Sequence record: NC_052661.1
Length of the DNA stretch: 64,000 nt
From: Escherichia phage ukendt
Strand: one strand, 5' to 3'
The notes below the pieces were generated by a model. It was not told the DNA's origin and ran no database searches. It saw only the letters and a list, made by a program, of their open reading frames with translations. Below are positions 1-64,000 of the stretch, piece by piece. Each line of letters opens with the position of its first letter. Position 1 is the first letter of the stretch. The translations under genes were made by a program, and so were the position numbers.

Positions 1-183
1 AGCATTTTCATTTTCTTTGTCAACCCATTCTTCATAATTAGGCCATACATGAATCTCTACTCTACTTACAATATCTTCCATTCGCACAGTCCCAATGAAA
101 TACTCTTTGAGACTGCGCATAATGAAAGCTTCTCTCTCACGCCAATAATTTTCTATGACTTGAGAGGCAAGCTCGTCGATCAT
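1..183 (-). CDS. hypothetical protein, partial (runs off window start)
   Basis: Open minus-strand frame from ATG at 183 (MIDELASQVIENYW...) with no stop before position 1. Confidence 0.35.
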   Translation of the reverse strand, partial: MIDELASQVIENYWREREAFIMRSLKEYFIGTVRMEDIVSRVEIHVWPNYEEWVDKENENA

Positions 184-974
184 TTTTTAGCACCTACTTT
201 AACAACCCACTCTCCGAACTCTTCAGATAAGAGTTTGTCATAAAGCTCTGAATCTGTCAAGTCTAAATCTTTAATGCCAATAAAACCAACATTATCATAA
301 GCATTTGCCAGTTCTTTCAGGAAGCCAAACTTCTCATTACCAACGCCAACCATGAACCAATAAATAGGTTTATTCTTATTCTCTTCGATAAGACGACGAA
401 CAGCACTAGGATCACCATTCTCACCATCAGTCTGGAAGAATACAACACCAGGGGTAACGTCAGCACCTGGTTCAGATACAGCTACAACTTTTTCACGCTC
501 TACAGACACTGTTTCAGTTTTACCAAGCAGACGATTAAAGAAGCCTTTCTTTGGAGCCTCCTCTTGTACCACTTGTTTAGTGGTAATATATTTAGTAACA
601 GTGCCGAAATACTCATCGTAGATATCCGCCATTACAGGGGCGTAATTTGTTCCACCTCCGATACGAACATTACGCATACATTTACCAACATAGTCATCGT
701 AAACATCTGCTGTTGCTGGAGTAAGCTCTTGGGAACTCGTATTGAAGGCCCACATATCAATTTGTTGATTATCGTCGAACAGCATACCAAAAGGAAGCAG
801 TTTACCTACAAAATCACTCACTACCCCACTAGAATATAGACCATGCATACTACCAGAAATATCTAGAGCACATGCTACACGAAGAACAATCTTACCTTCG
901 TTCAGGTTCTTATTCTTTTTCAGAGAGAAAGCAAGGTTTTCTTGACGTTTTTTCAGGCTGATTTTCTCGGACAT
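180..974 (-). CDS. vWA-domain protein (TerY-like)
   Basis: 264 aa; MIDAS-like DISGSM motif near N-terminus. Confidence 0.5.
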   Translation of the reverse strand: MSEKISLKKRQENLAFSLKKNKNLNEGKIVLRVACALDISGSMHGLYSSGVVSDFVGKLLPFGMLFDDNQQIDMWAFNTSSQELTPATADVYDDYVGKCMRNVRIGGGTNYAPVMADIYDEYFGTVTKYITTKQVVQEEAPKKGFFNRLLGKTETVSVEREKVVAVSEPGADVTPGVVFFQTDGENGDPSAVRRLIEENKNKPIYWFMVGVGNEKFGFLKELANAYDNVGFIGIKDLDLTDSELYDKLLSEEFGEWVVKVGAKK

Positions 975-975
975 A

Positions 976-1320
976 TTATTTCTCCTTCTTAAGTGTAATA
1001 TTGGTAACTTCTAAATCTACTTCCACCATATTTGTATCTGGTGGGATGCAATGAGTATAGCCTCGTTGTGCTAGTGATCCATTAATACAGATCGCACTGT
1101 TTGTGGAATTTTTAATGAACACCAAGTTACGGTAGGTATCCAACCCTGCGTCTTCATAGGCATCATAATACATGAATGTGGCCCCTACGTCAAGATCTTC
1201 GAAAGCAATAGGTAAATCCTGACTTTTTTCTTCTTGAATATTGAATCTAAACACGCATACCTCCTCTACCAATTTTGAAGCCCAAATCGTAAGCTTCCTT
1301 AGTGATCTTTTGTAACTCAC
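976..1320 (-). CDS. hypothetical protein
   Basis: 114 aa ORF co-oriented in gene-dense minus block. Confidence 0.45.
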   Translation of the reverse strand: MSYKRSLRKLTIWASKLVEEVCVFRFNIQEEKSQDLPIAFEDLDVGATFMYYDAYEDAGLDTYRNLVFIKNSTNSAICINGSLAQRGYTHCIPPDTNMVEVDLEVTNITLKKEK

Positions 1321-1810
1321 TTATAGGAAGTGTTACAAGAGGATCATCTTCTTCAATTTCCATCTTGTCATCTTCTGTTTCAATGAGAGTATTATGCACT
1401 TTGTGATAAGGGTTGTCAACACGTTTAAACTTATTCTTTTCTGTGCTGAAAAAACAATCTGGATCTTCTTCACCATCACCCCAACCTTGATTAGGATCTC
1501 CGTCAGATTGTTCTGTAGGGATTTCACCTGTAAAGTACTCTTCCAGCACCATAGCAATACCGTCTCTTGGATTTGAGGAATGCATTAAATCACAAACCTT
1601 ACCCCAATCCGTAGCCCATTCGAACCGTTCACGAACGCCATTTTCACCCTCTTTTCCAGAGAAAACACAACCATAACTATCATAGTTGCCATACATCTCT
1701 TCAATAACAACACCGTCCTTCAAAAGAAAGAGGTAGCAAGGTGATCCGTCGAAAGAAGTAGAAAGGGCAGCTTTGCCCGATTCTTTGCACAAAAAGCTAA
1801 AACAACCCAT
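1247..1810 (-). CDS. hypothetical acidic protein
   Basis: 187 aa ORF, Asp/Glu-rich C-terminal half; overlaps next gene by 74 nt. Confidence 0.45.
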   Translation of the reverse strand: MGCFSFLCKESGKAALSTSFDGSPCYLFLLKDGVVIEEMYGNYDSYGCVFSGKEGENGVRERFEWATDWGKVCDLMHSSNPRDGIAMVLEEYFTGEIPTEQSDGDPNQGWGDGEEDPDCFFSTEKNKFKRVDNPYHKVHNTLIETEDDKMEIEEDDPLVTLPISELQKITKEAYDLGFKIGRGGMRV

Positions 1811-2013
1811 TACAAACCCTCCTTCAGATTATCAAGAGCTACAGTGGTTTCACAAGAGTCTCCATAAGTTTTATGATGTTCCAGAAAAGCTTCGGGTCCA
1901 CCCCAGTCATTATCTTGTGTATTCCAGCCATCAATAAAAGCATCTTCAATGATTGTGATCAGTTCTTGTCGGGTTAACTGGATAATATTAGGATCGTTAT
2001 CGTAGTTAAACAT
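1810..2013 (-). CDS. hypothetical protein
   Basis: 67 aa ORF, start overlaps upstream stop. Confidence 0.5.
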   Translation of the reverse strand: MFNYDNDPNIIQLTRQELITIIEDAFIDGWNTQDNDWGGPEAFLEHHKTYGDSCETTVALDNLKEGL

Positions 2014-2179
2014 CTTCTTCCTCCTCTAAAATATGGAACCCGTAATTACAATAATCCTGAAAGGTTTCGTGCGCAAGATCTTCTATATCCTCTTGAGACA
2101 TATCATCTTCAATTTCGATATCCACAACCTCATTGCATCCACACCAAGCAGTTTCAATATTCACTCGTAATATTTTCAT
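2006..2179 (-). CDS. hypothetical small protein
   Basis: 57 aa ORF not in track; ATG at 2179 overlaps stop of upstream gene (TAATG), acidic C-terminus. Confidence 0.3.
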   Translation of the reverse strand: MKILRVNIETAWCGCNEVVDIEIEDDMSQEDIEDLAHETFQDYCNYGFHILEEEEDV

Positions 2180-2379
2180 TACTCCTCCTCCTCCTCATTG
2201 AAGTCAATATCTGCAAGGAGTTCGAATTTACGGAAGTTACGACAACCTTCATAAATATAACAATCACGACAAACTGCTAGAACACTTGGGGGATATATAC
2301 CTCCCATCGGTGCGAATCGTTTTTCGTCATCATAACGGACACCAATGTCTTCATCAATTATATAGATACGGATTCTCAT
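2179..2379 (-). CDS. hypothetical protein
   Basis: 66 aa ORF ending in EEEEE. Confidence 0.45.
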   Translation of the reverse strand: MRIRIYIIDEDIGVRYDDEKRFAPMGGIYPPSVLAVCRDCYIYEGCRNFRKFELLADIDFNEEEEE

Positions 2380-3488
2380 TTACCAAGCCCTCGTTTCACA
2401 GCAGCTACCATCCCGTCTTCCAGAGATTGAACTTCATTAATATAATCAACACGAGCAGCACGGGCTTCCGTATTGATGCGGTTAGTTTCTTCCAACATCT
2501 TAACCAAGTTTTCCTGATCGTGACGCAGAGTTTCAATATCCAACACTTGACGGTTAGCCAGTGCTGCTGCTTCGATCTGATTCTGTGTGGCAAGATCGCT
2601 ACCCAGTTTAATTGCCAGGTTAAATTCATCAAGAACGTTATTCTGCGTCTCTGCTGCTTTCATTTGACGTAAGCTCTCGATATACATTGAGAAGTTAGCA
2701 GAGTAAGCAGGAATAACATTATTTACTATGTTACGCGCAGATCGCATTAAGCTTGCAGAAACTTTTTGCATACCTTGTACACGCGGTCCCATTTGGACAC
2801 ACAGTAGGCGCAATGCTTTTAAATCTGCAATACGAATCTCCAGAAGATCCAAAGTATCCCGGATCACTTGTCGCTGTTCTACTGCATCTTCTGGAAGAGC
2901 AGCCAAAGCTTGTTCTTCTTTTTCATAGGTTGCTGTTAGAAGCTGCATATCTCGGTTCAAACTTGCAGCATATTGTCCAATAGCTTGATGTAGCTTTTCA
3001 AGATATACCAAGGAATCTTCTTCTTTGCGAATATCCATTTGAAGGTTCTTTACCAACTCTTCAATACGGTTATTAACATTATCAAACTCCCCGAACAGGT
3101 CTTCTTTCATACCCATAACTTTTTTAATGAGTTTAGTAATACCTTTGCTTTGTTTAATAGAGTTTGGATCAAGTTGTTTTGCCTGTTTAATCAAAGCTGT
3201 GAGTCGTTCACTCATCTGATCGCCTTGATTACTACGTTGATGTTTTAATACCTCGGCATTCAAGGAACGCAAGGTTGTTCCTGCCTCTGCCCCAATCTCT
3301 TCGATCTCTTGTCGGGTCATAGAAGGCAAAACTGGAACTTCTTGCGGTGCTGCTGGTGCGTAAACAGGACTGGCATCTAACACGCTTGGAGCGAATACAG
3401 ATTTACTTGCATCTGTTGTTGCAGCAAATACGCTCATTTCAGGCTTCTTCTGACCACCAGTAGCTGCTTTTAAAAATGGACTTGTCAT
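2376..3488 (-). CDS. TelA-like (toxic anion resistance family) coiled-coil protein
   Basis: 370 aa, long heptad-rich helical regions, Ala/Pro-rich N-terminus; family call from overall resemblance only. Confidence 0.4.
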   Translation of the reverse strand: MTSPFLKAATGGQKKPEMSVFAATTDASKSVFAPSVLDASPVYAPAAPQEVPVLPSMTRQEIEEIGAEAGTTLRSLNAEVLKHQRSNQGDQMSERLTALIKQAKQLDPNSIKQSKGITKLIKKVMGMKEDLFGEFDNVNNRIEELVKNLQMDIRKEEDSLVYLEKLHQAIGQYAASLNRDMQLLTATYEKEEQALAALPEDAVEQRQVIRDTLDLLEIRIADLKALRLLCVQMGPRVQGMQKVSASLMRSARNIVNNVIPAYSANFSMYIESLRQMKAAETQNNVLDEFNLAIKLGSDLATQNQIEAAALANRQVLDIETLRHDQENLVKMLEETNRINTEARAARVDYINEVQSLEDGMVAAVKRGLGK

Positions 3489-4075
3489 TCTTCATTCTCC
3501 TCTTCTGCATCTCTTATATATGGTGAAACACCGTACTCTTTAGCTACTTTAACCCAATCGTCCCATTTATACAACCATAATTTTCCTTCGGTCCCTTCTT
3601 TATCTGATTTCAACCACATATTAGGTTGCTTACCTGGGTACATGCGATTAGGTTTACGATTATAACCTCTAACACATCTTGTCGCAAACCTATCTACCAG
3701 AACAAGAACATATTTATACTCGTGGTTCAACGGCTCTTTGGAAGTGGCTTTAGGATTAGCCCCTAATTCTGCTGCCAGTTTTTGCCAATGAGCACCGTGC
3801 CTACTAAACTTACCCATACAACCATCAATAGCATGAGCAATTTCGTGCTTCATTGTATCCACGATCATATCTCTTGTGGAGTTCTTATGCAAGTGCCAAT
3901 TTACAACAACAATTTTATCTCGGTAGTTGCACCAACCGAAAGAGTTATTCACTTTGTTTCTAACACAAGCTTTATATCCTGCTTCACGTAACATGTTGTA
4001 GTAAACAGGAAAATCTTCTTTTATTTCCTGCATCACTTCCCACCACAAGAGTTGCAAGTCTCTCTCGGTATGCAT
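3485..4075 (-). CDS. SprT-like zinc metallopeptidase
   Basis: 196 aa; HEIAH zinc-binding motif. Confidence 0.55.
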   Translation of the reverse strand: MHTERDLQLLWWEVMQEIKEDFPVYYNMLREAGYKACVRNKVNNSFGWCNYRDKIVVVNWHLHKNSTRDMIVDTMKHEIAHAIDGCMGKFSRHGAHWQKLAAELGANPKATSKEPLNHEYKYVLVLVDRFATRCVRGYNRKPNRMYPGKQPNMWLKSDKEGTEGKLWLYKWDDWVKVAKEYGVSPYIRDAEEENEE

Positions 4076-4078
4076 AAC

Positions 4079-4672
4079 TTACACCTTAAAAGCGAAATGC
4101 GTGGTCGTGGCTTCAAAATCAGGGCCAGATAAACTTGCACTGAAATCTGAAATATTTGTAATTAAAAAGCTTTTATACATACCTAACACAGCCACGCTTT
4201 CAATATCTTCTACTAACATTTCAATCATGTTAGAAACATGGCTGAACGTATAGTTTTGTTTTTTGATGGTGTAGAAAGAAAGACTCCCACCTGCTGTATA
4301 AGATACCTCTTCAAAATCTTTAATCGTATATTGTGTGCCATCAGTAAAGAAAATGGTAGCTTTATTAGTAGCACGTTTCTTGTTTTTTGGTCCTTTTTTA
4401 CGTTTACTGCGAGTAGGCAAACCGTTTGGAAATACTGTAGCTACAAATTCTTCAGGAGAAACCTCCTTACCGAAATCATAACCGTAAGAAACAGCGTCTA
4501 TAAACTCGTCGTCTTCATTTTTAAAATAATGAAAATAGGGCCAATTTGAGAGATTATCGAGCATCTTATGCTCATCCACAGCAGAGAACGTATCCCTCAA
4601 AGCACGTGTGATTTGCAAAGCATTAGGCAAACTTTTAACACCTGTAATGGAAGTACGAATAGAAATTGTCAT
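4079..4672 (-). CDS. hypothetical protein
   Basis: 197 aa ORF with basic patch RSKRKKGPKNKKR. Confidence 0.5.
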   Translation of the reverse strand: MTISIRTSITGVKSLPNALQITRALRDTFSAVDEHKMLDNLSNWPYFHYFKNEDDEFIDAVSYGYDFGKEVSPEEFVATVFPNGLPTRSKRKKGPKNKKRATNKATIFFTDGTQYTIKDFEEVSYTAGGSLSFYTIKKQNYTFSHVSNMIEMLVEDIESVAVLGMYKSFLITNISDFSASLSGPDFEATTTHFAFKV

Positions 4673-4686
4673 TGTTTTTCTCCTTA

Positions 4687-5124
4687 TTAACGTCGCTTGC
4701 TACGAGATGAACTCTTTTTACTTAAAGGGCTATTGTAAGATTTACGAGTTGTATAGCTACTATTTGTTTTAAAAGTTTGTCTCGGATTTTCATAAGTTTT
4801 TATCTCTTGTTTAGGCTTACCATAAAAATTAGTTTTCGGTTTAGGTGTATTATAATGCTTATTAATAATCGTTCTGTTATCGTTATAATCCCCACTGTTA
4901 CGATTACTACCACCACTCATCATATGCCCTAACAACATACCTGTAGCAAACTCACCAACACCGCTACTACTAGAACCGCCACCATTGTTGATAATAGTTG
5001 TATCTCCGTCAGATCCTTGTTGAGCGTATTGTTGAGGAGGTTGTTGGTATTGTGCAGGATTTGTTTCATCCTCGCAAGCTGTTAAAAAGATACAACCAAT
5101 TAAAATCAGGGCTAGTTTTTTCAT
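4687..5124 (-). CDS. lipoprotein, Gly/Ser-rich
   Basis: Start placed at internal Met giving signal peptide MKKLALILIGCIFLTAC with lipobox; RBS GAGGAA upstream. Confidence 0.55.
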   Translation of the reverse strand: MKKLALILIGCIFLTACEDETNPAQYQQPPQQYAQQGSDGDTTIINNGGGSSSSGVGEFATGMLLGHMMSGGSNRNSGDYNDNRTIINKHYNTPKPKTNFYGKPKQEIKTYENPRQTFKTNSSYTTRKSYNSPLSKKSSSRSKRR

Positions 5125-5311
5125 ATTTGCTTTCCTCATTTTGACTATTAATACATCTGTGTTTGAAATCTCCAGAGAAGCAATAAAGTTGCTCTCCATC
5201 TCGGTATAAACTCACTTTACTGCCGTTGATTACGCTTGTCAATACAAAAATTACAACAAACAACCCTATTGCAAAACAAATATTTTCAAACACAATCAAC
5301 AAGTATTTCAT
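5066..5311 (-). CDS. hypothetical membrane protein
   Basis: 81 aa ORF with hydrophobic N-terminus; start overlaps upstream stop. Confidence 0.35.
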   Translation of the reverse strand: MKYLLIVFENICFAIGLFVVIFVLTSVINGSKVSLYRDGEQLYCFSGDFKHRCINSQNEESKYEKTSPDFNWLYLFNSLRG

Positions 5312-5658
5312 TTTAAAAATACCTCATCATCAGTTTCATTATCCCAGAAGAACAAATCCCAACCATTCGGATCATTCCATTTGGCTGCTGGAGAAGTCCA
5401 TATTTGTTCGATATCAATATTCAAAACTTCACCGTTTCGTTTTGAAACAGCTTTAGTTAATTCCCAACGAGATACAGGCTCTACTTCCCCTGAACCACTC
5501 CCACAACAAGCTACCACGTTAGGAGGCAAATTAATTGGATCTTTGGTCACGATCATAACGCTTACCCCAGGGTAAACTTTTGAAAGATAATCTAAAACGT
5601 AATCCACATCACCAGATAAATCCCAAACAAGTTCTTGAATTTCATCAAAATTATTCAT
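5308..5658 (-). CDS. hypothetical protein
   Basis: 116 aa ORF, RBS AGGAGA upstream. Confidence 0.5.
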   Translation of the reverse strand: MNNFDEIQELVWDLSGDVDYVLDYLSKVYPGVSVMIVTKDPINLPPNVVACCGSGSGEVEPVSRWELTKAVSKRNGEVLNIDIEQIWTSPAAKWNDPNGWDLFFWDNETDDEVFLK

Positions 5659-5669
5659 AAGTCTCTCCT

Positions 5670-5696
5670 ATAAAATAGCCTCCCGAAGGAGGCTCA
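5670..5696 (-). terminator. rho-independent terminator after terC
   Basis: AGCCTCC-cgaa-GGAGGCT hairpin followed by a U-rich tract on the minus strand. Confidence 0.5.
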
Positions 5697-5700
5697 TCTA

Positions 5701-6675
5701 TTAAACAGCAGCTTCTTCTTTTTCAGGGAAGATAAAGCTTGCAATAACACCAAGAGCTAATGTGCCTAGAACAATCATCAGACTTACGTTAGGGGAAATA
5801 TCATGCGGGAGGAATGACCACTTGGCATGAAGTGTTTCACCGAACGGGTGATACATAAGTTTAGCACCGACAAATACCAGAACCACAGCAACAGCTTTCT
5901 CTAAGTGAACCAGATATTTCACAGCTACACTTAACACAAAGAAAAGTGCACGTAAACCAAGAACAGCCATCAGCATTGCAGAATAAACTAGCAGAGGTTC
6001 TTGTGTCACACCAATAACAGCCGGAACTGAATCAAAAGAGAACACAATATCTGTAAGCTCAATAACAAACACACAAAGAAGAGCAGGAGTTGCATATTTA
6101 ATACCATTCTTAATGGTAATGAACTTTTCACCATCCAGTGCGTTGTGCACAGGCAGAACTTTACCTACTAAACGAACAGCCCAATGTTTAGAGTAATCAA
6201 TATCTTCTTCTTCGTCACCACCTTTGATAATAGCAACGGCAGACCAAGCTACAATCAGACCGAACAACACTTGGACCGACCAATGCAGGTTAAACAAAGC
6301 TGTCCCTGCTGCAACAAAAACACCTCGGAAGACAATGGCACCTGCAATACCCCAAAGTAAAATCTTATGTTGGAGATGTGTGCTCTTAATTCCAAAGCTT
6401 GCAAAAATTGCCATGAACACCATTAGGTTATCTACAGAAAGACTCTTTTCCAACACATATCCACTTAGGAAAAGTGCGGCAAACTCTTTACCATGCTCTA
6501 CCCAAATGAATGCGTAATATCCTAAAGCTAAAGCAATCCAAAAAACAGACCAAAGCAAAGCAGATTTAATTCCAATTTCTTTATTCTCTTTATGACCAAA
6601 GAAATCGATACCAATAGACAATGCCAAAATACCAACTAAAACAACTACATCAATAATTGGGAAACCGAGTTGCAT
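5701..6675 (-). CDS. terC: TerC-family integral membrane protein
   Basis: 324 aa multi-pass membrane protein with EKSLSVDN and ELTDIVFSFDSVPAV motifs typical of TerC. Confidence 0.7.
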   Translation of the reverse strand: MQLGFPIIDVVVLVGILALSIGIDFFGHKENKEIGIKSALLWSVFWIALALGYYAFIWVEHGKEFAALFLSGYVLEKSLSVDNLMVFMAIFASFGIKSTHLQHKILLWGIAGAIVFRGVFVAAGTALFNLHWSVQVLFGLIVAWSAVAIIKGGDEEEDIDYSKHWAVRLVGKVLPVHNALDGEKFITIKNGIKYATPALLCVFVIELTDIVFSFDSVPAVIGVTQEPLLVYSAMLMAVLGLRALFFVLSVAVKYLVHLEKAVAVVLVFVGAKLMYHPFGETLHAKWSFLPHDISPNVSLMIVLGTLALGVIASFIFPEKEEAAV

Positions 6676-6692
6676 TCTTTTCTCCTCTCTTT

Positions 6693-6751
6693 GCGGGGAA
6701 CTATTCCCCGCTTCATGTGATATATCTTACTCTTTTTAAGAACTATGTCAA
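6693..6751 (-). promoter_or_regulatory. cassette-type promoter + 5' hairpin driving terC
   Basis: On the minus strand: TTGACA, 16 nt, TAAGAT, then ACATGAAGCGGGGAATAGTTCCCCGC hairpin, RBS, ATG at 6675. Confidence 0.55.
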
Positions 6752-6754
6752 CAC

Positions 6755-6976
6755 TTATTTTGTTGAATGAGAGGAAAAGATTCCTCGTAATACCGCCAGA
6801 ATAAACGAAACACAAACCACGGTCCAGAAGGTTACTGGGACAGTGATATCTGCATGACCCATAACTTCAGCAACATAGTTGTAAGCCAGCAACAGTAACC
6901 AAGCTGGAATCAAACTAAGCATAAAAGCAATAACAAAAAAGCTTACCACTGCAACAATACCTGCAAAAACACCCAT
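6755..6976 (-). CDS. small membrane protein
   Basis: 73 aa, two hydrophobic segments. Confidence 0.5.
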   Translation of the reverse strand: MGVFAGIVAVVSFFVIAFMLSLIPAWLLLLAYNYVAEVMGHADITVPVTFWTVVCVSFILAVLRGIFSSHSTK

Positions 6977-6988
6977 ACTAATCTCCTC

Positions 6989-7462
6989 TTAAAGTTTATA
7001 AATAGTCACATCGTGACCTGTTTTTACTAAAGTTTCTTCAATCATCACTTGGATGATAGCCCAATTACCTCCAGCATATCCAGCGCCAATCATAGGTAAG
7101 CCGATCTTACATTTTTGGTCACGGAGAAGCAAATCATTAGCCATAGCTATTAGTGCATCGTAAAGTGCATCATAGTCCAACTGACGACCTTTAGCATTGT
7201 ATCCGTAACGGTATTGTCCGTATAGATTATATACCAAAGGGTCTGATTGTTCGTCTGGCAACCCTAAACTAAAAGAACCTAACTTACTTTGATCACCAGC
7301 CATTGTGTCTAAATCTGCCGCATATGCATAAGGGAATGCTCGTTTAATTTGCGGAGCAATTCCTGCTCCCATATTACACATACAATTGCAACAATGAGCA
7401 ATAACAGTTACTTCTCCTGCTTTAGCGGCATCAATAAGATTACCTGTTTTCATTTTAAGCAT
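6989..7462 (-). CDS. macro-domain protein (ADP-ribose binding/hydrolase)
   Basis: 157 aa; VIAHCCNCMCNMGAGIA and IGLPMIGAGYAGG match the two macro-domain Gly-rich loops. Confidence 0.6.
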   Translation of the reverse strand: MLKMKTGNLIDAAKAGEVTVIAHCCNCMCNMGAGIAPQIKRAFPYAYAADLDTMAGDQSKLGSFSLGLPDEQSDPLVYNLYGQYRYGYNAKGRQLDYDALYDALIAMANDLLLRDQKCKIGLPMIGAGYAGGNWAIIQVMIEETLVKTGHDVTIYKL

Positions 7463-7476
7463 TTTTTAGCTCCTTA

Positions 7477-8304
7477 TTACAGAATATGTTGTTTTGTGTA
7501 ACGATCCAAGAATTCAAAGTTTTCAGCATACTTTGAAATTCGGTTGTAACCTTCTCCCAAACATCCAAAGAAAAGTTGCTCTACATAGTAGTGTGGCAAT
7601 TGGCTAAGAATGATTTTGAAGTCTTCGTGATTTTGGCCCATAAGATACTTAATAGGACGAACAAGGCACTGTGCATCACGTTCTTCATTAATCATTTTAA
7701 CAAACGCTTCTGGTGTATTGATGTAGTTAAAATTCAGTTTAGCTTCAGTATCTGCTTGATTACCTTCATATTTTGCAAAATACAAGAAGTAAACATCATT
7801 TTTAACTTGATTTTCATCAAGAATCTCAATCAGTTTGTCTTCATGAGTTCCGGTGATATTTACATCATCAATGAACACAAGCTTCTTATCACCCCAGAAT
7901 TCTTTGTTGCAGTAGAATGTATCCCCATCAATAAGTTTCTTACGACTAGCTTTATCCAAGAAACCATAATCGTTGATATAGCTAACTTTACGATGAATAA
8001 TATCCAGTTCTGCTGAACGACCTTGATCATATTGTGCTTGCAACATATTAAAGTAATTAATAAAATGATCTGTCATCATTGTTGCAGCATTATGCACATG
8101 GTTATAAGGAGAAGGGATGATAACAAATTGTTCCCCAATATGTTTCATTGCCACTTGAGCAAAAAACTGAAGTGCCAATTCTTTACCCATACGACGCGCA
8201 GCCTGGTTACTACCAAATTTCAATTTTGAATAGTCTTTGATATCAAAAGTAGCAGTTTCCAGGTCATCAAATTTATTTGCAAAAATTTGAGTTTGATTAC
8301 GCAT
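7477..8304 (-). CDS. type I phosphoribosyltransferase-fold protein
   Basis: 275 aa; PRPP-binding loop KLVFIDDVNITGT. Confidence 0.5.
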   Translation of the reverse strand: MRNQTQIFANKFDDLETATFDIKDYSKLKFGSNQAARRMGKELALQFFAQVAMKHIGEQFVIIPSPYNHVHNAATMMTDHFINYFNMLQAQYDQGRSAELDIIHRKVSYINDYGFLDKASRKKLIDGDTFYCNKEFWGDKKLVFIDDVNITGTHEDKLIEILDENQVKNDVYFLYFAKYEGNQADTEAKLNFNYINTPEAFVKMINEERDAQCLVRPIKYLMGQNHEDFKIILSQLPHYYVEQLFFGCLGEGYNRISKYAENFEFLDRYTKQHIL

Positions 8305-8953
8305 TTACAATTTCTCCTCTTTTAAGTTTCTCTAGTAAGTCGTTAGGGTTCTTAATATGACAGAAGTTAAATCCTAAGTCAACACATTTTCCATCATATT
8401 CTTCACTATCGCCTACGTGCAATACTTCGTGCCCTAACAGAGGGACCGGAGAATACGTGAGCGTGCGAGCAAAGAATCGCGGATCTGGTTTACAAAGTAA
8501 AGCTTCATCCGAGAAATGGGTGAACTCAAAACAATTCCAACTATCAAACTTACAAGCACGACGCAGGATATCCCCTGATATGAAGTTGGTATTGCTCTTA
8601 ATACTCAAATCATAACGCCCCGAAAGATACAGCAAGTACATCGGCAGATCCACGGCTACGTGTGGTGGAAACTTAAGGAACCACTGTTCACACTCGAAAC
8701 GAAGCTTTGCAGACTTCCAAGGCGTTATCCCAAGTTCAGAACCAAGTCTTTCCCAAGCGTATGCTGCACACTCGGCTTTGCCTTGAAGTGCTGCATTATC
8801 CAGTTCCTTTTTGATCTTCTTATAAGCTGCTCTTGCTTCCACTTCCGTAATATCTCCATATTTTGCGATAGTCCAGGCTCGCATGTCTGCGTAATTGGAG
8901 TTTGCTGTGATCAGTGTGTTCCATACATCAAAAGAGATATGTTTAATAGTCAT
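8297..8953 (-). CDS. HAD-superfamily hydrolase
   Basis: 218 aa; N-terminal FDVWNTL (DxD-type) and C-terminal HVGDS motifs. Confidence 0.5.
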   Translation of the reverse strand: MTIKHISFDVWNTLITANSNYADMRAWTIAKYGDITEVEARAAYKKIKKELDNAALQGKAECAAYAWERLGSELGITPWKSAKLRFECEQWFLKFPPHVAVDLPMYLLYLSGRYDLSIKSNTNFISGDILRRACKFDSWNCFEFTHFSDEALLCKPDPRFFARTLTYSPVPLLGHEVLHVGDSEEYDGKCVDLGFNFCHIKNPNDLLEKLKRGEIVNA

Positions 8954-8954
8954 A

Positions 8955-9560
8955 TTAAGCCCACCATGCGTCTAAGTTAAGATTACTGTCTACCACAACT
9001 TGTTCTATGTGGTAGCCTTTTATCTGTATCCCACTGTTCAAGAGCATATCATATGCTTCATTGAAACGCAACTTGTCTTCTGCGGAATATAAGCGAGCAT
9101 TATAAAATCGGTAATCAATTTCTTCAGCATTAGAAGAAATACGGAAGAAGTTTGTTTCTACTTCGGGATCACTTGCTGAAGTCTTAATGTGAACTTCTCC
9201 ATAATTTTCTTTGCTTAGATCCATGAAAAGAACACAGGCAACATGTTTAAACATTCGTTCCAGTTTGTAACGAACAACATTGAAACCTGCATTCTCAAGT
9301 TTTTCTACACACTGCAACATTAAAGTAGTGTCGAGATCGCTTTGATACTTTGTTAACATACGATCACGTTGAGACTTTGTATCCCGATGTAAATCAATTG
9401 TTGTGCATTTGGCACCAATAATCTTAGCTGCTTTCATCAACTCTTCAGAACTAACGTTAGATAAAGTAAGATGAAAATGGGCTTTCCACACTTTTTTAGC
9501 AGGGACACCAAAAGATTTATCCCCACTATTCGGCATGTTGACTACTACACTATGTTGCAT
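8955..9560 (-). CDS. hypothetical protein
   Basis: 201 aa ORF. Confidence 0.5.
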   Translation of the reverse strand: MQHSVVVNMPNSGDKSFGVPAKKVWKAHFHLTLSNVSSEELMKAAKIIGAKCTTIDLHRDTKSQRDRMLTKYQSDLDTTLMLQCVEKLENAGFNVVRYKLERMFKHVACVLFMDLSKENYGEVHIKTSASDPEVETNFFRISSNAEEIDYRFYNARLYSAEDKLRFNEAYDMLLNSGIQIKGYHIEQVVVDSNLNLDAWWA

Positions 9561-9575
9561 TACTTATCTCCTCAC

Positions 9576-9800
9576 TTAAAATGGAAGTCTTTGAAGTTCA
9601 TCTCCTCCGATATCAAGTAATTTAGCAACATCTCGATCAGAAAGCAACTCTTTTCTTTGTAAAATATCCACAAGGGTTGCAAGAATGTCCTTAACGTCCC
9701 GATCACTGTTCTTCAAAAGTTCTCCTGCCGTCCCTACCCTATCTCCTACAGCAAAATATGTAACCATAAAACCTCCTACGCTAATCTGATTGCCAACCAC
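9576..9800 (-). CDS. hypothetical protein
   Basis: 74 aa ORF overlapping nrdG 3' end by 20 nt. Confidence 0.3.
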   Translation of the reverse strand: MVGNQISVGGFMVTYFAVGDRVGTAGELLKNSDRDVKDILATLVDILQRKELLSDRDVAKLLDIGGDELQRLPF

Positions 9801-10251
9801 TCGCCGTTTTTGTCCATAATCTTTGATTATCTGACCCTCTGAAAGGTTTTGTGGTTGGATTGTTTATTTCATACTTTCCGTCTACAATAATGTCAACAAG
9901 ATTTTTAATATACAAAGGCACTTCCTCAAAAGTATATCCTGTATACACCATTATATCTTTGCTTGACCCATAAACGTCTCTAACCTTTTCTATAAGGTTT
10001 TTAACATTGTAAATATTCTGCGGATCTAATGGTTCTCCTCCTAAAATTGTTAAACCTTTTACAAACGGTCTTGACAAATCTTTTAAAACTTGCTCTACAT
10101 TTTCGTTAGTGAACGGTTTCCCATAAGAATAAGACCAGGCTTTCTGGTTAAAACAGCCACGACAACCGTGGCTACAACCACTAACCCAGAGGGAGCACCT
10201 AACTCCCTCACCATTAATAAGATCTACAGGTTCATATCCTGCAAAATTCAA
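9781..10251 (-). CDS. nrdG: anaerobic ribonucleotide reductase activating protein (radical SAM)
   Basis: 156 aa; CSHGCRGC cysteine cluster; immediately downstream of nrdD with overlapping stop/start. Confidence 0.75.
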   Translation of the reverse strand: MNFAGYEPVDLINGEGVRCSLWVSGCSHGCRGCFNQKAWSYSYGKPFTNENVEQVLKDLSRPFVKGLTILGGEPLDPQNIYNVKNLIEKVRDVYGSSKDIMVYTGYTFEEVPLYIKNLVDIIVDGKYEINNPTTKPFRGSDNQRLWTKTASGWQSD

Positions 10252-12062
10252 AGATGTTTCTCCCTTTGCAAAACTTCCTGCATTTTACCTTTGTTATAAG
10301 GCCGTGAATTAGGGGCAGAAAGATACCCTGATACACGTCTAACTACAGAAATAGTTTCTTCTTCATGGTTGCCACAATTAGGACACTCAAACCCTTTAGC
10401 CGTTGCCTTAAATTCTCCATGAAAACCACACTTAAAGCATTGATCCACGGGCTGATTAATACCAAAATAGTGAATATGTTCATAAGCGTAGTCTACTAAA
10501 GTCTCCAAAGCTTCTAAGTTATTCTTTAAGTTTGGTGTTTCGACATAACTTATGTTACCACCATTGCTAATCTGTGCAAAACCTGCTTCATAATCCCATT
10601 TTTCAAAAGGATTTGTTACCAACCATACAGGTTGATGAAAAGAATTAGTAAGATAATCTCTTTCTACCAGACCTGGATATTTTTCATTTAAAGCTGTTGC
10701 AAATTTATAGCACAAGGATTCTGCTGGAGTTCCATAAAGACTAAATGCCAACTTAGATCGTTCTTTAAACACAGCACACACATCTTTCATATGTTGCAGA
10801 ATGTTTTTACCTAGTGCCTTTTTATCTTTTTCCTCTGGATAAAGGATTTCCAAAGCTTCGGCAAGACCTACATAACCAATACTAATAGAAGCATAACCAC
10901 CTTCAAACAAAGCACCAATTTCATCGTTGGCATTTAAACGCGCTAAAGCCCCTTCCATGAAAAGAATAGGGTTTTCAGATGCTTTGGTATGTCTGATACG
11001 GTTTACACGTAGCATGTGAGCATCGTAGGCTATCTCCATATGTTTATTAAGAAGATCGGTGAAAGATTCTCCTTTACTTCTCGCTTCCGCAGCAATCAGA
11101 GGCAAGTTGATAGAAACTACTCCAAGGTTGAATCGTCCATCATATTTTTCTCCTTGTTCGGTGGCATAGTACGACAAAAAGGAACGACAACCCATACTCG
11201 TAACAGTACCATCTGCTGATCCCGTAACTTCTTTGTTCAAAGGAACAGAAATAAAGTCTGGATAAATACGATCAGCACAACATGCCAAAGCTTGTTGCTT
11301 AAGGTCATAGTTAGGATCACTAGGTTTCATGTTAACGCCTTCTTGTAAAAAGAAAATAACTTTAGGGAATACAGGCGTTACATGATCTTTGCCTAGACCA
11401 TTACTATGCACTTTAAGATAGTTAGCTGTGATCATTCTGCCAAAAACAGAGGTATCCAGACCCATACTGATTGTAATAAAAGGAGATTGTCCATTTACAC
11501 TCATTAAAGTATTAACCTGATACAAGAGAGTTTGCATAGCATCATATACATCTTGTTCGGTCATTTCCAGGGCTTCTTTCCTTGCATAACAGCCGTAGCG
11601 ACGTTTGGTTATCTCCATGTTTTTAAGGAAACTAGCTTCAACATAAGGACTAAGACCTTTATCAATGTGCGCACACGTTTGACCTCCATACTGACTGGAG
11701 GCAACAGCTTGAATGATTTGAGTTAGCACTGTAGTAGCTACCCCAATAGATTTTGGTTTTTCTATCTGTGCGGCTCCGATCTTAAAACCATTCTCTAACA
11801 TATCTTGATAATTAACAAGACAACAGTTTGTAAGAGGAGAGAGCAGATAATCCAAGTCGTGAATATGCCCAAAACCTTCTGTATGCCATTCTGACAAGTT
11901 TTTTGGCAGTATCTGTGTCATTGCCATATGTTTGCTTAAAATCCCCGCCAAGAGATCCCTATGCGTGTTAACGAGGTGGGAAGGTTTATTTGCATTCTCT
12001 CTAGTGTATGTTTCTGAAGTGCGATCTAAAAAAGAAAAAACATCTTGGTACAAATCTTTCAT
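10248..12062 (-). CDS. nrdD: anaerobic ribonucleoside-triphosphate reductase (class III)
   Basis: 604 aa; C-terminal glycine-radical motif RRVSGYL preceded by CxxC..CxxC zinc ribbon. Confidence 0.85.
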   Translation of the reverse strand: MKDLYQDVFSFLDRTSETYTRENANKPSHLVNTHRDLLAGILSKHMAMTQILPKNLSEWHTEGFGHIHDLDYLLSPLTNCCLVNYQDMLENGFKIGAAQIEKPKSIGVATTVLTQIIQAVASSQYGGQTCAHIDKGLSPYVEASFLKNMEITKRRYGCYARKEALEMTEQDVYDAMQTLLYQVNTLMSVNGQSPFITISMGLDTSVFGRMITANYLKVHSNGLGKDHVTPVFPKVIFFLQEGVNMKPSDPNYDLKQQALACCADRIYPDFISVPLNKEVTGSADGTVTSMGCRSFLSYYATEQGEKYDGRFNLGVVSINLPLIAAEARSKGESFTDLLNKHMEIAYDAHMLRVNRIRHTKASENPILFMEGALARLNANDEIGALFEGGYASISIGYVGLAEALEILYPEEKDKKALGKNILQHMKDVCAVFKERSKLAFSLYGTPAESLCYKFATALNEKYPGLVERDYLTNSFHQPVWLVTNPFEKWDYEAGFAQISNGGNISYVETPNLKNNLEALETLVDYAYEHIHYFGINQPVDQCFKCGFHGEFKATAKGFECPNCGNHEEETISVVRRVSGYLSAPNSRPYNKGKMQEVLQREKHL

Positions 12063-12133
12063 TATTAATCCTTATTTTGTGAGTAGAACTATTATTCTAC
12101 CTCTTCCAACCGAAAAAAGCTTTGAGGAAAATC

Positions 12134-12160
12134 AAAAAAGGCGCAAACTGCGCCTTTAAG
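12134..12160 (-). terminator. rho-independent terminator
   Basis: AAAGGCGC-5 nt-GCGCCTTT hairpin followed by TTTTGATTTT on the minus strand, just past the stop at 12163. Confidence 0.6.
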
Positions 12161-12162
12161 TT

Positions 12163-13524
12163 TTATTGTTTGGAGAGGAATTGTCTTCCCATGATCTTAC
12201 CGTTCTTTACAGCGGTCCCATCATGTCCATTATAATCCCAAGTTCCATCGATATTACGCAAGAAGCTATCACGAACAGTGTAGGCTTTACCGTTCTCTAC
12301 TTTACTTTCTTCAACAATGATTGCCATAACAAGCTTATTTTCAATTTCGGTAGTAACTGATTCTTTAATACCCTTTGTAACTTCACGATCATATTGGATA
12401 TAAACTCGCTCCTCGGTCACTTGCACGTCTACCACATTTTTAAATGTGTATGTCTGCTGTGTAGTGTAAAGGACACGAACGACACTCTTCTTACCTACTG
12501 GCGGCTTCTGACGACGCTTGCGGTAACGTGGTTTAGGGTTGTTAGTTGGAAGCCAACCAACAATATCCCGATCCTGTTCATGATGACCCCAAGTGAAATG
12601 CGTAGCCGATCCACTATCCGTAGTTCCGTCACGGAAGAGAACTTCTACGTGACCACCACAAGGGCGGTGTCCACCATTATGATAGTTGTATTTTGCCGTG
12701 CGCGGGAGAATGAAGTATTCTTTAATCGCCCATTCTTCCAGATCGTGATTATTGTCAACACTCCAGTTGAATACTGTCCCCTTAGCAACCTCTGTTTTAC
12801 CGTTGTTGAAGCGAACCTGCACGAAATCTTCTGAAGGCATAACACCTGTATTAGGAATATAGGTAGGCTCTGTGTCTTCTGGTTCAAAAGTCTCTTTTTG
12901 TTGTTCCACATCTTCCACTTTTCTTACATGTTTAGTATAAAACATATCTTTAAACTCCTGTGCTTCAACCTCAACTGCAAATTCATGTTCTCTGACAGCC
13001 GGAGGCACAAGGCTTCCACACTCAAGATGTAGAGCATCCAGACCTGCCATTTTATCGTAAAAGATAACTTTTCGATACTTCTTACCGTCTTCTGGAATAG
13101 CAGGGTCTACTCGTTTAAGACGGGAAGCATCGCTTTTAGTCCAAAAACTCTTCCCTGTTGTATTATTGAAAGTAGTAATCATTTCTCCAATTTCTTCTTC
13201 AGAAAGGTTACTAGTGTCTGTGTAAACATCTTCAATTTTTAGCATTTTAGTTTTCTTAAAAATTAAATCTAGCATTGCATCTCCTGTAAAACGTAGTTCA
13301 TTATCTCCTACTGTCGGCTCTCCAGAAAATTCATCGGTCCCGACTGTGTGACAGATGTATGGAAAATTTGTGCAACCGTGTAAAAGAGCATATTGTCCTG
13401 TAAGTTTAGGATCTGTCTCTTTAGTCCAACCATATGCAATCTCAATAGCTTTGCAAAGCCTATCGAACAAGCCCCGATTGTTTGCCGCTGTTACCAAATC
13501 TTGCTTATGTGCATATACATTCAT
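12163..13524 (-). CDS. hypothetical protein (weak RNase III-like signature)
   Basis: 453 aa; ELRFTGDAM resembles the RNase III ERLEFLGDA signature, no other support. Confidence 0.5.
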   Translation of the reverse strand: MNVYAHKQDLVTAANNRGLFDRLCKAIEIAYGWTKETDPKLTGQYALLHGCTNFPYICHTVGTDEFSGEPTVGDNELRFTGDAMLDLIFKKTKMLKIEDVYTDTSNLSEEEIGEMITTFNNTTGKSFWTKSDASRLKRVDPAIPEDGKKYRKVIFYDKMAGLDALHLECGSLVPPAVREHEFAVEVEAQEFKDMFYTKHVRKVEDVEQQKETFEPEDTEPTYIPNTGVMPSEDFVQVRFNNGKTEVAKGTVFNWSVDNNHDLEEWAIKEYFILPRTAKYNYHNGGHRPCGGHVEVLFRDGTTDSGSATHFTWGHHEQDRDIVGWLPTNNPKPRYRKRRQKPPVGKKSVVRVLYTTQQTYTFKNVVDVQVTEERVYIQYDREVTKGIKESVTTEIENKLVMAIIVEESKVENGKAYTVRDSFLRNIDGTWDYNGHDGTAVKNGKIMGRQFLSKQ

Positions 13525-14075
13525 AATAACCCTCCTCGTTTTATTGCAATAGATGCCCTAGGCTCTGCGATACCAGTGGCGTATAAATATGGATGACCTT
13601 GTGGAGAAGTTCTCATCCCAAACGAACCTAATTCTAACCCATACATATCTTCCACGTCAAGACCAATATCTGTCTCTATGATTTGAGTTTGAACTTTGTA
13701 ATACGTCCAAAAGAAATAGCGCATAGTTTCGGCATATTCTTTGACGGACGCTCCTGGATAAAACTCAATAATTTCCAACTTTAAGAAAATGTTAAAATGA
13801 GCATCATCCAACTCTTCTTCTGTTCGGTAGCAAGGTGTTAGAGCCATATAAGGATGATCTGTTGAAAATTCAAACCCATCTTTCTCCATCTGGAGGAAAG
13901 ACTGCTCTGCACTGGCTACGTAGAACTTACCATTAGGATGCCCCAAGGGGCGATCCTCTTTACCTTCTGGTAATGTATATGCAAGGATATCCGCATCTAC
14001 AAGATAAGGGACTTCCAACATCTCCGCAAATCGCCCGTAGTAATCAATAGCTTGAGCAATAACAGCTACGTTCAT
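13521..14075 (-). CDS. hypothetical protein
   Basis: 184 aa ORF, stop/start coupled to neighbours. Confidence 0.5.
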   Translation of the reverse strand: MNVAVIAQAIDYYGRFAEMLEVPYLVDADILAYTLPEGKEDRPLGHPNGKFYVASAEQSFLQMEKDGFEFSTDHPYMALTPCYRTEEELDDAHFNIFLKLEIIEFYPGASVKEYAETMRYFFWTYYKVQTQIIETDIGLDVEDMYGLELGSFGMRTSPQGHPYLYATGIAEPRASIAIKRGGLL

Positions 14076-14323
14076 GATCTTCCTCCTGTGCGGAAAGCGC
14101 GTTTAGTAATGCCGGACATAATGATTAAATCTTGTAAAGTCATATCTGGGAACTGTTGTTCTAAAACTCCTTCAACAGCCCCTATAATATCTGATAATTC
14201 AACAAGTTGCATTATTTTGCAATCCTGTTCAACAGCATCAAAAAGTTCTTCTACTTCCTCTTTAATCTTTTCTATGCTGCCATAAGGTTGTTTCTTAATG
14301 TCTGTTATGTGATACCCTGCCAT
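14072..14323 (-). CDS. small all-alpha protein, possibly MazG/HisE-like NTP pyrophosphohydrolase
   Basis: 83 aa; EExxE-rich helical pattern. Confidence 0.35.
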   Translation of the reverse strand: MAGYHITDIKKQPYGSIEKIKEEVEELFDAVEQDCKIMQLVELSDIIGAVEGVLEQQFPDMTLQDLIIMSGITKRAFRTGGRS

Positions 14324-15916
14324 TTAACGATCCTCTCTGATTTGATTAATCTTACGAGCAAGGGCAGCTATAAGTTTATCTTCTTCGGATATAGGAGCCG
14401 TGCTCTTACCTAAACGATGCATGTCTAGAATCTCTTGAACAGTCCGGTTCCATTGTAGACATTTAATACAACGTGTATGTGCAACATACAGAAGATTTCG
14501 TTCTGATTCTTCAAGACCTACCCACTCACCCTTCTTATCATAATTAGAAGGAAAGTCATTTGCAACAATAACCTGATCCCACTCCAAACCTTTTGATTTA
14601 TGGGCCGTAGTTAAAGTAACTTTAGCCGTTGGAGAGTTACGGTGCATACGTAAAGTGTATGCAATATTATTAGCTTTACCAGAAACAACAATGTTTAAAA
14701 GTCGTTTTGCATCAGGATCTGATTCTGCACACTCTACAAATTCTTCCCAAGAAGTGTAAGGTAGAACTGTCTCATGCTTAACTTTGTCCAAATCACCTCT
14801 ACGTAAAGCATTAACACTATCAACCATAGAAATGAAATCTTTGGTATCTACGTTAATAATAATCTCTTCTCCGTTAGCGATTCGATCCATAGCTTCGAGC
14901 AACAGGGTCAAATTCTTACGGAAAATAATGGTGTAAGGTTTACTATAATCTACCACATCAGAATGAAAACTTCCAGTGACAGTATCATAACCTTTCCCTA
15001 CCAGCGGATGCTTCAGAGGTGAGCGATCAGAAAGGATCGCATTAGCAATGTCCGCAACTTTAGGACCAAAGCGAAAACAAGCTGTCAGAGGCAACTCAAC
15101 CCCATATGTAGCCGTTTGCTTCATCATGTTCTGGCTTCCACGGAACTGATAAATACTCTGAAATTCATCACCCACAACAACAATACGTTTAGCCGATTTA
15201 GCATTGCGAAGGATAGACAGGAATGCAGGGTTAACATCCTGGAATTCATCTCCAAAAATAATATCGTATCCTAAATCTTCTTTACTCAATTCAAAGAGTT
15301 TCACATAGGTGTCATGAGTCATAATGGTTTCTGATTTAGGATCAATACGCTCACGCCAAAGTTGCTTCGCATATTTAACAACTTCGTTAATAAGTTTTTG
15401 TTCGTTGATGTTCTTACGTTTAAGATCTGACATATGCACTTTAGGAAAATGTTTATGTCCAATATGTTCATCGTCAGAAAACTCATATTTAGCTAAAGTT
15501 TGTTTTACCATTAACCCGATCATTGCACGAGTCAGTAGCACTTTACCATTCTTATCAATCAAGTTCTGAATCTTGAATTTTTTGGCAATCTCACTACCAG
15601 TTCCAGCTACGTTAACATATTGGCCTTCTGGACGAGACAATTTGTGTCGAAGGTTTTGTGGAAGACGCTGGTAACAGATTGAATGTAGCGTTCGGCACAT
15701 AACATTAGGCGGCATTTTACGTCGAGCTTCCTCTGCCATACTTTTGTTAAACGCCAAGTATAGAATACTATCATTTGTGCCATTAGCCAACATATACAGT
15801 GTTGACGTTTTACCTGATCCAGATTTAGCTTGAATTGTAACGAAACGATTTTCTTGATACCCACTTTCAATAGCGTATTGTTCATCGGTAGGTGTAAAAC
15901 TCAATTGTGTAGACAC
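14324..15916 (-). CDS. SF1 DNA helicase (UvrD/Dda-like)
   Basis: 530 aa; Walker A AKSGSGKTS near N-terminus, DEFQ-type Walker B. Confidence 0.6.
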   Translation of the reverse strand: MSTQLSFTPTDEQYAIESGYQENRFVTIQAKSGSGKTSTLYMLANGTNDSILYLAFNKSMAEEARRKMPPNVMCRTLHSICYQRLPQNLRHKLSRPEGQYVNVAGTGSEIAKKFKIQNLIDKNGKVLLTRAMIGLMVKQTLAKYEFSDDEHIGHKHFPKVHMSDLKRKNINEQKLINEVVKYAKQLWRERIDPKSETIMTHDTYVKLFELSKEDLGYDIIFGDEFQDVNPAFLSILRNAKSAKRIVVVGDEFQSIYQFRGSQNMMKQTATYGVELPLTACFRFGPKVADIANAILSDRSPLKHPLVGKGYDTVTGSFHSDVVDYSKPYTIIFRKNLTLLLEAMDRIANGEEIIINVDTKDFISMVDSVNALRRGDLDKVKHETVLPYTSWEEFVECAESDPDAKRLLNIVVSGKANNIAYTLRMHRNSPTAKVTLTTAHKSKGLEWDQVIVANDFPSNYDKKGEWVGLEESERNLLYVAHTRCIKCLQWNRTVQEILDMHRLGKSTAPISEEDKLIAALARKINQIREDR

Positions 15917-15930
15917 GTATTTCTCCTCTC

Positions 15931-16446
15931 TTAATAAAAACTCTTGACAATCCTCATCATTTCCTTAGCTCTGCTGGCGTAAGGTTCTTTTAGATTAGGT
16001 GGCAAATGTGCATTAATGTATCCCATTTGTTTTTCCCATGTCCACTTATCTTTAAATCTTGGCATGGTGTCTCCTGCTAAACTGTTTTCTTTTCGTGTTT
16101 GAATAATCCAATTACATGGAAAATGCACACCACCTTTACGGAAGGGAATATAATGTCCCAATGTGAATGCCTTATTGTTCTTTAAACGTCCAGCTAAATT
16201 AAGATTAACAATAAGACTACGAAACACGTAGTATTGATAAAGATTGTCAACAGTATATACAGAGTAGTATGCTCTAAGTGCATTATCTCGACTAAGATTA
16301 CCAACATCCAAACTGCACCAGTTTAAATTACTTGGATCGTAGTTGTGATTATCAATCCATTCTTCTCTTTCCTCAAATTCTGCATTAACAGCAGACTGCC
16401 CTGTTGTAGATACAAAAAGAGAATTTGCATCAAAGAACATACTCAC
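15931..16446 (-). CDS. hypothetical protein
   Basis: 171 aa ORF. Confidence 0.5.
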   Translation of the reverse strand: MSMFFDANSLFVSTTGQSAVNAEFEEREEWIDNHNYDPSNLNWCSLDVGNLSRDNALRAYYSVYTVDNLYQYYVFRSLIVNLNLAGRLKNNKAFTLGHYIPFRKGGVHFPCNWIIQTRKENSLAGDTMPRFKDKWTWEKQMGYINAHLPPNLKEPYASRAKEMMRIVKSFY

Positions 16447-16454
16447 TCCCCCCT

Positions 16455-16808
16455 CTAGTTTACATCGTTTAGAGCATTACCAATCTTTAAGATAATAACA
16501 TCATTAAGAGCTTCTTCTCCATTAAGGCCAGAGAAAGCAGGAGTAACGAAAGTTACCATATAATAATGGTCTTCTTGTAGAATTGCGATAACGCCGTCTA
16601 GTTTAACATCTCCTGTGAAACGAAAAACTTTCAACTTTTGTTCTAAAGGAAGATCTCCTTCAACATTTAAAACCATATCTCCGACACCAAACTTTTCTGC
16701 CCCGATGTAGATGTAAGCTTGGTCCTCTTTTTTATGATAATACAATGTTGCTTGTTTGTCTTGTAGTGTTGTGATACCAAACACATCTACATCAATAATA
16801 TTTTTCAA
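16455..16808 (-). CDS. hypothetical protein
   Basis: 117 aa ORF. Confidence 0.5.
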   Translation of the reverse strand: MKNIIDVDVFGITTLQDKQATLYYHKKEDQAYIYIGAEKFGVGDMVLNVEGDLPLEQKLKVFRFTGDVKLDGVIAILQEDHYYMVTFVTPAFSGLNGEEALNDVIILKIGNALNDVN

Positions 16809-16820
16809 AAAATTCTCCTC

Positions 16821-17364
16821 TTATTTTGTGTTGACCTTATTTCGCATTAACCTGTGGGATACAGAGTTGCGAGATCTGTTTAGAACCTTACCAATCCCTG
16901 CATGACTATACCCTTCACTATTTAACTTTTCAAGAATCTGGTCTTCTTCCTCTGTCCAGTAGCGGCGTTTAGCTTGTCTATCATCCACACCATACATGAT
17001 AGGTTGCTTTACATCCATCACTTTTAGCAATCTGACAGCCTCTTCCGCTTTCTCTTTTTTTGAAACGGAGATAAGGGATTAAATTCTCAAGCAATCTTAT
17101 CACACTTTCTCTGCTGCTAACATTGATATTATACATCAAATTATCATATTTTTCAGCCCAAGCTACGCGCGATGTGAAAGAGACAGTATATCCATAACTT
17201 TCCAACTCTTTAGCCAAATCGGTCATTTCTTCTGCCGATCTCTCGTGTTGTGTAAGGTTTACTGTGTAGGAGTCTGAAGTCTCCCTGTTTCTGCTTATAA
17301 TAGACCCATCACAATCTATGCAACCTGCGTAGTAAGCATAAAACAGTTGTTCTTTTATGTCCAC
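16821..17364 (-). pseudogene. LAGLIDADG homing endonuclease, split by a frameshift at an A7 run
   Basis: Upstream ORF carries YYAGCIDCDGSI (LAGLIDADG-like); the downstream frame opens at the A7 run 17055-17061 and encodes an HTH-like tail. Confidence 0.45.
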
Positions 17365-17368
17365 AATA

Positions 17369-17731
17369 TTAACCTAAACACATACGTGCGATCAGACCCT
17401 GGATGAGTTTATCTGCTTCTTCACGATCATAGTCGGTATCTTCTATACCACCATCTTCGTCACGATAAACTTTACCTTCCAGGTACCCAGCATCGATCAA
17501 ACCAATAATCAAATCAAACTGCCAGCAAGAGTTACCGAAAGGGCGTTTTCCACTGAAACTGTCTTCTTCTTCCCAAAGTGTAGAGAGCAGTCGTCTGAAA
17601 TATTCACGCACAGTAACAGTTCCAAGATCATCGTCTTCAAAAACAACATCTAAAGCGTCTGGTTCAGCTTTCTCTACAACAGGCACATAACGTTGACCAT
17701 TAATAACAACATCTACAATCGTTTCTCTCAT
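17369..17731 (-). CDS. hypothetical protein
   Basis: 120 aa ORF. Confidence 0.5.
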   Translation of the reverse strand: MRETIVDVVINGQRYVPVVEKAEPDALDVVFEDDDLGTVTVREYFRRLLSTLWEEEDSFSGKRPFGNSCWQFDLIIGLIDAGYLEGKVYRDEDGGIEDTDYDREEADKLIQGLIARMCLG

Positions 17732-18090
17732 TTTTCCTCCTTCTTGTATTCTAAGAACATGTCAACTTCATAAGCTGTCCGTTCATTAAATTTACTAGGA
17801 TCTACTAAAATAAAAAGTTGTTTATTTATATCTTGAAACTCTTTTACTACAATGTAAAGGTGTTTCTTACAAGAGAAGCCTGTTGCTTGATAAGCATCGC
17901 CCCAATCATCCACACCTTTTAATGTTTCTACATACTTACATTTTATTTTATCTTTACCGTCTTGGTAAAGTGCTTCACCTCCGAACCATGTGAAGAATTT
18001 AGTGCGATCTGCCCCAACCTTAAAGCCGTCACGAGCAAAAACACCAGCAGAGGCTAATAACAGCAAGGCAAACAGCACTTTTCTCATCAC
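17728..18090 (-). CDS. secreted protein
   Basis: 120 aa; signal peptide MMRKVLFALLLLASAGVFA. Confidence 0.5.
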   Translation of the reverse strand: MMRKVLFALLLLASAGVFARDGFKVGADRTKFFTWFGGEALYQDGKDKIKCKYVETLKGVDDWGDAYQATGFSCKKHLYIVVKEFQDINKQLFILVDPSKFNERTAYEVDMFLEYKKEEK

Positions 18091-18395
18091 ATCTCCTCGT
18101 CGGACTTCAAGGCTTTAGAGAATACTACATTAAACATTTCACCGCAACCATTATTAACATAATACATGATGTAATTATCATCTTCGTCTACAGGCGCACG
18201 ATACTCCAATTCATAACTATACAGATTAGAATTACTTGTGCAACCTTGTGGATACCAAAAGTAAAGTTCACCACAAGATTCTACCCATTTAAGACCAGTC
18301 CGATCTTCAAACACCAATGTAGAAGGGTTTTCTGAATCTTTCACAGCTTCTTCATACTGTTGATGTACCATAACTGCTAATGATAATGTACTCAT
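18087..18395 (-). CDS. hypothetical protein
   Basis: ORF 18087..18398 in track; ATG at 18395 with GGAGG RBS preferred. Confidence 0.5.
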   Translation of the reverse strand: MSTLSLAVMVHQQYEEAVKDSENPSTLVFEDRTGLKWVESCGELYFWYPQGCTSNSNLYSYELEYRAPVDEDDNYIMYYVNNGCGEMFNVVFSKALKSDEEM

Positions 18396-18568
18396 CACGC
18401 CTCCAAATAGTGTTTACAAATGACAAAACGCCATGTTTGTTTATAATAGTCTCTTTTTTCAAGAGCCTCTTTGTAAGAGGGTATACGTTGCGACAGAAGC
18501 ATCCATTCACAATCTGCACCCATTCTTCCATAAAGCGCGTAACGGATGTTACTTTGTTTATCTCCCAT
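18395..18568 (-). CDS. hypothetical small protein
   Basis: 57 aa ORF not in track; RBS AAGGAGG; stop overlaps next start (ATGA). Confidence 0.3.
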   Translation of the reverse strand: MGDKQSNIRYALYGRMGADCEWMLLSQRIPSYKEALEKRDYYKQTWRFVICKHYLEA

Positions 18569-18611
18569 AAATGCCTCCTTAATCTTGTTTACAAGTATAC
18601 CCTCTAATTAG

Positions 18612-18809
18612 TTACACTTTTTCCCAAGTACCAAAAGCACAGGAAGGGTAGATTCCAACTTGAGGGTTTCCGTTATCATCTTTGAAAGTAAAACTGTTGT
18701 TGTCTTTATCAAGAACTGTAGAATAAATCTTACCAACAGTAACGCAGTTGGAAGCTTGACCCAGTTCAGTGAGAGTAAGACATTTCATTTTCTGTTTCTT
18801 TGTAGCCAT
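18612..18809 (-). CDS. hypothetical protein
   Basis: 65 aa ORF with sigma70-like promoter upstream. Confidence 0.5.
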   Translation of the reverse strand: MATKKQKMKCLTLTELGQASNCVTVGKIYSTVLDKDNNSFTFKDDNGNPQVGIYPSCAFGTWEKV

Positions 18810-18839
18810 TTATAAAATCTCCTTAGTAAGTGAATCTTT

Positions 18840-18869
18840 ATTCTACACAAAGAGCTTTGCACATGTCAA
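18840..18869 (-). promoter_or_regulatory. sigma70-like promoter
   Basis: On the minus strand: TTGACA, 18 nt, TAGAAT, upstream of the gene starting at 18809. Confidence 0.45.
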
Positions 18870-18891
18870 GTAACTCTTTGTCAGATTAGTC

Positions 18892-19161
18892 TTAATGATT
18901 AGTGATGTTGATGACAATCTTAGTTTCAACCTTAGCCCAACAGTAGTCTGCTTCATTAAAACGACTAGTCACAATGTATTCTCCTGCACGAGAACCTGTT
19001 AAGCACACTGCACCTGTATCTGTAGCTAAGTAGTAGTCCCGTTCTTGTTCACTTACTTCTGAATCGTAGTAGTAGAAAACAGACATAGGTTCAATTTCAT
19101 CTAAACGATATAATTTTGGAACAGGGGATTTCTCGATAAACTCGATAGAAGTCTTACTCAT
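18892..19161 (-). CDS. hypothetical protein
   Basis: 89 aa ORF. Confidence 0.5.
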   Translation of the reverse strand: MSKTSIEFIEKSPVPKLYRLDEIEPMSVFYYYDSEVSEQERDYYLATDTGAVCLTGSRAGEYIVTSRFNEADYCWAKVETKIVINITNH

Positions 19162-19394
19162 TTGTTTTCTCCTAGATCTAAACTAATTAAGAAGTCACGA
19201 AGGATGATCATTTGTTCTGTAGATAATGATAATACACCTTCTCCATAAATATCACCAGACCATTCAGCAGTTAGATCTAGTGTACCAGTACCAGGAAACC
19301 AATCAATAGTGATCTGATTACCATTAGAGTCAGGTAGTATTTCACTAACTAACATAACACACTCTCCTATTATTGTTCTTGATCTTACGATCAT
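19158..19394 (-). CDS. hypothetical protein
   Basis: 78 aa ORF. Confidence 0.5.
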   Translation of the reverse strand: MIVRSRTIIGECVMLVSEILPDSNGNQITIDWFPGTGTLDLTAEWSGDIYGEGVLSLSTEQMIILRDFLISLDLGENK

Positions 19395-19464
19395 CTACCG
19401 ATAAGAACAAGTACTTAAATCTCTGTTCTTCGAACATCTAACGATAGAGATTAATCTATTACAT

Positions 19465-19528
19465 AATCTATACTCGCTATCGCTCGACCCTTCGGGGTTA
19501 GGGTAGCATATTTTTTGAAAAAAGTCAA
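19465..19528. repeat. conserved 65-bp intergenic element, copy 1
   Basis: AATCTATACTCGCTATCGCTCG, hairpin ACCCTTCGGGGT, then TTAGGGTAGCATATTTTTTGAAAAAAGTCAA. Confidence 0.55.
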
Positions 19529-19881
19529 CACTTATTTTTGGTAAGTAGAGAAATCAATTGTTCACCTGCTTCTGGTGCATATAGTGCTTTAGTATCGAAG
19601 TCAAAGAAGTGAGTGACCCCTGTTACTTTGGATGCCTGAATAGATAATCGTGCAAGCTTAAGCAGATTATCCATTTCCGCAATCTTTGCACGAAACACTG
19701 CACGTGTAGCGTCAAAAGCTGTATGTGGCATGTATTTACGATTTAGACTACTACGTTTAAATTTACGATAATCTGCAATGATTCTGTTACGTTCTTTGTT
19801 CAAGTGTTTTACCAGTGCAGTGTATACATGTGGTTCTTTGTTAGCCATTGTTAATCTCCTCTTCATATGTTGGTAGTGCAT
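19525..19881 (-). CDS. hypothetical protein
   Basis: 118 aa ORF. Confidence 0.5.
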   Translation of the reverse strand: MHYQHMKRRLTMANKEPHVYTALVKHLNKERNRIIADYRKFKRSSLNRKYMPHTAFDATRAVFRAKIAEMDNLLKLARLSIQASKVTGVTHFFDFDTKALYAPEAGEQLISLLTKNKC

Positions 19882-20053
19882 GGTATGCGATCACAGGTGC
19901 CAAGTCAAAATAAAAATGACCATTGATAACAGCTATCGTGCCATTGCGTGTTTTGTTAACTTCACAGAATCCCTTCTTGCCGTTTGCCATGATTACAAGC
20001 CACTCTCCGATAGGAACATCCTCGGTACCAGATACTTTAATCCATCCACTCAC
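19841..20053 (-). CDS. hypothetical protein
   Basis: 70 aa ORF. Confidence 0.45.
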   Translation of the reverse strand: MSGWIKVSGTEDVPIGEWLVIMANGKKGFCEVNKTRNGTIAVINGHFYFDLAPVIAYHALPTYEEEINNG

Positions 20054-20307
20054 TTTACTCCCCCTTTGTAATCGGACACTATACCAGGTCTTACTTTTGC
20101 CTTAAGATGTTTCAACTCTACCATAGGAGTTGCCACTTGTATAGGGCTAACTTCAACCTTGTAGATAGTATATTCATAAGTCGCATATTTACCGATGGAA
20201 TGCAAATACTTAATTGCGTGTTCAGGGGAATCTGCTTCAACATACCCTAAATCTTTCGTAGTACGACCTTCGGTATCGCCTTCAGTGGTTACGTGATAAA
20301 GTGTCAT
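20050..20307 (-). CDS. hypothetical protein
   Basis: 85 aa ORF. Confidence 0.5.
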   Translation of the reverse strand: MTLYHVTTEGDTEGRTTKDLGYVEADSPEHAIKYLHSIGKYATYEYTIYKVEVSPIQVATPMVELKHLKAKVRPGIVSDYKGGVK

Positions 20308-20627
20308 AAAACCTCCTTCTGGTTGGCTGCTTCAATCATAACGTTAAGAGTCTCCATACCGCTTTCAACTGCTTGAGCAATCTCTTGGAACACTGTTTTC
20401 TTAAAGATGTATAAAGATCCTGCCTGTAAGCGTTGCACACAGCATAAGAGGGTTTGGTGATCCATAACAAAGTCTCCATAAGCACAATCAATTTTCCCTG
20501 TGATTGGGTTGTCTCGTGAGCGAGGATCGTATTCTAATGTGATATGCGTTACACCAGGTAAAGTAACAAACTGACAACGGATGTTGACACGTGGTGCAAT
20601 TGACACGCTAAACAAACTGTTTGACAT
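20304..20627 (-). CDS. hypothetical protein
   Basis: 107 aa ORF, RBS GAGGAGG. Confidence 0.5.
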   Translation of the reverse strand: MSNSLFSVSIAPRVNIRCQFVTLPGVTHITLEYDPRSRDNPITGKIDCAYGDFVMDHQTLLCCVQRLQAGSLYIFKKTVFQEIAQAVESGMETLNVMIEAANQKEVL

Positions 20628-20774
20628 TTAAACCTCCTCGTAGTAAGGCAAAGCTTTGATCAGCTGTTCTGAAGTGCCATTCTCTGTCCATGTAACCCCG
20701 TTGTCAAGAGAAACATACCCTTTCTTATCGATAAATTTACGGAGACAACCAGTGAACTTGTTTTTGTAGATCAT
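20628..20774 (-). CDS. hypothetical small protein
   Basis: 48 aa ORF not in track; start overlaps upstream stop (ATGA). Confidence 0.3.
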   Translation of the reverse strand: MIYKNKFTGCLRKFIDKKGYVSLDNGVTWTENGTSEQLIKALPYYEEV

Positions 20775-21214
20775 TTCTTCTTTCCTTTCTTTAATTTGTT
20801 GTGACCTTTACCCTTATAAAGCTTGTGATTACGAGCAGATGGGTTATTTTGGTTCTCCAGTCGGCTAACAGGTGTATTCCAAAGATTTCCTGCTACAAAA
20901 GATGCTGCCACAAGTTCTTCCAGGTATACAAAATCCAAAGCAGGTATCTTTGTTTCCCTCATCTTGCGTTCTACATTAGACAACACGCCTTCTTCCTTAC
21001 TGTCTTCTTTTTCAATTACAGACCAACCCTCTTCCTGCCAAGCTTCCCCTCTGAACCAAGTTTCCATGTTATAACCTTGTTCGTCGAGAATAACACCATC
21101 TCGCATCTCAAACCATTCGCCACCACAAAAATGGCGGTGCTCAACACGTCTACCTTCCTTCATTGCTTCTTTAGCTTCGGGCCAAGTCAGTTTGATGTTT
21201 TGGATGTTTTGCAT
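20771..21214 (-). CDS. hypothetical protein
   Basis: 147 aa ORF, first gene of minus block. Confidence 0.5.
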   Translation of the reverse strand: MQNIQNIKLTWPEAKEAMKEGRRVEHRHFCGGEWFEMRDGVILDEQGYNMETWFRGEAWQEEGWSVIEKEDSKEEGVLSNVERKMRETKIPALDFVYLEELVAASFVAGNLWNTPVSRLENQNNPSARNHKLYKGKGHNKLKKGKKK

Positions 21215-21328
21215 TTGTTTTCTCCTTTTGTTTGGTAGGAGTTGATCTTAACAAGATTAAAAAGTATGTCAATACTTGATCTGAAATTATTTTCAGGTAT
21301 CATGTATGAACATTAACAAGAGAGGTAG

Positions 21329-21622
21329 ATGATGAACATTACTTTAGCAACTAAGAATATTTCTGAAACAATTAACGGTTTTGGTGTGATTGTAGCCTTG
21401 CACGGTAACAATGAGAAATGGTTGGCTTCTTTTGAAGAGGATCGCCAACACAACATTATTTTAGATGCCCCTATAAAAGTTATGCATATCGTTGGTGAAA
21501 GCAAAGTGCTCACTTCCTCCCGTTCAAAAGAACAAATTACAAATGAATTAGTAAAACTGCTTGACAATGTTCTTAACATGTTTGATAATGCACCCATCGA
21601 TACAAAACGTGTCTTAATGTGA
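21329..21622 (+). CDS. hypothetical protein
   Basis: 97 aa, first gene of plus block, RBS AGAGAGG. Confidence 0.5.
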   Translation: MMNITLATKNISETINGFGVIVALHGNNEKWLASFEEDRQHNIILDAPIKVMHIVGESKVLTSSRSKEQITNELVKLLDNVLNMFDNAPIDTKRVLM

Positions 21623-21634
21623 GAGGAGAACAAA

Positions 21635-21922
21635 ATGTACTATTCACAAGACGAAGCAGCAAACATTAAACTGGCAGTGGGCGATCTTATTGTGTCACCT
21701 AACTACCATTGGGATAACACAGACTTGGTTGAAGTAGTAACCCATGTTGGAGTTGAAGGTATTGTGCTCTACACACTAGGTGGAGGTGTTGTTGGGGAAA
21801 TGGAACGTTATACAACGACCAAGAAACTGGTAAGCTCTTATCGCATGTTTTTACACCAAGGTTCTGAAGAGTATACAGCTTTCTTGTCGAAATTAGATGC
21901 AGATCGGGAGAATGCACGATGA
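21635..21922 (+). CDS. hypothetical protein
   Basis: 95 aa ORF, RBS GAGGAGA. Confidence 0.5.
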   Translation: MYYSQDEAANIKLAVGDLIVSPNYHWDNTDLVEVVTHVGVEGIVLYTLGGGVVGEMERYTTTKKLVSSYRMFLHQGSEEYTAFLSKLDADRENAR

Positions 21923-22275
21923 AAATTGTACACGATGAAATTCAAATAGAAGAAAGTGACCTGATGGATTTGGATGCAGCTTTGGGGAAGGTAATCTATG
22001 CAGGAATTAAAGCCTTCCGTGAGAAGGCAAACAATAGCACGTTTGTCATGATCCCCACTAAACTGATGCGTGTTTTGTATCCAAATAGAAGTGCGCCGTA
22101 TACAGATGAAGAAGAGGAGACAGGTAGAAGAGAGTGGTTAAATATTTTAGAAAAGATGGAGAATGCTTTTATTGATAGTGGTAATCCAGAAATCGTGTAT
22201 GCTGAAGATCAAAGGAAGGCACGGTTAGAGGGCCGTCTTTTATTCGCTAGTTATTTTGATAATCTTTGGAGCTAA
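21919..22275 (+). CDS. hypothetical protein
   Basis: 118 aa ORF. Confidence 0.5.
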   Translation: MKIVHDEIQIEESDLMDLDAALGKVIYAGIKAFREKANNSTFVMIPTKLMRVLYPNRSAPYTDEEEETGRREWLNILEKMENAFIDSGNPEIVYAEDQRKARLEGRLLFASYFDNLWS

Positions 22276-22277
22276 AT

Positions 22278-22454
22278 ATGTCTGAATTCTTCACAATGGC
22301 TTTCTTAGGGATCTATCTGATTATTAGTGCTGTTGGCTTAATCATGTCTCTAATAGAGGAAATGGGAATTAAGTGGAATTGTGCATTCGGTATAGCTCTT
22401 ATGCTCACTCCAGTTTGGATTTACATTTGCAAATCGGTTGAACTAATTGGTTAA
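22278..22454 (+). CDS. small membrane protein
   Basis: Start refined to ATG at 22278; two hydrophobic segments. Confidence 0.45.
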   Translation: MSEFFTMAFLGIYLIISAVGLIMSLIEEMGIKWNCAFGIALMLTPVWIYICKSVELIG

Positions 22455-22464
22455 TGGAGGTAAT

Positions 22465-22803
22465 ATGTTTAGTAAAGAAATGAGAGAGGTGATCGCTACT
22501 CTGGTAGTTGATCATGGTGTTGAAGTTGAGCGTCACGTTTGGAAAGATGAGCCTCCTTTCTTTGATTTGGCATCACGGGCTAAAAGTCACATGTATCTCC
22601 TTGAAGATGATAAGGATTTTATTCTGCGTATGCGTTATGATCGAGAGTTTAGAATTCCTCTTGACACAGATCCTGATGATGTAGTATTGTGGTTGGCAGA
22701 GCATTTCGCATTTAACGCTCTACATGGAAGAAGTTTTGGTAATGAACGTTGGGATACCATTTGTCGTAAACATAATATTGAACCAGAATACGGGAGTATG
22801 TAA
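22465..22803 (+). CDS. hypothetical protein
   Basis: Start refined to ATG 22465 after GGAGG. Confidence 0.5.
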   Translation: MFSKEMREVIATLVVDHGVEVERHVWKDEPPFFDLASRAKSHMYLLEDDKDFILRMRYDREFRIPLDTDPDDVVLWLAEHFAFNALHGRSFGNERWDTICRKHNIEPEYGSM

Positions 22804-23054
22804 TGTTAAGCGTTAAGCCTAAGATGATCAGTGAAGACCAGAAAGATTTCATTTACAAGTGTGGACGAATCTGGAGAGAGTATACCAAGGGTAACGAGGT
22901 CGTGGTGGTTACTGAACACCAGATTGAAATCTCTGATCTTTTCGGTGATTATTTGCAAGTGATCAAATTAGGCATTGACAGAGGTTTGGTGCAGGTGTTA
23001 ACATTATCCCAAGTTGAAGCAGAACACTTAGACAAAATCATTGTCGAGTTCTAA
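22803..23054 (+). CDS. hypothetical protein
   Basis: 83 aa ORF. Confidence 0.5.
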   Translation: MLSVKPKMISEDQKDFIYKCGRIWREYTKGNEVVVVTEHQIEISDLFGDYLQVIKLGIDRGLVQVLTLSQVEAEHLDKIIVEF

Positions 23055-23067
23055 GAGGAGAAAGAAT

Positions 23068-23232
23068 ATGATCTCTTTAGAATCAATAGCTTTTAAGAAA
23101 GGGTATACCGCAGGGTTCAAGTTTGGTATGTTTAATAAAGTAAATCCATATTGTCCAATGACACACAAAAAGGAATTCGAAGAATGGGAAGATGGATTTT
23201 CTAAAGGCTATCAGGCAAAGGGTTGGTTGTAA
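23068..23232 (+). CDS. hypothetical protein
   Basis: Start refined to ATG 23068 after AAGAGGAG. Confidence 0.45.
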   Translation: MISLESIAFKKGYTAGFKFGMFNKVNPYCPMTHKKEFEEWEDGFSKGYQAKGWL

Positions 23233-23241
23233 GGAGAGAAT

Positions 23242-23406
23242 ATGATTTTAAACTTCATCATCAACTTGTGTTTGACATTGGGACTACTTTGTGCAATAGT
23301 ATCCCCTTTGGTTGGTGAATATTGTTCTGAATTGGCGATGTTTATAGTTCTTGGTGCGGCTATTGCTAATATGTTTGTCGCTGCGATTTGTATGTTGTGG
23401 GAATAG
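23242..23406 (+). CDS. small hydrophobic membrane peptide
   Basis: 54 aa ORF not in track; RBS AAGGAGAG. Confidence 0.35.
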   Translation: MILNFIINLCLTLGLLCAIVSPLVGEYCSELAMFIVLGAAIANMFVAAICMLWE

Positions 23407-23417
23407 GAGGGAAGTTT

Positions 23418-23774
23418 ATGAAAAAATTAATCTTAGCCACATTGCTGGCTACCGTAAGCTTCACCACTTACGCTCAAAAATTTGTAGCAGTTAAAACGGA
23501 TATTGGTAAAGATGTTGTGATCACAGGCAACAAGTTTTACTATACACCTGGGAATGGTGTTCTAGAAGAGTGCAAAGATGTTGAGGCATATACAGGAAAA
23601 GAAGATAACACGGAACGTCCTTTTTATTCGATTATAGCTACTTGCAAAAATGAAATAGTAGCTATTAAACAATACAAAGATGCCCCTGGAGGAGAATACT
23701 TATTAATCAAGAATATTAAGAGTGAAAAAACTGCAAAGTTTACAGTAATTATTTTAAAAGGAGAAACGTTCTAA
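23418..23774 (+). CDS. secreted protein
   Basis: Start at ATG 23418 gives signal peptide MKKLILATLLATVSFTTYA. Confidence 0.5.
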   Translation: MKKLILATLLATVSFTTYAQKFVAVKTDIGKDVVITGNKFYYTPGNGVLEECKDVEAYTGKEDNTERPFYSIIATCKNEIVAIKQYKDAPGGEYLLIKNIKSEKTAKFTVIILKGETF

Positions 23775-24913
23775 TGAAATACACTATTTTTGGAGATGTG
23801 GCTGTTGTAAATAAGGAATATGGTGTTGAAGCTAATAAACTTCCTGCTGGAGTTTGGGTTGTCAACTGCGATCCGCACGGTAACTACTCTTTAGTGCGTG
23901 GCGAAAGTTTCTCTCTTCCGAACACTCTTTATGGGGAAACTAAAGACCGCGCCGCACATGTTATTAAAACATTTGCTCGTCGTAGTAAAGAAGGTAAAAA
24001 TACTGGGGTGTTACTGACAGGGACAAAGGGCAGTGGTAAGACGATGTTAGCTAAACTGATTAGCATGTCCCTAATGTCCACAGAAGGTTTAGGTATTCCA
24101 ACCATTTTGGTGACACAGCCTTACACAGATGCTGGATTCTTAGAATTTATGAGTAAAATTACAGATCGCGCTGTTGTTTTATTTGACGAGTTTGATAAAG
24201 TGTACGCTAAGAAAGAAGATCAGGAAGCACTGTTGACCTTGTTAGATGGAACAGGAAGTGGAAATAAACTTTACATCCTCACTAAAAATAGTGGCTATAT
24301 CTCGGAATATTTTGTAAACCGTCCTAGTCGTATCTATTACAGTTTCAATTACGATAAACTGTCTAGTGAAACTATGTTAGATTACTTGGATAAGAACTTG
24401 GTAAATAAAAAACACGTAGATAACTTCCAACGTTTATGGGATGTTAGCACAGAGTTGTCTTTCGATGTTATTCAAGGCATTGTAGAAGAATTGAATTTCT
24501 ATCCAAAAATGACTTTTAAAGAATGTCTTGAAATGATGGGTATTTCTTTAGGGAACGATGCTAAATGGAATGTGGCTTCTATCGTAGCTAATGGCAAAAC
24601 CTTGAAGGTGAATTGGATCAATAACTGGCACGACTTCACCCCTACTAAGTTTTTGTCGGGTGCTTGTTCCCTGAACATCTATCTACAAAGTTTGAAAGAT
24701 GGTGAAGTGGAAGCAATGGAAACCAACAGTTATGTTATCCTGGATGAAGATGGTGATCCACATATTGATCTATGTGCAACGGCTGATGGTCTAACTTGTG
24801 ATCTGATTGAAGGTGGTAAGATTCTGGTTATGAGCACTACACCAGGAAACACTCTGCGAGTGGTGCTGGAGCCTGTAACACAACGTTCCACCACACTGGG
24901 TAGCGTGTTCTAA
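23774..24913 (+). CDS. AAA-family ATPase
   Basis: 379 aa; Walker A GTKGSGKT and Walker B VVLFDEFD. Confidence 0.55.
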   Translation: MKYTIFGDVAVVNKEYGVEANKLPAGVWVVNCDPHGNYSLVRGESFSLPNTLYGETKDRAAHVIKTFARRSKEGKNTGVLLTGTKGSGKTMLAKLISMSLMSTEGLGIPTILVTQPYTDAGFLEFMSKITDRAVVLFDEFDKVYAKKEDQEALLTLLDGTGSGNKLYILTKNSGYISEYFVNRPSRIYYSFNYDKLSSETMLDYLDKNLVNKKHVDNFQRLWDVSTELSFDVIQGIVEELNFYPKMTFKECLEMMGISLGNDAKWNVASIVANGKTLKVNWINNWHDFTPTKFLSGACSLNIYLQSLKDGEVEAMETNSYVILDEDGDPHIDLCATADGLTCDLIEGGKILVMSTTPGNTLRVVLEPVTQRSTTLGSVF

Positions 24914-24918
24914 TAAAG

Positions 24919-24940
24919 ATGCCCCGCAAGGGGCATTTCT
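24919..24940 (+). terminator. rho-independent terminator
   Basis: ATGCCCC-GCAA-GGGGCAT hairpin then TTCTT, after the AAA ATPase gene. Confidence 0.5.
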
Positions 24941-24954
24941 TATAGGATGAAATC

Positions 24955-26163
24955 ATGAGTAAAGCTAAAAGTTGGGAAGAATATAAAGCAGAATGCGAGA
25001 TCATAGCTCTCTCTAAAGGATATAAAATTTTAGGCCATAAAGAATGGAAAGGGTGTGAGACTAAACTCCTGATAGAATGTCCTGTGCACGGTGTATGGGA
25101 TACTTGTAAAATATCTAACTTTAAAAGTGGGAAGTCTTGCCCTTCTTGTGGTGAATTAACAAAAAGGGAGAAGAGAACGAAGAGCAGAGAGGACCAAGAG
25201 AAAGAGTGTGAAGAAGAAGCGTTAAAAAGAGGTTGGCGCTTCTTGGGTATCTACGGAGAATGGCTGAAAGCTAAAAAGACACGAGTAATCTTACGTTGTG
25301 ATAGGGGTCACGAGTTTAACACATCTACCATAGACAACTTTAAGAATAATAAACAAGGTTGTCCAGTTTGTCGTTTAGAGGATATAGGTAAACACAATAA
25401 GCTTTCAGACGATCAGCACATACAAGATTTCATGAGTACGGGTGTGTTTCCCGAAGGCACTACCTTCACTAATACAGGGGAAAAAGCTGGGAGGAGCGAA
25501 ATACTTTGGAGTGTATTTTGCCCTATCTGTGCTATAGACGAGTTTTCCAAAGCTGGGGTAGGAACGGGATATTTTATCGGTAGAGGTAGTTCATTAAAAC
25601 AGGGTATGCGCCCTTGTCGTTGTTCTGCCAGTTACAAATATTCTGAAGAAGAGATGACATTTAGAGCAAAAAGTGACGTAGAACGTAGAGGGTACGTGTG
25701 GTTGGGGTGGATCGGGAAAGCTTCTATACTTGGGGATTTTGAATATGGTTGCAAGGATCATGGGAAACATGTGTGTAGTGCTAACAATTGGTTAAATAAG
25801 GGGTGTGGTTGCCCTGGTTGTGCAGGTATGAATCAACAACAAGCCTACATTAATTATATTTACGATGAGCAAGATATTATCTGTGCACTGAAGTTTGGTA
25901 TTGCTAATAATAGTAATCGCCGTATCAAAGAACAAAATAGTCGTAATGTGTTTACTATGAAACAGAGCCAAGTGTGGCACTTCCCTACTGTGAAGCAATG
26001 CAAAGATGCAGAAAAGCGTTGTAAGCGTGTCCTTCACACGGAAGCAGTGAGCAAATATTCTATGCCAGATGGCTACACAGAGACAGTGGAGTTATCTTGC
26101 ATGGCATCAATACAAAATATTTATAAACTTTATGGTGGAACATTACAGGAGGAAACATGTTAG
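24955..26163 (+). CDS. Cys-rich repeat protein with four zinc-ribbon-like modules
   Basis: 402 aa; four repeats of G(Y/W)xxLG...CxxGHxF...GCPxC pattern. Confidence 0.5.
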   Translation: MSKAKSWEEYKAECEIIALSKGYKILGHKEWKGCETKLLIECPVHGVWDTCKISNFKSGKSCPSCGELTKREKRTKSREDQEKECEEEALKRGWRFLGIYGEWLKAKKTRVILRCDRGHEFNTSTIDNFKNNKQGCPVCRLEDIGKHNKLSDDQHIQDFMSTGVFPEGTTFTNTGEKAGRSEILWSVFCPICAIDEFSKAGVGTGYFIGRGSSLKQGMRPCRCSASYKYSEEEMTFRAKSDVERRGYVWLGWIGKASILGDFEYGCKDHGKHVCSANNWLNKGCGCPGCAGMNQQQAYINYIYDEQDIICALKFGIANNSNRRIKEQNSRNVFTMKQSQVWHFPTVKQCKDAEKRCKRVLHTEAVSKYSMPDGYTETVELSCMASIQNIYKLYGGTLQEETC

Positions 26164-26522
26164 TTGACGTTCAAATTATGCGCAACGAAAGAATGGACTT
26201 CTTTGAAGCAGTAGAGAAACATCTGATCCGATGGGACTATGAATTTGTTCCTGCTGGATGTGGACCAGTAGAGCATTTAGCGGAAGACGACGATGTATAC
26301 ATGATCATTCGTCAAGTGTACCAGACAGACCAGTGTGAAGAAACTCCCGAACTGATTTTGTTTGAGTGTAAAGATCTTGCAAAATATTTTGACTATGGCG
26401 GAAAAGAGGGTCATAATCTCTCCAGATACAATAAACGTCTACTTATCTTAGACTACATGCGGAACAACAAACACAAACTCATCGACGCAGAAGCAGTTTA
26501 TGGCTACTGGTGGATGGACTAA
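26157..26522 (+). CDS. hypothetical protein
   Basis: 121 aa ORF. Confidence 0.5.
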   Translation: MLVDVQIMRNERMDFFEAVEKHLIRWDYEFVPAGCGPVEHLAEDDDVYMIIRQVYQTDQCEETPELILFECKDLAKYFDYGGKEGHNLSRYNKRLLILDYMRNNKHKLIDAEAVYGYWWMD

Positions 26523-26535
26523 CAAAGGAGAAACT

Positions 26536-26715
26536 ATGGCACGTTTAGCAGATCATGAAATCTTTAAACCTATTCTGAACCACTATGATGAACTTAAAGC
26601 AGTGTTGGATTGTTATAGAGAGGATGAAGAACGTTTGGAAGTCAATCTTAAGATAGTTCTGATGAAAGCTTTTCAAGACGGGCAAGCTAAAGTTTTAGAA
26701 GGCATGAAAAAATGA
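26536..26715 (+). CDS. hypothetical protein
   Basis: Start refined to ATG 26536 after AAAGGAG. Confidence 0.45.
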   Translation: MARLADHEIFKPILNHYDELKAVLDCYREDEERLEVNLKIVLMKAFQDGQAKVLEGMKK

Positions 26716-27254
26716 GAATAACTGATGAATATGTATTCTTCTTTTCACATAAAGATGTGTTTAGTAATTGGTATATTGCACCCTTTACAGAAACTGAACC
26801 AGGTTACAATGAGACTTTCTGTTGTGTTGAGCAATATATGATGTGGCGTAAGGCTTTGCTGTTCAAGGATCATGCGATTGCAGCAGCTATCCTTGATCAC
26901 TCAACTATACGTGACAACGAGAGGAAACAAGCATACTACAAACGTATGGGTCGAGCGGTATCTGGTTTTAATAATGATATGTGGGAAGAGAACCGTGAGC
27001 GTATTGTTATGCGAGGCTTATGCTTGAAATATGTACAGAATCCAGATTTGTATGCAGACTTACACCTTTACCAATACAAAACGTTTGTTGAAGCAAGCCC
27101 CTACGATAAGGTTTACGGAATTGGAATGGGGATGTATGAACCAGGGGTGCTAAACCCTGCTACCTGGAAAGGGCAGAATCTTTTAGGCAAATATCATAAT
27201 AAACTGATCGAAATACTCTTCCAAGACAAAATACCGCAAAGACGATATTTGTGA
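26712..27254 (+). CDS. NADAR (YbiA-like) domain protein
   Basis: 180 aa; FFFSHKDVFSNWY...CCVEQYMMWRKA matches the NADAR signature. Confidence 0.6.
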   Translation: MRITDEYVFFFSHKDVFSNWYIAPFTETEPGYNETFCCVEQYMMWRKALLFKDHAIAAAILDHSTIRDNERKQAYYKRMGRAVSGFNNDMWEENRERIVMRGLCLKYVQNPDLYADLHLYQYKTFVEASPYDKVYGIGMGMYEPGVLNPATWKGQNLLGKYHNKLIEILFQDKIPQRRYL

Positions 27255-27310
27255 TATTTTAACTTTTTTCATTTTTAGAACAAAGGTGTCACTTTGTAGC
27301 ACAGAAATAA

Positions 27311-27345
27311 GGCTCCTACAGCACCGTAGAGAGCCTGTTATTTTA
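27311..27345 (+). terminator. rho-independent terminator after the NADAR gene
   Basis: GGCTCCTAC...GTAGAGAGCC hairpin followed by TGTTATTTTA. Confidence 0.45.
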
Positions 27346-27496
27346 TCCTATACAAACCCTTGTCTTTTTCAGTTTGCATCACTAGGATTCGATCTGAGTG
27401 GGTTCCTGAAGGTCTGCCAATAAGATTAAAGGTTATCTCAAATTCCCACTACCTATTATCTCAAAAATCCCTCAAATTATTTAAACTTTTTAAGAA

Positions 27497-27536
27497 TTTA
27501 CAAAAGTGAAAGTTGAAAACCAAAATTTAAAGTTTA
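27497..27536. repeat. direct repeat, copy 1 (TTTAAAGTTTA-containing unit)
   Basis: TTTACAAAAGTGAAAGTTGAAAACCAAAATTTAAAGTTTAG, imperfectly repeated at 27636. Confidence 0.5.
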
Positions 27537-27635
27537 GGAAAATTATCTTAAAATGTTAGATACAAAACAAAACTCAAAAGTCAAGGAAAATTTTAAAAAT
27601 TTTGCGCGCCCACAGTATTTAAAGTTTTTTTGCTT

Positions 27636-27675
27636 TTACAAAAATGAAAGTACAAAAGCAAAATTTAAAGTTTAC
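27636..27675. repeat. direct repeat, copy 2
   Basis: TTTACAAAAATGAAAGTACAAAAGCAAAATTTAAAGTTTAC. Confidence 0.5.
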
Positions 27676-27722
27676 AAAAATTTTTATGCAGGTGAAAATG
27701 AGAAGAGTTCTCATATGGAAAT

Positions 27723-27745
27723 GCAAATGATAATGATTCGCATTT
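27723..27745. promoter_or_regulatory. Fur-box-like operator (site A)
   Basis: GCAAATGATAATGATTCGCATTT, about 14 of 19 to the Fur consensus, 60 bp upstream of site B. Confidence 0.4.
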
Positions 27746-27761
27746 AAGTTTATAAATGAGA

Positions 27762-27803
27762 TTGATTCTTATTTAATAAGGTAAATGATAATCATTCTCA
27801 TTT
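27762..27803 (+). promoter_or_regulatory. promoter with Fur-box-like operator across the -10 (site B)
   Basis: TTGATT, 18 nt, TGATAAT; palindrome AAATGATAATCATTCTCATTT matches the Fur consensus GATAATGATAATCATTATC at 16 of 19 positions. Confidence 0.5.
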
Positions 27804-28021
27804 AGAGAATGACGCGCAGGGGCGGTGTTTGTCTCGCGCTCCCGTGTCCCCTCGCCATGTAATAAGAATAACAGATCCAGCCAGGAAAGCAAGAGATTAT
27901 TTTATCTTTACATTTCTTTACAAATATATAGCGCCCAGCCTACCGGCGATCAACCTTCCAACCAGTGCCTCTGGTATGTTAGCCCCGCCTTTACGCCGTG
28001 GGGTGGCGCTTCCTCTTCTGT

Positions 28022-28056
28022 ATGTAAAACAGTATAAGCCCGATCCCTGGGCTTGT
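28022..28056 (-). promoter_or_regulatory. sigma70-like promoter reading leftward into non-coding DNA
   Basis: On the minus strand: TTGACA, 17 nt (AGCCCAGGGATCGGGCT, itself a hairpin), TATACT. Confidence 0.4.
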
Positions 28057-28061
28057 CAAGA

Positions 28062-28328
28062 TTATTTTTTGTTTTCTTGCCAGGATAGGACACCTAACCA
28101 AAAATACATATCGCCCCGCGCCCCTGGTGGTATCTTGCTTTCCCCGCCGCCACTGCAAGCCCATAGATAACCATTTGCGAACGTATCAAAATGATCTATC
28201 TCTTCCACCTTATGATCGCCCAGGTTGAGAACGGTTTCAACCTTTAAGCCCGTTGCGCTTGCTACCTGGTGCACCGTGCCGCCTTGCCAGCCCAATGAGT
28301 GCATAAGGTGTAATGTAGTATTTGTCAT
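28062..28328 (-). CDS. hypothetical protein (divergent gene at left edge of cassette array)
   Basis: 88 aa ORF in GC-richer DNA; GC hairpin about 30 nt upstream of its ATG. Confidence 0.4.
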   Translation of the reverse strand: MTNTTLHLMHSLGWQGGTVHQVASATGLKVETVLNLGDHKVEEIDHFDTFANGYLWACSGGGESKIPPGARGDMYFWLGVLSWQENKK

Positions 28329-28437
28329 GGTATCGCCCTTTCTTTGATGTGCGCCCTGGTTGGCGCGGTAGAAAGATGATAGCCCTTTCTTTTATATATA
28401 GCAAGCAAAAAGAAAATAAAAAAGATTGAAAAAGTGA

Positions 28438-28496
28438 TTGACGTTCGCCAGGTGGCGGCATAATATTTACCACGTAGGGCGGCAATGGTGCCGCTC
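28438..28496 (+). promoter_or_regulatory. cassette promoter + 5' hairpin module
   Basis: TTGACG, 17 nt, TAATAT, then ACGTAGGGCGGCAATGGTGCCGCTCA hairpin. Confidence 0.55.
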
Positions 28497-28515
28497 ATTA
28501 TTTGGAGTTAAAATC

Positions 28516-28713
28516 ATGGCAACATTGCACATTGTGGCGAAAGCTGGACAAATAAACGTGGTAGTAAACGGTTTTACTGAGTTCAGTCATCCCCAGGATG
28601 ATCATGAAACGGTTTTATCTTTCATTGATTCACTGTTAGAAATGGGAGTAATTACAGAAGACCAGCACGCTACAAAATGCAAACGCGTTAATCAGATTGC
28701 AGGAATAGAATAA
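28516..28713 (+). CDS. cassette small protein
   Basis: 65 aa; own promoter-hairpin module; GGAG RBS. Confidence 0.5.
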   Translation: MATLHIVAKAGQINVVVNGFTEFSHPQDDHETVLSFIDSLLEMGVITEDQHATKCKRVNQIAGIE

Positions 28714-28720
28714 AAAGTAT

Positions 28721-28783
28721 TGACAACAACCAACAACCTGATAAGATGTATCACATAGGGCGGCGGAATGGTCCAGCCGCTCA
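28721..28783 (+). promoter_or_regulatory. cassette promoter + 5' hairpin module
   Basis: TTGACA, 16 nt, TAAGAT, then ACATAGGGCGGCGGAATGGTCCAGCCGC hairpin. Confidence 0.55.
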
Positions 28784-28805
28784 CAACAGAAGAGAGATTA
28801 TAATC

Positions 28806-29078
28806 ATGGCATCATATAGCGCAACAATGATCGTAGCTGGCACCACTGGTAAACCTATGAGCGGTGGCGGATCTTTCGCAAATATCAACATTGACGGGCG
28901 TTTATCCCTGGACGCAGCGATCACCGTGGCGCGGGAAACATTTAAGAAAGAATGTAAATTCAATAAACAAGATTATCTCGGTTTTGCTATTGAAAAAACC
29001 GCGCGTTTTGTTGATTATAAAAGCCCAAAAATGGTTGATACTACACTAAAAGCGCAAGATGTAGCGTTTTTGCTTTAA
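28806..29078 (+). CDS. cassette small protein
   Basis: 90 aa; promoter-hairpin module; start refined to 28806. Confidence 0.5.
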   Translation: MASYSATMIVAGTTGKPMSGGGSFANINIDGRLSLDAAITVARETFKKECKFNKQDYLGFAIEKTARFVDYKSPKMVDTTLKAQDVAFLL

Positions 29079-29082
29079 GGTT

Positions 29083-29136
29083 TGACATTAACGAATAATT
29101 TGTTAATATGTTACATAAAGCGGGAATAGTTCCCGC
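29083..29136 (+). promoter_or_regulatory. cassette promoter + 5' hairpin module
   Basis: TTGACA, 16 nt, TAATAT, then GCGGGAATAGTTCCCGC hairpin. Confidence 0.55.
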
Positions 29137-29154
29137 TATTTGTAAGGTGGTAGA

Positions 29155-29412
29155 ATGTTTTACATCAAATTAAAAGGTCACGTGATCGCGTTCAAGGATA
29201 ACGCTTTTTACAGATTAGCAAAGTATGCGTTAATACATCCCCATTATGTTTATATAAGGGGGCGTGATGAAATAAATATTTTTGATCAAACAACATGCGA
29301 GAACATCGAGATCCGCAAGGTTGGCGTACGTGACTATCGTACATCTTTCTACCCTTGCAAGGATTCAGCAAGTCTTTTTAAAGTATGCCGATTGTTGAAA
29401 AAAGGTGGTTAA
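29155..29412 (+). CDS. cassette small protein
   Basis: 85 aa; promoter-hairpin module. Confidence 0.5.
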   Translation: MFYIKLKGHVIAFKDNAFYRLAKYALIHPHYVYIRGRDEINIFDQTTCENIEIRKVGVRDYRTSFYPCKDSASLFKVCRLLKKGG

Positions 29413-29413
29413 T

Positions 29414-29971
29414 ATGGGCCGCGAATATGTGATCCAGTCTTGGGTAAAACATGAAGCAGATGATCCGCGCATCATTCCTGATTATCTTGTCGATGAATCC
29501 ACGGGCTATAGCGGGGAGCAAATAGGTAACAGATTAGCACGTAGTAACGGCAACGTAAAAGCGCGTTATGTGCGCCCTGGTTGGCTGGCAAATGGTAACG
29601 CTGATTTATCCAGTGCGGAAGATGCGAGCGACGGCGCGAAAGATAATCCCTTGTACAAAGTTGATCCGGCTTTTCGTGTCCTGGATGAATACCCCAACAA
29701 GATAGCGGCGCTTGATGAAGCACTAGAAAGTAAGCGCATCACCTGGACCGCTTACAACATGGCAAAAAACGTACTTGATGGTAAACTGATTCAAGCGGAG
29801 AGAAAATTAGCCAAAATTGCAGCCATAGCCCAGGAGGAAGACGAGGAGACAACGGAAGAGGAAGAGTACGAAGAGATCCCGCCGTTGTTGTGTGTTGATG
29901 CTTTTCCTGATTATCAGCCGACAGAGGAAGAAAAAAGGATCGCCCTAGAAAACTTTGAAAATAGTCTTTGA
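29414..29971 (+). CDS. cassette protein with highly acidic C-terminus
   Basis: 186 aa; EEDEETTEEEEYEE tail; co-transcribed with preceding gene. Confidence 0.5.
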   Translation: MGREYVIQSWVKHEADDPRIIPDYLVDESTGYSGEQIGNRLARSNGNVKARYVRPGWLANGNADLSSAEDASDGAKDNPLYKVDPAFRVLDEYPNKIAALDEALESKRITWTAYNMAKNVLDGKLIQAERKLAKIAAIAQEEDEETTEEEEYEEIPPLLCVDAFPDYQPTEEEKRIALENFENSL

Positions 29972-30026
29972 CATATCGCCGCCACTAGCATAATATTTAC
30001 CACGTAGGGCGGCAATGGTGCCGCTC
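29968..30026 (+). promoter_or_regulatory. cassette promoter + 5' hairpin module
   Basis: TTGACA, 17 nt, TAATAT, then GCGGCAATGGTGCCGC hairpin. Confidence 0.55.
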
Positions 30027-30053
30027 ATAGTGAAATTATACAAGAGGCTTACA

Positions 30054-30149
30054 ATGATTAATAAAGAAAATAGCTTGACGGTTGGAACGATTAACGGTAT
30101 CATTCTAGCCGTTCCATTTTGGATTGTAGTAGCGGTTATTATTTTCTAA
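30054..30149 (+). CDS. cassette hydrophobic peptide
   Basis: 31 aa; own promoter-hairpin module. Confidence 0.35.
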   Translation: MINKENSLTVGTINGIILAVPFWIVVAVIIF

Positions 30150-30157
30150 AAATATTC

Positions 30158-30218
30158 TTGACAACGTTTTTTAATCTGATAAGATGTATCACATAGGGCG
30201 GCGGAATACTTCCCCGCC
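30158..30218 (+). promoter_or_regulatory. cassette promoter + 5' hairpin module
   Basis: TTGACA, 16 nt, TAAGAT, then GGGCGGCGGAATACTTCCCCGCC hairpin. Confidence 0.55.
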
Positions 30219-30239
30219 AAAACAAAAAAGGGTAACACA

Positions 30240-30602
30240 ATGAGCAAGCAAATCAATACTATCATGTTTAATCTGGTATCTTTCCGCGATGATATGAAAA
30301 ATTTACCACGTGAAACGGTTGATATTCATGTTTCAGCTTATCGCGCCCTTATTGACATGTTACCGCTAAAACGTGATCAACATGCCGCTAATATGATGCT
30401 TAATGCTATGCTTAAAAAGATGATTCAAACGGATCTTACTCTGGCATATGAGTATCAAGGGCGCTTATATGCAACTTACAACAAGGCGGTACCTGGTCTG
30501 GGAAGTACCGAAGAGTTGCACGGCTTAAACCTGGATCAAAACACTTGGGATAGTATGCGCCGCGTTATGGTATGGGCCGAAAGCGGTAAAATTTACGAAT
30601 AA
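30240..30602 (+). CDS. cassette small protein
   Basis: 120 aa; promoter-hairpin module. Confidence 0.5.
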   Translation: MSKQINTIMFNLVSFRDDMKNLPRETVDIHVSAYRALIDMLPLKRDQHAANMMLNAMLKKMIQTDLTLAYEYQGRLYATYNKAVPGLGSTEELHGLNLDQNTWDSMRRVMVWAESGKIYE

Positions 30603-30608
30603 AAACGG

Positions 30609-30668
30609 TTGACACTGTTTAAACTTCTGGTATAGTTTACCACATAGGGCGGGAAGTGGTTTCCCGCC
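30609..30668 (+). promoter_or_regulatory. cassette promoter + 5' hairpin module
   Basis: TTGACA, about 17 nt, TATAGT, then GGCGGGAAGTGGTTTCCCGCC hairpin. Confidence 0.55.
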
Positions 30669-30690
30669 AACAATTAAAAAGGTTATCATC

Positions 30691-31056
30691 ATGGCTATTA
30701 ATATTAATGTTTCCTCTTATGCTACCCTGGCTGACACGGCTAAAATTGAATTATCCAGCATTGAGGCGGTGCATATTAGCGCCCGTCGCTGGTTTCAACA
30801 GTCCTACGGTAACACATATTTTTCTTTAATGGTTGACGTTGAGATCGGCGGTAAACTGATCGAGGTGGTTAACGTTCCGTTTCAATATGGTTATGGTGAT
30901 CATTTTGATACCGTCGCCCTGGAAGAATTTAGCAAGGTCGTTAATATGGAAGGTAAAGAGTTTTCACGCGGCGCGTATCTTTCCCGTTTTTGCCGTGACA
31001 ATGGGATCACTGTATACAGTCATGCAAGCGATGTTAAACGTAAAAAAGATCTATAA
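30691..31056 (+). CDS. cassette small protein
   Basis: 121 aa; promoter-hairpin module. Confidence 0.5.
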   Translation: MAININVSSYATLADTAKIELSSIEAVHISARRWFQQSYGNTYFSLMVDVEIGGKLIEVVNVPFQYGYGDHFDTVALEEFSKVVNMEGKEFSRGAYLSRFCRDNGITVYSHASDVKRKKDL

Positions 31057-31063
31057 AAAGCAT

Positions 31064-31121
31064 TGACAGCACGAATAAAAAGAGTAAACTGTATTACATA
31101 GAGAGCGGGAACACTTCCCGC
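31064..31121 (+). promoter_or_regulatory. cassette promoter + 5' hairpin module
   Basis: TTGACA, 16 nt, TAAACT, then GCGGGAACACTTCCCGC hairpin. Confidence 0.55.
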
Positions 31122-31145
31122 CTCACTGAAAAAGAGAGAAAAATC

Positions 31146-31385
31146 ATGGCTAAATCTAAAATGTACAACGGTCACAAAAACAAAACTCATTGGAATGTAA
31201 GCCTTTGGATTAATAACGATGAATCATTGTATCGGTTTGCATTGGGATTGATCAATGAGTGCGGTAATAAAGATCAGGCGGCTGATTTAATGTGCTACCG
31301 TTTGAAACAGGATGGAATCACTACAACGCCAGACGGCTTTAAGTATAGTAAAACTGCAATCCGCGCCGCTATGGTTGGAATGTAA
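31146..31385 (+). CDS. cassette small protein
   Basis: 79 aa; promoter-hairpin module. Confidence 0.5.
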   Translation: MAKSKMYNGHKNKTHWNVSLWINNDESLYRFALGLINECGNKDQAADLMCYRLKQDGITTTPDGFKYSKTAIRAAMVGM

Positions 31386-31394
31386 TAAAAACAG

Positions 31395-31454
31395 TTGACA
31401 ACGTTTAAAATTAGTGTAAGATGTATCACATAGGGCGGGAAGTGGTTTCCCGCC
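31395..31454 (+). promoter_or_regulatory. cassette promoter + 5' hairpin module
   Basis: TTGACA, 16 nt, TAAGAT, then GGCGGGAAGTGGTTTCCCGCC hairpin. Confidence 0.55.
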
Positions 31455-31476
31455 AACAACAGAGAGATTAAAGATT

Positions 31477-31704
31477 ATGGCTATCAATATTGTTCGTGTA
31501 TCCGGCACCGTTGGCAGTTCCCAGGTTGTAGCAGTTATCACAGAGAAGAAAGGGGATGATCTTCACTCTTCCTTGAATAGCTGGGCGGTCGCTAACTTCG
31601 GGCAATGGTCGAGCGTTGAGTACATCGAATCCTACCAGGTGCCGACGATTAGCCTAACCGATCTCAACGTTGATCGCTTGTTGTGCCTGGATGAATTAAT
31701 CTGA
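31477..31704 (+). CDS. cassette small protein
   Basis: 75 aa; promoter-hairpin module. Confidence 0.5.
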   Translation: MAINIVRVSGTVGSSQVVAVITEKKGDDLHSSLNSWAVANFGQWSSVEYIESYQVPTISLTDLNVDRLLCLDELI

Positions 31705-31714
31705 AAAAAGATTG

Positions 31715-31772
31715 TTGACACCGGAAAGAAAAAGAGTAGAATATATTACATAGGGCGGCAATGGTGCCGCTC
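31715..31772 (+). promoter_or_regulatory. cassette promoter + 5' hairpin module
   Basis: TTGACA, 16 nt, TAGAAT, then GCGGCAATGGTGCCGC hairpin. Confidence 0.55.
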
Positions 31773-31795
31773 ACAACAGAAGAGAGATTATCACG

Positions 31796-32011
31796 ATGGC
31801 TAATATCCGCACTTTACTGAAAAATGCAAGTCAAGTTTTATTTTCAGATGACGAGTATTTCAATAAAGACATTACAGGCGTGAAAAATTTAAAAGACGTG
31901 AAGGATGTTATCGGTATTCGTGGATCTTTACGTAAAGGTGATTACTATGGTAACAAGGTGCAATATAAACTGTCAAAGGATTACAATTTTACTTTGACAA
32001 TTATTTCATAA
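31796..32011 (+). CDS. cassette small protein
   Basis: 71 aa; promoter-hairpin module. Confidence 0.5.
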   Translation: MANIRTLLKNASQVLFSDDEYFNKDITGVKNLKDVKDVIGIRGSLRKGDYYGNKVQYKLSKDYNFTLTIIS

Positions 32012-32017
32012 AACCGC

Positions 32018-32077
32018 TTGCAATACTGCAAAAATAAAGTAAACTATATTCATCAAGGCGGGGAATGGTCCGCCGCC
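32018..32077 (+). promoter_or_regulatory. cassette promoter + 5' hairpin module
   Basis: TTGCAA, 16 nt, TAAACT, then GGCGGGGAATGGTCCGCCGCC hairpin. Confidence 0.5.
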
Positions 32078-32101
32078 TAACAAAGAGAAGAGGAAAACAT
32101 C

Positions 32102-32275
32102 ATGATCACTTTCGCTACCCGTGAAGCCGCTCGCAACGTTGCACGTAAAGTTAACGCCGCCAACCTGGGCGCTACACTTAAAGCCCCGGTGAAAGATGAA
32201 TCAGGCAAATGGATCTTCCCTGGTCTGCGTCATGCTGACAAGTTAGGTACTTTAAGCCTTAAAAATAATCGTTGA
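32102..32275 (+). CDS. cassette small protein
   Basis: 57 aa ORF not in track; promoter-hairpin module. Confidence 0.4.
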   Translation: MITFATREAARNVARKVNAANLGATLKAPVKDESGKWIFPGLRHADKLGTLSLKNNR

Positions 32276-32309
32276 CTTTTCGTTATAGCGCCTTACAATG
32301 GGCGCTATA
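32272..32309 (+). promoter_or_regulatory. variant cassette promoter with palindrome across the -10
   Basis: TTGACT, 16 nt, TACAAT, embedded in TATAGCGCC...GGCGCTATA inverted repeat. Confidence 0.45.
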
Positions 32310-32342
32310 GAGAAGAGAAACCACTATTAACAAGGAAACATC

Positions 32343-32564
32343 ATGATTACTTTTGCTATTGTCGCCGTTGTTGCTGGTCAGGTTTACGTAAATGATACAT
32401 TCACCACAGAAGACAAGGCAGCAGGAGACATCACCGCCGCTTATAATGAGTGCAAGGCAGTAGAAAGGATGTTAGCGCCTTGTATGCTAATGAGTGAACG
32501 CCAGGACGGAATAACAGTATTTACTAACATTGAAACAGGGTACCAAATGGTAGTAACAAAATAA
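32343..32564 (+). CDS. cassette small protein
   Basis: 73 aa; variant promoter with palindrome. Confidence 0.5.
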   Translation: MITFAIVAVVAGQVYVNDTFTTEDKAAGDITAAYNECKAVERMLAPCMLMSERQDGITVFTNIETGYQMVVTK

Positions 32565-32567
32565 AGC

Positions 32568-32624
32568 TTGACACCGATTTAATTTTTAGTAAACTGTTAC
32601 ACGTAGGGCGGGAATAGTTCCCGC
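32568..32624 (+). promoter_or_regulatory. cassette promoter + 5' hairpin module
   Basis: TTGACA, 16 nt, TAAACT, then GCGGGAATAGTTCCCGC hairpin. Confidence 0.55.
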
Positions 32625-32643
32625 TCAAAAAGAGAGAAAGACC

Positions 32644-32997
32644 ATGAAAGCACAAAATGCAATTAAAGAGTACATCCTTGCCGCTATCGATTTTAATGAT
32701 TACGGTATTACAACCGAAAAAGAGAAGATCGCGGAATTGATGCGCCGTTTTAATTCCGAGTACTGGTACCCTGATAACCAATCACGTTTTAATTATAGTA
32801 TTGTTAAAGCACTTGCATCATGGTTACAAGGCTTGCCATCAGATATCAATATCGCTTTCGAATATTGGGAAATTGATCGCCTGTTAACATCCTGGGGATA
32901 CATTAAAGAGAATAGCAGCGATGATAAAATCCAACGAGAAAGGGAAAATTATTGGCTTTATATTGCAGGCGTGATCCTTGCTTGCTCTTATGAATGA
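32644..32997 (+). CDS. cassette small protein
   Basis: 117 aa; promoter-hairpin module. Confidence 0.5.
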   Translation: MKAQNAIKEYILAAIDFNDYGITTEKEKIAELMRRFNSEYWYPDNQSRFNYSIVKALASWLQGLPSDINIAFEYWEIDRLLTSWGYIKENSSDDKIQRERENYWLYIAGVILACSYE

Positions 32998-33003
32998 TAA
33001 ACC

Positions 33004-33058
33004 TTGACAATTTTACAAAACAGTTTAAATTAACAATATAGCGGCAATGGTGCCGCTC
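33004..33058 (+). promoter_or_regulatory. cassette promoter + 5' hairpin module
   Basis: TTGACA, A/T-rich -10 region, then GCGGCAATGGTGCCGC hairpin. Confidence 0.5.
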
Positions 33059-33076
33059 ATATGAAGAGGAAACAAA

Positions 33077-33223
33077 ATGAATACATCTAATCGCGCAGAA
33101 AAAATTCAATCTTCCAAGATCCGCAAGGCCTGGAACGAGGAAGTGATCCGCAAAGGCGACAAGCGCAATAAAACAAAGCGCGGGAAGAGTGACAAATATA
33201 ATTGGATGGATTTAGAGGATTAA
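33077..33223 (+). CDS. cassette small basic protein
   Basis: 48 aa Lys/Arg-rich; promoter-hairpin module; followed by terminator. Confidence 0.4.
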   Translation: MNTSNRAEKIQSSKIRKAWNEEVIRKGDKRNKTKRGKSDKYNWMDLED

Positions 33224-33230
33224 CATAACA

Positions 33231-33257
33231 AGGGCGCATCAAGCGCCCTTTCTTTTT
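33231..33257 (+). terminator. rho-independent terminator inside the cassette array
   Basis: AGGGCGC-ATCAA-GCGCCCT followed by TTCTTTTT. Confidence 0.6.
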
Positions 33258-33278
33258 ACATGTAGAGGATAAACAAAA

Positions 33279-33464
33279 ATGATTTTAAACGAGCTTAAAA
33301 CAGCCTACAACGCAACATTAAAAATAGCCGTGCGTTACCGTGATGCGTACGGTTTTATCGCGCAGGGCGTGATCCTGGGCTTTTCTGACGATGGTTTGAT
33401 CTATGTTGATGCACATCACAACAAGGTTAAACCGGAAAACGTTATCAATATAAAATATCTTTAA
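33279..33464 (+). CDS. cassette small protein
   Basis: 61 aa; RBS GAGGA. Confidence 0.45.
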   Translation: MILNELKTAYNATLKIAVRYRDAYGFIAQGVILGFSDDGLIYVDAHHNKVKPENVINIKYL

Positions 33465-33470
33465 AAGTGG

Positions 33471-33527
33471 TTGACACCATAACCGGACCTGTTAAACTGT
33501 ATTACATCAGGCGGGGAATAGTTCCCC
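33471..33527 (+). promoter_or_regulatory. cassette promoter + 5' hairpin module
   Basis: TTGACA, 16 nt, TAAACT, then GGGGAATAGTTCCCC hairpin. Confidence 0.55.
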
Positions 33528-33550
33528 CACCATACAAAAAGGTAAATATT

Positions 33551-33757
33551 ATGATCACCGCAAAACAAGAAAAAATCATTATCGACGTTGCAGCCGTTGC
33601 CGCTATTGCTATTATTGGATCTTATTATGATACCCGTTTCCCGTCGGCTATGCATGAGATCGCCGCCGTTGCATCAGTCGGCGTGCTGTTTTACGTTGGT
33701 AAACGCTATTTATCACCAATGATTAACAAGCTGACACCGTGGAAAAATAAAGGTTGA
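33551..33757 (+). CDS. cassette small membrane protein
   Basis: 68 aa; promoter-hairpin module; start refined to 33551. Confidence 0.5.
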   Translation: MITAKQEKIIIDVAAVAAIAIIGSYYDTRFPSAMHEIAAVASVGVLFYVGKRYLSPMINKLTPWKNKG

Positions 33758-33810
33758 TCCTGTTTTATATTGTGTTATAGTTATCGTGTAGGGCGGCAAT
33801 GGTGCCGCGC
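33754..33810 (+). promoter_or_regulatory. cassette promoter + 5' hairpin module
   Basis: TTGATC, 16 nt, TATAGT, then GCGGCAATGGTGCCGC hairpin. Confidence 0.5.
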
Positions 33811-33829
33811 CCCCTTTGAGGATGAAATC

Positions 33830-34114
33830 ATGAGTAAAGCTAACACCGTGCTAATGTTTTCCCTGATTAATGATCCCGCTTACTTGTCCAACATGACGCA
33901 GGAGGGTAACACATTAACGGCAACATTCACCAATAAGCTTGACCGAGTGATCATCATCTCACTGAAAACAGTTAGTAAAGGCTTTTACTCGTTAGCTTAT
34001 CATTGGATCACCGATACCGATGAGACAAGCCAGGACTATAGCGCCCCTTTCCCTGAATCAATGGCACGGGAGATCATCGCCGCCGTTGTAAATGATGGTT
34101 TGTTTACTGCATAA
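33830..34114 (+). CDS. cassette small protein
   Basis: 94 aa; shares 25-nt initiation region with gene at 24955. Confidence 0.5.
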   Translation: MSKANTVLMFSLINDPAYLSNMTQEGNTLTATFTNKLDRVIIISLKTVSKGFYSLAYHWITDTDETSQDYSAPFPESMAREIIAAVVNDGLFTA

Positions 34115-34131
34115 ATAATTTAGAAAAAGGC

Positions 34132-34188
34132 TTGCAATCATTTTGAGATAGTGTATATTTAATTCATAGGGCGGCGGGAATAGTTCCC
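34132..34188 (+). promoter_or_regulatory. cassette promoter + 5' hairpin module
   Basis: TTGCAA, 16 nt, TATATT, then GGGAATAGTTCCC hairpin. Confidence 0.5.
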
Positions 34189-34211
34189 AAAGCAAACGAG
34201 AGGATTACACG

Positions 34212-34330
34212 ATGAGCAAGTACACAGTAGAATACACGGTAGAAAATCCGGCAGTATCCGAAGGTAAAAAGATGACATTTGCCATCAGTATAATCGCTTT
34301 CGTTGTCACTATCTTATCAATCATCTTATA
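34212..34330 (+). CDS. cassette hydrophobic peptide
   Basis: 39 aa with C-terminal TM segment; promoter-hairpin module. Confidence 0.35.
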
Positions 34331-34341
34331 AGGTGCACACC

Positions 34342-34503
34342 ATGAAAACAACAGATATTATCAAAGAGATCGCCCTTGCCGCTGGCGTTGAGATCGAGGA
34401 AGTGATCGCGCTCAATCTTACAGAAAACGATCTGCGCAACTATGAAGCGGAAAGCGTGAAAGCAAGCGGTGCGATCCTGGCATATAATCCGGCTAACAAG
34501 TAA
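34342..34503 (+). CDS. cassette small protein
   Basis: 53 aa ORF. Confidence 0.35.
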   Translation: MKTTDIIKEIALAAGVEIEEVIALNLTENDLRNYEAESVKASGAILAYNPANK

Positions 34504-34512
34504 GGGGATAAC

Positions 34513-34623
34513 ATGAATCCGAAAGATATGCAAGCATGGAAAGGGTACGACGATCTGAGCGCCTTGCGTAATAAGTCCAGCCGTAACCTTAGACGATTGC
34601 AAGCAAAGAAAAAGAAAAAATAG
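34513..34623 (+). CDS. cassette small basic protein
   Basis: 36 aa ending KKKKK. Confidence 0.3.
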   Translation: MNPKDMQAWKGYDDLSALRNKSSRNLRRLQAKKKKK

Positions 34624-34624
34624 T

Positions 34625-34682
34625 TTGACAAGTCCGCTTAATCTGATAATATGTATCTTGTAGGGCGGCAATGGTGCCGCTC
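34625..34682 (+). promoter_or_regulatory. cassette promoter + 5' hairpin module
   Basis: TTGACA, 16 nt, TAATAT, then GCGGCAATGGTGCCGC hairpin. Confidence 0.55.
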
Positions 34683-34701
34683 ACAAGAAGAGAGAAAAAT
34701 C

Positions 34702-34986
34702 ATGAAAATCACAAAAAGCCTAACTAATTATGCAGCACGTCGCGGATTATGTTTAACCGTTGAAAACTTAGGGAAAGAAGACTTTTTGTGTTTTTGGGAG
34801 CTTGAAAACGATTGCGAGTGGATGTTTTCCTATTCTATCTGCGAAGATCAAAACGGTTGTTTGTTAACCTGGCGCGGTAATATTTATTTACCGGAAGAAA
34901 TTAAAGAGGAATTACCAGGTACGATCATGACAGAGAGACAGCTTAAGGAAATGATTAATTTTGTAGGGCAAAACATTAAAAAATAA
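34702..34986 (+). CDS. cassette small protein
   Basis: 94 aa; promoter-hairpin module. Confidence 0.5.
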   Translation: MKITKSLTNYAARRGLCLTVENLGKEDFLCFWELENDCEWMFSYSICEDQNGCLLTWRGNIYLPEEIKEELPGTIMTERQLKEMINFVGQNIKK

Positions 34987-34987
34987 T

Positions 34988-35050
34988 TTGACAGCACGCA
35001 AACAACGTAGTAAAGTTTACCACATAGGGCGGCGGAATGGTCCACCGCTC
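34988..35050 (+). promoter_or_regulatory. cassette promoter + 5' hairpin module
   Basis: TTGACA, 17 nt, TAAAGT, then GGGCGGCGGAATGGTCCACCGC hairpin. Confidence 0.55.
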
Positions 35051-35071
35051 ACAACAGAAGAGAAACAAATC

Positions 35072-35242
35072 ATGATCCCGACTATGTTTTATGTATCGCG
35101 CAAAGGTCACAATATTTTTTGGTCTGAAGATTTAAATGAAGCCATGACGTTTGCCCGTGATCGTGTTGCTATCGGTGGCGTTAACATCACCGTAACCGAT
35201 GAAAATGGCATTGAATACTATAACGGCGACGATGAAGAGTAA
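35072..35242 (+). CDS. cassette small protein
   Basis: 56 aa; promoter-hairpin module. Confidence 0.45.
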   Translation: MIPTMFYVSRKGHNIFWSEDLNEAMTFARDRVAIGGVNITVTDENGIEYYNGDDEE

Positions 35243-35249
35243 TTAATGA

Positions 35250-35267
35250 GGCGGGGAGTACCCCGCC
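35250..35267 (+). promoter_or_regulatory. cassette-type GC hairpin without recognisable -35/-10
   Basis: GGCGGGGAGTACCCCGCC, 20 nt upstream of the ATG at 35287. Confidence 0.4.
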
Positions 35268-35286
35268 GTCAATAAAGAGGTAAATC

Positions 35287-35556
35287 ATGAAAATATCATT
35301 GGACGTTGCAATCAAGGCCATCGAATCCGGTTACATCCTGGTAAAAGATGATAAGGCTAAAATAGTGCATCATGTTAACAAGGAAACAGGCGAGAGCATG
35401 ATCACATATAAAGCCGCCTACTTTCTCCAATCAGTAGCAGATCCGCGCGTACAACGCCAGGTTACAGCGGCTATTGCTAAAAAATTATGTGCTTTACAGG
35501 GTGCAAGTTTTAACGAGATTGCCCCGTGTTTTGAGTGGTCAAGCTTGAAAAAATAA
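35287..35556 (+). CDS. cassette small protein
   Basis: 89 aa; preceded by GC hairpin only. Confidence 0.5.
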   Translation: MKISLDVAIKAIESGYILVKDDKAKIVHHVNKETGESMITYKAAYFLQSVADPRVQRQVTAAIAKKLCALQGASFNEIAPCFEWSSLKK

Positions 35557-35557
35557 T

Positions 35558-35619
35558 TTGACAACAATTATAAATCGGGTAGAATGTATTTCGTAGGGCG
35601 GGGCAATAAGGCAACGCCC
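35558..35619 (+). promoter_or_regulatory. cassette promoter + 5' hairpin module
   Basis: TTGACA, 16 nt, TAGAAT, then GGGCG...CGCCC hairpin. Confidence 0.5.
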
Positions 35620-35634
35620 ATTAATGAGGGTAGA

Positions 35635-35742
35635 ATGATGTTAGAGAAAATTTTCACGGTTGTAATAGTGGGCCTGGCGTTATCGGTTGGAGTGGTTGCA
35701 ACTATGGCTAACATGATCCTATCTTCCCACGGTATCGGCTAA
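35635..35742 (+). CDS. cassette hydrophobic peptide
   Basis: 35 aa single TM; promoter-hairpin module. Confidence 0.35.
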   Translation: MMLEKIFTVVIVGLALSVGVVATMANMILSSHGIG

Positions 35743-35752
35743 GGTGAAACAA

Positions 35753-35968
35753 ATGATCACGAATAAGACAGGTAAAACGGAATTTTTACGCGGCTTGCAA
35801 GTTGGTAAACCTGAGATCTGGCATTGTACTAAATCCGCGCATAATGAAATGAAAGATTTTACCGCTACTTTACAACGTGTTAAAATATCTATCACACAGA
35901 AAAAAGCCTTGTTAGTAGTAGAAAACGAGATCCCGCAAACTATTATTATTGTCGAGCGTACAGCATGA
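35753..35968 (+). CDS. cassette small protein
   Basis: Start refined to ATG 35753. Confidence 0.45.
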   Translation: MITNKTGKTEFLRGLQVGKPEIWHCTKSAHNEMKDFTATLQRVKISITQKKALLVVENEIPQTIIIVERTA

Positions 35969-36351
35969 AAACAGAAATCATTATTGAAATCATCAACGGT
36001 TATAAAGAAGCCTTTATTTTTGCTGAATCAGCAAGGGATCATGAAGGTAATTTTATTGAAAACTTAGACGATTATGATTTTTCTCCTAGCGCGGACGAAC
36101 GGATCGCCCAGGATGTAACAGCCTTTATTAATGCTAATCTTGCCGCTATCTCTGAGGCAATGAGCGACGGCGCAACAGCCAACCAGATCGGGAATGATTT
36201 ACATTTTACCCGTAACGGTCACGGCGTAGGCTTTTGGGATCGCCCTGAAATATACACCACTAACACGGCGAACCGCCTAACCAATGCAGCTAAGTTTATG
36301 CCGAACGTGTCGGCTTACATTGGTGAAGATAATTTGATTTATATTGAATAA
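35965..36351 (+). CDS. cassette small protein
   Basis: 128 aa; translationally coupled. Confidence 0.5.
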   Translation: MKTEIIIEIINGYKEAFIFAESARDHEGNFIENLDDYDFSPSADERIAQDVTAFINANLAAISEAMSDGATANQIGNDLHFTRNGHGVGFWDRPEIYTTNTANRLTNAAKFMPNVSAYIGEDNLIYIE

Positions 36352-36357
36352 AAAGTA

Positions 36358-36415
36358 TTGACACAGATCGCCAGTGTGCTAATATTTACCACGTAGGGCG
36401 GCAATGGTGCCGCCG
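36358..36415 (+). promoter_or_regulatory. cassette promoter + 5' hairpin module
   Basis: TTGACA, 16 nt, TAATAT, then GGCGGCAATGGTGCCGCC hairpin. Confidence 0.55.
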
Positions 36416-36432
36416 ATAATGAGGAAAGTAAA

Positions 36433-36732
36433 ATGGAAACTATCGCTATTGTTACCGTAGAAAAACTGGTTGTTGGTGATGTATTCGCGTTAATGGTGCC
36501 TAACAGCAGCAAGCTGGGCGCTTATGAAGTAATGGATCATAAAAATGAATCATTTGGCGACGGTTGCACAATGGCGGTAAAATCTTTAAAGGATGGAATT
36601 ATCCGCCAGGCTAACTGGCACAAAGGGAATCAAGTCGGTTTAATATCAGCTAATTTCTTGCCAGAAGAGCAAACGTTAGACCAACTATCAGGCGGTAAGA
36701 CGTTAGCCGAACTACTGGAAACAGCGATCTAA
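36433..36732 (+). CDS. cassette small protein
   Basis: 99 aa; promoter-hairpin module. Confidence 0.5.
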   Translation: METIAIVTVEKLVVGDVFALMVPNSSKLGAYEVMDHKNESFGDGCTMAVKSLKDGIIRQANWHKGNQVGLISANFLPEEQTLDQLSGGKTLAELLETAI

Positions 36733-36739
36733 TCGACAA

Positions 36740-36755
36740 GGGGCGGCAACGCCCC
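36740..36755 (+). promoter_or_regulatory. cassette-type GC hairpin without recognisable promoter
   Basis: GGGGCGGCAACGCCCC between stop at 36732 and ATG at 36786. Confidence 0.35.
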
Positions 36756-36785
36756 CATTAAACGCAATAGGAAGAGGATAGACAC

Positions 36786-37076
36786 ATGAAAAAGATGATC
36801 GCAGTAGTTGCCCTGGTTGTTGGTATTAACGCGCCTGTAATGGCGAAAGAGTTGCCAGAATCCATCACGTTAACCGATATCAACGCAATAAACCGGATCG
36901 GCGTTAATTATCGCCTATGCCTTGCCGCTAAAACTTTCCAGGACGGCACAACAGAGTACTACGGATTCGAGGGTACCCGCTGCGGTGAGCTTGCACGCGA
37001 CCTTAAGGAAGATCCAGACCTTGAGGCCATACCGATGACCGTAAACGGTAAAGCTTACGTAAACCGCCAACAATGA
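36786..37076 (+). CDS. cassette secreted protein
   Basis: 96 aa; signal peptide MKKMIAVVALVVGINAPVMA. Confidence 0.5.
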   Translation: MKKMIAVVALVVGINAPVMAKELPESITLTDINAINRIGVNYRLCLAAKTFQDGTTEYYGFEGTRCGELARDLKEDPDLEAIPMTVNGKAYVNRQQ

Positions 37077-37207
37077 GAAAGGTAATCATCACAATGGGGA
37101 TCGTAGTAGCAACGCTGGCGCTTATCCCCTTCATGGTTGAACATGTGCTGATCAGTGTTGTCCTTGTAGTCAGTGACCTATTGGAAACGGTTGGCACCTG
37201 GTTTTAA
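37073..37207 (+). CDS. cassette hydrophobic peptide
   Basis: 44 aa ORF overlapping upstream stop (ATGA). Confidence 0.35.
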   Translation: MRKVIITMGIVVATLALIPFMVEHVLISVVLVVSDLLETVGTWF

Positions 37208-37381
37208 GATAATAAATAGGGCTTGCAATAGTCCTATTTTTTGTTATACTTATTGAACGGGCGGCACCTGGGAGCAGGGGAAGATAATCACCGGAAGACC
37301 CCGCTATATATTGATAACTAACGCCTATCAAACAACAAAACATCAAAGGAACAAACTATCAAATCTTTACAATTCTACCTA

Positions 37382-37410
37382 TTGACACCGGATCACGCTT
37401 ACATTATTAT
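37382..37410 (+). promoter_or_regulatory. sigma70-like promoter with degenerate hairpin
   Basis: TTGACA, 17 nt, TATTAT, then ACGTAGGGC without the complementary arm. Confidence 0.45.
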
Positions 37411-37456
37411 TTATCACGTAGGGCAAATCATTTTAAACGGTAAACGAGGAATCACC

Positions 37457-37840
37457 ATGAGCAATATCATCAACCTGGCAGCGACTGTAAACGGTAAAGA
37501 CTTTAACGGCGCTGTAGACCGTGATCCTATGTGGTGCTTGTCAGTGTTTAAAGGTGACTTGGTTGAAGTTAGAACAACCGAAGGGTATAGCGATGATTAT
37601 AAATGCGAGATCCATTTACATAACTGGTACACGGGTAAAACTTATGCGCTGAATCATGCGTTTATCGGCAAGGTTGAATATAGAGAAATGATCGACGATG
37701 AAACGGGGCAGGATTTTAGCGAAAACGTTTATATTCGTTCCGAGACATTAGCCGAACGTTTGATCGAGAAAATGAAAGCAAAAAATAAAATTAATTTATC
37801 TCATTGGATTGATATAACAAACGATCCAGCTTATCAGTAA
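37457..37840 (+). CDS. cassette protein
   Basis: 127 aa; promoter without hairpin; followed by terminator. Confidence 0.5.
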   Translation: MSNIINLAATVNGKDFNGAVDRDPMWCLSVFKGDLVEVRTTEGYSDDYKCEIHLHNWYTGKTYALNHAFIGKVEYREMIDDETGQDFSENVYIRSETLAERLIEKMKAKNKINLSHWIDITNDPAYQ

Positions 37841-37855
37841 ATAACATTTCATACC

Positions 37856-37882
37856 AGGGCGCACAAAGCGCCCTTTCTTTTT
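37856..37882 (+). terminator. rho-independent terminator at the right end of the cassette array
   Basis: AGGGCGC-ACAAA-GCGCCCT followed by TTCTTTTT; near-identical to the terminator at 33231. Confidence 0.6.
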
Positions 37883-38019
37883 GCCCGAACAATGTTGATA
37901 GCTTTCGCCTATGAAAAACCGACACAGAACAAAACTGAATAAATCACGGTATCAAGCTAATCGACCATTAAACGAATAACCATACATCCCAGGGCAACAG
38001 GCTGTTAGAGAGCTATTTA

Positions 38020-38360
38020 GAGCGGTTAAAATCGATCAACAACCAACAACAAACCATCAAAAACACCCTTTTACCTCCTTTCTAGTGCAATGATAACCAT
38101 TATCATCTACCCATGATTATCTATGCAATATAAGCGCATAATTATAATGTTGATAATAGTTCGCAACAACTAACCAACAAACAACATAAAACAATAAGCA
38201 AACTAATCATAATCAAAGGAATAATAGCAAGATGATTGATAACGACAAACAATCAAACCATGATGAATACTAAGCAAAACAACGATAACACGACAAAACA
38301 ACCAACTAACGAACAATAACAAACGAAACCATTAAAATAACAACTATTAGCAAAATAGTG
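38020..38360. repeat. A+C-rich low-complexity tract with AAC/CAA repeats
   Basis: Long runs such as CAACAACCAACAACAAACCATCAAAAACACCC with almost no G on the plus strand and no ORF. Confidence 0.55.
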
Positions 38361-38489
38361 CCTAAATGAAATCATTACAAAACGAATCATTCACAGGATC
38401 ATCATTAGCACGCTATGCCGGACACATAGCGAGCTAATAATAAGCCAACTACACCCCAACAATCATAACCATCGGTGACGGTTATTTCT

Positions 38490-38520
38490 TGTTACTGCGT
38501 AGCTTGCAATAATTGCAAGC
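38490..38520. repeat. perfect palindrome CTTGCAATAATTGCAAG
   Basis: 17-bp inverted repeat within the non-coding region. Confidence 0.45.
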
Positions 38521-38843
38521 GTAATGACGCTTACACTTATTGCGCTGGCTTATTATTAGCATTATATGTAATTACCAAGATCATAACATTAGCGCAATAA
38601 CAATAATCATTGTGGTAATTACAAGATGAAATCATTAGCAAGATGAATAATTGCACGTAGCAACATGAGCGAATAGCGACAGGTTGCATAGTGTGCACAT
38701 AGTGTATAAACATACAAGAAAATAAAGGCTAATCTTTTGGGGGCGAATACTATCGCGTAGCGATATGTTGAGCACCTTCTCTTAAACGTAAATAAAATCA
38801 GAAAATTCTTGATTTATTTTAGTTTTTATGTTAATAAACGTTT

Positions 38844-38864
38844 AAATAATAATCATTCTCATAT
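38844..38864. promoter_or_regulatory. Fur-box-like operator (site C)
   Basis: AAATAATAATCATTCTCATAT shares the core AATCATTCTCAT with sites B and D. Confidence 0.4.
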
Positions 38865-39002
38865 AAATAATAGTCTGCTTGTCATGAGCGGGATTAGTTG
38901 ACAATGTTCCGTCATATGATGAAGTTGCCAAACCATTGATAAATAAGTGTTTGTGTGATTTATAATCAAGTGGCCCACCTTGTCGCTATGTTGGCATGAG
39001 CC

Positions 39003-39044
39003 TTGCATAAGTCATTGAATACGAATGATAATTATTCTCATTCG
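39003..39044 (+). promoter_or_regulatory. promoter with Fur-box-like operator across the -10 (site D)
   Basis: TTGCAT, 17 nt, TGATAAT; palindrome CGAATGATAATTATTCTCATTCG. Confidence 0.5.
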
Positions 39045-39374
39045 CATGATATTTGGGAATTGTCGCTGCGTGGACCTGACGGCCCGAAAATTCGCGTTAA
39101 GCACTTCTTACGTATGCGCCATGATTTTTGCCATATGATATTGATTCTATTAGATATTCTTGCCATGAAACAAGGTGTGTCGAAATAATCTCTCCCCGTA
39201 GATATTTTGGGTTACTTTTTATACAAGAGTGGGGTGTCAAAAATAATCGGTATATATGGGATAATTGATAGGAATCCCCTATGGTAATTCGATTGTAATT
39301 CCTTAAGATTGATCGTATGATGTTGGTGATTGATGATTGCCATGAAAGATGGCTAACGATGAGAGGAGATTGTC

Positions 39375-39749
39375 ATGCAAGAGAGTAAAAATATTCCGTT
39401 GAGTAGTGCAACATTGCTTCGCTTCTATAAAGCATGGATTGCCAACTATCCTGCAATGAATCGCACAACGAGTGGCTTATGTGGTTGTCTGGTAGATTAT
39501 GTAGATGATTTTGTTGGTGAGACAACTAGAGAAGAAGATAGAAGATGGCGTGATCATTTGTTGGACCGTTTGAAATATGAAATGAGGAAACAATTTACAT
39601 GTGCAGGGCTGGACTACAATCTTCCGTTCAATGCAGATTGCATGGATTACCTTTCAGAGTGTATAAACTTGGCGTGTCATACCAACACGTTACGTCTTCA
39701 ATGGGTGAAAGATCGGATTGAAGATGCAAATAATGCTTGCATTGAATAA
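39375..39749 (+). CDS. family A paralog (WVKDR motif)
   Basis: 124 aa; GLCxxL...LPF...RLQWVKDRI shared with four other ORFs. Confidence 0.55.
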   Translation: MQESKNIPLSSATLLRFYKAWIANYPAMNRTTSGLCGCLVDYVDDFVGETTREEDRRWRDHLLDRLKYEMRKQFTCAGLDYNLPFNADCMDYLSECINLACHTNTLRLQWVKDRIEDANNACIE

Positions 39750-39798
39750 AGATGTTTGTATAATGGATGACATAACAGATAGCCAATGAGGAGATGAA

Positions 39799-40008
39799 AT
39801 GAAGAATTTGAAAACTGTCACAATGTTCTTGACTGATCCTACACGTGTGCAAGCACTGGCTAAAGCCAGCCGTGTAGCTGTAGAATTCCAAAACTTTAAG
39901 CCGTCCGTTGTGACAGGCAGTGAAACGTGTGTTATCGATTTCATTAACGAATACTTCCGAGGGAATCCGGTTGGTCGTTACTTTATTAAGGGTCTGAAGG
40001 ATGCATAA
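39799..40008 (+). CDS. hypothetical protein
   Basis: 69 aa; RBS GAGGAG. Confidence 0.5.
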   Translation: MKNLKTVTMFLTDPTRVQALAKASRVAVEFQNFKPSVVTGSETCVIDFINEYFRGNPVGRYFIKGLKDA

Positions 40009-40231
40009 CATGAAACGCATGAAAATTCGTATTGAGAATGGTGGTGGTTATAAAGGATTGGCACATGCAAAATTTCCACTTGTGTTGGAAGCTACAGTGG
40101 AATACAGTGGGCTTGCTCATGTGCGATTCTCGAAGATGATGGAAGTGCAGGAATGGTTTTGGGACGAGATAGATGCACGAGAAGGAGAAGATTATGTTTT
40201 CTTTCCTCACGAATATAACATTGTCTATTAA
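40001..40231 (+). CDS. family B paralog (EGxDYVFF motif)
   Basis: 76 aa; WFWDE...EGEDYVFF shared with 44336..44557. Confidence 0.5.
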   Translation: MHNMKRMKIRIENGGGYKGLAHAKFPLVLEATVEYSGLAHVRFSKMMEVQEWFWDEIDAREGEDYVFFPHEYNIVY

Positions 40232-40243
40232 AGGTTGTGTGCA

Positions 40244-40483
40244 ATGATCACACCACAACAGAATGAAGCAGCAATGGATCTTCTTGATAGTTTGTATTTC
40301 GATAATTGGTACTCTGAATGTGAATGGATGAATGTGCAAACTCTGAAAGAGAAGACAGAAGCGTTGATTACCGTAGATCAATTTCTTGCAGAGACGGAAA
40401 GAATGAATTATGATATGGCATCTCGCGCACGACGCGTTTCCATTTTCAATAAAATGTTAGCATTATGGGGAGGTAGAAAATGA
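40244..40483 (+). CDS. hypothetical protein
   Basis: Start refined to ATG 40244. Confidence 0.45.
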   Translation: MITPQQNEAAMDLLDSLYFDNWYSECEWMNVQTLKEKTEALITVDQFLAETERMNYDMASRARRVSIFNKMLALWGGRK

Positions 40484-40941
40484 GACAATTCACTATACTG
40501 GCAGCTTATGTGCAATGTGTTCACGACTATGTTAGTGCTCATACAGGTGTGCTGGAAGTTACCAGTAAAATTGAAGGTAATATGGGTACTGTCTGTGTGC
40601 AACATACTTTATCCAATGTGCCGTTTAAAGTGTTCACTGTTGTAGCTGCCGATTACAATCGTGTAGATGTGCGTTTCTTGGATCATAATTTTCGTAACGC
40701 ACTAGATAATATCGAAGATTATCTTCCCGTGAAACCTTTGTCATTTCCACCGAGTCGTGCAAATAATGTAGTGACAAACCTTAATGAAAGGAATGTGGCT
40801 ATGCACAAAAAAGTTCGTCAATTGAAAATGCTGATGGAAATGCAAGAAGAGATTGAAAAAGAACTGAAAGAAGATTTCGGTATGCTTCCAAAAGACGCTT
40901 TGAAATGGTATGATGAACTAGGAGGAGAAAGTTATGAATAA
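40480..40941 (+). CDS. hypothetical protein
   Basis: 153 aa ORF. Confidence 0.5.
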   Translation: MRQFTILAAYVQCVHDYVSAHTGVLEVTSKIEGNMGTVCVQHTLSNVPFKVFTVVAADYNRVDVRFLDHNFRNALDNIEDYLPVKPLSFPPSRANNVVTNLNERNVAMHKKVRQLKMLMEMQEEIEKELKEDFGMLPKDALKWYDELGGESYE

Positions 40942-41128
40942 AGGAACTACTGTATATTTAGTGACTAAGAACACCCCAGGTTGGAATCAGTGCACAACAA
41001 CTCCATATAAAGTCTGTGCAACACTGGAATTAGCACAACGTGCAGAAGCAGAAGTTGATGCTATGCAATACAGCTACGGTGAAATCATTCCTTTTACTCT
41101 TGAACAAGAAGGAGCACATCATGTTTAA
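40934..41128 (+). CDS. hypothetical protein
   Basis: 64 aa ORF. Confidence 0.45.
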   Translation: MNKGTTVYLVTKNTPGWNQCTTTPYKVCATLELAQRAEAEVDAMQYSYGEIIPFTLEQEGAHHV

Positions 41129-41906
41129 AGTAGGTTTTGTTTATAATTTCAAATCGGAAGATACCAAAAAGAATTTTGGTAAAGCCAGTATTCGTAACGC
41201 TTTCTTTGTAGGTTGCATTCAAGATAGTAAGTTTAAAGTTTTAGATGTTGATTTTCTAGGTTCTGTGTCAAAGGTGAAGGTATTAGACACAAATAAGATC
41301 ATCGAAGGTAGTTCTGGGCTTTTTCCTGAAGGCTATAAGCTTGTAAGTTGTATAGATTATAGTCGTTTTGAAGAACATCCTCCTGAAGATTATGAGGATT
41401 CTCCTACAGGAGGTTGTGTCTTTGTAGAAGGTGGTGTCTATAAGTTTGCAAGTGAACAAGATCGTAAGCTTTTCGCCAATTATATTGACGGCGGACAAAC
41501 GACAAACAATGTAAACCGAAAAATTTCCGATCTTATTGGCGATGATCCTTTCGTGATCACAAAGATGGTTGGACAAGATGTAACAGCAATCCGTAGGCTT
41601 GTATGTAATACAAATCATGTAGCAGGTGAAGGTTGGTTCAAGGAAGCTTGTGCGCTGCTAATCAAAAGTGATAACCCTTATTTTAAAAATATTAAAGATG
41701 TTGTTGAGCCTAAACAAGAGGAACCCGCAGCGAATTTTAAACACTATGCTATTGTTAAAGGTATGAATGTCCAACTGGTGTCACATTCTTACGAAGAGAT
41801 CGCCACAGAAGCAAAAAAGATGAAGGAAGAATACCCAATTTCTACTGTTGAGATCTATGAGCGTATTGGTGTTGTTAGTATTGAGCCTACTGCGGTAATA
41901 AAATAA
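41121..41906 (+). CDS. hypothetical protein (MFKV family)
   Basis: Start refined to ATG 41121; N-terminus MFKVGFVYNFKS paralogous to 41916..42353. Confidence 0.5.
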   Translation: MFKVGFVYNFKSEDTKKNFGKASIRNAFFVGCIQDSKFKVLDVDFLGSVSKVKVLDTNKIIEGSSGLFPEGYKLVSCIDYSRFEEHPPEDYEDSPTGGCVFVEGGVYKFASEQDRKLFANYIDGGQTTNNVNRKISDLIGDDPFVITKMVGQDVTAIRRLVCNTNHVAGEGWFKEACALLIKSDNPYFKNIKDVVEPKQEEPAANFKHYAIVKGMNVQLVSHSYEEIATEAKKMKEEYPISTVEIYERIGVVSIEPTAVIK

Positions 41907-41915
41907 GGAGCTATT

Positions 41916-42353
41916 ATGTTCAAAGTTAATGCTGTTTACTGTTTCAAAAGCAAAGCTGCATGTGAAGCTTTCTCTATGATCTCTGATGAAAATTTCAAAA
42001 TGGCAGCTTTGATTGAAGGGTCTTGTTTCCGCGTCGAAGATGTTAGTGAATCAGGGTCTGTTTGCTCATTGACTTTATTGGACAGCGGAGATATTATTGA
42101 AGCTGGACAGTATCCGTTCAGAAGTTGGGAGATATTGTTAGCTCGCGGAGAGCGTAACTTTTTTATGTGCGTGTCTGCGGGGGAAGTTGTGAAAGAAACT
42201 AAGGATGTTTCTGTTTACAATTCTGAATTTATAAGTTATAGTGAGTATCAACATCTGGAAGGCATTGTTGGTCACTTGTTATCTCTGATTGACATTGAAT
42301 GTGACTTGCCTGAATCATTGAAAGAAGAGTTGAAAGCATTAGATCTGCTGTAA
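41916..42353 (+). CDS. hypothetical protein (MFKV family)
   Basis: 145 aa; N-terminus MFKVNAVYCFKS. Confidence 0.5.
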   Translation: MFKVNAVYCFKSKAACEAFSMISDENFKMAALIEGSCFRVEDVSESGSVCSLTLLDSGDIIEAGQYPFRSWEILLARGERNFFMCVSAGEVVKETKDVSVYNSEFISYSEYQHLEGIVGHLLSLIDIECDLPESLKEELKALDLL

Positions 42354-42380
42354 TGTTCCGCACAACGAAAGGAGAATAAA

Positions 42381-42680
42381 ATGAATCTGACCGAACAGTT
42401 ACGCCGTATTGCAAAAGAAGCTTCCTTCAACTTCCCTGTTGAAGAAGTGATCGAGACATGTTTTGCTGAAGCACGAGCGGGAAACTCTTCAAGAAATTTC
42501 ACGCCATCTGATTTTGGTCTGGATAATTCCCCTACCCACCCAGGGGAGATCTACAATCAGGTGAAGTGGATGGATGAAGCAGTAGCAATTCTTCGTGAGC
42601 GTGGGCTTATTGTTTATAAAGAAATGGATCTGAACGGGGCATACGAGTGGATCACTATTGATTGGTCGGAGGTGAAATAA
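42381..42680 (+). CDS. hypothetical protein
   Basis: 99 aa; RBS AAAGGAG. Confidence 0.5.
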   Translation: MNLTEQLRRIAKEASFNFPVEEVIETCFAEARAGNSSRNFTPSDFGLDNSPTHPGEIYNQVKWMDEAVAILRERGLIVYKEMDLNGAYEWITIDWSEVK

Positions 42681-42889
42681 TGGTTACTATCACATTGACA
42701 GTTACACAAGAGCAAGCAGAAGAATTACGTGATGCAGTGGCATACATGGGACGCTCTTATTATATGCCTTATAAATCACAAGATGTTTTTGCTACAGCCA
42801 TTGAGAAAGCTTTAAACAAATATCGAGAAACTCATGCCGTTCCTAAAGTATCAGCAGAAGAGTTTGGCACTTGGCACGAAGTTAACTAA
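42680..42889 (+). CDS. hypothetical protein
   Basis: Start refined to ATG 42680. Confidence 0.45.
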   Translation: MVTITLTVTQEQAEELRDAVAYMGRSYYMPYKSQDVFATAIEKALNKYRETHAVPKVSAEEFGTWHEVN

Positions 42890-42899
42890 GGAGGTATCG

Positions 42900-43133
42900 A
42901 TGAAAGGTAACAAGATGAAAGTTAATCAGGTACCGAGTGCATACACTTTGTGGCTTGCGCGAGCGTTACACCAGACGATCAAAAATCCTAAGAAGCCAAT
43001 GAAGAGTGGGAAGAAGTTTATGTCTAAGGGCAAAACAACCTTTGGCTTCACTCGTATGTCTGTTAAGATGGAAAGGCTGGGGTACAAGCCAAACTACGCT
43101 CGTTACCCTTCCGAATACAACTGGTTTGACTAA
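42900..43133 (+). CDS. hypothetical basic protein
   Basis: Start refined to ATG 42900 after AAGGAGG. Confidence 0.45.
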   Translation: MKGNKMKVNQVPSAYTLWLARALHQTIKNPKKPMKSGKKFMSKGKTTFGFTRMSVKMERLGYKPNYARYPSEYNWFD

Positions 43134-43148
43134 AGAGGAGAACAAAAC

Positions 43149-43433
43149 ATGAAAACATCTATTCGCGTGAAACATGATCCGAACAGCAGTTACCCATACG
43201 TGTATGTTGAACGTCATGAAGGGGACTATTACACCATAAAACGTAAAGTCCCAACTGACACAGGGTTTAACTTCGATGTTATCGCACTGGATGATCAAGG
43301 TGTTGATAATCTGGTGAATGCATTACTCGCATTGAAGGAAGTACGACATGAAAATCAGACTAAAGGTAAAGTGGCTTTCGATTCTTGTGATCGTTTAGCC
43401 GAAGAGATTGCCGAATGGCGTGATACTCACTAA
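43149..43433 (+). CDS. hypothetical protein
   Basis: 94 aa; RBS AGAGGAG. Confidence 0.5.
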   Translation: MKTSIRVKHDPNSSYPYVYVERHEGDYYTIKRKVPTDTGFNFDVIALDDQGVDNLVNALLALKEVRHENQTKGKVAFDSCDRLAEEIAEWRDTH

Positions 43434-43448
43434 AACAGGAGAAAGATT

Positions 43449-43625
43449 ATGGCTACTTTTCAACAACTCAAAGATGTTTCACGTTTAGTAAGAAAAATCC
43501 GAGAAGCAGACGCTGCTGTGCGGAATGCATTAACGCCAGCAGAGCGTGAAGATCTTGAAGAGGAGGTGAAAACAGCCGAGAATGCTTTTGCTGCGTATCT
43601 TTCAACACTGTACACAGGAGGTTAA
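43449..43625 (+). CDS. hypothetical small protein
   Basis: 58 aa ORF not in track; RBS CAGGAGA. Confidence 0.35.
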   Translation: MATFQQLKDVSRLVRKIREADAAVRNALTPAEREDLEEEVKTAENAFAAYLSTLYTGG

Positions 43626-43940
43626 ATGTCAGAAGAACTTAAAGAATTTTATCAGGCATATCATAACTGGCTGTTAGCTGGTGCTCCAGATAATAATCCT
43701 TTCTGGCACGATAAAGGGTTATGTAGTTGCCTCTACCTTTGGACTGGTGGTTACGATGATCTAAATTATGAAATGCAAATGCAATTTCGAGAAGCAGGGT
43801 TGTCTGAAGAATACCCGTTTGATGACGGGGACAGGTTTAAATATGATTTTGCACAAAGAAACGGGCTGCTACATTTGAATGCTGCCCGTATAAAATGGGT
43901 AAAAGATCATGCTACACAGGAGGATGTGCAATGCCTATAG
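43626..43940 (+). CDS. family A paralog (WVKDR motif)
   Basis: 104 aa; WLLAGAPDNNPF...GLCSCL...RIKWVKDH. Confidence 0.55.
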   Translation: MSEELKEFYQAYHNWLLAGAPDNNPFWHDKGLCSCLYLWTGGYDDLNYEMQMQFREAGLSEEYPFDDGDRFKYDFAQRNGLLHLNAARIKWVKDHATQEDVQCL

Positions 43941-44131
43941 TGTTTGTTTTCTTGGCGATTGTTATTGTAGTTCTTTTCGCTGCATGGCTTTGGGATTTTG
44001 ACCCAGGAGCCGCGCAGCAAAGAGCTACAGACTTGAAAGAACAATGTATTGTGCTCAAACATGAACGAAATGCGGAGAAATTTCTTGACCTGGAGTGTGA
44101 TCGCCTTGTAAGATACAAGCAAGATAAATAA
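43931..44131 (+). CDS. small membrane protein
   Basis: Start refined to ATG 43931 (MPIVFVFLAIVIVVLF). Confidence 0.45.
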   Translation: MPIVFVFLAIVIVVLFAAWLWDFDPGAAQQRATDLKEQCIVLKHERNAEKFLDLECDRLVRYKQDK

Positions 44132-44145
44132 CCTTGAGGTGCAAA

Positions 44146-44334
44146 ATGGTAATTGAGATTAAACTTGAATATGCTGGGGCTGTTGCCTTGATCGCACAAA
44201 TGCTTGGAGCAAAGATTGAAGAAGTGTATATCAATGCCTGGAGCGTAGAGATTGATGTTCCTATGGATAACATTGCTAATCGCTTGCTGGTAGCAGAGTG
44301 TGAACGCACCAACATAATCTACAAAGGAGCATAA
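44146..44334 (+). CDS. hypothetical protein
   Basis: Start refined to ATG 44146. Confidence 0.45.
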   Translation: MVIEIKLEYAGAVALIAQMLGAKIEEVYINAWSVEIDVPMDNIANRLLVAECERTNIIYKGA

Positions 44335-44335
44335 T

Positions 44336-44557
44336 ATGAAAATTAGAGTTTGTGATGTATTGGGTTATGTTGGTTTTGAGAATGTTCAGATTCCTTTTGT
44401 TGTTGAAGCACATCTTGTTAGCGATGATATGACAACATTCTTTGTTACGATAGAAGAAATGTCTAAAGTTGAGGGATGGGAGTGGTTTGAAGAAGATGTT
44501 TGGGAAGGTTGTGATTACGTATTTTTCTCTGACGAAGTGAATGTTCTTTCGGAGTAG
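44336..44557 (+). CDS. family B paralog (EGxDYVFF motif)
   Basis: 73 aa; WEWFEEDVWEGCDYVFF. Confidence 0.5.
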   Translation: MKIRVCDVLGYVGFENVQIPFVVEAHLVSDDMTTFFVTIEEMSKVEGWEWFEEDVWEGCDYVFFSDEVNVLSE

Positions 44558-44559
44558 GT

Positions 44560-44766
44560 ATGTCTTGTTTTACAAAAGCAGTGTCCATATGTAAGAAACA
44601 GTATGAAAGTGATTACGGAATATTTAATCTTCCAGTGGATCATACGGAGTATTGTTCATGTGGTGGCAGGATGAAGAAAACAGTGATTTATGCGGATAAT
44701 GGAGATGAACTTGTTCCGGTTATGGTTTGCAAAGCTTGTCATTCTGTTAAAACATTAAAAGCGTAA
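44560..44766 (+). CDS. zinc-ribbon small protein
   Basis: 68 aa; CSCGG...CKAC. Confidence 0.45.
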   Translation: MSCFTKAVSICKKQYESDYGIFNLPVDHTEYCSCGGRMKKTVIYADNGDELVPVMVCKACHSVKTLKA

Positions 44767-44861
44767 GGAGTCGGGACACCCGACGATTGGAGCTAAAAAT
44801 TTTGCGTACAACCCTTTCCGCCCAACAGGGGCGCGTCGGGTAAATAAAGAGGAGAGTTTAT

Positions 44862-45260
44862 ATGAAAAAGATCATCGTAGGTTTCTTGTTACTCATTGCA
44901 TCACTTGGAACAGCAAGTGCGTCTCAAGTTTATGAGTGTGTGTCAGATGTGGTTGTTAAAAATCTGAAAGGTGAAGTGATTTCTGGTCCTAAGAAAATGG
45001 CTTCTGTTATCATTAATAAAGATAACTCCTTTATCCTTAAAAATTCGGGTGGTGCTTTGATGAGTGGCATTCTGCAATACACAGGAGAAAAAAGTAAAGA
45101 TGGTAGTGCTATGTACGGTTCACAACAGTTTATTGGCACTACTGAAGTTGTGATGATGCGCACAGAGTATCGAGACACTTTGGCTTGGTTTGCATTTCTA
45201 AAAAATGATAAAACAATAACGAATGTTCTTACTCTAGAAGCTGATTGCACGCAACGATAA
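44862..45260 (+). CDS. secreted protein
   Basis: 132 aa; signal peptide MKKIIVGFLLLIASLGTASA. Confidence 0.5.
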   Translation: MKKIIVGFLLLIASLGTASASQVYECVSDVVVKNLKGEVISGPKKMASVIINKDNSFILKNSGGALMSGILQYTGEKSKDGSAMYGSQQFIGTTEVVMMRTEYRDTLAWFAFLKNDKTITNVLTLEADCTQR

Positions 45261-45269
45261 GGGGTATTT

Positions 45270-45716
45270 ATGACTAAAATGAGACATTATGCTGTAAACT
45301 GTAACGATGTTTGGCGTTTGTGTCCTGATGATCCGACAGAAGGCACATTTGTAAGATATGAGGATTATAAAGAGTTATCAGATGCTGTGATCGCATTGTT
45401 AACTGATATCCGTTCACGTTATCCAGGACAAGATTTCACTTGCCCTCACATCAAACTTCTTGCTTGTCTGGTAGAAGGTGAGAAAGAAGTGGAAGATGGC
45501 TTCAAGCGTGTAGAGTATCAAGGTGAAACTTTAGAGGTTCCTGAATTTGTTAATTATATTGCAACAGATTCGAGTGGCGAGCGTTATGGCTACAGCCATA
45601 AGCCAGAGATTCCTGATTGGATTCCCGCTTGGAGATATTCCGTTAGTACCGGAGACTATATCTTCCTTGGTGTAGGTAGTAGTAAGGATTGGCGTTTCTC
45701 TTTGACAGAGGTTTAA
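45270..45716 (+). CDS. hypothetical protein
   Basis: 148 aa ORF. Confidence 0.5.
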   Translation: MTKMRHYAVNCNDVWRLCPDDPTEGTFVRYEDYKELSDAVIALLTDIRSRYPGQDFTCPHIKLLACLVEGEKEVEDGFKRVEYQGETLEVPEFVNYIATDSSGERYGYSHKPEIPDWIPAWRYSVSTGDYIFLGVGSSKDWRFSLTEV

Positions 45717-45720
45717 TAAT

Positions 45721-45984
45721 ATGAAAGAGACATTGCCAGCAGCATACCGTTTGAATGATGAACGTATTTGGGAGTGGACCGACGTTTCTTGTTTTTACCC
45801 TGAAATAGTTCAATATTGGCGAGCGAAAGGGTGTGTTGTAGTTATCAACCCTTGTGGACCAGTAGATGAAGATTGCTTGTATCTCGATGGAAAGTGGCAC
45901 AGTTATTGTCGCTGGCCTTTTGAGTGGATGTGTAAAGAAGATCTCCCAGAGGGTTGGGAGTATCCAAAAGCAAATAGGAGATAA
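45721..45984 (+). CDS. hypothetical protein
   Basis: 87 aa ORF. Confidence 0.5.
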   Translation: MKETLPAAYRLNDERIWEWTDVSCFYPEIVQYWRAKGCVVVINPCGPVDEDCLYLDGKWHSYCRWPFEWMCKEDLPEGWEYPKANRR

Positions 45985-45985
45985 T

Positions 45986-46348
45986 ATGTCTAAAGATTTT
46001 GTTGAAGTGTTTGTCAAAGACGAAGAAACTGGTTTAGGCACAGGTTTCATTTGTGAAGAAACCTTTAAGCGTGAACAAGAAAAAGCTATTCTTATGCGAA
46101 ACTATGATCACGCATTAGAACAATGGAAAAATGCAGAACAAAAATGCAAAAACCTTTATGCAGAAAATAGAAAACTACAAGATCAAATGGAGTTGTTAGC
46201 TATCAGTTTACGATCTCTCATTTTGGCTGTAGAAGATGGTTTTAAAAATCCAGATGGTTTTCCTGTGAGCGATATTGAACATGATTTGTATCTTGCTCGT
46301 GGTGCTTACTTTTATGTTAAACAGAAGTCTGTAGAAGGAGAGAAGTGA
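45986..46348 (+). CDS. hypothetical coiled-coil protein
   Basis: Start refined to ATG 45986 after AGGAGA. Confidence 0.45.
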   Translation: MSKDFVEVFVKDEETGLGTGFICEETFKREQEKAILMRNYDHALEQWKNAEQKCKNLYAENRKLQDQMELLAISLRSLILAVEDGFKNPDGFPVSDIEHDLYLARGAYFYVKQKSVEGEK

Positions 46349-46545
46349 TGGAAGAAAAACTGGAACGTATTATCGAGTTAGCCATGTCTATTGGCTACGA
46401 CGATTGTTTTATCCAAACTATTGGAGAAACACAGAACGATTACGACTCTTGGGTGAAAGAGTTGGAAGAACTCAAAACTTCCTTGATTGCTGACTTTGCT
46501 GAAGCAGAGGATAAAGCAGATCGTTACAACTATCTGTGTCGATAA
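46345..46545 (+). CDS. hypothetical protein
   Basis: 66 aa ORF. Confidence 0.45.
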   Translation: MMEEKLERIIELAMSIGYDDCFIQTIGETQNDYDSWVKELEELKTSLIADFAEAEDKADRYNYLCR

Positions 46546-46607
46546 ACCTTGACATTTATTTTATGTATGGTATACATACATTATCAACGTGAGCAAGGTG
46601 GTGTAAT

Positions 46608-46880
46608 ATGAATAAAGATCGGTTTCTTTCTTTAGTCGCGGAAGCGCCTTTTGATGTTCTTGGGGTGAGATTATGGAAAGACAGAAACTATGGGTTAGAT
46701 GTTCAAACATATTCTCTTTGGTTGGTTGGGGAGCACAGCTTAGATGAAAGCTTGTGCATGGGTAGGGATTCTCGTTCCCTTTGTTTAAAGTTCAGAAGCT
46801 TAGAACGCGCAAACAAAGAGCAAGAAAAACTAACGAGGTGGCTAAATGAAAACAAGCACAGGGTTGATGGAGTTTTATAA
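46608..46880 (+). CDS. hypothetical protein
   Basis: 90 aa ORF. Confidence 0.5.
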   Translation: MNKDRFLSLVAEAPFDVLGVRLWKDRNYGLDVQTYSLWLVGEHSLDESLCMGRDSRSLCLKFRSLERANKEQEKLTRWLNENKHRVDGVL

Positions 46881-47172
46881 AATTTATCTAGCATGGATTG
46901 ATGTTGGTGCTCCTGATGGTAAACCTTTTCGGCGGGATTGTGGTTTGTGTGCCAACTTGTTCGATTATGTGCACAGAGGTAATTACAACCCCATTATAAC
47001 AACCTTGTCAGATGAAATGCACGCACAGTTTTACCATAAAGGGTTGAATCAAGGACTCCCTTTCAATGAGAACTACGATGCATATGTCTTAGAGTCAGAT
47101 GCAGATGCCTGTCACCTGAACGTGGACAGAATTAATTGGGTAAGAGATCGTATTGCAGAGGAGGATGAATAA
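46846..47172 (+). CDS. family A paralog (WVKDR motif)
   Basis: 108 aa; WIDVGAPDGKPF...GLCANL...RINWVRDRI. Confidence 0.55.
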   Translation: MKTSTGLMEFYKIYLAWIDVGAPDGKPFRRDCGLCANLFDYVHRGNYNPIITTLSDEMHAQFYHKGLNQGLPFNENYDAYVLESDADACHLNVDRINWVRDRIAEEDE

Positions 47173-47399
47173 TGTCGGATTATAACTGGTATGAACTTGA
47201 AGCTGTTTGTCAGTTTTATGATTCAATAGTTCTACGTGATCCAATCTGTCAAGAATTGAGTCGCCGTGCAAGTGCATTGGCAATCCGTGTTAAAATAAAT
47301 GGTTGGAACCCAGACTTGGAAAAAGAGTTGGAATTTCTCTTAGAAACAACACGTGTCTTCCACAAAGTGTTCCCTGAATGGTTCGAGATGGAAGAATGA
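47172..47399 (+). CDS. hypothetical protein
   Basis: 75 aa ORF. Confidence 0.5.
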   Translation: MSDYNWYELEAVCQFYDSIVLRDPICQELSRRASALAIRVKINGWNPDLEKELEFLLETTRVFHKVFPEWFEMEE

Positions 47400-47401
47400 T
47401 C

Positions 47402-47617
47402 ATGTGGATTGTACGTCTTAAATATGATGGCCCTGATCCTTGGGTGCATAACGTTTGCGGTTGTGATTCCGAAGAAGCAGCACATAAAGCAGGAAGAGCA
47501 GTAAGTGCCTTCTATAATGACAAACCTTTTTGTTTAGAAATGGCAGGTGTGGTTTGTATGAGCATGTTCGAATACTACTCTTATGAAATCAAAGAACACC
47601 AAGGGGAATGGAAATAA
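47402..47617 (+). CDS. hypothetical protein
   Basis: Start refined to ATG 47402. Confidence 0.45.
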   Translation: MWIVRLKYDGPDPWVHNVCGCDSEEAAHKAGRAVSAFYNDKPFCLEMAGVVCMSMFEYYSYEIKEHQGEWK

Positions 47618-47679
47618 ATCGTTGACAGAAGGATCTGTCTTTGTCATAATCATCTCATCGAAACAAAGAGGAGAAAATC

Positions 47680-48093
47680 ATGAAAAAGTTTATTTGCACC
47701 CGTTCCACTAACAGTGATATCCTTGTAGGTAAGGTTATCAAAGGAGAACTCTTCCATGCAAATGGTAAGAAATATATTCTGCTGAAAGATTCTTTCAACG
47801 GGGAATATCCGCGCTGCACTTTCTTCAATTACAACACTCCATTTGCTTTAGAAGGAGATGCTTGGGAATGGGCTGAACTCAATCCTTGTTATGAGGAAGA
47901 AGAATCTATGTTCTTAGGTTTAAACGTTTACCGTGTAGATTACACCATGTGCGGAGCGGAACATTCTGTTCGCGTAGAAGCCGAATCCAAACTACAAGCA
48001 CCTTTCAAGGCAGGATTGACTTTGGGTCATTGTTTGGCAAACATTGAAGATGTTGTGATCCAAAGAGTTGTTTTAGAGAAAGAGGCTATTTGA
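47680..48093 (+). CDS. hypothetical protein
   Basis: 137 aa; RBS GAGGAG. Confidence 0.5.
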   Translation: MKKFICTRSTNSDILVGKVIKGELFHANGKKYILLKDSFNGEYPRCTFFNYNTPFALEGDAWEWAELNPCYEEEESMFLGLNVYRVDYTMCGAEHSVRVEAESKLQAPFKAGLTLGHCLANIEDVVIQRVVLEKEAI

Positions 48094-48147
48094 CAGAAGA
48101 CGGTACAATATTTAAAATATAAAGATTAACCACAAAAGGAGAGAAAC

Positions 48148-48447
48148 ATGCAAGTTGAAGACCTGATCAAGATTCTGAATAAAGCCAAAGAGAAGGGTGC
48201 TATCAAAGACTGGAAACGTGAAACAAGTGAAGATTTATCTCATTGTTGTCGAGAATTTTACATTGAAGGTATTGCTAACGATCATTATACTATTGAATGG
48301 TATATTAACTTAATGACTCTTAAACACGGTTCATTTGAGGTTTGGTTTGATGACATTGATGTAAATGGTTTTCATCCTGGCTATAAAATCGCTATGCAGT
48401 TATCTTATCGTAGAGAAGTTGTAGCACATTTGGGTTTACATAACTAA
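48148..48447 (+). CDS. hypothetical protein
   Basis: 99 aa; RBS AAGGAGAG. Confidence 0.5.
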   Translation: MQVEDLIKILNKAKEKGAIKDWKRETSEDLSHCCREFYIEGIANDHYTIEWYINLMTLKHGSFEVWFDDIDVNGFHPGYKIAMQLSYRREVVAHLGLHN

Positions 48448-48457
48448 GGAGAAAAGA

Positions 48458-48781
48458 ATGCAAGCAGTTGTTAACGAAGCTATTATGAACTTATCCTTCT
48501 TGTTAGCTGGTTTAGGAGGTGTTCTCATAGGTTTGGCTCTTATCTGGTGTATTCGTCGATTAATCGGGTACCGACAAAAAGGTGTTTCATGTTTTGTATC
48601 TTACAATTTTACAACTGCTTACAGCAATGAGGTTGGATCTGGTAATGCTCAAGCATTTTTACCAACATATCCTCCTACGGTGGAAGATATTCGAAACTTG
48701 GAAGTAGAACTTATGGGACTAAGTGATAACTATACATCTCTCGTTATTCAAAATATTTTTCGACTAAAACAGGAGGCGTGA
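48458..48781 (+). CDS. membrane protein
   Basis: 107 aa; N-terminal TM segment. Confidence 0.5.
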   Translation: MQAVVNEAIMNLSFLLAGLGGVLIGLALIWCIRRLIGYRQKGVSCFVSYNFTTAYSNEVGSGNAQAFLPTYPPTVEDIRNLEVELMGLSDNYTSLVIQNIFRLKQEA

Positions 48782-48994
48782 ATGAAGGCACATTACCCTC
48801 ATCCCTTTGATCCTAAAAACAAAGCCGTAATTCTTCGTCAGTGGCAACGGGTTTGTCGTACTAAATGTCCAATTAATAGCCAACACAATGTGGACAAGGA
48901 TTATCTTGGGACATTTGTTGAATACACTTACATAGACAAAAACAAGCGTAAACAACATGTCGAGGAATACTGCTTAAAAGTAGAATGGCTGTAA
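48782..48994 (+). CDS. hypothetical protein
   Basis: 70 aa ORF. Confidence 0.45.
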   Translation: MKAHYPHPFDPKNKAVILRQWQRVCRTKCPINSQHNVDKDYLGTFVEYTYIDKNKRKQHVEEYCLKVEWL

Positions 48995-49064
48995 ATAATA
49001 AATACCTTGACAAGTGTTTATTCGTTTTGTAAAGTGAGAATACAGCAATGGTTTAGGAGTGGTT

Positions 49065-49736
49065 ATGAAAAAGTTTGTTGTTTACAGTCGTCTTTCTAAA
49101 CAGAAAAAAGGTGAGGCACAATATGGTATGGAGAGCCAAGAGAACGATATCCGTTACTTCTTAGACTCTGTGCCTGACGCTGAAGTTATTGGTCAATTTT
49201 CTGAATACTATTCGGGTAAGGGCGATTGGAAGCAACGTAAGGAACTGGTTAAAGCGGTTGAAATGTGTAAAGCTACCGGAGCAACTTTATTGGTAGCTAA
49301 AGTTGACCGCTTGGGTCGTAACAACGCCTCCGTAGCAACTCTCCTAGAAATGATCGATGTTAAGATAGCCATCATGCCAGACGCAGATAAAATGGTTATA
49401 CAGCTTCTGTCTGTTTTGGCTGAACAAGAAGTTAGAGGTATTGCTGATCGTATTAAAAAGGGTCTTGCTGTAGCAAAAAGCAAAGGTGTTTTATTAGGCA
49501 GTGCTAATCCTAAAACTGCCGCTGCACGTAGAAAAGGAAAAATGGAATACAACTCTGTTAAAGCAGACGCTTTTGCAGAGACATTCCGTGAACGCTTGGA
49601 GATCCTTAGAGATTTAAATACACCTTACAAAACTATTGCTGAAAAATTTAATAGTAAGAAAATAGCAACAGCACGTGGTGGTAAATGGGATGCTAAGACT
49701 GTTTCTCGTTTGTGTGCCAGACTGAACATTAAATAG
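49065..49736 (+). CDS. serine recombinase (resolvase/invertase family)
   Basis: Catalytic-region motifs VVYSRLS and VAKVDRLGRN; C-terminal HTH-like segment; start refined to ATG 49065. Confidence 0.6.
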   Translation: MKKFVVYSRLSKQKKGEAQYGMESQENDIRYFLDSVPDAEVIGQFSEYYSGKGDWKQRKELVKAVEMCKATGATLLVAKVDRLGRNNASVATLLEMIDVKIAIMPDADKMVIQLLSVLAEQEVRGIADRIKKGLAVAKSKGVLLGSANPKTAAARRKGKMEYNSVKADAFAETFRERLEILRDLNTPYKTIAEKFNSKKIATARGGKWDAKTVSRLCARLNIK

Positions 49737-49744
49737 GAGAGGAT

Positions 49745-50167
49745 ATGAAACAAGAAAATGAATCTGTAGATCACTTAATCATGCTGTCAGCCCTTTTTGC
49801 AGGATGGGACGTATTTTTTGAAAATTTGTTCAATTCTGCTACAGATGGTTCCGATTTTATGCGCCAGTTTAAACGACGAACTGTTGAGGACTATGCTTTC
49901 TATTCAGGTCGGATTGAAAAAGGTTACGAAGATACAAATACAACACTCACCATTAAAGTTTTAGATGTGATGTTTAGTGTTATAGATGCTATCGACGAAA
50001 GTCTTCCGATCCTAGACAATTGTAATACGAAAGCCTATGTTTACAAAATAGCTCGTGCTTATGTGTCTGCAAACAGTTGCCTTCTTTCCACCCAGATTGC
50101 CGTGAACAATCTTGCCAACTTGTTCGATGAAGGAGAAACTTTTTATGACAATCGATTTGAAGTGTAA
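49745..50167 (+). CDS. hypothetical protein
   Basis: 140 aa ORF. Confidence 0.5.
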   Translation: MKQENESVDHLIMLSALFAGWDVFFENLFNSATDGSDFMRQFKRRTVEDYAFYSGRIEKGYEDTNTTLTIKVLDVMFSVIDAIDESLPILDNCNTKAYVYKIARAYVSANSCLLSTQIAVNNLANLFDEGETFYDNRFEV

Positions 50168-50510
50168 GAGGATTCTTTTAGATTTCTATAATAATTGGTT
50201 AGAACACCTCCGTCTCTTTCCAAGAGAAAGTGGTTACGCTGATGTTGGCTTATGCCGAGGTCTACGTATGTATATAAGTGATGAATTTCGGGCCGAGCAT
50301 TCTTTAGCATATTCTGTTTATGGTATGCAATTAGCCAGTTTTGAAAACGCTGGCTTAGATACAACTTTCCCATTTAACACAGCAAAATCTTTTGAGCAAG
50401 AGTGTAAGGAAAAACGTTGCATGTTTAATGAAAAACGTGTACAGTGGGTTAAGGATCGAGTTAAACAACTGGAACAAGAGTTGGATTTCTTCTATGATGA
50501 GGCAGAATAA
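50145..50510 (+). CDS. family A paralog (WVKDR motif)
   Basis: Start refined to ATG 50145; GLCRGL...FPF...RVQWVKDRV. Confidence 0.5.
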   Translation: MTIDLKCKRILLDFYNNWLEHLRLFPRESGYADVGLCRGLRMYISDEFRAEHSLAYSVYGMQLASFENAGLDTTFPFNTAKSFEQECKEKRCMFNEKRVQWVKDRVKQLEQELDFFYDEAE

Positions 50511-50782
50511 TGGATAGACAAACCTTAAAAACAATGGCAGATGCCACTAATTCCCCGTACTTTGAAAAAGTAAGTAAATTGGTAGCTCAAGCCGCAGAGG
50601 AAGGATATTATAACATAAACATCCACAACCCAAGTCTTATACTAGAAATGCCAAGTGATAAGAAGATACAAGAGAGTATCTGTGAAGGTATTGTTAGTTA
50701 CTGGCGCGAGCGTGGGTGTGGTGCAAACATGGCTTTAGACAGTGCAAACATTGTAAGATATATAAATATTTCTTGGGGGTGA
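50510..50782 (+). CDS. hypothetical protein
   Basis: 90 aa ORF. Confidence 0.5.
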   Translation: MDRQTLKTMADATNSPYFEKVSKLVAQAAEEGYYNINIHNPSLILEMPSDKKIQESICEGIVSYWRERGCGANMALDSANIVRYINISWG

Positions 50783-50786
50783 TTTT

Positions 50787-51398
50787 ATGATTCAATGCAC
50801 TCATATCCAAATTACTTGGAGAGATGAACTTTACCATTTGGGACAATTTACTGTAGGGGAAACATACCCTATCATTAAACATAATCCTAACATCGCAAAC
50901 TTTGACAGGATGGTTCTTGTTGAGGACGATCTAGGTCAAACTTATTCTTTAGATCTAAAATATCCGTTTTCTTACGGCTACGATTGGATCGTTACTTTTG
51001 AAGACGTGGAGGAAAATAAAACAATGAACGAAAAAAATTCTTGGTATTATCGTTGTGAACTGCCACCAGTAGGTGAAAAGGTTATCTTTGTCCCTGATTT
51101 GGAAAGATATTCTTGGGACAGTTCTTATTCTGTTCCTAAAGAAGGCACCGAAGTTGAAGTTATTGCACATCGCACAACTTCGCATGGTAACGATGTAGCA
51201 GTTGTTTTCTGGGATGATGAAGGCGCTGCTTGTGCAGGTGGCTTTGTTGCAGGTAATTTTGAACCCCTGCCAGATCCTTTGAAGGAGGCAATTTTAGGCG
51301 TAGCTTCTTTTGGACTCTCTTACACATCTGCACAAGAGATCGTAGAAGGTATTTTAAACGGTACCGTTCCAAACGAAATTTTTAAACAGATTAAATAA
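50787..51398 (+). CDS. hypothetical protein
   Basis: 203 aa; followed by terminator. Confidence 0.5.
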   Translation: MIQCTHIQITWRDELYHLGQFTVGETYPIIKHNPNIANFDRMVLVEDDLGQTYSLDLKYPFSYGYDWIVTFEDVEENKTMNEKNSWYYRCELPPVGEKVIFVPDLERYSWDSSYSVPKEGTEVEVIAHRTTSHGNDVAVVFWDDEGAACAGGFVAGNFEPLPDPLKEAILGVASFGLSYTSAQEIVEGILNGTVPNEIFKQIK

Positions 51399-51404
51399 TA
51401 GTTG

Positions 51405-51430
51405 CACCCCGTTCTGCGGGGTGTTATTGT
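51405..51430 (+). terminator. rho-independent terminator
   Basis: CACCCCG-TTCTG-CGGGGTG followed by a T-rich tract. Confidence 0.5.
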
Positions 51431-51449
51431 ATATGTAAAGGAGGCGCTA

Positions 51450-51788
51450 ATGTATTACACTGAAGACTACATATTGTATAACTTTTTTAAAGGTTGGTTG
51501 AAATGGGCGGAACAAGCTCCTGTCGGAGATTGTGTTTTTCCTTGGGATTCTCGTCAAGGCTTGTGTCGTTGTTTGGAAGATTGGCTTATAACCACAAACT
51601 ACAATTCAGAAACTAAGAAATCTACATCAAACAGATTAAAAATGTTATTTGAAGAAGATGGTTTAGATCCAATTTATCCTTTCGGTGCTGAAAGCTTCCA
51701 CAATAGTCTTTTTCTTGGCACTCAACATTATGACAAAGATCGCGTAGATTGGGTAAAAGAAAAGGTAGCACAGTATGAATGGGGCTAA
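51450..51788 (+). CDS. family A paralog (WVKDR-like motif)
   Basis: Start refined to ATG 51450 after AAAGGAGG; GLCRCL...YPF...RVDWVKEKV. Confidence 0.5.
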   Translation: MYYTEDYILYNFFKGWLKWAEQAPVGDCVFPWDSRQGLCRCLEDWLITTNYNSETKKSTSNRLKMLFEEDGLDPIYPFGAESFHNSLFLGTQHYDKDRVDWVKEKVAQYEWG

Positions 51789-51978
51789 GACTTATCATCG
51801 TTGGTTAGAAAGTTATATTAAGAAATGTGAACTTGGTGTTCCAGGTTATACTTACGACACGGACGAGATTCTTGATGAGATGGAAGTTTGGTTTAAAGAG
51901 CCTCGTGAACTATTGTCAAATATTCTAATGGCTTGGGATGGTACAGCACAAAGCATCGGAGGAGGTAGAAATGAGTAA
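51775..51978 (+). CDS. hypothetical protein
   Basis: 67 aa ORF. Confidence 0.45.
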   Translation: MNGAKTYHRWLESYIKKCELGVPGYTYDTDEILDEMEVWFKEPRELLSNILMAWDGTAQSIGGGRNE

Positions 51979-52105
51979 GAAATTGTTTAATATTCGTGAG
52001 AACCGTGATGGATCGTTCTCTGTAGTTAATGAGTTTAACGTTTCGGTTGGGACTTTTATTACTAAACGTCAAGCAGAACAAGTAAGAGATACTTTAAACA
52101 AGTAA
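51971..52105 (+). CDS. hypothetical small protein
   Basis: 44 aa ORF not in track; RBS GGAGGAGG. Confidence 0.3.
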   Translation: MSKKLFNIRENRDGSFSVVNEFNVSVGTFITKRQAEQVRDTLNK

Positions 52106-52122
52106 GTTTTTAAGGGGGACTT

Positions 52123-52542
52123 ATGTTAGGTAAGATCAAAGCTTTTTTCAAACGTATTATTGAAGGAAGTCCAACAGAAGGTGCATTAGGAAGATCTCTA
52201 ACAGGAGAACCACTTTCCATAATTTCTATCAGTCGGTATGGTGGATATTCAATTCGACAAACACCTTTAGGTATAGAAGGTAGTATGCTTTCTTGGACAA
52301 TATCTCAAGTTGGTGATAACAGACTTGCAGCTATAGCGTTACTTCGTGGGGAGTATGACTACTGTTTATCAGCATCTTGTAAAAAGCACCTCATAGAGCA
52401 CATTAGAGACAGAGTAGAAAGAGAAGGCGGATACTTCTTCGAAACTAAGAGAAACGAACAAGGAACTCTTGACTTCACTAAGGTTTACTGGGACAATCAT
52501 ACTCGTCAAACTGTTGAACAACTTCTGGAGGAAAGATGTTAA
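52123..52542 (+). CDS. hypothetical protein
   Basis: 139 aa ORF. Confidence 0.5.
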   Translation: MLGKIKAFFKRIIEGSPTEGALGRSLTGEPLSIISISRYGGYSIRQTPLGIEGSMLSWTISQVGDNRLAAIALLRGEYDYCLSASCKKHLIEHIRDRVEREGGYFFETKRNEQGTLDFTKVYWDNHTRQTVEQLLEERC

Positions 52543-52745
52543 AAGCTTTTGCTATATACTCTACTGTAGGATTCTTTTATTGGATTATAGTTATTGTTGG
52601 ATGTTGGTTAGGTTCTTCTGTTGTGATGGGAGAATGGTTAACATACAATGTATTTGAATGGGATGTATTTTGTAGATCATTACTTGTTATATGGACTGTT
52701 ATTGTTTGTTGGATAACTGTTAGTCTAACATTAGATCTATACTGA
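52536..52745 (+). CDS. small membrane protein
   Basis: 69 aa; two TM segments. Confidence 0.45.
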   Translation: MLKAFAIYSTVGFFYWIIVIVGCWLGSSVVMGEWLTYNVFEWDVFCRSLLVIWTVIVCWITVSLTLDLY

Positions 52746-52839
52746 TTAATAGATGGTAGATAGATGATTATAGTTTATCTACCTTCACTTACGTTTCATA
52801 CCTCACTATCGTGAGTAACATGAAACATTATTATATAGA

Positions 52840-52904
52840 AATCTACTACTCGCTATCGCTCGTAAACATATGTTTAGGGTACCATATTTTTTTGAAAAAG
52901 TCAA
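52840..52904. repeat. conserved 65-bp intergenic element, copy 2
   Basis: AATCTACTACTCGCTATCGCTCG, hairpin AAACATATGTTT, then TTAGGGTACCATATTTTTTTGAAAAAGTCAA. Confidence 0.55.
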
Positions 52905-53105
52905 TGCTGGTTCACCTATCAATTATGTGTTTAAGATAAGTCTTACCTATCAATCCAATTCTTACTTTATATTACACCCATAGTAAGACTATTCTTATGG
53001 TTATTAATCACCTTCTTCTGTAGAATGTAATTAGATCCTTGACAAACTCACAAAGCTTGTGTTACATTATGTCTCACAGGTGAATAATACCGAACAGGAG
53101 GAAGA

Positions 53106-53321
53106 ATGAGTTCCAATTTTCTATACAAAGCAAAAGATTCACGAGATGGAGAGAACCATTGGTGGTTGATCACAGAAGATGGTGTTATCATCCTACCGTG
53201 GGACGGAGAGACGAAAGTTCAAATACTAGAGAAAGTAAAAGGCGTTAGTTTTAATGTTAGTCATGACATAACAACTTTCAAAGCTTTTGCTATGAATCCT
53301 AGTCTTATTGCTGAATGGTAA
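53106..53321 (+). CDS. hypothetical protein (C-terminal LIAEW)
   Basis: 71 aa; RBS CAGGAGG. Confidence 0.5.
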   Translation: MSSNFLYKAKDSRDGENHWWLITEDGVIILPWDGETKVQILEKVKGVSFNVSHDITTFKAFAMNPSLIAEW

Positions 53322-53334
53322 TCCAGGAGAAAAT

Positions 53335-53553
53335 ATGACTAAAATGTATGCAGCCGTTGATAAGCTGGATGGGTCTGATTCTGTTTTTATTTTGAATAAA
53401 ATGGGTGTCTTAGTTTATGCCCGAACTTCTCAAAACATAGAGCACCAAGTGGAAGCAGCACAAATTTTAGAGCAAATAACCCCTCCATACCTATACTCAA
53501 ATGTTGAGCGTTTTAACGATGCACTTGGTTTGACGTTAATAGCGGAATGGTAA
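53335..53553 (+). CDS. hypothetical protein (C-terminal LIAEW)
   Basis: Start refined to ATG 53335. Confidence 0.5.
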   Translation: MTKMYAAVDKLDGSDSVFILNKMGVLVYARTSQNIEHQVEAAQILEQITPPYLYSNVERFNDALGLTLIAEW

Positions 53554-53555
53554 TA

Positions 53556-53753
53556 ATGGCGAAAATGTTGGAAATTGATAATGTCGTAACAATCACTACG
53601 TCCATACCTTGTCCTCCTATACCTTGCCCCTATTGTGGTGGTGCAGGATATGTTATGGCAGATGTAGGTCAAATTTACGAGTGTAACCCGTGCAAAACCA
53701 CAGGCTATATCGAAATAGAATCAGAGGAGAAACACTATGAGCCAAAACGCTAA
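53556..53753 (+). CDS. DnaJ-type CxxCxGxG zinc-finger small protein
   Basis: CPYCGGAGY and CNPCKTTGY repeats. Confidence 0.45.
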   Translation: MAKMLEIDNVVTITTSIPCPPIPCPYCGGAGYVMADVGQIYECNPCKTTGYIEIESEEKHYEPKR

Positions 53754-54186
53754 AGAAAAAGAAGTAATCACGGCAATCCGTCAGATGGAAGGTGCCGAAA
53801 ACAATGCTTTTGTTACTAAGATTCTTCTTAATATCTTTGAAGATATTATTTTAAACAATCCTGGTCATAAAGATTATCAGTATGATGTTATGATGGGTGC
53901 TTTGCTTGAGATTAACAAAAACACTTTTGCTGAATATGAGCAACACATGCTTTTACCAGAGGAAGATCAGGATTATTTGTTATCTGGTGCTTTAAGTGCA
54001 CAAGAAAATTTCTACCACGTTCTTAATATGGCTTATGCAGATGAACTGGCTGTATCCCTTGAAGAGCGGATTCAAATGGTCCGTGATGTAATGAATGAAC
54101 AGATCCAAGAAGTTGAAGATTTGGTAGCAGAACCTTTAGCAGAAGTTCGTGCAGCTATTGAAAAACAAAAAGGAACTCAATCATGA
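53737..54186 (+). CDS. hypothetical protein
   Basis: 149 aa ORF. Confidence 0.5.
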   Translation: MSQNAKEKEVITAIRQMEGAENNAFVTKILLNIFEDIILNNPGHKDYQYDVMMGALLEINKNTFAEYEQHMLLPEEDQDYLLSGALSAQENFYHVLNMAYADELAVSLEERIQMVRDVMNEQIQEVEDLVAEPLAEVRAAIEKQKGTQS

Positions 54187-54350
54187 TGCAAGTAGGTGAT
54201 GTGGTTTGTCTTAAAGGTGCAAACAAACAAATGACAGTAATAGAAAGTTATGGCGAATCTTGTAAAGTAACGTGGTTCGATGAAAACGGAGAGTTGCAAC
54301 ACGCTATATTCGATCAAAAAGCTTTGCGGAAGGTTGAAGAAAAAGAATGA
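54183..54350 (+). CDS. hypothetical small protein
   Basis: 55 aa ORF not in track. Confidence 0.3.
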   Translation: MMQVGDVVCLKGANKQMTVIESYGESCKVTWFDENGELQHAIFDQKALRKVEEKE

Positions 54351-54610
54351 GCTATCCGTCAATATTCTTCTGTTTTGTAGATCTTGAAAACGAATCTTTA
54401 ATCGTTGATAGTGATGGTTACTTCACTTATTGGGAATCCGAGCACGAAACTATAAGTGTAGTGAAAGAAATTATGCAAACTAATCCAAACCTACCAGCAC
54501 ATAAGTACGGTATTGCAAAAGTGTTTGTTACTAAAACAGAGTACACAAAAGAGCGAAGCACTTTGTATCATAATATTGAAGTGATTCACTATTTCAAAGA
54601 TGTTATTTAG
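54347..54610 (+). CDS. hypothetical protein
   Basis: 87 aa ORF. Confidence 0.5.
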   Translation: MSYPSIFFCFVDLENESLIVDSDGYFTYWESEHETISVVKEIMQTNPNLPAHKYGIAKVFVTKTEYTKERSTLYHNIEVIHYFKDVI

Positions 54611-54618
54611 GAGGTTAT

Positions 54619-55227
54619 ATGGAAGAGAAGATTTGGGATGGTAAAGATCCTTTAGAAGTGGGACATGTAGCACGTGTCAAAAAATCTACTACAGGCCCTG
54701 GTTTTTCTGGTTTGTATCATATACCAGAAGAGGGTCAGCACGTTACAATTTTGGCTCGTGACAAACAAAACGGATCAACACCTGTGTGGATTGTTCGTTG
54801 GTATGACAAAGATCTTAACATTTGCTTGTCACCTATTATGGCTCATTTGCTGGAAGCCCCTTGCTCTGAAGAAGCTCTCATTTTTGTTTCGGCTTTTCAG
54901 AAAGCCACAGGTTTAACATTAGATGCAAAAGATGTGCAAAAAGCATTTGACATTATTCAGGAAGACAACGATACTACATCTAACGACGAACTGGTTGAAG
55001 TTACAATCTTATCTTCAGCAGATATTCGAGAGATTGATAATTGTGATTTTCCAATCACATTTAAAATGTCACAGAAAGACGTGCAGTCATCTGGAAGTTG
55101 TTTTGGTATACCTCGTTGGTTTTTTGATTCTATCAAAAATTCTACTACAGAGGGATCAGATTATGATCAAGATGACATGCTTTGGTTCTTAAAAAACCGA
55201 GAGATTGTTCTCTCACCACTTAAGTAA
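54619..55227 (+). CDS. hypothetical protein
   Basis: 202 aa; RBS AGGAGG. Confidence 0.5.
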   Translation: MEEKIWDGKDPLEVGHVARVKKSTTGPGFSGLYHIPEEGQHVTILARDKQNGSTPVWIVRWYDKDLNICLSPIMAHLLEAPCSEEALIFVSAFQKATGLTLDAKDVQKAFDIIQEDNDTTSNDELVEVTILSSADIREIDNCDFPITFKMSQKDVQSSGSCFGIPRWFFDSIKNSTTEGSDYDQDDMLWFLKNREIVLSPLK

Positions 55228-55236
55228 GGAGAAATA

Positions 55237-55338
55237 ATGGTTTCATTTATCGTAGGTGTAGTTGTAGGCTATCTTATTAACAAATATCAAGACGTTATCA
55301 CGGCAAAAGTAAAAGACATTTTAGACTCATCTAAATAA
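55237..55338 (+). CDS. small hydrophobic peptide
   Basis: 33 aa ORF not in track; RBS AAGGAGA. Confidence 0.3.
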   Translation: MVSFIVGVVVGYLINKYQDVITAKVKDILDSSK

Positions 55339-55390
55339 TCTATCAAAGCTGCATCTTCAATAGGTGCAGCCTTTTAAAAGGAGATACGGC

Positions 55391-55564
55391 ATGACTAAAC
55401 GCACTGATTTTAAATGTATGCATTGTGGGAAATCTTTTGGGGATCATCAAGCTCGCACATTCAATTGTCCACGTAAAGGTCGCGGAAATTTTAAAGGTTT
55501 TAATCCCGCACATGTTTATTCTCCAGATTACGATAAACCAGAAGAAGAAAAATTTGTTATTTAA
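55391..55564 (+). CDS. zinc-finger small protein
   Basis: Start refined to ATG 55391; CMHCG...NCPRKG. Confidence 0.45.
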   Translation: MTKRTDFKCMHCGKSFGDHQARTFNCPRKGRGNFKGFNPAHVYSPDYDKPEEEKFVI

Positions 55565-55576
55565 TAAGGAGGTAAT

Positions 55577-55858
55577 ATGGAACTCGTTCAAGAACTGTAT
55601 AATGCTTTAGGAGCAAAAGGAAAAGATTGGCCCGAACATGCGCTTATTGCTATAAGAGACTCCGATGGTGAGATTAAGTTTTCAAGCGTAAGTAAAGAGC
55701 ACATTGTACAAACAAAACTGGGTATTTATATGCGTGGAACTTATTGCTTATTCAACACCAGAATGGTAGAAGCCCCTGTTATCGAGGATGGAACAAAAGG
55801 TTGCCCCACAATCGTAACAAAAGCTGAATATGAGAAGTTTTTCTACGCTAAGGCTTGA
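55577..55858 (+). CDS. hypothetical protein
   Basis: 93 aa; followed by terminator. Confidence 0.5.
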   Translation: MELVQELYNALGAKGKDWPEHALIAIRDSDGEIKFSSVSKEHIVQTKLGIYMRGTYCLFNTRMVEAPVIEDGTKGCPTIVTKAEYEKFFYAKA

Positions 55859-55902
55859 CACAGAAACAATACTATAGGATAGTGATTCTATCGTAGCAAT
55901 AG

Positions 55903-55925
55903 AACCCGCTTCGGCGGGTTTTTTC
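55903..55925 (+). terminator. rho-independent terminator
   Basis: AACCCGC-TTCG-GCGGGTT followed by TTTTC. Confidence 0.6.
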
Positions 55926-55949
55926 ATATCTGTAGCAATAGGAGGTCGT

Positions 55950-56180
55950 GTGTTAAATAAAATCGAAGAAGGTTGTATGGCATTTTTGGTAGATAACCCG
56001 TTTCCGTTTATGGTTAAGATCCATGTAGGAGAGTATTTAGGTAATGACGAATGGGATTGTAGTATCAATAGCGAAATGCACTACTACCAACCAACAATAC
56101 TTAAGACGGATCAAATGGCGCGTATTACAGTAGAGGATGAATTGATCATTGAGTTATACGAGAGAGCACTGCACAAATAA
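55950..56180 (+). CDS. hypothetical protein
   Basis: 76 aa; last gene of plus block. Confidence 0.45.
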   Translation: MLNKIEEGCMAFLVDNPFPFMVKIHVGEYLGNDEWDCSINSEMHYYQPTILKTDQMARITVEDELIIELYERALHK

Positions 56181-56221
56181 GCTAGAACCCACCTAAATCG
56201 AACAGAGACGCTCTAAAATAG

Positions 56222-56250
56222 AAAAGGCACCCACTTGGGTGCCTTTGTTT
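56222..56250. terminator. bidirectional rho-independent terminator at the convergent junction
   Basis: AGGCACCCA...TGGGTGCCT hairpin flanked by an A-run upstream and a T-run downstream. Confidence 0.6.
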
Positions 56251-56522
56251 TATTCTTCGTTAGATTGCGTTTCAGATGCGTTAAATTCGGTTTCAGTACA
56301 ACTTGCTAGGTAACTTATATTTTGCATCACTACAACTACAGGTGTTTGAAGTTTATCTTCTAGCCCCGCAGCTACTTGAGCCAAGGCATTATCAATATTT
56401 GATTTCCTAACACCTGTTCCATGTCCTGTTGCCAAGTAAAGATTACCTTCCCCTTTTTGTGTAGCATTAGCAAAGTAGTAAACGTAATGTGCAAGGTAGT
56501 AATCACGGATTTCTTCAGTCAT
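56250..56522 (-). CDS. hypothetical protein
   Basis: 90 aa ORF between two terminators. Confidence 0.45.
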   Translation of the reverse strand: MTEEIRDYYLAHYVYYFANATQKGEGNLYLATGHGTGVRKSNIDNALAQVAAGLEDKLQTPVVVVMQNISYLASCTETEFNASETQSNEE

Positions 56523-56539
56523 TTTATTCTCCTAATAAG

Positions 56540-56562
56540 AAAGGGGCCGAAGCCCCTTGAGT
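56540..56562 (-). terminator. rho-independent terminator after the Sir2 gene
   Basis: AAGGGGC-CGAA-GCCCCTT hairpin. Confidence 0.45.
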
Positions 56563-56565
56563 GGT

Positions 56566-57366
56566 TTATTTGTTTAAATGGTCTTCAACCATTTTGATAA
56601 AGCCTTCATCACTGAAGACTGTTCCTGCTTTCTCTCGGTAGACAAGCACTCCACGTTCTTCGTAGAGAGTTTGTTCTACAAAATTCAAACCTGGGTTAAC
56701 TACAACCATCTTAACCCCAATATTCAGGGCAGGGAAGAGTTCCCAGTTGAAGTTGATTACTTGGTTAGAGCAGCCTACAACGATAACCATATCTTGTGAT
56801 GTTAGTTGATCCAGTTTGTGATACATGTCTGTGTAGAGCGGTGCATTCTCACCAAAAAACACCACATTAGGCTTCACATATTTGTAATCGTCTACATCAA
56901 TAGCTGCGTAACCCACATCTTTGATAATTTTGTTATCAACAACAACTTCTGGCAAGAAACCATGAACGTGCAATATTTCTTCTCTATCGATTCCAGCGCG
57001 TTCTAATAGATCGTCAACGTTAGTAGTGATGTTAATAATCCTTTCTGCACCGTATTTTTCGAACCATTCTCCAATCTGAAGATGTGCTGGATTCGGGTCA
57101 ACTTTCTCTAATTCCACGCGACGTTTATTGTAGAAGTCGTGAGTTTTACGGTAGAGGTTATATCCTTCCACATCTAAGCCACCCATAGCATCAGGAATAC
57201 CCTGTTCTTGCTGATAACCGTCACGGAAGTTGAAAATGTCACAGACTTCTGTCAAATCGTATTCATCCCATAATGCCTTTCCAGAATCTGTTTCTGTGCG
57301 AAATGTTTGGATTCCGCTGTCAGCACTTAGTCCCGCACCACTAATAAAATATACACGTCTTGGCAT
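56566..57366 (-). CDS. Sir2-family (sirtuin-like) NAD-dependent protein
   Basis: 266 aa; FISGAGLSADSGIQTFR, HG, NVVFFGEN and VVGCSN motifs; no obvious zinc-ribbon Cys4. Confidence 0.6.
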   Translation of the reverse strand: MPRRVYFISGAGLSADSGIQTFRTETDSGKALWDEYDLTEVCDIFNFRDGYQQEQGIPDAMGGLDVEGYNLYRKTHDFYNKRRVELEKVDPNPAHLQIGEWFEKYGAERIINITTNVDDLLERAGIDREEILHVHGFLPEVVVDNKIIKDVGYAAIDVDDYKYVKPNVVFFGENAPLYTDMYHKLDQLTSQDMVIVVGCSNQVINFNWELFPALNIGVKMVVVNPGLNFVEQTLYEERGVLVYREKAGTVFSDEGFIKMVEDHLNK

Positions 57367-57839
57367 TATTCGTCCTCCTCAAATGGATCATAAGAATCAT
57401 ATTCGTAAGTATCATCTTCTGAAAATTCTACTTCAAAATAAATATCAAACTCTGCAAATAGACAGAGGATGTTAGACATGCTATAATAATTATCGTAGGC
57501 AGATTCAGCTTCATAATAAACATAAAGCAAATGGTTAGCCTTATCATCTTCCAAATATTTCCCGTCTGCATAAGCATAATCCGCATATGCTTTACCTGCA
57601 TCTTCTACAAAGGAACGATCAAGCAGAGTAGGAAAGGGTTTCTCTTTTTCTTTTAGTTTGCTCACCAACCAATGTGCAATCTCACTCCAGTCTGCATCCA
57701 TTCCACTGAAACAACTGGCACCTTCACCAAATTCTGCTTCTCCTAAGTCCCCTTTAATAGTAACTACAGTAGAGCTATTGTAACCGCAATCTTCACAGTC
57801 TGAATAACTATTGTGGACATTAATTTCTACTTGAAACAT
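57366..57839 (-). CDS. highly acidic protein
   Basis: 157 aa Asp/Glu/Tyr-rich; stop overlaps Sir2 start. Confidence 0.5.
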   Translation of the reverse strand: MFQVEINVHNSYSDCEDCGYNSSTVVTIKGDLGEAEFGEGASCFSGMDADWSEIAHWLVSKLKEKEKPFPTLLDRSFVEDAGKAYADYAYADGKYLEDDKANHLLYVYYEAESAYDNYYSMSNILCLFAEFDIYFEVEFSEDDTYEYDSYDPFEEDE

Positions 57840-57854
57840 ATTCCCTCCTATAAA

Positions 57855-57880
57855 GAAAAGCCCCCTGAAACAGGAGGCTT
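57855..57880 (-). terminator. rho-independent terminator
   Basis: AGCCTCCTG-ttt-CAGGGGGCT hairpin with one mismatch, then TTTTCTTTAT on the minus strand. Confidence 0.45.
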
Positions 57881-57896
57881 TGTTCAGATGTTGGCA

Positions 57897-58550
57897 CTAT
57901 ACCAGACTTTGTAGGTATTTGTCAAGGGCTTCTTGATCACCTTGGCAAACATAGCAACGGAAGTCTTGAGACGAAGGTTGTTTATTTTCATCCCAATCCC
58001 AATAAACATTACCTTTATAACGTGAGCCAGGAAACTCAAAAGAGGCTGTATGTGTAATGTATCCTGGGCCACCAGTGAAATCACAGAATGAGAATTGAGG
58101 GTATGCCGCCTTTACTGCCTCAATAAACCAAGCTTTACGATCTAATGCTTCATTGATGCTATATGCATGTCTCTCCATTTCTTCCCAAGTTTTCCAGACA
58201 CTTCTCTCATCAGGAGAAAAGACAAGCCATTCTGGAAGGTAGAGAGTGTCATAGTAATCATCATATTCGATCTCGGAGGCGCACGAAGCTGACTCCTCCA
58301 GTTTTGAGTAATCAAAAGCCGAATATACCCACCAACCATCTTCCAGTAAGGCTTTGATAGGGACGAAGCCTTTATCAACATATTGATCGAATTGTTTGAC
58401 ACGGTGGCTTGTGCAGTCTTCAAACTCACATTCTAAACGATAGGCACCTTTTCGACGAGCCTCAAGACCGTGTGTACTGAAAATAACAACACTTCCTTCA
58501 CCATCGTTACGATCTACTTGATAAGCAACTACTGGTTTTGAATTTGACAT
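57897..58550 (-). CDS. hypothetical protein
   Basis: 217 aa ORF. Confidence 0.5.
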   Translation of the reverse strand: MSNSKPVVAYQVDRNDGEGSVVIFSTHGLEARRKGAYRLECEFEDCTSHRVKQFDQYVDKGFVPIKALLEDGWWVYSAFDYSKLEESASCASEIEYDDYYDTLYLPEWLVFSPDERSVWKTWEEMERHAYSINEALDRKAWFIEAVKAAYPQFSFCDFTGGPGYITHTASFEFPGSRYKGNVYWDWDENKQPSSQDFRCYVCQGDQEALDKYLQSLV

Positions 58551-59275
58551 TATTTCTCCTTATCTAGAAGATTGTTAGACAAAAACACGGCACGAGCAAA
58601 ACCACGTGCGGTTAGGGATCTAAGTTGTTTTGTTTTTGCACTAGCTCCACCTAAGCTTTTCCAACCCCAGAAGCAGCCTATATGATCTACTGGTTTCTTC
58701 ACTGGTTGAACAAAACCATTGCCGTGCCAAATACAAGTTTTCTTTGTATACCCATCACGGGTAGGCATTTTAGGATGAAAGCTCCCTTCCTCTTCAAACA
58801 AATACCCACCATACTCATAAGGATCAAAGTAAAAATCGGGTTTACGCCATAAGGTTGAAAGTTTACCTACTGGGTTCTCAATCATCCAAGGAACATTATA
58901 TTTGTTACCCAAAGCTTCCACTACACGAATATTAGCTAAAGCTTCATCCAATTCCTCTGTGCTACGTTCGTGTTTGCTACCACTACCTGCTAACATAGTG
59001 CAAGGTGGAAATCCAAAAATAATATCGGGTTTAGGTATCCCATGATCTTCAGGGTTGAATGTAGAATCTATCCAAGCATTCACATAGGTTATGTTTGGGT
59101 GCTCCATCCTAACCTCGTATTTACCGTGATCCCCTTCATCAGCGTTTACACAAAAACACTTGTGACCTGCTTCGGCATAACGTAACACCATGATCCCAGA
59201 TCCGTCAAACATAGACAAAACTGTTTTACTCATTACCCCTCCATTCAAGACAAGCCATAACTTTACGCCAATCAC
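58550..59275 (-). CDS. C5-cytosine methyltransferase-like protein
   Basis: LSMFDGSGI (motif I-like), FGFPPCT (PC motif-like), IENPVG (ENV-like); short, no clear target-recognition domain. Confidence 0.4.
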   Translation of the reverse strand: MIGVKLWLVLNGGVMSKTVLSMFDGSGIMVLRYAEAGHKCFCVNADEGDHGKYEVRMEHPNITYVNAWIDSTFNPEDHGIPKPDIIFGFPPCTMLAGSGSKHERSTEELDEALANIRVVEALGNKYNVPWMIENPVGKLSTLWRKPDFYFDPYEYGGYLFEEEGSFHPKMPTRDGYTKKTCIWHGNGFVQPVKKPVDHIGCFWGWKSLGGASAKTKQLRSLTARGFARAVFLSNNLLDKEK

Positions 59276-59639
59276 TTTCTGTAAGAAAAATCTCGTTTGC
59301 TTTCTTCCACAAATCTAAATCGTGAAGGGTTGGAATACGATATGTTAGTTCACAGAATCTATGCTCTTCTTCTGTAATATAACCAAAATGCAGAGCCACA
59401 TCGTGAAACCAACACCAACCATGCATCTCTCGAACAACATGGTCATGCTGAGACATTGTTTTATGCCGTAAACCTAACCAACAAGGAACAGATACTTTAG
59501 TAGTCTTTAATCTGTGATCAACAATATTAGAGTATTCAATAATAGCTGTCAGTTTCAATCGTGCTTTTTCTAAATCCTCGTGGGTCACTTTGAAATAACT
59601 TTCTGAAAGATATCCACACATATTAATAACCTCCTTCAA
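59226..59639 (-). CDS. hypothetical protein
   Basis: 137 aa ORF. Confidence 0.45.
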   Translation of the reverse strand: MKEVINMCGYLSESYFKVTHEDLEKARLKLTAIIEYSNIVDHRLKTTKVSVPCWLGLRHKTMSQHDHVVREMHGWCWFHDVALHFGYITEEEHRFCELTYRIPTLHDLDLWKKANEIFLTESDWRKVMACLEWRGNE

Positions 59640-60564
59640 AAGGCTTAACTACATGTTGATTAGCTTTAAAACGTTCAACATAGTCGTTTTCACCCATGTT
59701 TTCATATAGCTTAGTAACAACATAAAAGTTTTCCCAAGCATATTCCCTAAACCAACCACTAGTGATGGATGTGCAGACTTTAGATAAAGCCATTATAAAA
59801 CTTTGCTTAGGGGTTGGACCTCCGATCTCTCCACCGAAAGGAATTTGTGAACGTTCCAAAGCCAAAACACACGCTTCTTCATAAACACCTAACAGGCGCA
59901 CATGTTTTGGTTGAGCAAAAAACTTTTCTTTGCTGGTCATAACTTCACTTCCATCCTTCATATAAGATTTATATGCTGGAGCATCCATTACTGCGATTGC
60001 TTCATGAATAGAGTCATGATCATAAACATACGGAACCTCATCACCTTTAAAGAAGTCTTTACTTCTCACGTTTAAGTTTGGATGAGAGTAAGTGTATGTT
60101 TCTTTCTCACGCAACTCATAAATACTCTTAAGATTTTCTGGGATCTTTGCGCCTAGTGATCGCATGAAATGAATATCTTTCATAGTTTTAAAGAAGTGAG
60201 GACTATCCTTTTTAAAACGATGACTCATTTTAAGAAGGTAGAGCACATCTAAAGGAGCAACAACGTGTCCAGCGTAAGTTCGACGAATATCATCAGAGTC
60301 TTCACAATAACTAATCAAAGCTTCTGTGCTATCTCCTTGAGAAGCAATATCGTATTCCAAGTGTGCACCAGCTATCATTTTGACATGGCCCTTGTTCCCT
60401 TTACGCTCTACAAGTTCAACAAACTCATCTTGAGAGAACATTTTTGATAATTCTTCCCACTCTTGTTCTGTACAGAGATAATCTAAATCTACACAAGGGC
60501 GATACAAGTCTTTTCCCATGTCCATAGCATGAATTTGTAATGCACGGCTACCAATTAACACCAT
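59623..60564 (-). CDS. hypothetical protein (possible nucleotidyltransferase fold)
   Basis: 313 aa; N-terminal GS...DLD pattern; sigma70-like promoter upstream. Confidence 0.45.
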   Translation of the reverse strand: MVLIGSRALQIHAMDMGKDLYRPCVDLDYLCTEQEWEELSKMFSQDEFVELVERKGNKGHVKMIAGAHLEYDIASQGDSTEALISYCEDSDDIRRTYAGHVVAPLDVLYLLKMSHRFKKDSPHFFKTMKDIHFMRSLGAKIPENLKSIYELREKETYTYSHPNLNVRSKDFFKGDEVPYVYDHDSIHEAIAVMDAPAYKSYMKDGSEVMTSKEKFFAQPKHVRLLGVYEEACVLALERSQIPFGGEIGGPTPKQSFIMALSKVCTSITSGWFREYAWENFYVVTKLYENMGENDYVERFKANQHVVKPFEGGY

Positions 60565-60589
60565 AATATTTCTCCTCTATTGGTTGATA

Positions 60590-60618
60590 GGTTAAGTTTA
60601 TCAAGCTTCCAGATTTCT
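60590..60618 (-). promoter_or_regulatory. sigma70-like promoter
   Basis: On the minus strand: TTGACA, 17 nt, TAAACT, upstream of the gene starting at 60564. Confidence 0.45.
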
Positions 60619-60622
60619 GTCA

Positions 60623-60650
60623 ATAAAAAACCCGCCGAAGCGGGTTATTA
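60623..60650 (-). terminator. rho-independent terminator
   Basis: AACCCGC-TTCG-GCGGGTT followed by TTTTTTATTG on the minus strand. Confidence 0.6.
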
Positions 60651-60654
60651 TTTA

Positions 60655-60927
60655 CTAACACATTGAGGAAGAAGAGATCCAAACACCTCTTGTGGTTAAA
60701 CCATTTTCATCCAACTCTACACCATAATCTTCACAAATGAAATCAATATAGTGATCTGCGGCTGGCGTTCCTGTAGGGTAATAAGTTTCTCCGTTACCGT
60801 AGTCACCTATCCAAGCTTGTTCCTGAAACTGTTCACAAAGTTCTTCAATCTCCTTACGAAACTTTCTTTGTGCTTGTTCCATCTCTTTAACTTTCTTTTT
60901 TATCAGCAGTTCGCCTTCAGACTCCAC
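60655..60927 (-). CDS. small protein, C-terminal W-x-SSS-C family
   Basis: 90 aa; ends GVWISSSSMC. Confidence 0.5.
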   Translation of the reverse strand: MESEGELLIKKKVKEMEQAQRKFRKEIEELCEQFQEQAWIGDYGNGETYYPTGTPAADHYIDFICEDYGVELDENGLTTRGVWISSSSMC

Positions 60928-60936
60928 AATCTCTCC

Positions 60937-61197
60937 TTAACAGCTACTACTGTGCCAAACGCCTTGAGAATTAACGACGAAACCATCATCACCTTCACCA
61001 TAACAAGAAGAGGATTGCCAATCTTCAAAACAGATTGCGTCATTTTCTAAACTAAGACCAAAACCAGCATCTTCAGCTTCTTTTGTAAGTTCGTCCACTA
61101 AAGCCATAATAGCTTGGGCTTTTTCAGTTAATTCTTCAACATTACGATCACTCATTAGTATTTCTCCTCTGGTTGGAAAACTGAACGACAAGCCCAC
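60937..61197 (-). CDS. small protein, C-terminal W-x-SSS-C family
   Basis: 86 aa; ends GVWHSSSC. Confidence 0.5.
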   Translation of the reverse strand: MGLSFSFPTRGEILMSDRNVEELTEKAQAIMALVDELTKEAEDAGFGLSLENDAICFEDWQSSSCYGEGDDGFVVNSQGVWHSSSC

Positions 61198-61469
61198 ATA
61201 CTAGCTTCTTTTAAATGTTTAATAGCACAACGGATTTGATCAATACGTTCGTATGCAAGATCTAATTCTTTTTCTGTGCCGTCAAAAGACCCATGATATG
61301 CTTCACAATACTCTTCCTCTAAAGCTTTGAAGATTAAACCTAAACGCTCTTCTGCATCTTTAATAGCGTTAACCTTGCCAATCTTATCGTCAGTATGCGC
61401 CTTATAACCTTTGATATCTTCGATTCCCACTTTACCTCCTATTAACAACTTAAAGAAGATGGGTGCCAA
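61155..61469 (-). CDS. hypothetical protein
   Basis: 104 aa ORF. Confidence 0.45.
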   Translation of the reverse strand: MAPIFFKLLIGGKVGIEDIKGYKAHTDDKIGKVNAIKDAEERLGLIFKALEEEYCEAYHGSFDGTEKELDLAYERIDQIRCAIKHLKEASMWACRSVFQPEEKY

Positions 61470-61639
61470 TTTGTTCCAGTATTCTCATTTTCATCTTCTG
61501 GATCATAATAGCCACCCATCCCATATTCAGGGGAGAAACGGAAACCTTTACCAGTCTCATCTGCTAACTGCTCTGCTTCCGCTAAAGCCTCATAAGCTGC
61601 TTTTACGGCTTCTTCTACTGTTTTAAACTTGGTCGTCAT
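61442..61639 (-). CDS. small protein, C-terminal W-x-SS-x-SC family
   Basis: 65 aa; ends NWHPSSLSC. Confidence 0.45.
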   Translation of the reverse strand: MTTKFKTVEEAVKAAYEALAEAEQLADETGKGFRFSPEYGMGGYYDPEDENENTGTNWHPSSLSC

Positions 61640-61913
61640 AAAATTTCTCCTCTCCTAAAGACATGTTGACATGAAATGCACGATATGTAAATTCGTTGTC
61701 CGTTGTGTTTGAATAAAACTCAAATTGAACAACACCGTCTTGAGAAGACAGATACATGCCAATTTGAACTGTTCCTTCTGGTACCAGGTAAGCATACTCT
61801 GGACGTAGTGTTACATTGTAAAAATAAAGTTCCCCAACACCCATTTCATCCCAAGCTTCCCAAGCGGTAACGAAGTTACTTTCAAAACTTGTTACTGATC
61901 TGAACTCTGCCAT
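61623..61913 (-). CDS. hypothetical protein
   Basis: 96 aa ORF. Confidence 0.5.
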   Translation of the reverse strand: MAEFRSVTSFESNFVTAWEAWDEMGVGELYFYNVTLRPEYAYLVPEGTVQIGMYLSSQDGVVQFEFYSNTTDNEFTYRAFHVNMSLGEEKFYDDQV

Positions 61914-62404
61914 AAAACCTCCTCAATCTTGTAGTTTGACTCCATCTCCAACACATTTCCACGAACGTCTCTCCGAAGAAAGGCATAAGCTTTATTAGGT
62001 ATTGTAGACTCATATTTAACCATATCTGGCACAGCAAAAGATACTACTACTCCTGCTGGGCTTCTGTCAAGAGCCTTATTAATATTTCTAAGGATATCGT
62101 TAGCCAAGATTTCTGCCAATTCTCCAAGAACGGTTTCGGTTATATCTTTATATCCCATTAAGTATTTGTTGATATCTTTCATCTCTGTATTGTTCAGAGT
62201 ATAATCCAAAGGATAGAAATTCAAAGCGGAGTCACTTTTATGTGTCCACATGAAATGCACCCGATCCGAGCAGAATCGTAACCCTCTTTGAAGAATATCT
62301 TCTACAACAGGCAGAATTTCTTTTGTCACATCATTAACCATGTTGTAATCTAAGATTTCTGCCAAGTTTGTTCTTTGTTCACCACGTTTACGTTTAGGAA
62401 TCAC
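61892..62404 (-). CDS. hypothetical protein
   Basis: 170 aa ORF. Confidence 0.5.
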   Translation of the reverse strand: MIPKRKRGEQRTNLAEILDYNMVNDVTKEILPVVEDILQRGLRFCSDRVHFMWTHKSDSALNFYPLDYTLNNTEMKDINKYLMGYKDITETVLGELAEILANDILRNINKALDRSPAGVVVSFAVPDMVKYESTIPNKAYAFLRRDVRGNVLEMESNYKIEEVLWQSSDQ

Positions 62405-62999
62405 TTGTTATTGCCCTCATTACCAAAGGTCGTAGAAAATCGTAAATCTCTTGTTTTGTTTTCCCACGAATGTTTAAACAAGGAACATTATTGGCTTTAG
62501 CTATCTTCCAAGCCGTAGCTGTTCCGCCTTTTGCATCCCCATGTTTATCAGTATTAGCACAAGCCAACAAGAAACACGATGGAGCAGGATTCTCCAAATC
62601 TCTGCCTAACACCTGATGCACATTACGTTGGTGCAATTTTCTAGCACCCTGCTTAAGCTTTTCATAAGCTGGGTGAACATCTTTGATCCATTGCACAGAG
62701 ATAGCATAGTTCATTGTATCTGGTTTTGCAAGAACAATAACATCACCTGGAATCTGATTACCTTTGAAATTTTCCCAAGGAACATAAATCTCCTTGTTAG
62801 TAGGATTTTCAGACTCTTGGACACCTGTTTCAAAAGCAGAATCACTACCCTCTGCCTTCCCAGACCTTAATTTAAACCCAAGGTTTGAAAGCCATTTCCC
62901 TATGCCTACCATCAAAGCCCACTCTTCTTCAGATATATCTCTACTTCCAACTCCCGTATAGAACAGTTCTGCCATAATCACCTCAACAAGTAATTTCAA
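62394..62999 (-). CDS. DprA/Smf-like Rossmann (SLOG superfamily) protein
   Basis: 201 aa; GVGSRDIS, LRSGKAEGSDSAFETG and GGTATAWKIAKANNVP resemble DprA nucleotide-binding loops. Confidence 0.4.
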   Translation of the reverse strand: MKLLVEVIMAELFYTGVGSRDISEEEWALMVGIGKWLSNLGFKLRSGKAEGSDSAFETGVQESENPTNKEIYVPWENFKGNQIPGDVIVLAKPDTMNYAISVQWIKDVHPAYEKLKQGARKLHQRNVHQVLGRDLENPAPSCFLLACANTDKHGDAKGGTATAWKIAKANNVPCLNIRGKTKQEIYDFLRPLVMRAITSDS

Positions 63000-63291
63000 A
63001 AGGTGTATAGGGTTCCGTATTTCTCATGATCCAAGGACTGCTAGGATTGCTCGGATCATAAGGACCAAAAGGTTTTATGGTAGGTTGTGTTTCTTTCTTC
63101 TGAATCTCTTCAAAAATACGACGAAGTTCAGAATATTCTTGATCCACCATAAGATTCGGTGCATCCGATTCTACAGTTTGCAGGTTATCTTCCTTAAAAA
63201 CAATCTCACGAACAAGATTAACATCTTCTGTTTCTAAGATAACTTCTTTACGGATATTACCTACACTTTGAATAATTGTAATCTTATACAT
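62983..63291 (-). CDS. hypothetical protein
   Basis: 102 aa ORF. Confidence 0.5.
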   Translation of the reverse strand: MYKITIIQSVGNIRKEVILETEDVNLVREIVFKEDNLQTVESDAPNLMVDQEYSELRRIFEEIQKKETQPTIKPFGPYDPSNPSSPWIMRNTEPYTPFEITC

Positions 63292-64000
63292 TAATCCTCC
63301 TCAAGAGTTGAATAAAATTGAAGACCACCGTCCATATCGAAATAAGCAAATGTTAAGTTATTATTGAACACAGATCCAGTATCCATATAAACACGATTCG
63401 CATTGATAATAGGTGTTTTTACATAAGAGTGTCCATGGAACACATAGTCCACACCCATCACAACAGGAAGTTTCATTCCCTCTTTAGCACAGTCCACCAT
63501 ATCTCTGTCCCACATAAGTGCTTCAGCAAAACGGTTTTCCTGTGTTTTTGTCATCTTCAAAGTGTATTCTGGAATATCTGTTACAGGGAGATATTCCAAA
63601 GAAGATGGATACCCACCATGAATAAACGCAAGTTTCATGCCTCTGTAGTTAACAATGAGAACAACAGGTAAATCTTCTGTCATCATTGCTAAGGCTGTAG
63701 CTCCTTCTTCACCACATTCTTCAAGGACTGTATATCCTCCATTTTGATACCAACACTCGAAGTAGCTACGATCTCCTTCCAGCATACCTTTAATCATCAT
63801 GTCTTCATGATTTCCACGAATAGCGTAGCGATTGTGTTTACGAGTAAATTCTAAAACACAACGAAAGTTTTGCTTTCCACGGTCAGTAAGATCTCCTAAA
63901 GATACAACTACATCTGTATCTCGGATACCTAACTTTGCCTTTCCTTTTTCATACAAATTATAACAACCGTGTAGATCTCCAATTATAAAAAGATCTTGAT
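63291..64000 (-). CDS. Ser/Thr protein phosphatase (calcineurin-like metallophosphoesterase), partial
   Basis: GDLTDRG and GNHE motifs; frame stays open past 63956 and encodes GDLHG near the window end, so the true start lies beyond 64000. Confidence 0.6.
   Translation of the reverse strand, partial: QDLFIIGDLHGCYNLYEKGKAKLGIRDTDVVVSLGDLTDRGKQNFRCVLEFTRKHNRYAIRGNHEDMMIKGMLEGDRSYFECWYQNGGYTVLEECGEEGATALAMMTEDLPVVLIVNYRGMKLAFIHGGYPSSLEYLPVTDIPEYTLKMTKTQENRFAEALMWDRDMVDCAKEGMKLPVVMGVDYVFHGHSYVKTPIINANRVYMDTGSVFNNNLTFAYFDMDGGLQFYSTLEED

Follow-up and report, generated by a model that had tools for sequence, protein, structure and literature searches.

Repeated promoter and stem-loop units have been described in T4-type phages as promoter-early-stem-loops (PeSLs). 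The PeSL stem-loop is described as located upstream of the promoter, where it terminates transcription (PMC4122927, PMC2839356). These stem-loops are reported to be effective terminators, and PeSL mini-circles were found in RB49 and phi1 (PMC2839356). Stabilisation of E. coli mRNAs by stem-loops at the 5' end is also reported (Emory 1992; Bouvet and Belasco 1992; Bricker and Belasco 1999; cited in the review PMC3997798).

The array analysed in this work has a layout of which versions occur in phi92, rV5-like phages, FV3 (Vequintavirus), Asteriusvirus slurp01, 121Q and others. The unrelated jumbo Asteriusvirus phages also have individual cassette genes in common with the array, and the g8 hairpin core and loop (GAGAGCGGGAACACTTCCCGC) reappear in Asteriusvirus slurp01, upstream of the g6 homologue there. 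The 2012 phAPEC8 GenBank record labels the 20-mer [A/G]TAGGGCGGCAATGGTGCCG as "putative promoter determined with PHIRE", and record MZ726793 labels the module hairpins as "terminators". No paper describing the composite promoter and hairpin unit or its role was found in the literature. The array had been suggested to be undescribed, which appears to hold for the composite unit and not for its parts, since these are annotated in the two records.

We propose, with a probability of about 0.7, that the array is an early accessory-gene region (putatively of the "host-takeover" type) of a phAPEC8-like myovirus, consisting of self-contained cassettes that carry stabilising hairpins and recombine at the module.

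Location and composition of the array

The source phage belongs to Phapecoctavirus (~96% identity to Escherichia phage KKP 3954), in line with the earlier view that it is not T4-like. Gene-by-gene inspection of the window (the whole 64-kb stretch analysed) identified 30 plus-strand genes of 31-185 aa in the array, which replaces the previous count of about 26. The homologous array in phi92 sits 1.1 kb from the right terminal repeat. The features are listed below, with promoters given as -35 hexamer, spacer length and -10 hexamer.

28438..37884 (+): whole array, 30 genes, ~24 expression units, 78% coding, intrinsic terminator at end
28438..28713 (+): Unit 1, TTGACG-17-TAATAT, hairpin 28477-28496, g1 (65 aa, 28516-28713)
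28720..29078 (+): Unit 2, TTGACA-16-TAAGAT, hairpin 28758-28782, g2 (90 aa)
29082..29971 (+): Unit 3, TTGACA-16-TAATAT, hairpin 29119-29137, g3 (85 aa) and g4 (185 aa)
29968..30149 (+): Unit 4, TTGACA-17-TAATAT, hairpin core 30007-30026, g5 (31 aa, hydrophobic)
30158..30602 (+): Unit 5, TTGACA-16-TAAGAT, hairpin 30197-30218, g6 (120 aa)
30609..31056 (+): Unit 6, TTGACA-16-TATAGT, hairpin 30648-30668, g7 (121 aa)
31063..31385 (+): Unit 7, TTGACA-16-TAAACT, hairpin 31101-31124, g8 (79 aa, DUF7249)
31395..31704 (+): Unit 8, TTGACA-16-TAAGAT, hairpin 31434-31454, g9 (75 aa)
31715..32011 (+): Unit 9, TTGACA-16-TAGAAT, hairpin 31753-31772, g10 (71 aa)
32018..32275 (+): Unit 10, variant TTGCAA-16-TAAACT, hairpin 32056-32078, g11 (57 aa)
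32272..32564 (+): Unit 11, TTGACT-16-TACAAT, palindrome 32285-32308 across the -10, no 5' hairpin, g12 (73 aa)
32568..32997 (+): Unit 12, TTGACA-16-TAAACT, hairpin 32606-32626, g13 (117 aa)
33004..33223 (+): Unit 13, TTGACA-16-TAAATT, hairpin core 33040-33057, g14 (48 aa)
33230..33258 (+): intrinsic terminator 1, 8-bp GC stem and T-run, 90% identity to terminator 3
33279..33464 (+): g15 (61 aa), no module, behind terminator 1
33471..33757 (+): Unit 15, TTGACA-16-TAAACT, weaker hairpin 33510-33531, g16 (68 aa, membrane-like)
33754..34114 (+): Unit 16, TTGATC-16-TATAGT, -35 overlapping the g16 stop codon, hairpin 33791-33811, g17 (94 aa)
34132..34623 (+): Unit 17, TTGCAA-16-TATATT, degenerate hairpin 34171-34193, g18, g19 and g20, coupled
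34625..34986 (+): Unit 18, TTGACA-16-TAATAT, hairpin core 34663-34682, g21 (94 aa)
34988..35242 (+): Unit 19, TTGACA-17-TAAAGT, hairpin 35027-35050, g22 (56 aa)
35250..35556 (+): Unit 20, hairpin 35250-35267 without promoter, g23 (89 aa)
35558..36351 (+): Unit 21, TTGACA-16-TAGAAT, hairpin 35596-35619, g24, g25 and g26, coupled
36358..36732 (+): Unit 22, TTGACA-16-TAATAT, hairpin 36397-36414, g27 (99 aa)
36740..37207 (+): Unit 23, hairpin 36740-36755 without promoter, g28 (96 aa) and overlapping g29 (44 aa)
37214..37245 (+): terminator-like hairpin and T-run 3' of g29, from the hairpin-plus-T-run scan
37382..37840 (+): Unit 24, TTGACA-17-TATTAT, start region CACGTAGGGC retained, no hairpin, g30 (127 aa)
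37856..37884 (+): intrinsic terminator 3, array end
6676..6751 (-): solitary module, TTGACA-16-TAAGAT, ATATCACAT, hairpin GCGGGGAATAGTTCCCCGC, purine-rich leader

The g4 gene is translationally coupled to g3, encodes an acidic C-terminus and has its stop codon within the next -35 hexamer. Unit 17 encodes g18 (39 aa, membrane), g19 (53 aa) and g20 (36 aa, basic), and Unit 21 encodes g24 (34 aa, membrane), g25 (71 aa) and g26 (128 aa). The N-terminus of g28 is signal-peptide-like, and g29 is a membrane protein.

The compositional distinctness of the array was borne out. The GC content of its coding sequence is 42% compared to 39% elsewhere, and GC3 is ~0.42-0.43 (0.43 pooled; per-gene mean 0.42) compared to 0.32 (Mann-Whitney p = 2e-8). 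The codon choice is tilted to CGC, GGC, ATC, GCG and CCG. It appears to have moved toward E. coli-like codons, which was counted for an early or host-adapted character.

The promoter and hairpin module

A near-consensus sigma-70 promoter and a GC-rich hairpin precede 19 of the 30 genes (g1, g2, g3, g5, g6, g7, g8, g9, g10, g11, g13, g14, g16, g17, g18, g21, g22, g24, and g27). The hairpin follows the promoter and is itself followed by a purine-rich leader, which is unpaired and contains the ribosome-binding site. Fourteen copies have TTGACA as the -35, the -10 is TAnnnT in all 19 (TG-extended in eight), and the spacer is 16-17 nt long and not conserved in sequence. The stem core begins 9-11 nt past the -10 in every copy, and the stem ends 14-23 nt from the ATG.

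The best-conserved 8-mer of the module is TAGGGCGG, which has 14 exact copies in the window, all on the + strand from 28475 to 36401, and does not occur in the remaining 86 kb of the closest genome. The pattern TTGACA-N15-19-TANNNT-N5-12-TAGGGCGG gave 11 matches compared to 0.00 expected from shuffles, and the 19 module copies compare to 0 expected by chance. An independent repeat search of the window returned module families with 6-10 copies. Inspection, motif counts and repeat families agree on the repeated module that the sequence-only reading had placed before 19 genes. The variant sites it had named are all present as well, namely the promoter at 32272 with its -10 within the palindrome 32285-32308, and two hairpin-only sites (35250-35267 and 36740-36755). 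The promoter at 37382 retains TAGGGC and has no hairpin. A search of 5,426 complete E. coli genomes returned no match. One solitary module lies elsewhere in the window, outside the array, and a TerC-family membrane protein gene (6675..5701) stands behind it as its driven gene.

The predicted fold of all 19 leaders contains the module hairpin and leaves the Shine-Dalgarno sequence and AUG unpaired, with folding z < -3 for 13 of them. A hairpin at each module had been claimed; it is found before 19 genes, and the g18 copy is degenerate (-7.8 kcal/mol, z = -0.7). The claim of a conserved leader needs narrowing, as purine-rich leaders occur throughout and the complete CACAACAGAAGAGAGATTA occurs in few copies only.

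The hairpin survey of 10 loci yielded 55 distinct hairpins of 17-25 nt with loops of 3-8 nt. All of them pair, their stems differ, and they contain 23 G.U pairs with G on the 5' arm. The hairpin structure appears to be kept rather than one sequence. RNAalifold found no consensus structure of the module hairpins on a MAFFT alignment because the stems are out of register. The hairpin types are perhaps swapped as blocks, and their diversity would therefore not be independent compensatory evolution. In a weak strand-asymmetry test the + strand gave the better fold for 27 hairpins, compared to 14 for the reverse complement, and some hairpin types contain C.A mismatches, which would read as G.U on the opposite strand. 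Single-substitution variants fell in stems in 9 of 23 cases compared to 12.7 expected, so that stems are not clearly avoided. Pairing is lost in seven of these nine, for the most part at the outermost positions.

The strand and substitution tests give no proof of RNA-level structure, which leaves some room for an alternative that we consider unlikely. The inverted repeat (about +3 to +25) or TAGGGCGG might be a protein-binding site that times or shuts off all cassettes jointly, either as a DNA operator for a repressor of the early-to-middle switch or as an RNA hairpin for a phage regulator or nuclease, and mRNA protection would then be secondary or absent. This agrees with the conservation of TAGGGCGG while the spacer is not conserved, with the retention of TAGGGC in the hairpin-less g30 module of both the source phage and phi92, and with a location overlapping +1, which is a classic repressor position. 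However, the arm spacing is variable, with the above range of hairpin and loop lengths and with bulges, and is therefore a poor match to a dimeric operator. The loops are also not conserved (AUGG, UAG, GUGGU, CAC, and UAC), which speaks against recognition by a protein that reads RNA loops, like lambda N with boxB. In addition, the hairpin-only sites have no promoter to regulate, and no candidate regulator was identified.

Terminators in the array

The hairpin-plus-T-run scan was passed by just one of the 19 module hairpins. The other 18 have no T-run, and A/C-rich sequence comes next. True terminators are present in the array at three points only (33230, 37214, and 37856). Judged by these features, the module hairpins are apparently not terminators. 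That they are terminators or attenuators isolating the cassettes, as in T4-type PeSLs and the MZ726793 annotation, is highly improbable. The effective termination reported for PeSL stem-loops (PMC2839356) and the "rho-independent terminator" annotation of phage ASO2A hairpins by WebGeSTer and TransTermHP would favour it. However, each hairpin lies downstream of the -10 of its own cassette, and termination at that point would cut short the transcript of this cassette. There is also no room for a terminator upstream, since only 0-10 nt (17 nt in the case of g18) separate the -35 from the stop codon before it.

Cassette turnover among relatives

Eight phages (six Phapecoctavirus relatives, phAPEC8, and phi92) were compared. 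The presence/absence matrix of cassettes varies from relative to relative, the differences comprise presence or absence, replacement and reordering, and the gene order in the phi92 array differs. The region is thus not strictly conserved or syntenic.

The HSP ends at junctions overlap by 8-77 nt. A hybrid module is present at many of the junctions, and the crossover lies at the -10, within the hairpin or within the leader. The g10 cassette is missing from phage nieznany, with a hybrid module and a crossover at the -10. The crossover is in the hairpin for the g21-g26 deletion and for extra cassettes before g27 and g28 (the extra cassette at 36740, Unit 23, is present in 6/6 close relatives). 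Ahead of g7 and g12 it falls within the leader or the first codons. The g7 module (Unit 6) is a hybrid relative to Mt1B1_P17. In Mt1B1_P17 and tuntematon, a gene of 45 aa takes the place of g23, and the g23 orthologue in phiWec181 has a complete promoter-plus-hairpin module. Insertions of 200-525 bp are present in relatives at 37214..37245, 3' of g29. The g30 module is a hybrid of two phi92 modules, those of gp247 and gp248; between the -10/TAGGGC region and the terminator, this cassette shares 93-95% identity with phi92, whereas its flanks are unrelated or about 70% identical. These comparisons support the earlier proposal of a hyperplastic accessory region, in which recombination at the repeated regulatory module drives the turnover of cassettes.

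Not all turnover involves the module, as several indels are precise gene gains or losses within small coupled operons (between g19/g20, between g24/g26, after g5, and after g8). In a manual tally of gaps, about 8/18 non-redundant events have both breakpoints in modules compared to ~4% expected from modules occupying ~20% of the region, a figure drawn from survivors, a selected sample in which expression-preserving breakpoints would be enriched even without a recombination preference. The gene-precise indels and this enrichment of functional junctions would suit a module that is a plain early promoter/leader consensus, with turnover by illegitimate or microhomology events and selection on the junctions. 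We regard this as very unlikely, because each half of a junction matches a different parental module, with 15-77 nt shared at the crossover, and because of the excess in the tally. Moreover, each gene is absent from some relative and is therefore dispensable, so selection against in-gene breakpoints should be weak.

The imperfect GC-rich palindromes that flank single-gene cassettes, together with the PeSL mini-circles, could also suggest sites for a dedicated site-specific recombinase, integron attC-like, with cassettes excised and reinserted as circles at a fixed point. There is hardly any likelihood of this. The crossover place varies (-10, hairpin, leader, and first codons), the hairpins have no conserved attC-like core, and no integrase-like gene was found among the scanned neighbouring genes. 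The array cassettes also bring their own promoters, whereas integron cassettes do not.

Cassette proteins

In the PHROG search, 28 of the 30 array proteins each matched a different family, as expected from the earlier description of the proteins as mostly unrelated to one another. Matches to named families are limited to three proteins, which are g14 (Pfam Phage_1_1, T7 gene 1.1 family), g30 (Pfam Phage_30_8, T4 gp30.8 family), and g8 (DUF7249). The suggested anti-defence or host-takeover functions of the cassette genes are candidate functions. Homologues of g6 are present in rV5-like phages and jumbo phages.

Proposed function of the module

Each cassette would start with an A-rich tract and the near-consensus sigma-70 promoter, which the host RNA polymerase would recognise without modification. 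The predicted transcription start is a conserved CA/CG, 7-8 nt past the -10. The predicted RNA begins with (A/G)UA, directly followed by a 6-11-bp GC-rich hairpin and then by the unstructured purine-rich leader with Shine-Dalgarno sequence and AUG. The hairpin is placed at the 5' terminus because of the usual -10-to-start spacing. A stabilising hairpin has to sit within 2-4 nt of the mRNA 5' end. Without terminators between cassettes, transcripts would continue to one of the three terminators, and hairpins would therefore also lie between the cistrons of read-through RNAs.

The hairpins probably serve in mRNA stabilisation and insulation. At the 5' end, the hairpin would shield the mRNA from RppH and RNase E, which act in 5'-end-dependent decay, and between cistrons it may be a 3' block for processed upstream fragments. 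It would also sequester the GC-rich start region and thereby keep the ribosome-binding site open whatever the downstream gene.

With about 20 direct repeats of 70-90 bp, the module provides portable homology. As the comparisons show, recombination between two modules removes, adds, replaces or moves entire cassettes and leaves behind a functional hybrid module. The same process exchanges cassettes between genera, and apparently also between unrelated phage families with the same layout.

Comparison with known systems

The array hairpin lies downstream of the -10 and has no U-tract, whereas the PeSL hairpin, as described in the sources cited above, lies upstream and terminates. The PeSL-like architecture suggested by the sequence-only reading is therefore retained for function and given up for structure, since the array hairpin follows the -10 and does not act as a terminator. 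The likeness of the array module to T4-type PeSLs is functional, not structural.

Reiterated module of the array

The array occupies positions 28438-37884 on the plus strand (about 9.4 kb) and its 30 small genes are numbered g1 to g30 in order. The region 28400-37900 matches 267 phage records by megablast, and the best match is Escherichia phage KKP 3954 (Stephanstirmvirinae, Phapecoctavirus) with 96% identity over the whole query. The remaining window is 96-98% identical to the Phapecoctavirus-type group, therefore the array sits in a phAPEC8-type 150-kb virulent E. coli myovirus. Records with other host names, for instance MG065650.1 ("Campylobacter phage B15") and OP562383.1 ("Acinetobacter phage vB_AbaM_ABPW7"), are 95-96% identical to the array region by megablast; their host labels are probably wrong or the sequences are those of contaminating coliphages.

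The module ahead of the cassette genes consists of a sigma-70 promoter, a GC-rich hairpin and a purine-rich leader with a Shine-Dalgarno sequence. The exact motif TAGGGCGG occurs in 14 copies in the 64 kb, all of them on the plus strand between 28475 and 36401 (within 8 kb), and the remaining 86 kb of the closest genome have none. With the composite pattern TTGACA-N15-19-TANNNT-N5-12-TAGGGCGG, 11 matches were obtained against 0.00 expected. These counts bear out the reiterated module that the sequence-only reading had described, and repeat finding recovered the module independently in the form of repeat families with 6-10 copies. None of 5,426 complete E. coli genomes has a match to the module, and a host origin was rejected. 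The pattern scan of IMG/VR gave multi-copy matches only in phAPEC8-like contigs of ~150 kb; the single matches (~35) are at about the chance level that we estimate for a 17-base pattern.

The anatomy of the module is consistent among its copies. The -35 element starts 0-10 nt past the preceding stop codon (17 nt for g18), overlaps that stop codon twice and is preceded by an A-rich tract just upstream. It is TTGACA in 14 of the 19 copies. The spacer of 16 or 17 nt is not conserved in sequence and leads to a -10 element of the form TAnnnT, with TG upstream in eight copies. The TTGACA modules have 10-11 hexamer matches out of 12 and the variant -35 forms have 8-9. The conserved (G/T)TA(T/C)CAC(A/G)TA follows the -10 element and is followed by the GC stem, the core of which begins 9-11 nt past the -10 element in every copy and the end of which lies 14-23 nt from the ATG. 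The intergenic gaps are 67-97 nt. A near-consensus promoter stands directly 5' of the Shine-Dalgarno sequence and ATG of a small gene, mostly an ORFan, in 19 promoter-plus-hairpin modules and two promoter-only variants.

Three related elements were also observed:

6751, minus strand: the one solitary module elsewhere in the window, which drives a 324-aa TerC-family membrane protein (5701-6751, minus strand)
37064-37091, plus strand: a stretch (CCGCCAACAATGAGAAAGGTAATCATCA) that comprises the g28 3' end and the g29 start region and shares 89% identity with the leader behind the hairpin in the g7 module
2879-2993 of the Mt1B1_P17 locus (L002): a ~115-nt GC-rich leader that replaces the simple g1 hairpin, also at the same place in the locus of another relative (L005)

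The TerC-family gene sits in a block that is annotated as TelA/TerD-like tellurite resistance in relatives, and the module is therefore not limited to tiny ORFs. The second element looks like a fossil module absorbed into coding sequence. The ~115-nt leader lies between an unchanged g1 promoter and an unchanged Shine-Dalgarno sequence.

Genes of the array

The 30 genes were called between 28516 and 37840, all on the plus strand, with products of 31-185 aa and a coding fraction of 78%. The sequence-only reading had counted about 26 genes and is corrected in this number, while the rest of its description is accurate. The promoter and hairpin stand ahead of 19 of the 30 genes. The other genes have the following arrangements.

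Upstream arrangement of the array genes that lack the promoter-plus-hairpin module (plus strand)
g12: promoter with its -10 element inside a 24-nt palindrome
g30: promoter and TAGGGC start region, without hairpin
g23 and g28: hairpin only (sites 35250 and 36740), no promoter
g15: downstream of a terminator
g4, g19, g20, g25, g26 and g29: translationally coupled to the preceding gene

The array is GC-richer and has a distinct codon flavour, as had been noticed from the sequence: GC3 is 0.43 when pooled (0.42 as the per-gene mean) against 0.32 in 45 other window ORFs (p = 2e-8). The codon shift is toward CGC, GGC, ATC, GCG and CCG, which makes the array more E. coli-like and GC-ending than the replication and structural genes of the phage. 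Such codons could reflect expression before the phage's own tRNAs are available, or equally foreign origin. The closest genome has ten tRNAs.

The view that the proteins are mostly unrelated to one another also holds, with 28 of the 30 proteins each matching a different PHROG family, none of which has a defined molecular function. Pfam matches were obtained for three proteins only, namely g8 (DUF7249), g14 (T7 gene 1.1 family) and g30 (T4 gp30.8 family). No match was found in the PDB sequence search with g4, g7, g26 and g30 or in the NCBIfam search with ten cassette proteins. Some unrelated genes begin alike: the neighbours g11 and g12 both begin with MITFA (32102-32116 and 32343-32357), and g7 and g9 both begin with MAINI (30691-30708 and 31477-31491). 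The first 3-5 codons are shared in those pairs, so the recombination homology tract evidently reaches beyond the ATG.

Cassette turnover among relatives

The 30 proteins were searched by tblastn against six Phapecoctavirus relatives, and the presence of several cassettes is patchy.

Distribution of variable cassettes among the six relatives (tblastn)
g6: absent from phiWec181
g10 and g21-g26: absent from nieznany
g23: absent from three phages
g25: absent from three phages
g30: present only in KKP 3954

Chained blastn identified extra cassettes of the relatives before g7, g12, g20, g27 and g28 and after g29. The flanking alignments overlap by 8-77 nt at many junctions, which places the junction inside sequence that is repeated at both ends. 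Three-way alignments resolve two of the junctions in nieznany. Its module ahead of g11 consists of g10-module sequence as far as the -10 element and of g11-module sequence from that point, and its module ahead of g27 follows the g21 module as far as the hairpin and the g27 module thereafter. The extra cassettes before g27 and g28 have two copies of one hairpin as their boundaries, and the crossovers of those before g7 and g12 fall within the leader or first codons. The junctions that carry hybrid modules are those of the g10 deletion, the g21-g26 deletion, the g30 exchange and four extra cassettes. Together with the patchy presence, they support the hyperplastic region with module-mediated turnover that had been proposed.

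A manual tally of the chained-blastn gaps gave 18 non-redundant events. A module takes part in about 11 of these, and in about 8 both breakpoints fall within modules; modules make up ~20% of the region. Further events are gene-precise insertions or deletions inside coupled operons, or lie at terminators.

The variable crossover positions fit general homologous recombination on short identical tracts rather than a site-specific enzyme. An integron cassette array would have a tyrosine integrase, attI, promoterless cassettes and attC sites with a fixed crossover point. It was rejected because these cassettes have promoters of their own and cross over at varying positions, and a scan of neighbouring genes gave no integrase-like domain.

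Hairpin and terminators

The module hairpin is not a terminator, as judged by its sequence. The scan for a hairpin plus T-run is passed by 1 of the 19 module hairpins and failed by the other 18. The canonical terminators of the array are the following:

33230-33258, plus strand: terminator 1 (30-nt repeat copy at 33228-33257)
37214-37245, plus strand: terminator 2, a terminator-like hairpin
37856-37884, plus strand: terminator 3 (30-nt repeat copy at 37853-37882)

With only three terminators, the array is therefore read as a few long multi-promoter units, and the majority of the hairpins are also intercistronic in read-through RNA. Terminators 1 and 3, the two strongest in the array, are 90% identical 30-nt copies, which means that reiteration extends to the terminators. 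The g30 exchange has its right breakpoint at terminator 3. At 37214-37310, the terminator-like hairpin overlaps a TTGCAA-16-TATACT promoter, which is followed by a ~50-nt non-coding element (GGGCGGCACCTGG...CCCCGC). This element is conserved in Phapecoctavirus relatives and has an altered version in Vequintavirus FV3 (7511-7600 of its locus L009). It may be a small RNA or leader; its consensus fold is weak (11 pairs, one compensatory) and it has no match in Rfam.

In the predicted minimum-free-energy folds, the hairpin has one and the same position in each of the 19 leaders, and neither the Shine-Dalgarno sequence nor the AUG is paired. Free energies range from -11 to -17 kcal/mol, with the decayed g18 copy as the exception, and z is below -3 in 13 of the 19 leaders. 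If the usual distance of 7-8 nt from the -10 element and the conserved CA/CG are assumed for the start, the transcript would begin with (A/G)UA and the stem would follow at once, with ~2-4 unpaired nt predicted before it.

The 55 distinct promoter-proximal hairpins that were collected from ten loci have stems of 6-11 bp, loops of 3-8 nt and a total length of 17-25 nt. Their cores include GGCGGCA/TGCCGCC, GGCGGGAA/TTCCCGCC, GGGGCG/CGCCCC and GGGGCAA/TTGCCCC. The diversity of these sequences suggests that structure is kept across the hairpins and sequence is not. All 23 G.U pairs in the set have G on the 5' arm. The strand asymmetry of folding energy is weak, with 27 hairpins folding better on the plus strand and 14 on the reverse complement, and, as a test for avoidance of stems, the single-substitution variants in stems number 9 against 12.7 expected. 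RNAalifold returned no structure for the MAFFT alignment of the 19 modules, in which the stems are out of register. The hairpin-only alignment is centred on the loops, but the odd- and even-length hairpins are in different registers. Rfam and tRNA scans found nothing.

Several other roles for the hairpin or its surroundings were weighed. The hairpin as a dimeric DNA operator or as the target of a loop-reading RNA-binding protein is argued against by the variable arm-to-arm distance and the variable loops. The promoter-less hairpin sites (35250, 36740 and others in relatives) argue for a hairpin role that is independent of the promoter. A lambda-type nut site would have boxA and boxB with a conserved GNRA-like loop; it was rejected because the loops vary (AUGG, UAG, GUGGU, CAC and UAC), the stems vary and there are no Rfam matches.

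The idea of a T7-type promoter was prompted by CACATAGGG and by the "PHIRE promoter" label in an existing record. Promoters of single-subunit T7-like RNA polymerases have a conserved 23 bp ending in TATAGGG. CACATAGGG resembles the T7 core CACTATAGGG, yet no T7-like polymerase was detected, and the best tblastn match of T7 RNA polymerase to the window and the rest of the closest genome had E = 0.09. This candidate was also rejected.

As a working model, the cassette promoters would be early promoters that are read by host polymerase, with transcription starting 2-4 nt ahead of the stem. The hairpin would then shield the 5' end against RppH and RNase E in the manner of the ompA and papA mRNAs, which are protected by 5'-terminal stem-loops according to PMC3997798 (refs 92-95 therein). 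In read-through RNAs, the same hairpin could act as an intercistronic 3' block. It may also insulate the leader from its context.

Sharing of the module across genera and families

Phage phi92 (genus Justusliebigvirus) has a homologous array in a different order (g5, g2, g6, g3, g4, g7 ...), and the amino-acid identity between the array proteins of the window and phi92 is a mosaic of 35% to 98%. The g30 cassette is 93-95% identical in DNA to phi92 from the -10/TAGGGC region through the terminator, with unrelated sequence upstream and ~70% identity downstream. The g30 module in the window is a hybrid of the phi92 gp247 and gp248 modules.

With the 62-nt module query, genomes with as many as six copies were identified in Phapecoctavirus, Justusliebigvirus, Vequintavirus (FV3, rV5-like) and a Klebsiella relative, and FV3 has the same order of promoter, CACATAGGGCGG and hairpin. 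DNA-level homologues of g6 were found in rV5-like phages, those of g6 and g8 in 350-kb Asteriusvirus jumbo phages, and those of individual array genes also in small unrelated phages. In the Asteriusvirus slurp01, both the g6 homologue and the g8 homologue have TTGCAA-N17-TATAAT, GTTTTACATC, a GC hairpin and a leader ahead of their ATG. The slurp01 hairpin before the g6 homologue (GAGAGCGGGAACACTTCCCGCT) equals the g8 hairpin of the window except for the last bases. This jumbo-type module is present in 5-16 copies per Asteriusvirus genome, and its part from the -10 element to the hairpin has a ~90% match to Stephanstirmvirinae genomes.

In the slurp01 genome (348 kb), the phage's own version of the module lies in one locus (L015 900-2700, corresponding to LT603033.1 78024-79824). 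A module with a highly conserved AAAGTACTTGCAAACTATGTTTAANGGCGTATAATGTTTTACATC followed by a GC hairpin is reiterated there and precedes the g6 and g8 homologues and other small genes. Three ~57-bp tandem repeats lie just upstream (L015 ~930-1075).

A speculative reading, to which we give roughly one chance in four of being right, is that the module is an accessory-gene "plug standard" common to several otherwise unrelated large enterobacterial myovirus lineages (Stephanstirmvirinae, Vequintavirinae and the 350-kb Asteriusvirus jumbo phages). If it is true, the common layout and the hairpins that are near-identical in places would let a cassette from one family recombine into another at co-infection and be expressed at once. 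The 5' hairpin would also label early mRNAs of the phage as protected from 5'-end-dependent decay, possibly during host mRNA degradation. The module would hence be both an inter-family exchange adapter and an mRNA self/non-self device.

Position of the array in the genome

The physical right genome end probably lies within the following non-coding block, with the array abutting it:

37885-39375: ~1.5 kb, A/C-rich, without an ORF of at least 50 aa that has a convincing start

This placement is by analogy with the phi92 record, in which an annotated 343-bp right terminal repeat lies 1.1 kb past the gp30.8-like gene and homologous array, and with two Phapecoctavirus records that begin at about window position 39090. 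The phi92 terminal repeat gave no alignment to the window. Comparable non-coding blocks adjoin the arrays of rV5 and FV3.

The genes just upstream of the array (23774-27254) code for an AAA ATPase, for a 402-aa protein that carries three CapR-homology domains, and for a protein with a NADAR domain. The NADAR family is linked to ADP-ribosylation reversal, and the NADAR-domain protein may be a further counter-defence function. No Srd-like or other named regulators were found adjoining the array, where the neighbouring genes match only PHROGs of unknown function.

Existing annotation and implications

Parts of the module are present in public records. In the phAPEC8 record (JX561091, 2012), ~11 array copies of the 20-mer [A/G]TAGGGCGGCAATGGTGCCG bear the label "putative promoter determined with PHIRE". 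Some sigma-70 promoters are also marked, and the record has the label "host dependent promoter determined with MEME". That 20-mer corresponds to the start region and the 5' half of the hairpin. The ASO2A record (MZ726793) has "promoter" followed by "rho-independent terminator", and those "terminators" are the module hairpins. By our analysis, the pieces have been annotated separately and mislabelled in GenBank. The rV5 paper lists promoters only. We found no paper that ties phAPEC8, phi92 or rV5 to such modules, contains the 14-16-mer motifs, or deals with the unit as a composite, with its place in the 5' UTR or with its part in exchange.

These findings extend module-mediated cassette shuffling, which was so far known from T4-type phages, to a second large group of coliphages in therapeutic use (phAPEC8, phi92 and rV5 relatives), with jumbo phages as a probable further case. 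The geometry differs in that the repeated hairpin is a part of the mRNA and not a terminator. Public annotation of hairpins as terminators and of the start region as a separate phage promoter is corrected. For phage engineering, the modules provide landing pads of natural origin and an expression unit that is compact and already reiterated in nature. The ~30 dispensable, individually promoted and presumably early genes per phage, with many more across relatives, are a defined pool for screening host-takeover and anti-defence functions.

Comparison with known systems

Host-takeover or pre-early clusters near genome ends are known from the SPO1 terminal-redundancy module, the T5 pre-early region and the Kayvirus terminal repeat genes. 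The array is similar to these clusters in its dense, very small genes of mostly unknown function, in the unusually strong host-type promoter per gene or per few genes, and, by analogy with the phi92 terminal repeat, in its probable place beside a physical genome end. It would differ in lying beside and not inside a short terminal repeat (343 bp in phi92) and in being transcribed toward the end. To our knowledge, a conserved 5' hairpin and module-mediated turnover have not been described for clusters of this type.

In its predicted position ~2-4 nt from the 5' end, the hairpin would resemble the ompA/papA 5'-terminal stem-loop (Emory, Bouvet and Belasco 1992, cited in PMC3997798), in that a stable hairpin is followed by an accessible ribosome-binding site. 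The array element is different in being reiterated ~20 times inside a portable phage module, with 5' ends that are predicted.

The closest likeness that had been proposed from the sequence is with the PeSL of T4-type phages (Arbiol et al. 2010, PMC2839356; Comeau et al. 2014, PMC4122927), and this likeness stands in part. The array shares the reiterated strong sigma-70-type early promoter with a stem-loop, Shine-Dalgarno sequence and ATG before small ORFan genes. It also shares the concentration of the motif in a hyperplastic region and not in blocks of core genes, and the indels and replacements between close relatives with crossovers in the motif at varied sites (-10, loop, SD-ATG). The likeness does not extend to the position and terminator role of the stem-loop or to a T4-like genome. 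The PeSL stem-loop lies just upstream of the promoter (PMC4122927, Fig. 3 legend), whereas the array has the order promoter then hairpin. The array hairpin has no U-tract and cannot be a terminator of the kind that isolates PeSL cassettes, and the array cassettes are not transcriptionally isolated, with three terminators for 30 genes. The stem sequences also differ, and the array phage is a member of Stephanstirmvirinae and is not T4-like. PeSL cassettes form mini-circles during infection, as detected by inverse PCR in PMC2839356. The array is a real, well-delimited feature that works like a PeSL-type hyperplastic region but lacks one defining PeSL feature. Its principle is known; its geometry is new, as are the correction of the annotation and the sharing across families.

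Follow-up and report, generated by a model that had tools for sequence, protein, structure and literature searches.

Recurrent hairpins near the predicted transcript start in the early-gene cassettes of a Phapecoctavirus genome

What is the short GC-rich hairpin that recurs behind the early promoters of Escherichia phage ukendt, and what might it do for the transcripts that carry it? We analysed a stretch of 64,000 nucleotides of sequence record NC_052661.1 (the window), which is a segment of a Phapecoctavirus (phAPEC8-like) genome. A preliminary description of this DNA placed the first copy of the hairpin behind a promoter at 28.4 kb, and its coordinates are correct: positions 28467-28473 form the discriminator, 28474 is the predicted +1, and 28477-28496 folds. 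The stems that it quoted are likewise real. By pattern scan and folding, a GC-rich hairpin lies 10-12 nt past the -10 box at 19 of the 21 consensus-like sigma-70 promoters between 28.4 and 36.4 kb, with one further promoter-linked hairpin on the minus strand at 6.7 kb, outside the array. These promoter-linked hairpins are a real, conserved and fairly ordinary leader element. Their most plausible role, which we favour with moderate confidence from a predicted start site and an inferred function, is that of a 5'-proximal stem-loop that stabilises or insulates the transcript and sits inside a shuffled early-promoter cassette. The features are as follows (folding energies in kcal/mol).

28438..37247, plus strand: array of about 23 early-gene cassettes, each ordered as A-rich upstream element, TTGACA-N16/17-TAnnnT, 7-nt discriminator ending in YAC, predicted +1 purine, hairpin, A/C-rich unpaired leader, Shine-Dalgarno and small ORF; the only true terminators in the array are at 33230-33250 and 37214-37239.
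28467-28473, plus strand: discriminator ttaccac of module 1.
28477..28496, plus strand: hairpin 1 (the copy in the preliminary description), GGGCGGCA AUGG UGCCGCUC, -14.4, z -3.74; -35 at 28438-28443, -10 at 28461-28466, predicted +1 at 28474 (G), AUG at 28516.
28758..28782, plus strand: hairpin 2, GGGCGGCGGA AUGG UCC(A)GCCGCUC with the A bulged, -16.6, z -3.86; promoter 28720-28747, +1 28755, AUG 28806.
29119..29137, plus strand: hairpin 3, AGCGGGAA UAG UUCCCGCU, -12.4, z -2.75; promoter 29082-29109, +1 29117, AUG 29155.
30007..30026, plus strand: hairpin 4, identical in sequence to hairpin 1; promoter 29968-29996, +1 30004.
30197..30218, plus strand: hairpin 5, GGCGG(C)GGAA UAC UUCCCCGCC, -14.0, z -2.15; promoter 30158-30185, +1 30193, AUG 30240.
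30648..30668, plus strand: hairpin 6, GGCGGGAA GUGGU UUCCCGCC, -15.2, z -3.34; promoter 30609-30636, +1 30644, AUG 30691.
31101..31124, plus strand: hairpin 7, GAG(A)GCGGGAA CAC UUCCCGCCUC, -15.3, z -4.48; promoter 31063-31090, +1 31098, AUG 31146.
31434..31454, plus strand: hairpin 8, identical in sequence to hairpin 6; promoter 31395-31422, +1 31430, AUG 31477.
31753..31772, plus strand: hairpin 9, identical in sequence to hairpin 1; promoter 31715-31742, +1 31750, AUG 31796.
32057..32074, plus strand: hairpin 10, GGCGGG GAAUGG UCCGCC; weaker promoter with TTGCAA 32018-32023 and TAAACT 32040-32045, AUG 32102.
32606..32626, plus strand: hairpin 11, GGGCGGGAA UAG UUCCCGCUC, -14.9, z -4.34; promoter 32568-32595, +1 32603, AUG 32644.
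33040..33057, plus strand: hairpin 12, AGCGGCA AUGG UGCCGCU; promoter 33004-33031, AUG 33077 (T7 gp1.1-like ORF).
33510..33531, plus strand: hairpin 13, GG(C)GGGGAA UAG UUCCCC(CA)CC, the weakest full copy, -11.1, z -1.84; promoter 33471-33498, +1 33506.
33791..33811, plus strand: hairpin 14, core GCGGCA AUGG UGCCGC; TTGATC 33754-33759, TATAGT 33776-33781, AUG 33830.
34176..34188, plus strand: hairpin 15, short 5-bp copy, GGGAA UAG UUCCC inside UAGGGCGGCGGGAAUAGUUCCCAAAG; TTGCAA 34132-34137, TATATT 34154-34159, AUG 34212.
34663..34682, plus strand: hairpin 16, identical in sequence to hairpin 1; promoter 34625-34652, +1 34660, AUG 34702.
35027..35050, plus strand: hairpin 17, GGGCGG(C)GGA AUGG UCC(A)CCGCUC; promoter 34988-35016, +1 35024, AUG 35072.
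35596..35619, plus strand: hairpin 18, irregular, GGGCG..GC AAUAAG GC..CGCCC, -14.9, z -3.90; promoter 35558-35585, +1 35593.
36397..36414, plus strand: hairpin 19, GGCGGCA AUGG UGCCGCC; promoter 36358-36385, +1 36393, AUG 36433.
6693..6711, minus strand: isolated copy outside the array, GCGGGGAA UAG UUCCCCGC, -14.6, z -4.05; TTGACA 6751-6746, TAAGAT, +1 6716, AUG 6675.
35250..35267, plus strand: promoterless intergenic hairpin, GGCGGGG AGUA CCCCGCC, between a stop codon and the next Shine-Dalgarno and AUG (35287).
36740..36755, plus strand: promoterless intergenic hairpin, GGGGCG GCAA CGCCCC, with a GNRA loop; AUG 36786.
32283..32310, plus strand: different cassette class, palindrome UUAUAGCGCCU / UACAAU / GGGCGCUAUAG over the -10 box of the 32272 promoter, whose transcript has no 5' hairpin.

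The hairpins are stable and specific to this promoter family. Their free energies range from -11 to -17 kcal/mol, with z-scores of about -2 to -4.5 (-1.84 in the weakest full copy). Across an automated set of 19 cluster promoters, 17 have a minimum free energy (MFE) of -11 kcal/mol or lower and a first paired base at +1 to +6, and their medians (MFE -14.4 kcal/mol, z -3.7) differ from those of 24 other promoter-like sites in the window (-3.75 kcal/mol and -0.4; Mann-Whitney p = 2.6e-5). Only two of these 24 sites have a comparable hairpin: one is the copy at 6.7 kb, and the other is a cluster copy read in antisense. A covariance model run with filters off over all 64 kb placed every good match in the cluster or at 6.7 kb. 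The cluster promoters match the consensus at 10-11 of 12 positions and are A-rich upstream; sigma-70-like promoters elsewhere in the phage, such as those at 48090, 49007 and 53039, are hairpin-free, and hairpin-less promoters fold at about 0 kcal/mol. The ORFs in the array are ORFans except for a T7 gp1.1-like protein (PF08200) and a DUF7249 protein, and no tRNA or tmRNA genes were found. The string GGCGGGAANNNTTCCCGCC matched 115 stretches of viral contigs, mostly on contigs much shorter than the ~150 kb genomes of these phages, and these matches were set aside as those of a generic palindrome.

The position of the hairpin relative to the predicted start is fixed. With +1 taken as the purine 8 nt past the -10 box, and thus predicted from that box, pairing begins at +3 to +5 in 70 of the 93 hairpins linked to promoters in ten genomes; in a further 15 of the 93, extra outer pairs caused pairing to be scored from +1. 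In the 20 window copies, the hairpin occupies +4 to +25. An alternative start 2 nt upstream, at the A in CAC, would leave five unpaired nucleotides. Distances from the hairpin to the -10 box and to the AUG, compared in order to tell a constraint tied to the transcript end from one tied to the ribosome site, are both narrow, and folding of whole segments added spurious outer pairs. When ten hairpin-bearing leaders were folded from +1 to AUG, the hairpin was the sole predicted structure and the Shine-Dalgarno region was unpaired. The earlier claim that a hairpin begins near the predicted start in every module thus stands for nearly all copies, which start 3-5 nt after the predicted +1, and needs correction for the rest: the 5' hairpin is missing behind the promoters at 32272 and 37382, the copy at 34176 has only 5 bp, and those at 35250 and 36740 are promoterless. 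Since these last two occur without a promoter, a 5'-terminal position is not required of every intergenic hairpin.

A hairpin this near the 5' end is the layout that shields E. coli mRNAs from 5'-end-dependent decay by RppH and then RNase E. In work on ompA, Emory, Bouvet and Belasco (1992) reportedly found that E. coli mRNA is stabilised by stem-loops at its 5' terminus that have at most about 4 unpaired nucleotides, and the T7 phi10 leader starts with such a hairpin. We postulate that, within each repeated early-gene cassette (~70-90 bp), the hairpin is the element transcribed first. Host RNA polymerase would most likely initiate at the purine 8 nt past the -10 box, so that the stem of 7-10 bp would be preceded by about 3 and no more than 5 unpaired nucleotides. 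The stem would shield the transcript from the same RppH and RNase E pathway and would keep the 5' end from pairing with whichever coding sequence lies downstream, so that the ribosome-binding site would stay open in any cassette. Like the ompA hairpin and the T7 phi10 leader, the cassette leaders combine a stable hairpin a few nucleotides from the predicted 5' end with an unstructured leader and a Shine-Dalgarno, and keep structure while sequence is free to vary. Unlike them, they form a ~20-fold paralogous family with short leaders of ~45 nt and a lower stem that is sequence-conserved within the genome, and their stabilising function is predicted. The fixed position near the predicted +1, the conservation of structure and the lack of any other predicted leader structure are consistent with a 5'-terminal stabilising stem-loop as modelled here. 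A literature search on Phapecoctavirus, Vequintavirus and Stephanstirmvirinae returned nothing relevant on transcript mapping or on a description of these hairpins.

By sequence criteria, the copies lack the features of intrinsic terminators and of nut sites. Only the hairpin at 28477 passes the terminator scan (tail ATTATTTGGA), and the others have no U-tract; real terminators by the same scan lie at 33230, 37214 and 37856. Antitermination elements of the lambda nut or rrn type were considered and rejected, as no leader contains a boxA (GCUCUUUAACAA-like) at up to 3 mismatches and the loops are UAG, AUGG, GUGGU and similar rather than the GNRA-like pentaloop of a boxB hairpin; a boxA/nut reading of the GCUCACAACAG flank likewise gave no boxA-like match. 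Rfam 15 returned no match at gathering thresholds over the 64 kb, and permissive searches gave only chance-level matches (E above 3) within 28-38 kb. The stable intercistronic hairpins of T4 mRNA (the C(UUCG)G class) and the RNase III sites of T7 are phage intergenic hairpins thought to protect mRNA segments. The two promoterless hairpins, at 35250 and 36740 (the latter with a GCAA loop), would resemble this class; the family as a whole differs from it in having no UUCG loops and stems too short for RNase III, and in that most copies are tied to promoters.

Sequences of this family already stand in GenBank under other labels. In the phAPEC8 record, the same sequences are annotated as 'Putative promoter determined with PHIRE', and the features at 556-575, 1787-1806 and 3202-3221 read gtagggcggcaatggtgccg. 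In vB_Eco_Alma, the 'terminator' features at 2688-2712 and 5203-5224 coincide with matches of our model. Both labels conflict with the anatomy, as no U-tract accompanies the motif, which follows a consensus host promoter at a distance of 10 nt. The preliminary description missed these existing annotations, as well as the similar promoterless hairpins and the membership of the family in recombining cassettes.

Comparison with relatives shows that structure is kept while sequence turns over. Justusliebigvirus, Vequintavirus (rV5), Seunavirus, Certrevirus and a Klebsiella relative share this layout but have other stems and loops. Across six genera, 58 distinct hairpin sequences stand at the same position, and the distance to the -10 box stays at 9-12 nt even in genera with diverged flanks. 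Where two modules precede the same gene (61 pairs), the hairpin was lost from one member in a single pair, and one further pair belonged to the -10-palindrome class, with no 5' hairpin in either member. Orthologous modules often exchanged the hairpin for another type (identity 0.48-0.76) with the free energy held at -12.7 to -17 kcal/mol. As far as sequence evolution can indicate, the family thus behaves like the ompA type, whose effect depends on structure and not on sequence. When 30 copies were aligned with MAFFT and folded with RNAalifold, no consensus structure emerged, since differing loop lengths misalign the 3' arms; a covariance model was built from a single geometry class as the remedy. 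Alignment to this model left 90.8% of cells paired, compared with 79% after shuffling and 45-71% when the partners were slid; covariation scored 0.294 versus 0.110, with changes on both sides in 7 of 9 pairs, in an alignment fitted to the model and including reverse-strand reads of palindromes. The covariation proposed earlier as a check was found, but much of it as whole-hairpin replacement, since the lower stem is conserved by paralogy within this genome. The proposal that structure rather than sequence is conserved is borne out for presence and stability, which persist while sequence is exchanged among paralogues and upstream of orthologous genes. It does not extend to the lower stem GGGCGG/CCGCUC and the preceding UAG, which are sequence-conserved because the modules are paralogues; it is the upper stem and the loop that really vary.

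This turnover bears on whether the hairpin has any function of its own or is simply carried along in a duplicated promoter block. The window copies have UAGGGCGG and CCGCUCA in common by descent, and the hairpins of orthologues are no more alike (identity 0.85) than their promoter spacers (0.83), as a passenger would be. Against this, hairpins are swapped for different hairpins instead of decaying, six genera keep the structure although their stem sequences are unrelated, and z-scores reach -3 to -4.5. We regard a passive passenger as very unlikely.

A double-stranded DNA operator would place the same symmetry at the service of a dimeric repressor, which would bind a palindrome centred near +14 and shut off the early promoters. 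The near-perfect inverted repeats over +4 to +25 occupy a classic repressor position. Against such a site, the outer half-sites GGCGG/CCGCC are spaced at 8 to more than 13 bp, their sequences vary among copies and genera, and bulges are tolerated. The mismatches also carry an RNA-sense bias: there are 24 G.U pairs, every one with its G on the 5' arm, versus 9 C.A, a one-sidedness of G.T 'pairs' that a DNA site would not predict, and the sense strand is stabler than the antisense in 47 of 74 cases (p = 0.03). Of the explanations considered, we give the operator the slimmest chance.

The preliminary description also suggested that the hairpin is the site of a phage or host RNA-binding protein or nuclease that governs all cassette transcripts jointly. 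Some ~20 transcripts have a common element with a conserved 5' UAG(G) and AA on the 5' side of the loop, and the family is confined to early ORFan cassettes. The AAT(G/A)G loop-side motif holds for ~17 of 22 window copies, the rest reading AAGTGG, AACAC or AATAC. Beyond close relatives, however, the AAUGG/AAUAG loop is not kept: rV5, KP13-26 and KE23 have AAUGU, AAAAC, CAACAA, AAAAG, AAUUG and AAAGG, making a regulator that specifically recognises the loop less plausible. At least eight stem/loop types within one genome (loops UAG, AUGG, GUGGU, CAC and UAC, and a 14-nt apical region) weigh against it as well. A Pfam scan of 20 cassette-region proteins found no RNA-binding domain and matched only PF08200 and DUF7249. 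We consider joint control by such a protein unlikely. The same low likelihood attaches to a cis-regulon in which a shape-recognising phage or host factor (a binder, a nuclease or a 5'-end-modifying enzyme) would read the 5' UAG and G-rich stem on ~20 early transcripts, either protecting them jointly during host mRNA decay or shutting them off at the early-to-middle switch, through an element conserved in Stephanstirmvirinae and Vequintavirinae. A link to an Srd-like RNase E-stimulating protein was dropped, as rV5 gp11 has no homologue in the window. The rV5 paper and a RefSeq note describe gp11 as Srd-like; its RefSeq product name is 'HNH endonuclease'.

The cassettes invite comparison with the PeSL (promoter-early stem-loop) cassettes of the T4-like phages RB49, phi1, PST and nt-1 (PMC2839356, PMC4122927), whose stem-loop behaves as a terminator and is located upstream of the promoter, inside it or immediately ahead of the start site (PMC2839356). 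Both have a strong, repeated sigma-70-like early promoter with an AT-rich upstream region, a G-then-C-rich stem-loop, a Shine-Dalgarno and an ORFan, and in both the cassettes cluster in a variable region where the homology breakpoints of relatives fall at cassettes. Unlike the PeSL, the window hairpin is predicted to be transcribed from +4 and has no U-tract, and the lineage is that of Stephanstirmvirinae and Vequintavirinae rather than T4-like phages. A stem-loop upstream of or overlapping the promoter occurs here only as the 32283 palindrome and in the spacer of CR9. These lie around the -10 box and inside the promoter spacer, respectively, and so cannot be in that promoter's own transcript; the -10-palindrome class is also present in KP13-26, CR9 and KE23.

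Mosaic junctions cluster at the modules. Of the homology-block ends against four relatives, 35 of 66 fall within -60 to +40 of a module, in windows that make up 23% of the region, and several lie at +1 to +20; these counts are not independent across related genomes. Three different genes stand behind the same promoter and GUAGGGC in the window, tuntematon and phAPEC8. Cassette recombination thus appears, on correlative evidence, to shuffle genes as in the PeSL. Because the promoter-plus-hairpin block is repeated ~20 times, it would supply homology for cassette exchange between related phages, and the leader hairpin most likely also marks cassette swap sites; a causal part in recombination is one that we infer.

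The stem-loop may, as in the PeSL, act mainly on read-through transcripts from upstream (as an attenuator, a pause, or a processing or 3'-protection site), its position after the promoter being incidental. Read-through is expected, since most cassettes have no terminators between them; the promoterless hairpins, the match of the -10-box and spacer stem-loops to PeSL subclasses (PMC2839356), the breakpoints at modules and the terminator labels of the Alma record also agree with such a role. Nevertheless, 19 of the 20 promoter-linked hairpins have no U-tract and only the first copy passes the terminator scan, a real terminator placed directly behind a promoter would switch off the gene which that promoter serves, and the spacing from the -10 box is kept across genera with diverged flanks. 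We consider this role rather unlikely and retain the 5'-proximal stabilising or insulating stem-loop as the preferred interpretation.

The finding opens no long-standing question. If the hairpins do act at the 5' end, rV5-like and phAPEC8-like phages, many of them therapy candidates, would express ~20 host-takeover ORFans through a standard promoter-plus-leader part, which would be reusable as a compact, strong expression cassette. Mis-annotations ('PHIRE promoter', 'terminator') in hundreds of GenBank records would be corrected, and the notion behind the PeSL, of regulatory cassettes that also serve as recombination sites, would reach beyond the T4-like phages.

The first hairpin of the early-gene array (28477-28496) follows a promoter of the form TTGACG-N17-TAATAT and the sequence ttaccac; from the predicted +1 onwards the sequence reads G-UA-GGGCGGCA-AUGG-UGCCGCUC. 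A scan for TTGAYN-N16-18-TAnnnT returned a + strand run of promoters from 28438 to 37382 and one - strand site at 6751; behind nearly all of them come (A/G)TAGGGCGG and then a GC-rich inverted repeat. Repeat finding recovers the same hairpin families. The promoter-linked hairpins comprise 19 copies in the array and one outlier at 6693-6711 on the - strand. The preliminary description placed a hairpin in every module, which applies to these 19 array promoters but not to two others (32272 and 37382), which lack a 5' hairpin. Folded from +1 to +36, the array promoters have medians of -14.4 kcal/mol (MFE) and -3.7 (z); those of 24 further promoter-like sites of the window are -3.75 kcal/mol and -0.4 (p = 2.6e-5). 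Ten hairpin-bearing leaders folded separately span -11.1 to -16.6 kcal/mol (z -1.8 to -4.5), against about 0 kcal/mol for two leaders that lack a hairpin. One geometry class served to build a covariance model, which was scanned across the full window with filters off; all matches with E below 1 fall in the array or at 6.7 kb, and matches elsewhere are marginal, such as 56725 at E about 1. Given the pattern scan, the folding statistics and the covariance-model scan, the hairpin family is real, non-random and specific to the cassette array. A search of Rfam found no family for the hairpins.

Each cassette opens with an A-rich stretch, often containing the stop codon of the previous ORF, followed by a promoter consisting of TTGACA, a 16- or 17-nt spacer and TAnnnT, the latter preceded by TGn in eight cases. 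The 7-nt discriminator ends in (C/T)AC, and the next purine is the assigned +1. UA and the hairpin follow, the first paired base lying at +3 to +5. Between hairpin and AUG extends an A/C-rich leader of 17-27 nt containing the Shine-Dalgarno sequence; in the ten folded hairpin-bearing leaders, the ribosome-binding region is predicted to be open, with the hairpin as the sole predicted structure. The cassette ORFs comprise 31-188 codons, and their Pfam matches are limited to a T7 gene 1.1-like protein and a DUF7249 protein.

Features of the array, its surroundings and Cronobacter phage CR9 (window coordinates unless stated)
27473-27544 and 27611-27682: two direct repeats of 72 nt (82% identity), sharing the non-coding AT-rich region of the Fur-box-like repeats
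27696-27804: three tandem 29-nt repeats, each with a palindrome resembling the E. coli Fur box, e.g. TAAATGATAATCATTCTCATTTA
30075-30103: promoter-like site, TTGACG-N17-TATCAT, inside the tiny ORF 30054-30149, without hairpin
32018 and 34132: promoters with -35 box TTGCAA, followed by two of the 19 array hairpins, beyond those found with the TTGAYN scan
32272-32310: second promoter class, 11-bp inverted repeat TTATAGCGCCT / GGGCGCTATAG (palindrome 32283-32310) around the -10 box TACAAT
33077-33223: T7 gp1.1-like ORF, 48 aa, Pfam PF08200 (bacteriophage T7 gene 1.1 protein), E = 4.9e-13
33230-33250 and 37214-37239: the only two sequence-typical terminators within the array
35250-35267 and 36740-36755: two promoterless intergenic hairpins
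37856-37874: third sequence-typical terminator, just downstream of the array
38843-38871 and 39022-39050: further Fur-box-like repeat copies, 11 kb downstream of the 27696-27804 set
CR9 record 7767-7794, 8280-8307 and 9567: GC hairpin in the -35/-10 spacer, TTGACG ccgggaaccgtcccggct TATAAT

The T7 early protein family PF08200 is thus found in a myovirus early cassette. The promoter-like site at 30075-30103 is kept in tuntematon, PaulScherrer and phiWec181. As the array holds only two terminators, read-through over several cassettes is expected. An attenuator or processing element acting on such read-through RNA would accommodate the promoterless copies and the stem-loops at other positions, but U-tracts are missing and the distance to the -10 box is fixed, which makes this reading unlikely. 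Two identities were rejected on sequence grounds. For an intrinsic terminator, a T-rich tail follows the first copy only, the others continuing with CACAACAG, CAAAAAG or CAACAA, and a terminator separating a gene from its own promoter would be self-defeating. For a nut-like site, the boxA-resembling flank GCUCACAACAG has no boxA match at up to 3 mismatches, and the loops are not GNRA-like pentaloops.

Over the 11 kb surrounding the first hairpin, the window shares 94-97% identity with Escherichia phages KKP 3954, ECML-183-2, tuntematon and AV125, all Phapecoctavirus (phAPEC8-like myoviruses, subfamily Stephanstirmvirinae). GC skew marks a switch of transcription to the + strand near 22 kb. Database matches include records under other host names, for example MG065650.1 ('Campylobacter phage B15') and OP562383.1 ('Acinetobacter phage vB_AbaM_ABPW7'), that match 8-9 kb of this E. 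coli phage at 95-96% identity; probably these host names are mistaken, or the records stem from contaminating coliphages. The Fur-box-like repeats at 27696-27804 lie in ORF-free, AT-rich surroundings directly upstream of the array, and one copy is 3 mismatches away from the 19-bp Fur consensus (chance expectation 0.04 matches). The equivalent stretch of the tuntematon record is annotated 'repeat_region' only. Shorter AAAACnAAAAnTnAAAGTnnAGGAAAATT repeats accompany the 72-nt repeats, and this non-coding region could be an origin or regulatory region.

Being paralogues, the modules of the window share a nearly constant lower stem, GGGCGG/CCGCUC, and the UAG in front of it. Upper stem and loop take at least eight forms, including CA-AUGG-UG, GAA-UAG-UUC, GAA-GUGGU-UUC and GAA-CAC-UUC; another, CGGA-AUGG-UCC, carries a bulge or 1x1 mismatch. 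The previously proposed AAU(G/A)G loop motif is present in about 17 of 22 copies, and the remainder differ. Such diversity of loops and stems inside one genome makes it distinctly unlikely that the hairpin is a site for an RNA-binding regulator or nuclease, although a shape-specific binder is conceivable. The same layout is found in Phapecoctavirus (tuntematon, phAPEC8, phiWec181), Justusliebigvirus (PaulScherrer/Bas60), Vequintavirus (rV5, Alma), Klebsiella phage KP13-26, Cronobacter phage CR9 (Certrevirus) and Salmonella phage KE23 (Seunavirus). In these relatives the hairpin starts 9-12 nt after the -10 box, and stems and loops differ (GGCGGGAAUGUUUCCCGCC, GGCGGGAAAACUUCCCGCC, GGGGGGCAACAAGCCCC, GGGGCAAAAGUGCCC, GGGGCGACAAGCGCCCC, GGCGGCAACGUUGCC); all genomes together hold 58 distinct hairpins. 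A covariation check on a model-derived alignment of 150 hits, which is fitted to the model, includes reverse-strand reads of near-palindromes and has many rows that are kin by descent, gave 90.8% paired cells versus 79.0% in shuffles and 45-71% with slid partners, and a covariation score of 0.294 versus 0.110, with both-side changes in 7 of 9 pairs.

As a cleaner test, modules were paired across five genomes when they preceded the same gene, taken as at least 80% identity over the first 90 nt of the ORF, which yielded 61 orthologue pairs. The hairpin is missing from one member in a single pair (1/61), and one further pair belongs to the -10-palindrome class, neither member having a 5' hairpin. 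In many pairs the hairpin is swapped for another type (identity 0.48-0.76) with dG kept at -12.7 to -17; GGCGGGAAGUGGUUUCCCGCC in one phage, for instance, corresponds to GGGGCGACAAGCGCCCC in another, with ORF starts identical across the 90 nt compared. By region, identity is highest in the -35 box (1.00), followed by the ORF (0.93), the -10 box (0.90), the hairpin (0.85) and the spacer (0.83). The swaps with retained dG and the near-absence of loss argue that selection maintains the presence of a hairpin at this site, not one specific sequence. The earlier view that structure rather than sequence is conserved thus fits the varied upper stems and loops and the swapped orthologues, but not the lower stem within the window. 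Since hairpins are replaced by hairpins, a functionless passenger is very improbable. A dsDNA operator is likewise unlikely, and we give it the lowest probability of the alternatives: the conserved outer half-sites are spaced 8 to more than 13 bp apart and bulges are tolerated; wobbles are one-sided, with 24 G.U pairs (G always in the 5' arm) against 9 C.A mismatches; and the sense strand is more stable in 47 of 74 cases (p = 0.03), a modest bias.

The array shares its cassette logic with the promoter-early stem-loop (PeSL) cassettes described in the T4-like phages RB49 and phi1, in which an AT-rich region, a strong sigma-70 promoter and a G-then-C-rich stem-loop lie upstream of ORFans (Arbiol et al., PMC2839356). 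PeSLs are concentrated in hyperplastic regions, where genes are shuffled via inter-cassette recombination; the stem-loop of a PeSL is found upstream of, inside or just before the start site, and strong termination was seen in a tested example (PMC2839356). Two minority classes match this geometry. One is the -10-box palindrome (32283-32310), whose transcript is predicted to begin AUAGAGAAGAG without a hairpin, and which also occurs in tuntematon, phiWec181, KP13-26, CR9 and KE23. The other, the CR9 spacer hairpin, has the commonest PeSL geometry, here in a Vequintavirinae phage. Comparing the window with tuntematon, phAPEC8, PaulScherrer and phiWec181 by blastn, 35 of 66 homology-block ends fall within -60 to +40 of a module, windows that make up 23% of the region, the counts not being independent as the genomes are related. 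Several ends lie at +1 to +20, i.e. inside the hairpin. At promoter 37382 (37382-37457), GUAGGGC is retained and the rest of the hairpin is lost, and three different sequences and genes follow in the window, tuntematon and phAPEC8; this looks like a recombination junction inside the hairpin. The breakpoint pattern of the array is the PeSL pattern.

In the phAPEC8 GenBank entry, exactly these 20-mers are labelled 'putative promoter determined with PHIRE', one of them directly following a 'host dependent promoter determined with MEME'. In the Alma entry the corresponding hairpins, some 20 nt ahead of start codons, carry the label terminator. Leader hairpins are not discussed in the rV5 paper, which does list sigma-70 promoters and terminators, and literature searches on this phage group found no transcript-mapping paper.

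We consider it somewhat more probable than its negation that the hairpin is a 5'-proximal element of each primary early transcript, protecting the mRNA and insulating its 5' end, while the repeated block aids cassette exchange. From the predicted start site, each primary early transcript would begin just before the hairpin. About 3 unpaired nucleotides followed by a 7-10 bp stem is the arrangement by which E. coli mRNAs escape 5'-end-dependent decay, with the ompA hairpin and the T7 phi10 leader as established cases, and a similar effect on half-life or translation may apply here. The hairpin would also stop the 5' end from pairing with whichever ORF the cassette carries, as befits a part moved between genes, and the repeated promoter-hairpin block may supply homology for cassette exchange and so contribute causally to recombination. 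The element is absent from Rfam and mislabelled in GenBank, and it belongs to known kinds, the 5' leader stem-loop and the promoter/stem-loop cassette. Overall, rV5-like and phAPEC8-like phages have in this hairpin a structural element that is real and conserved.
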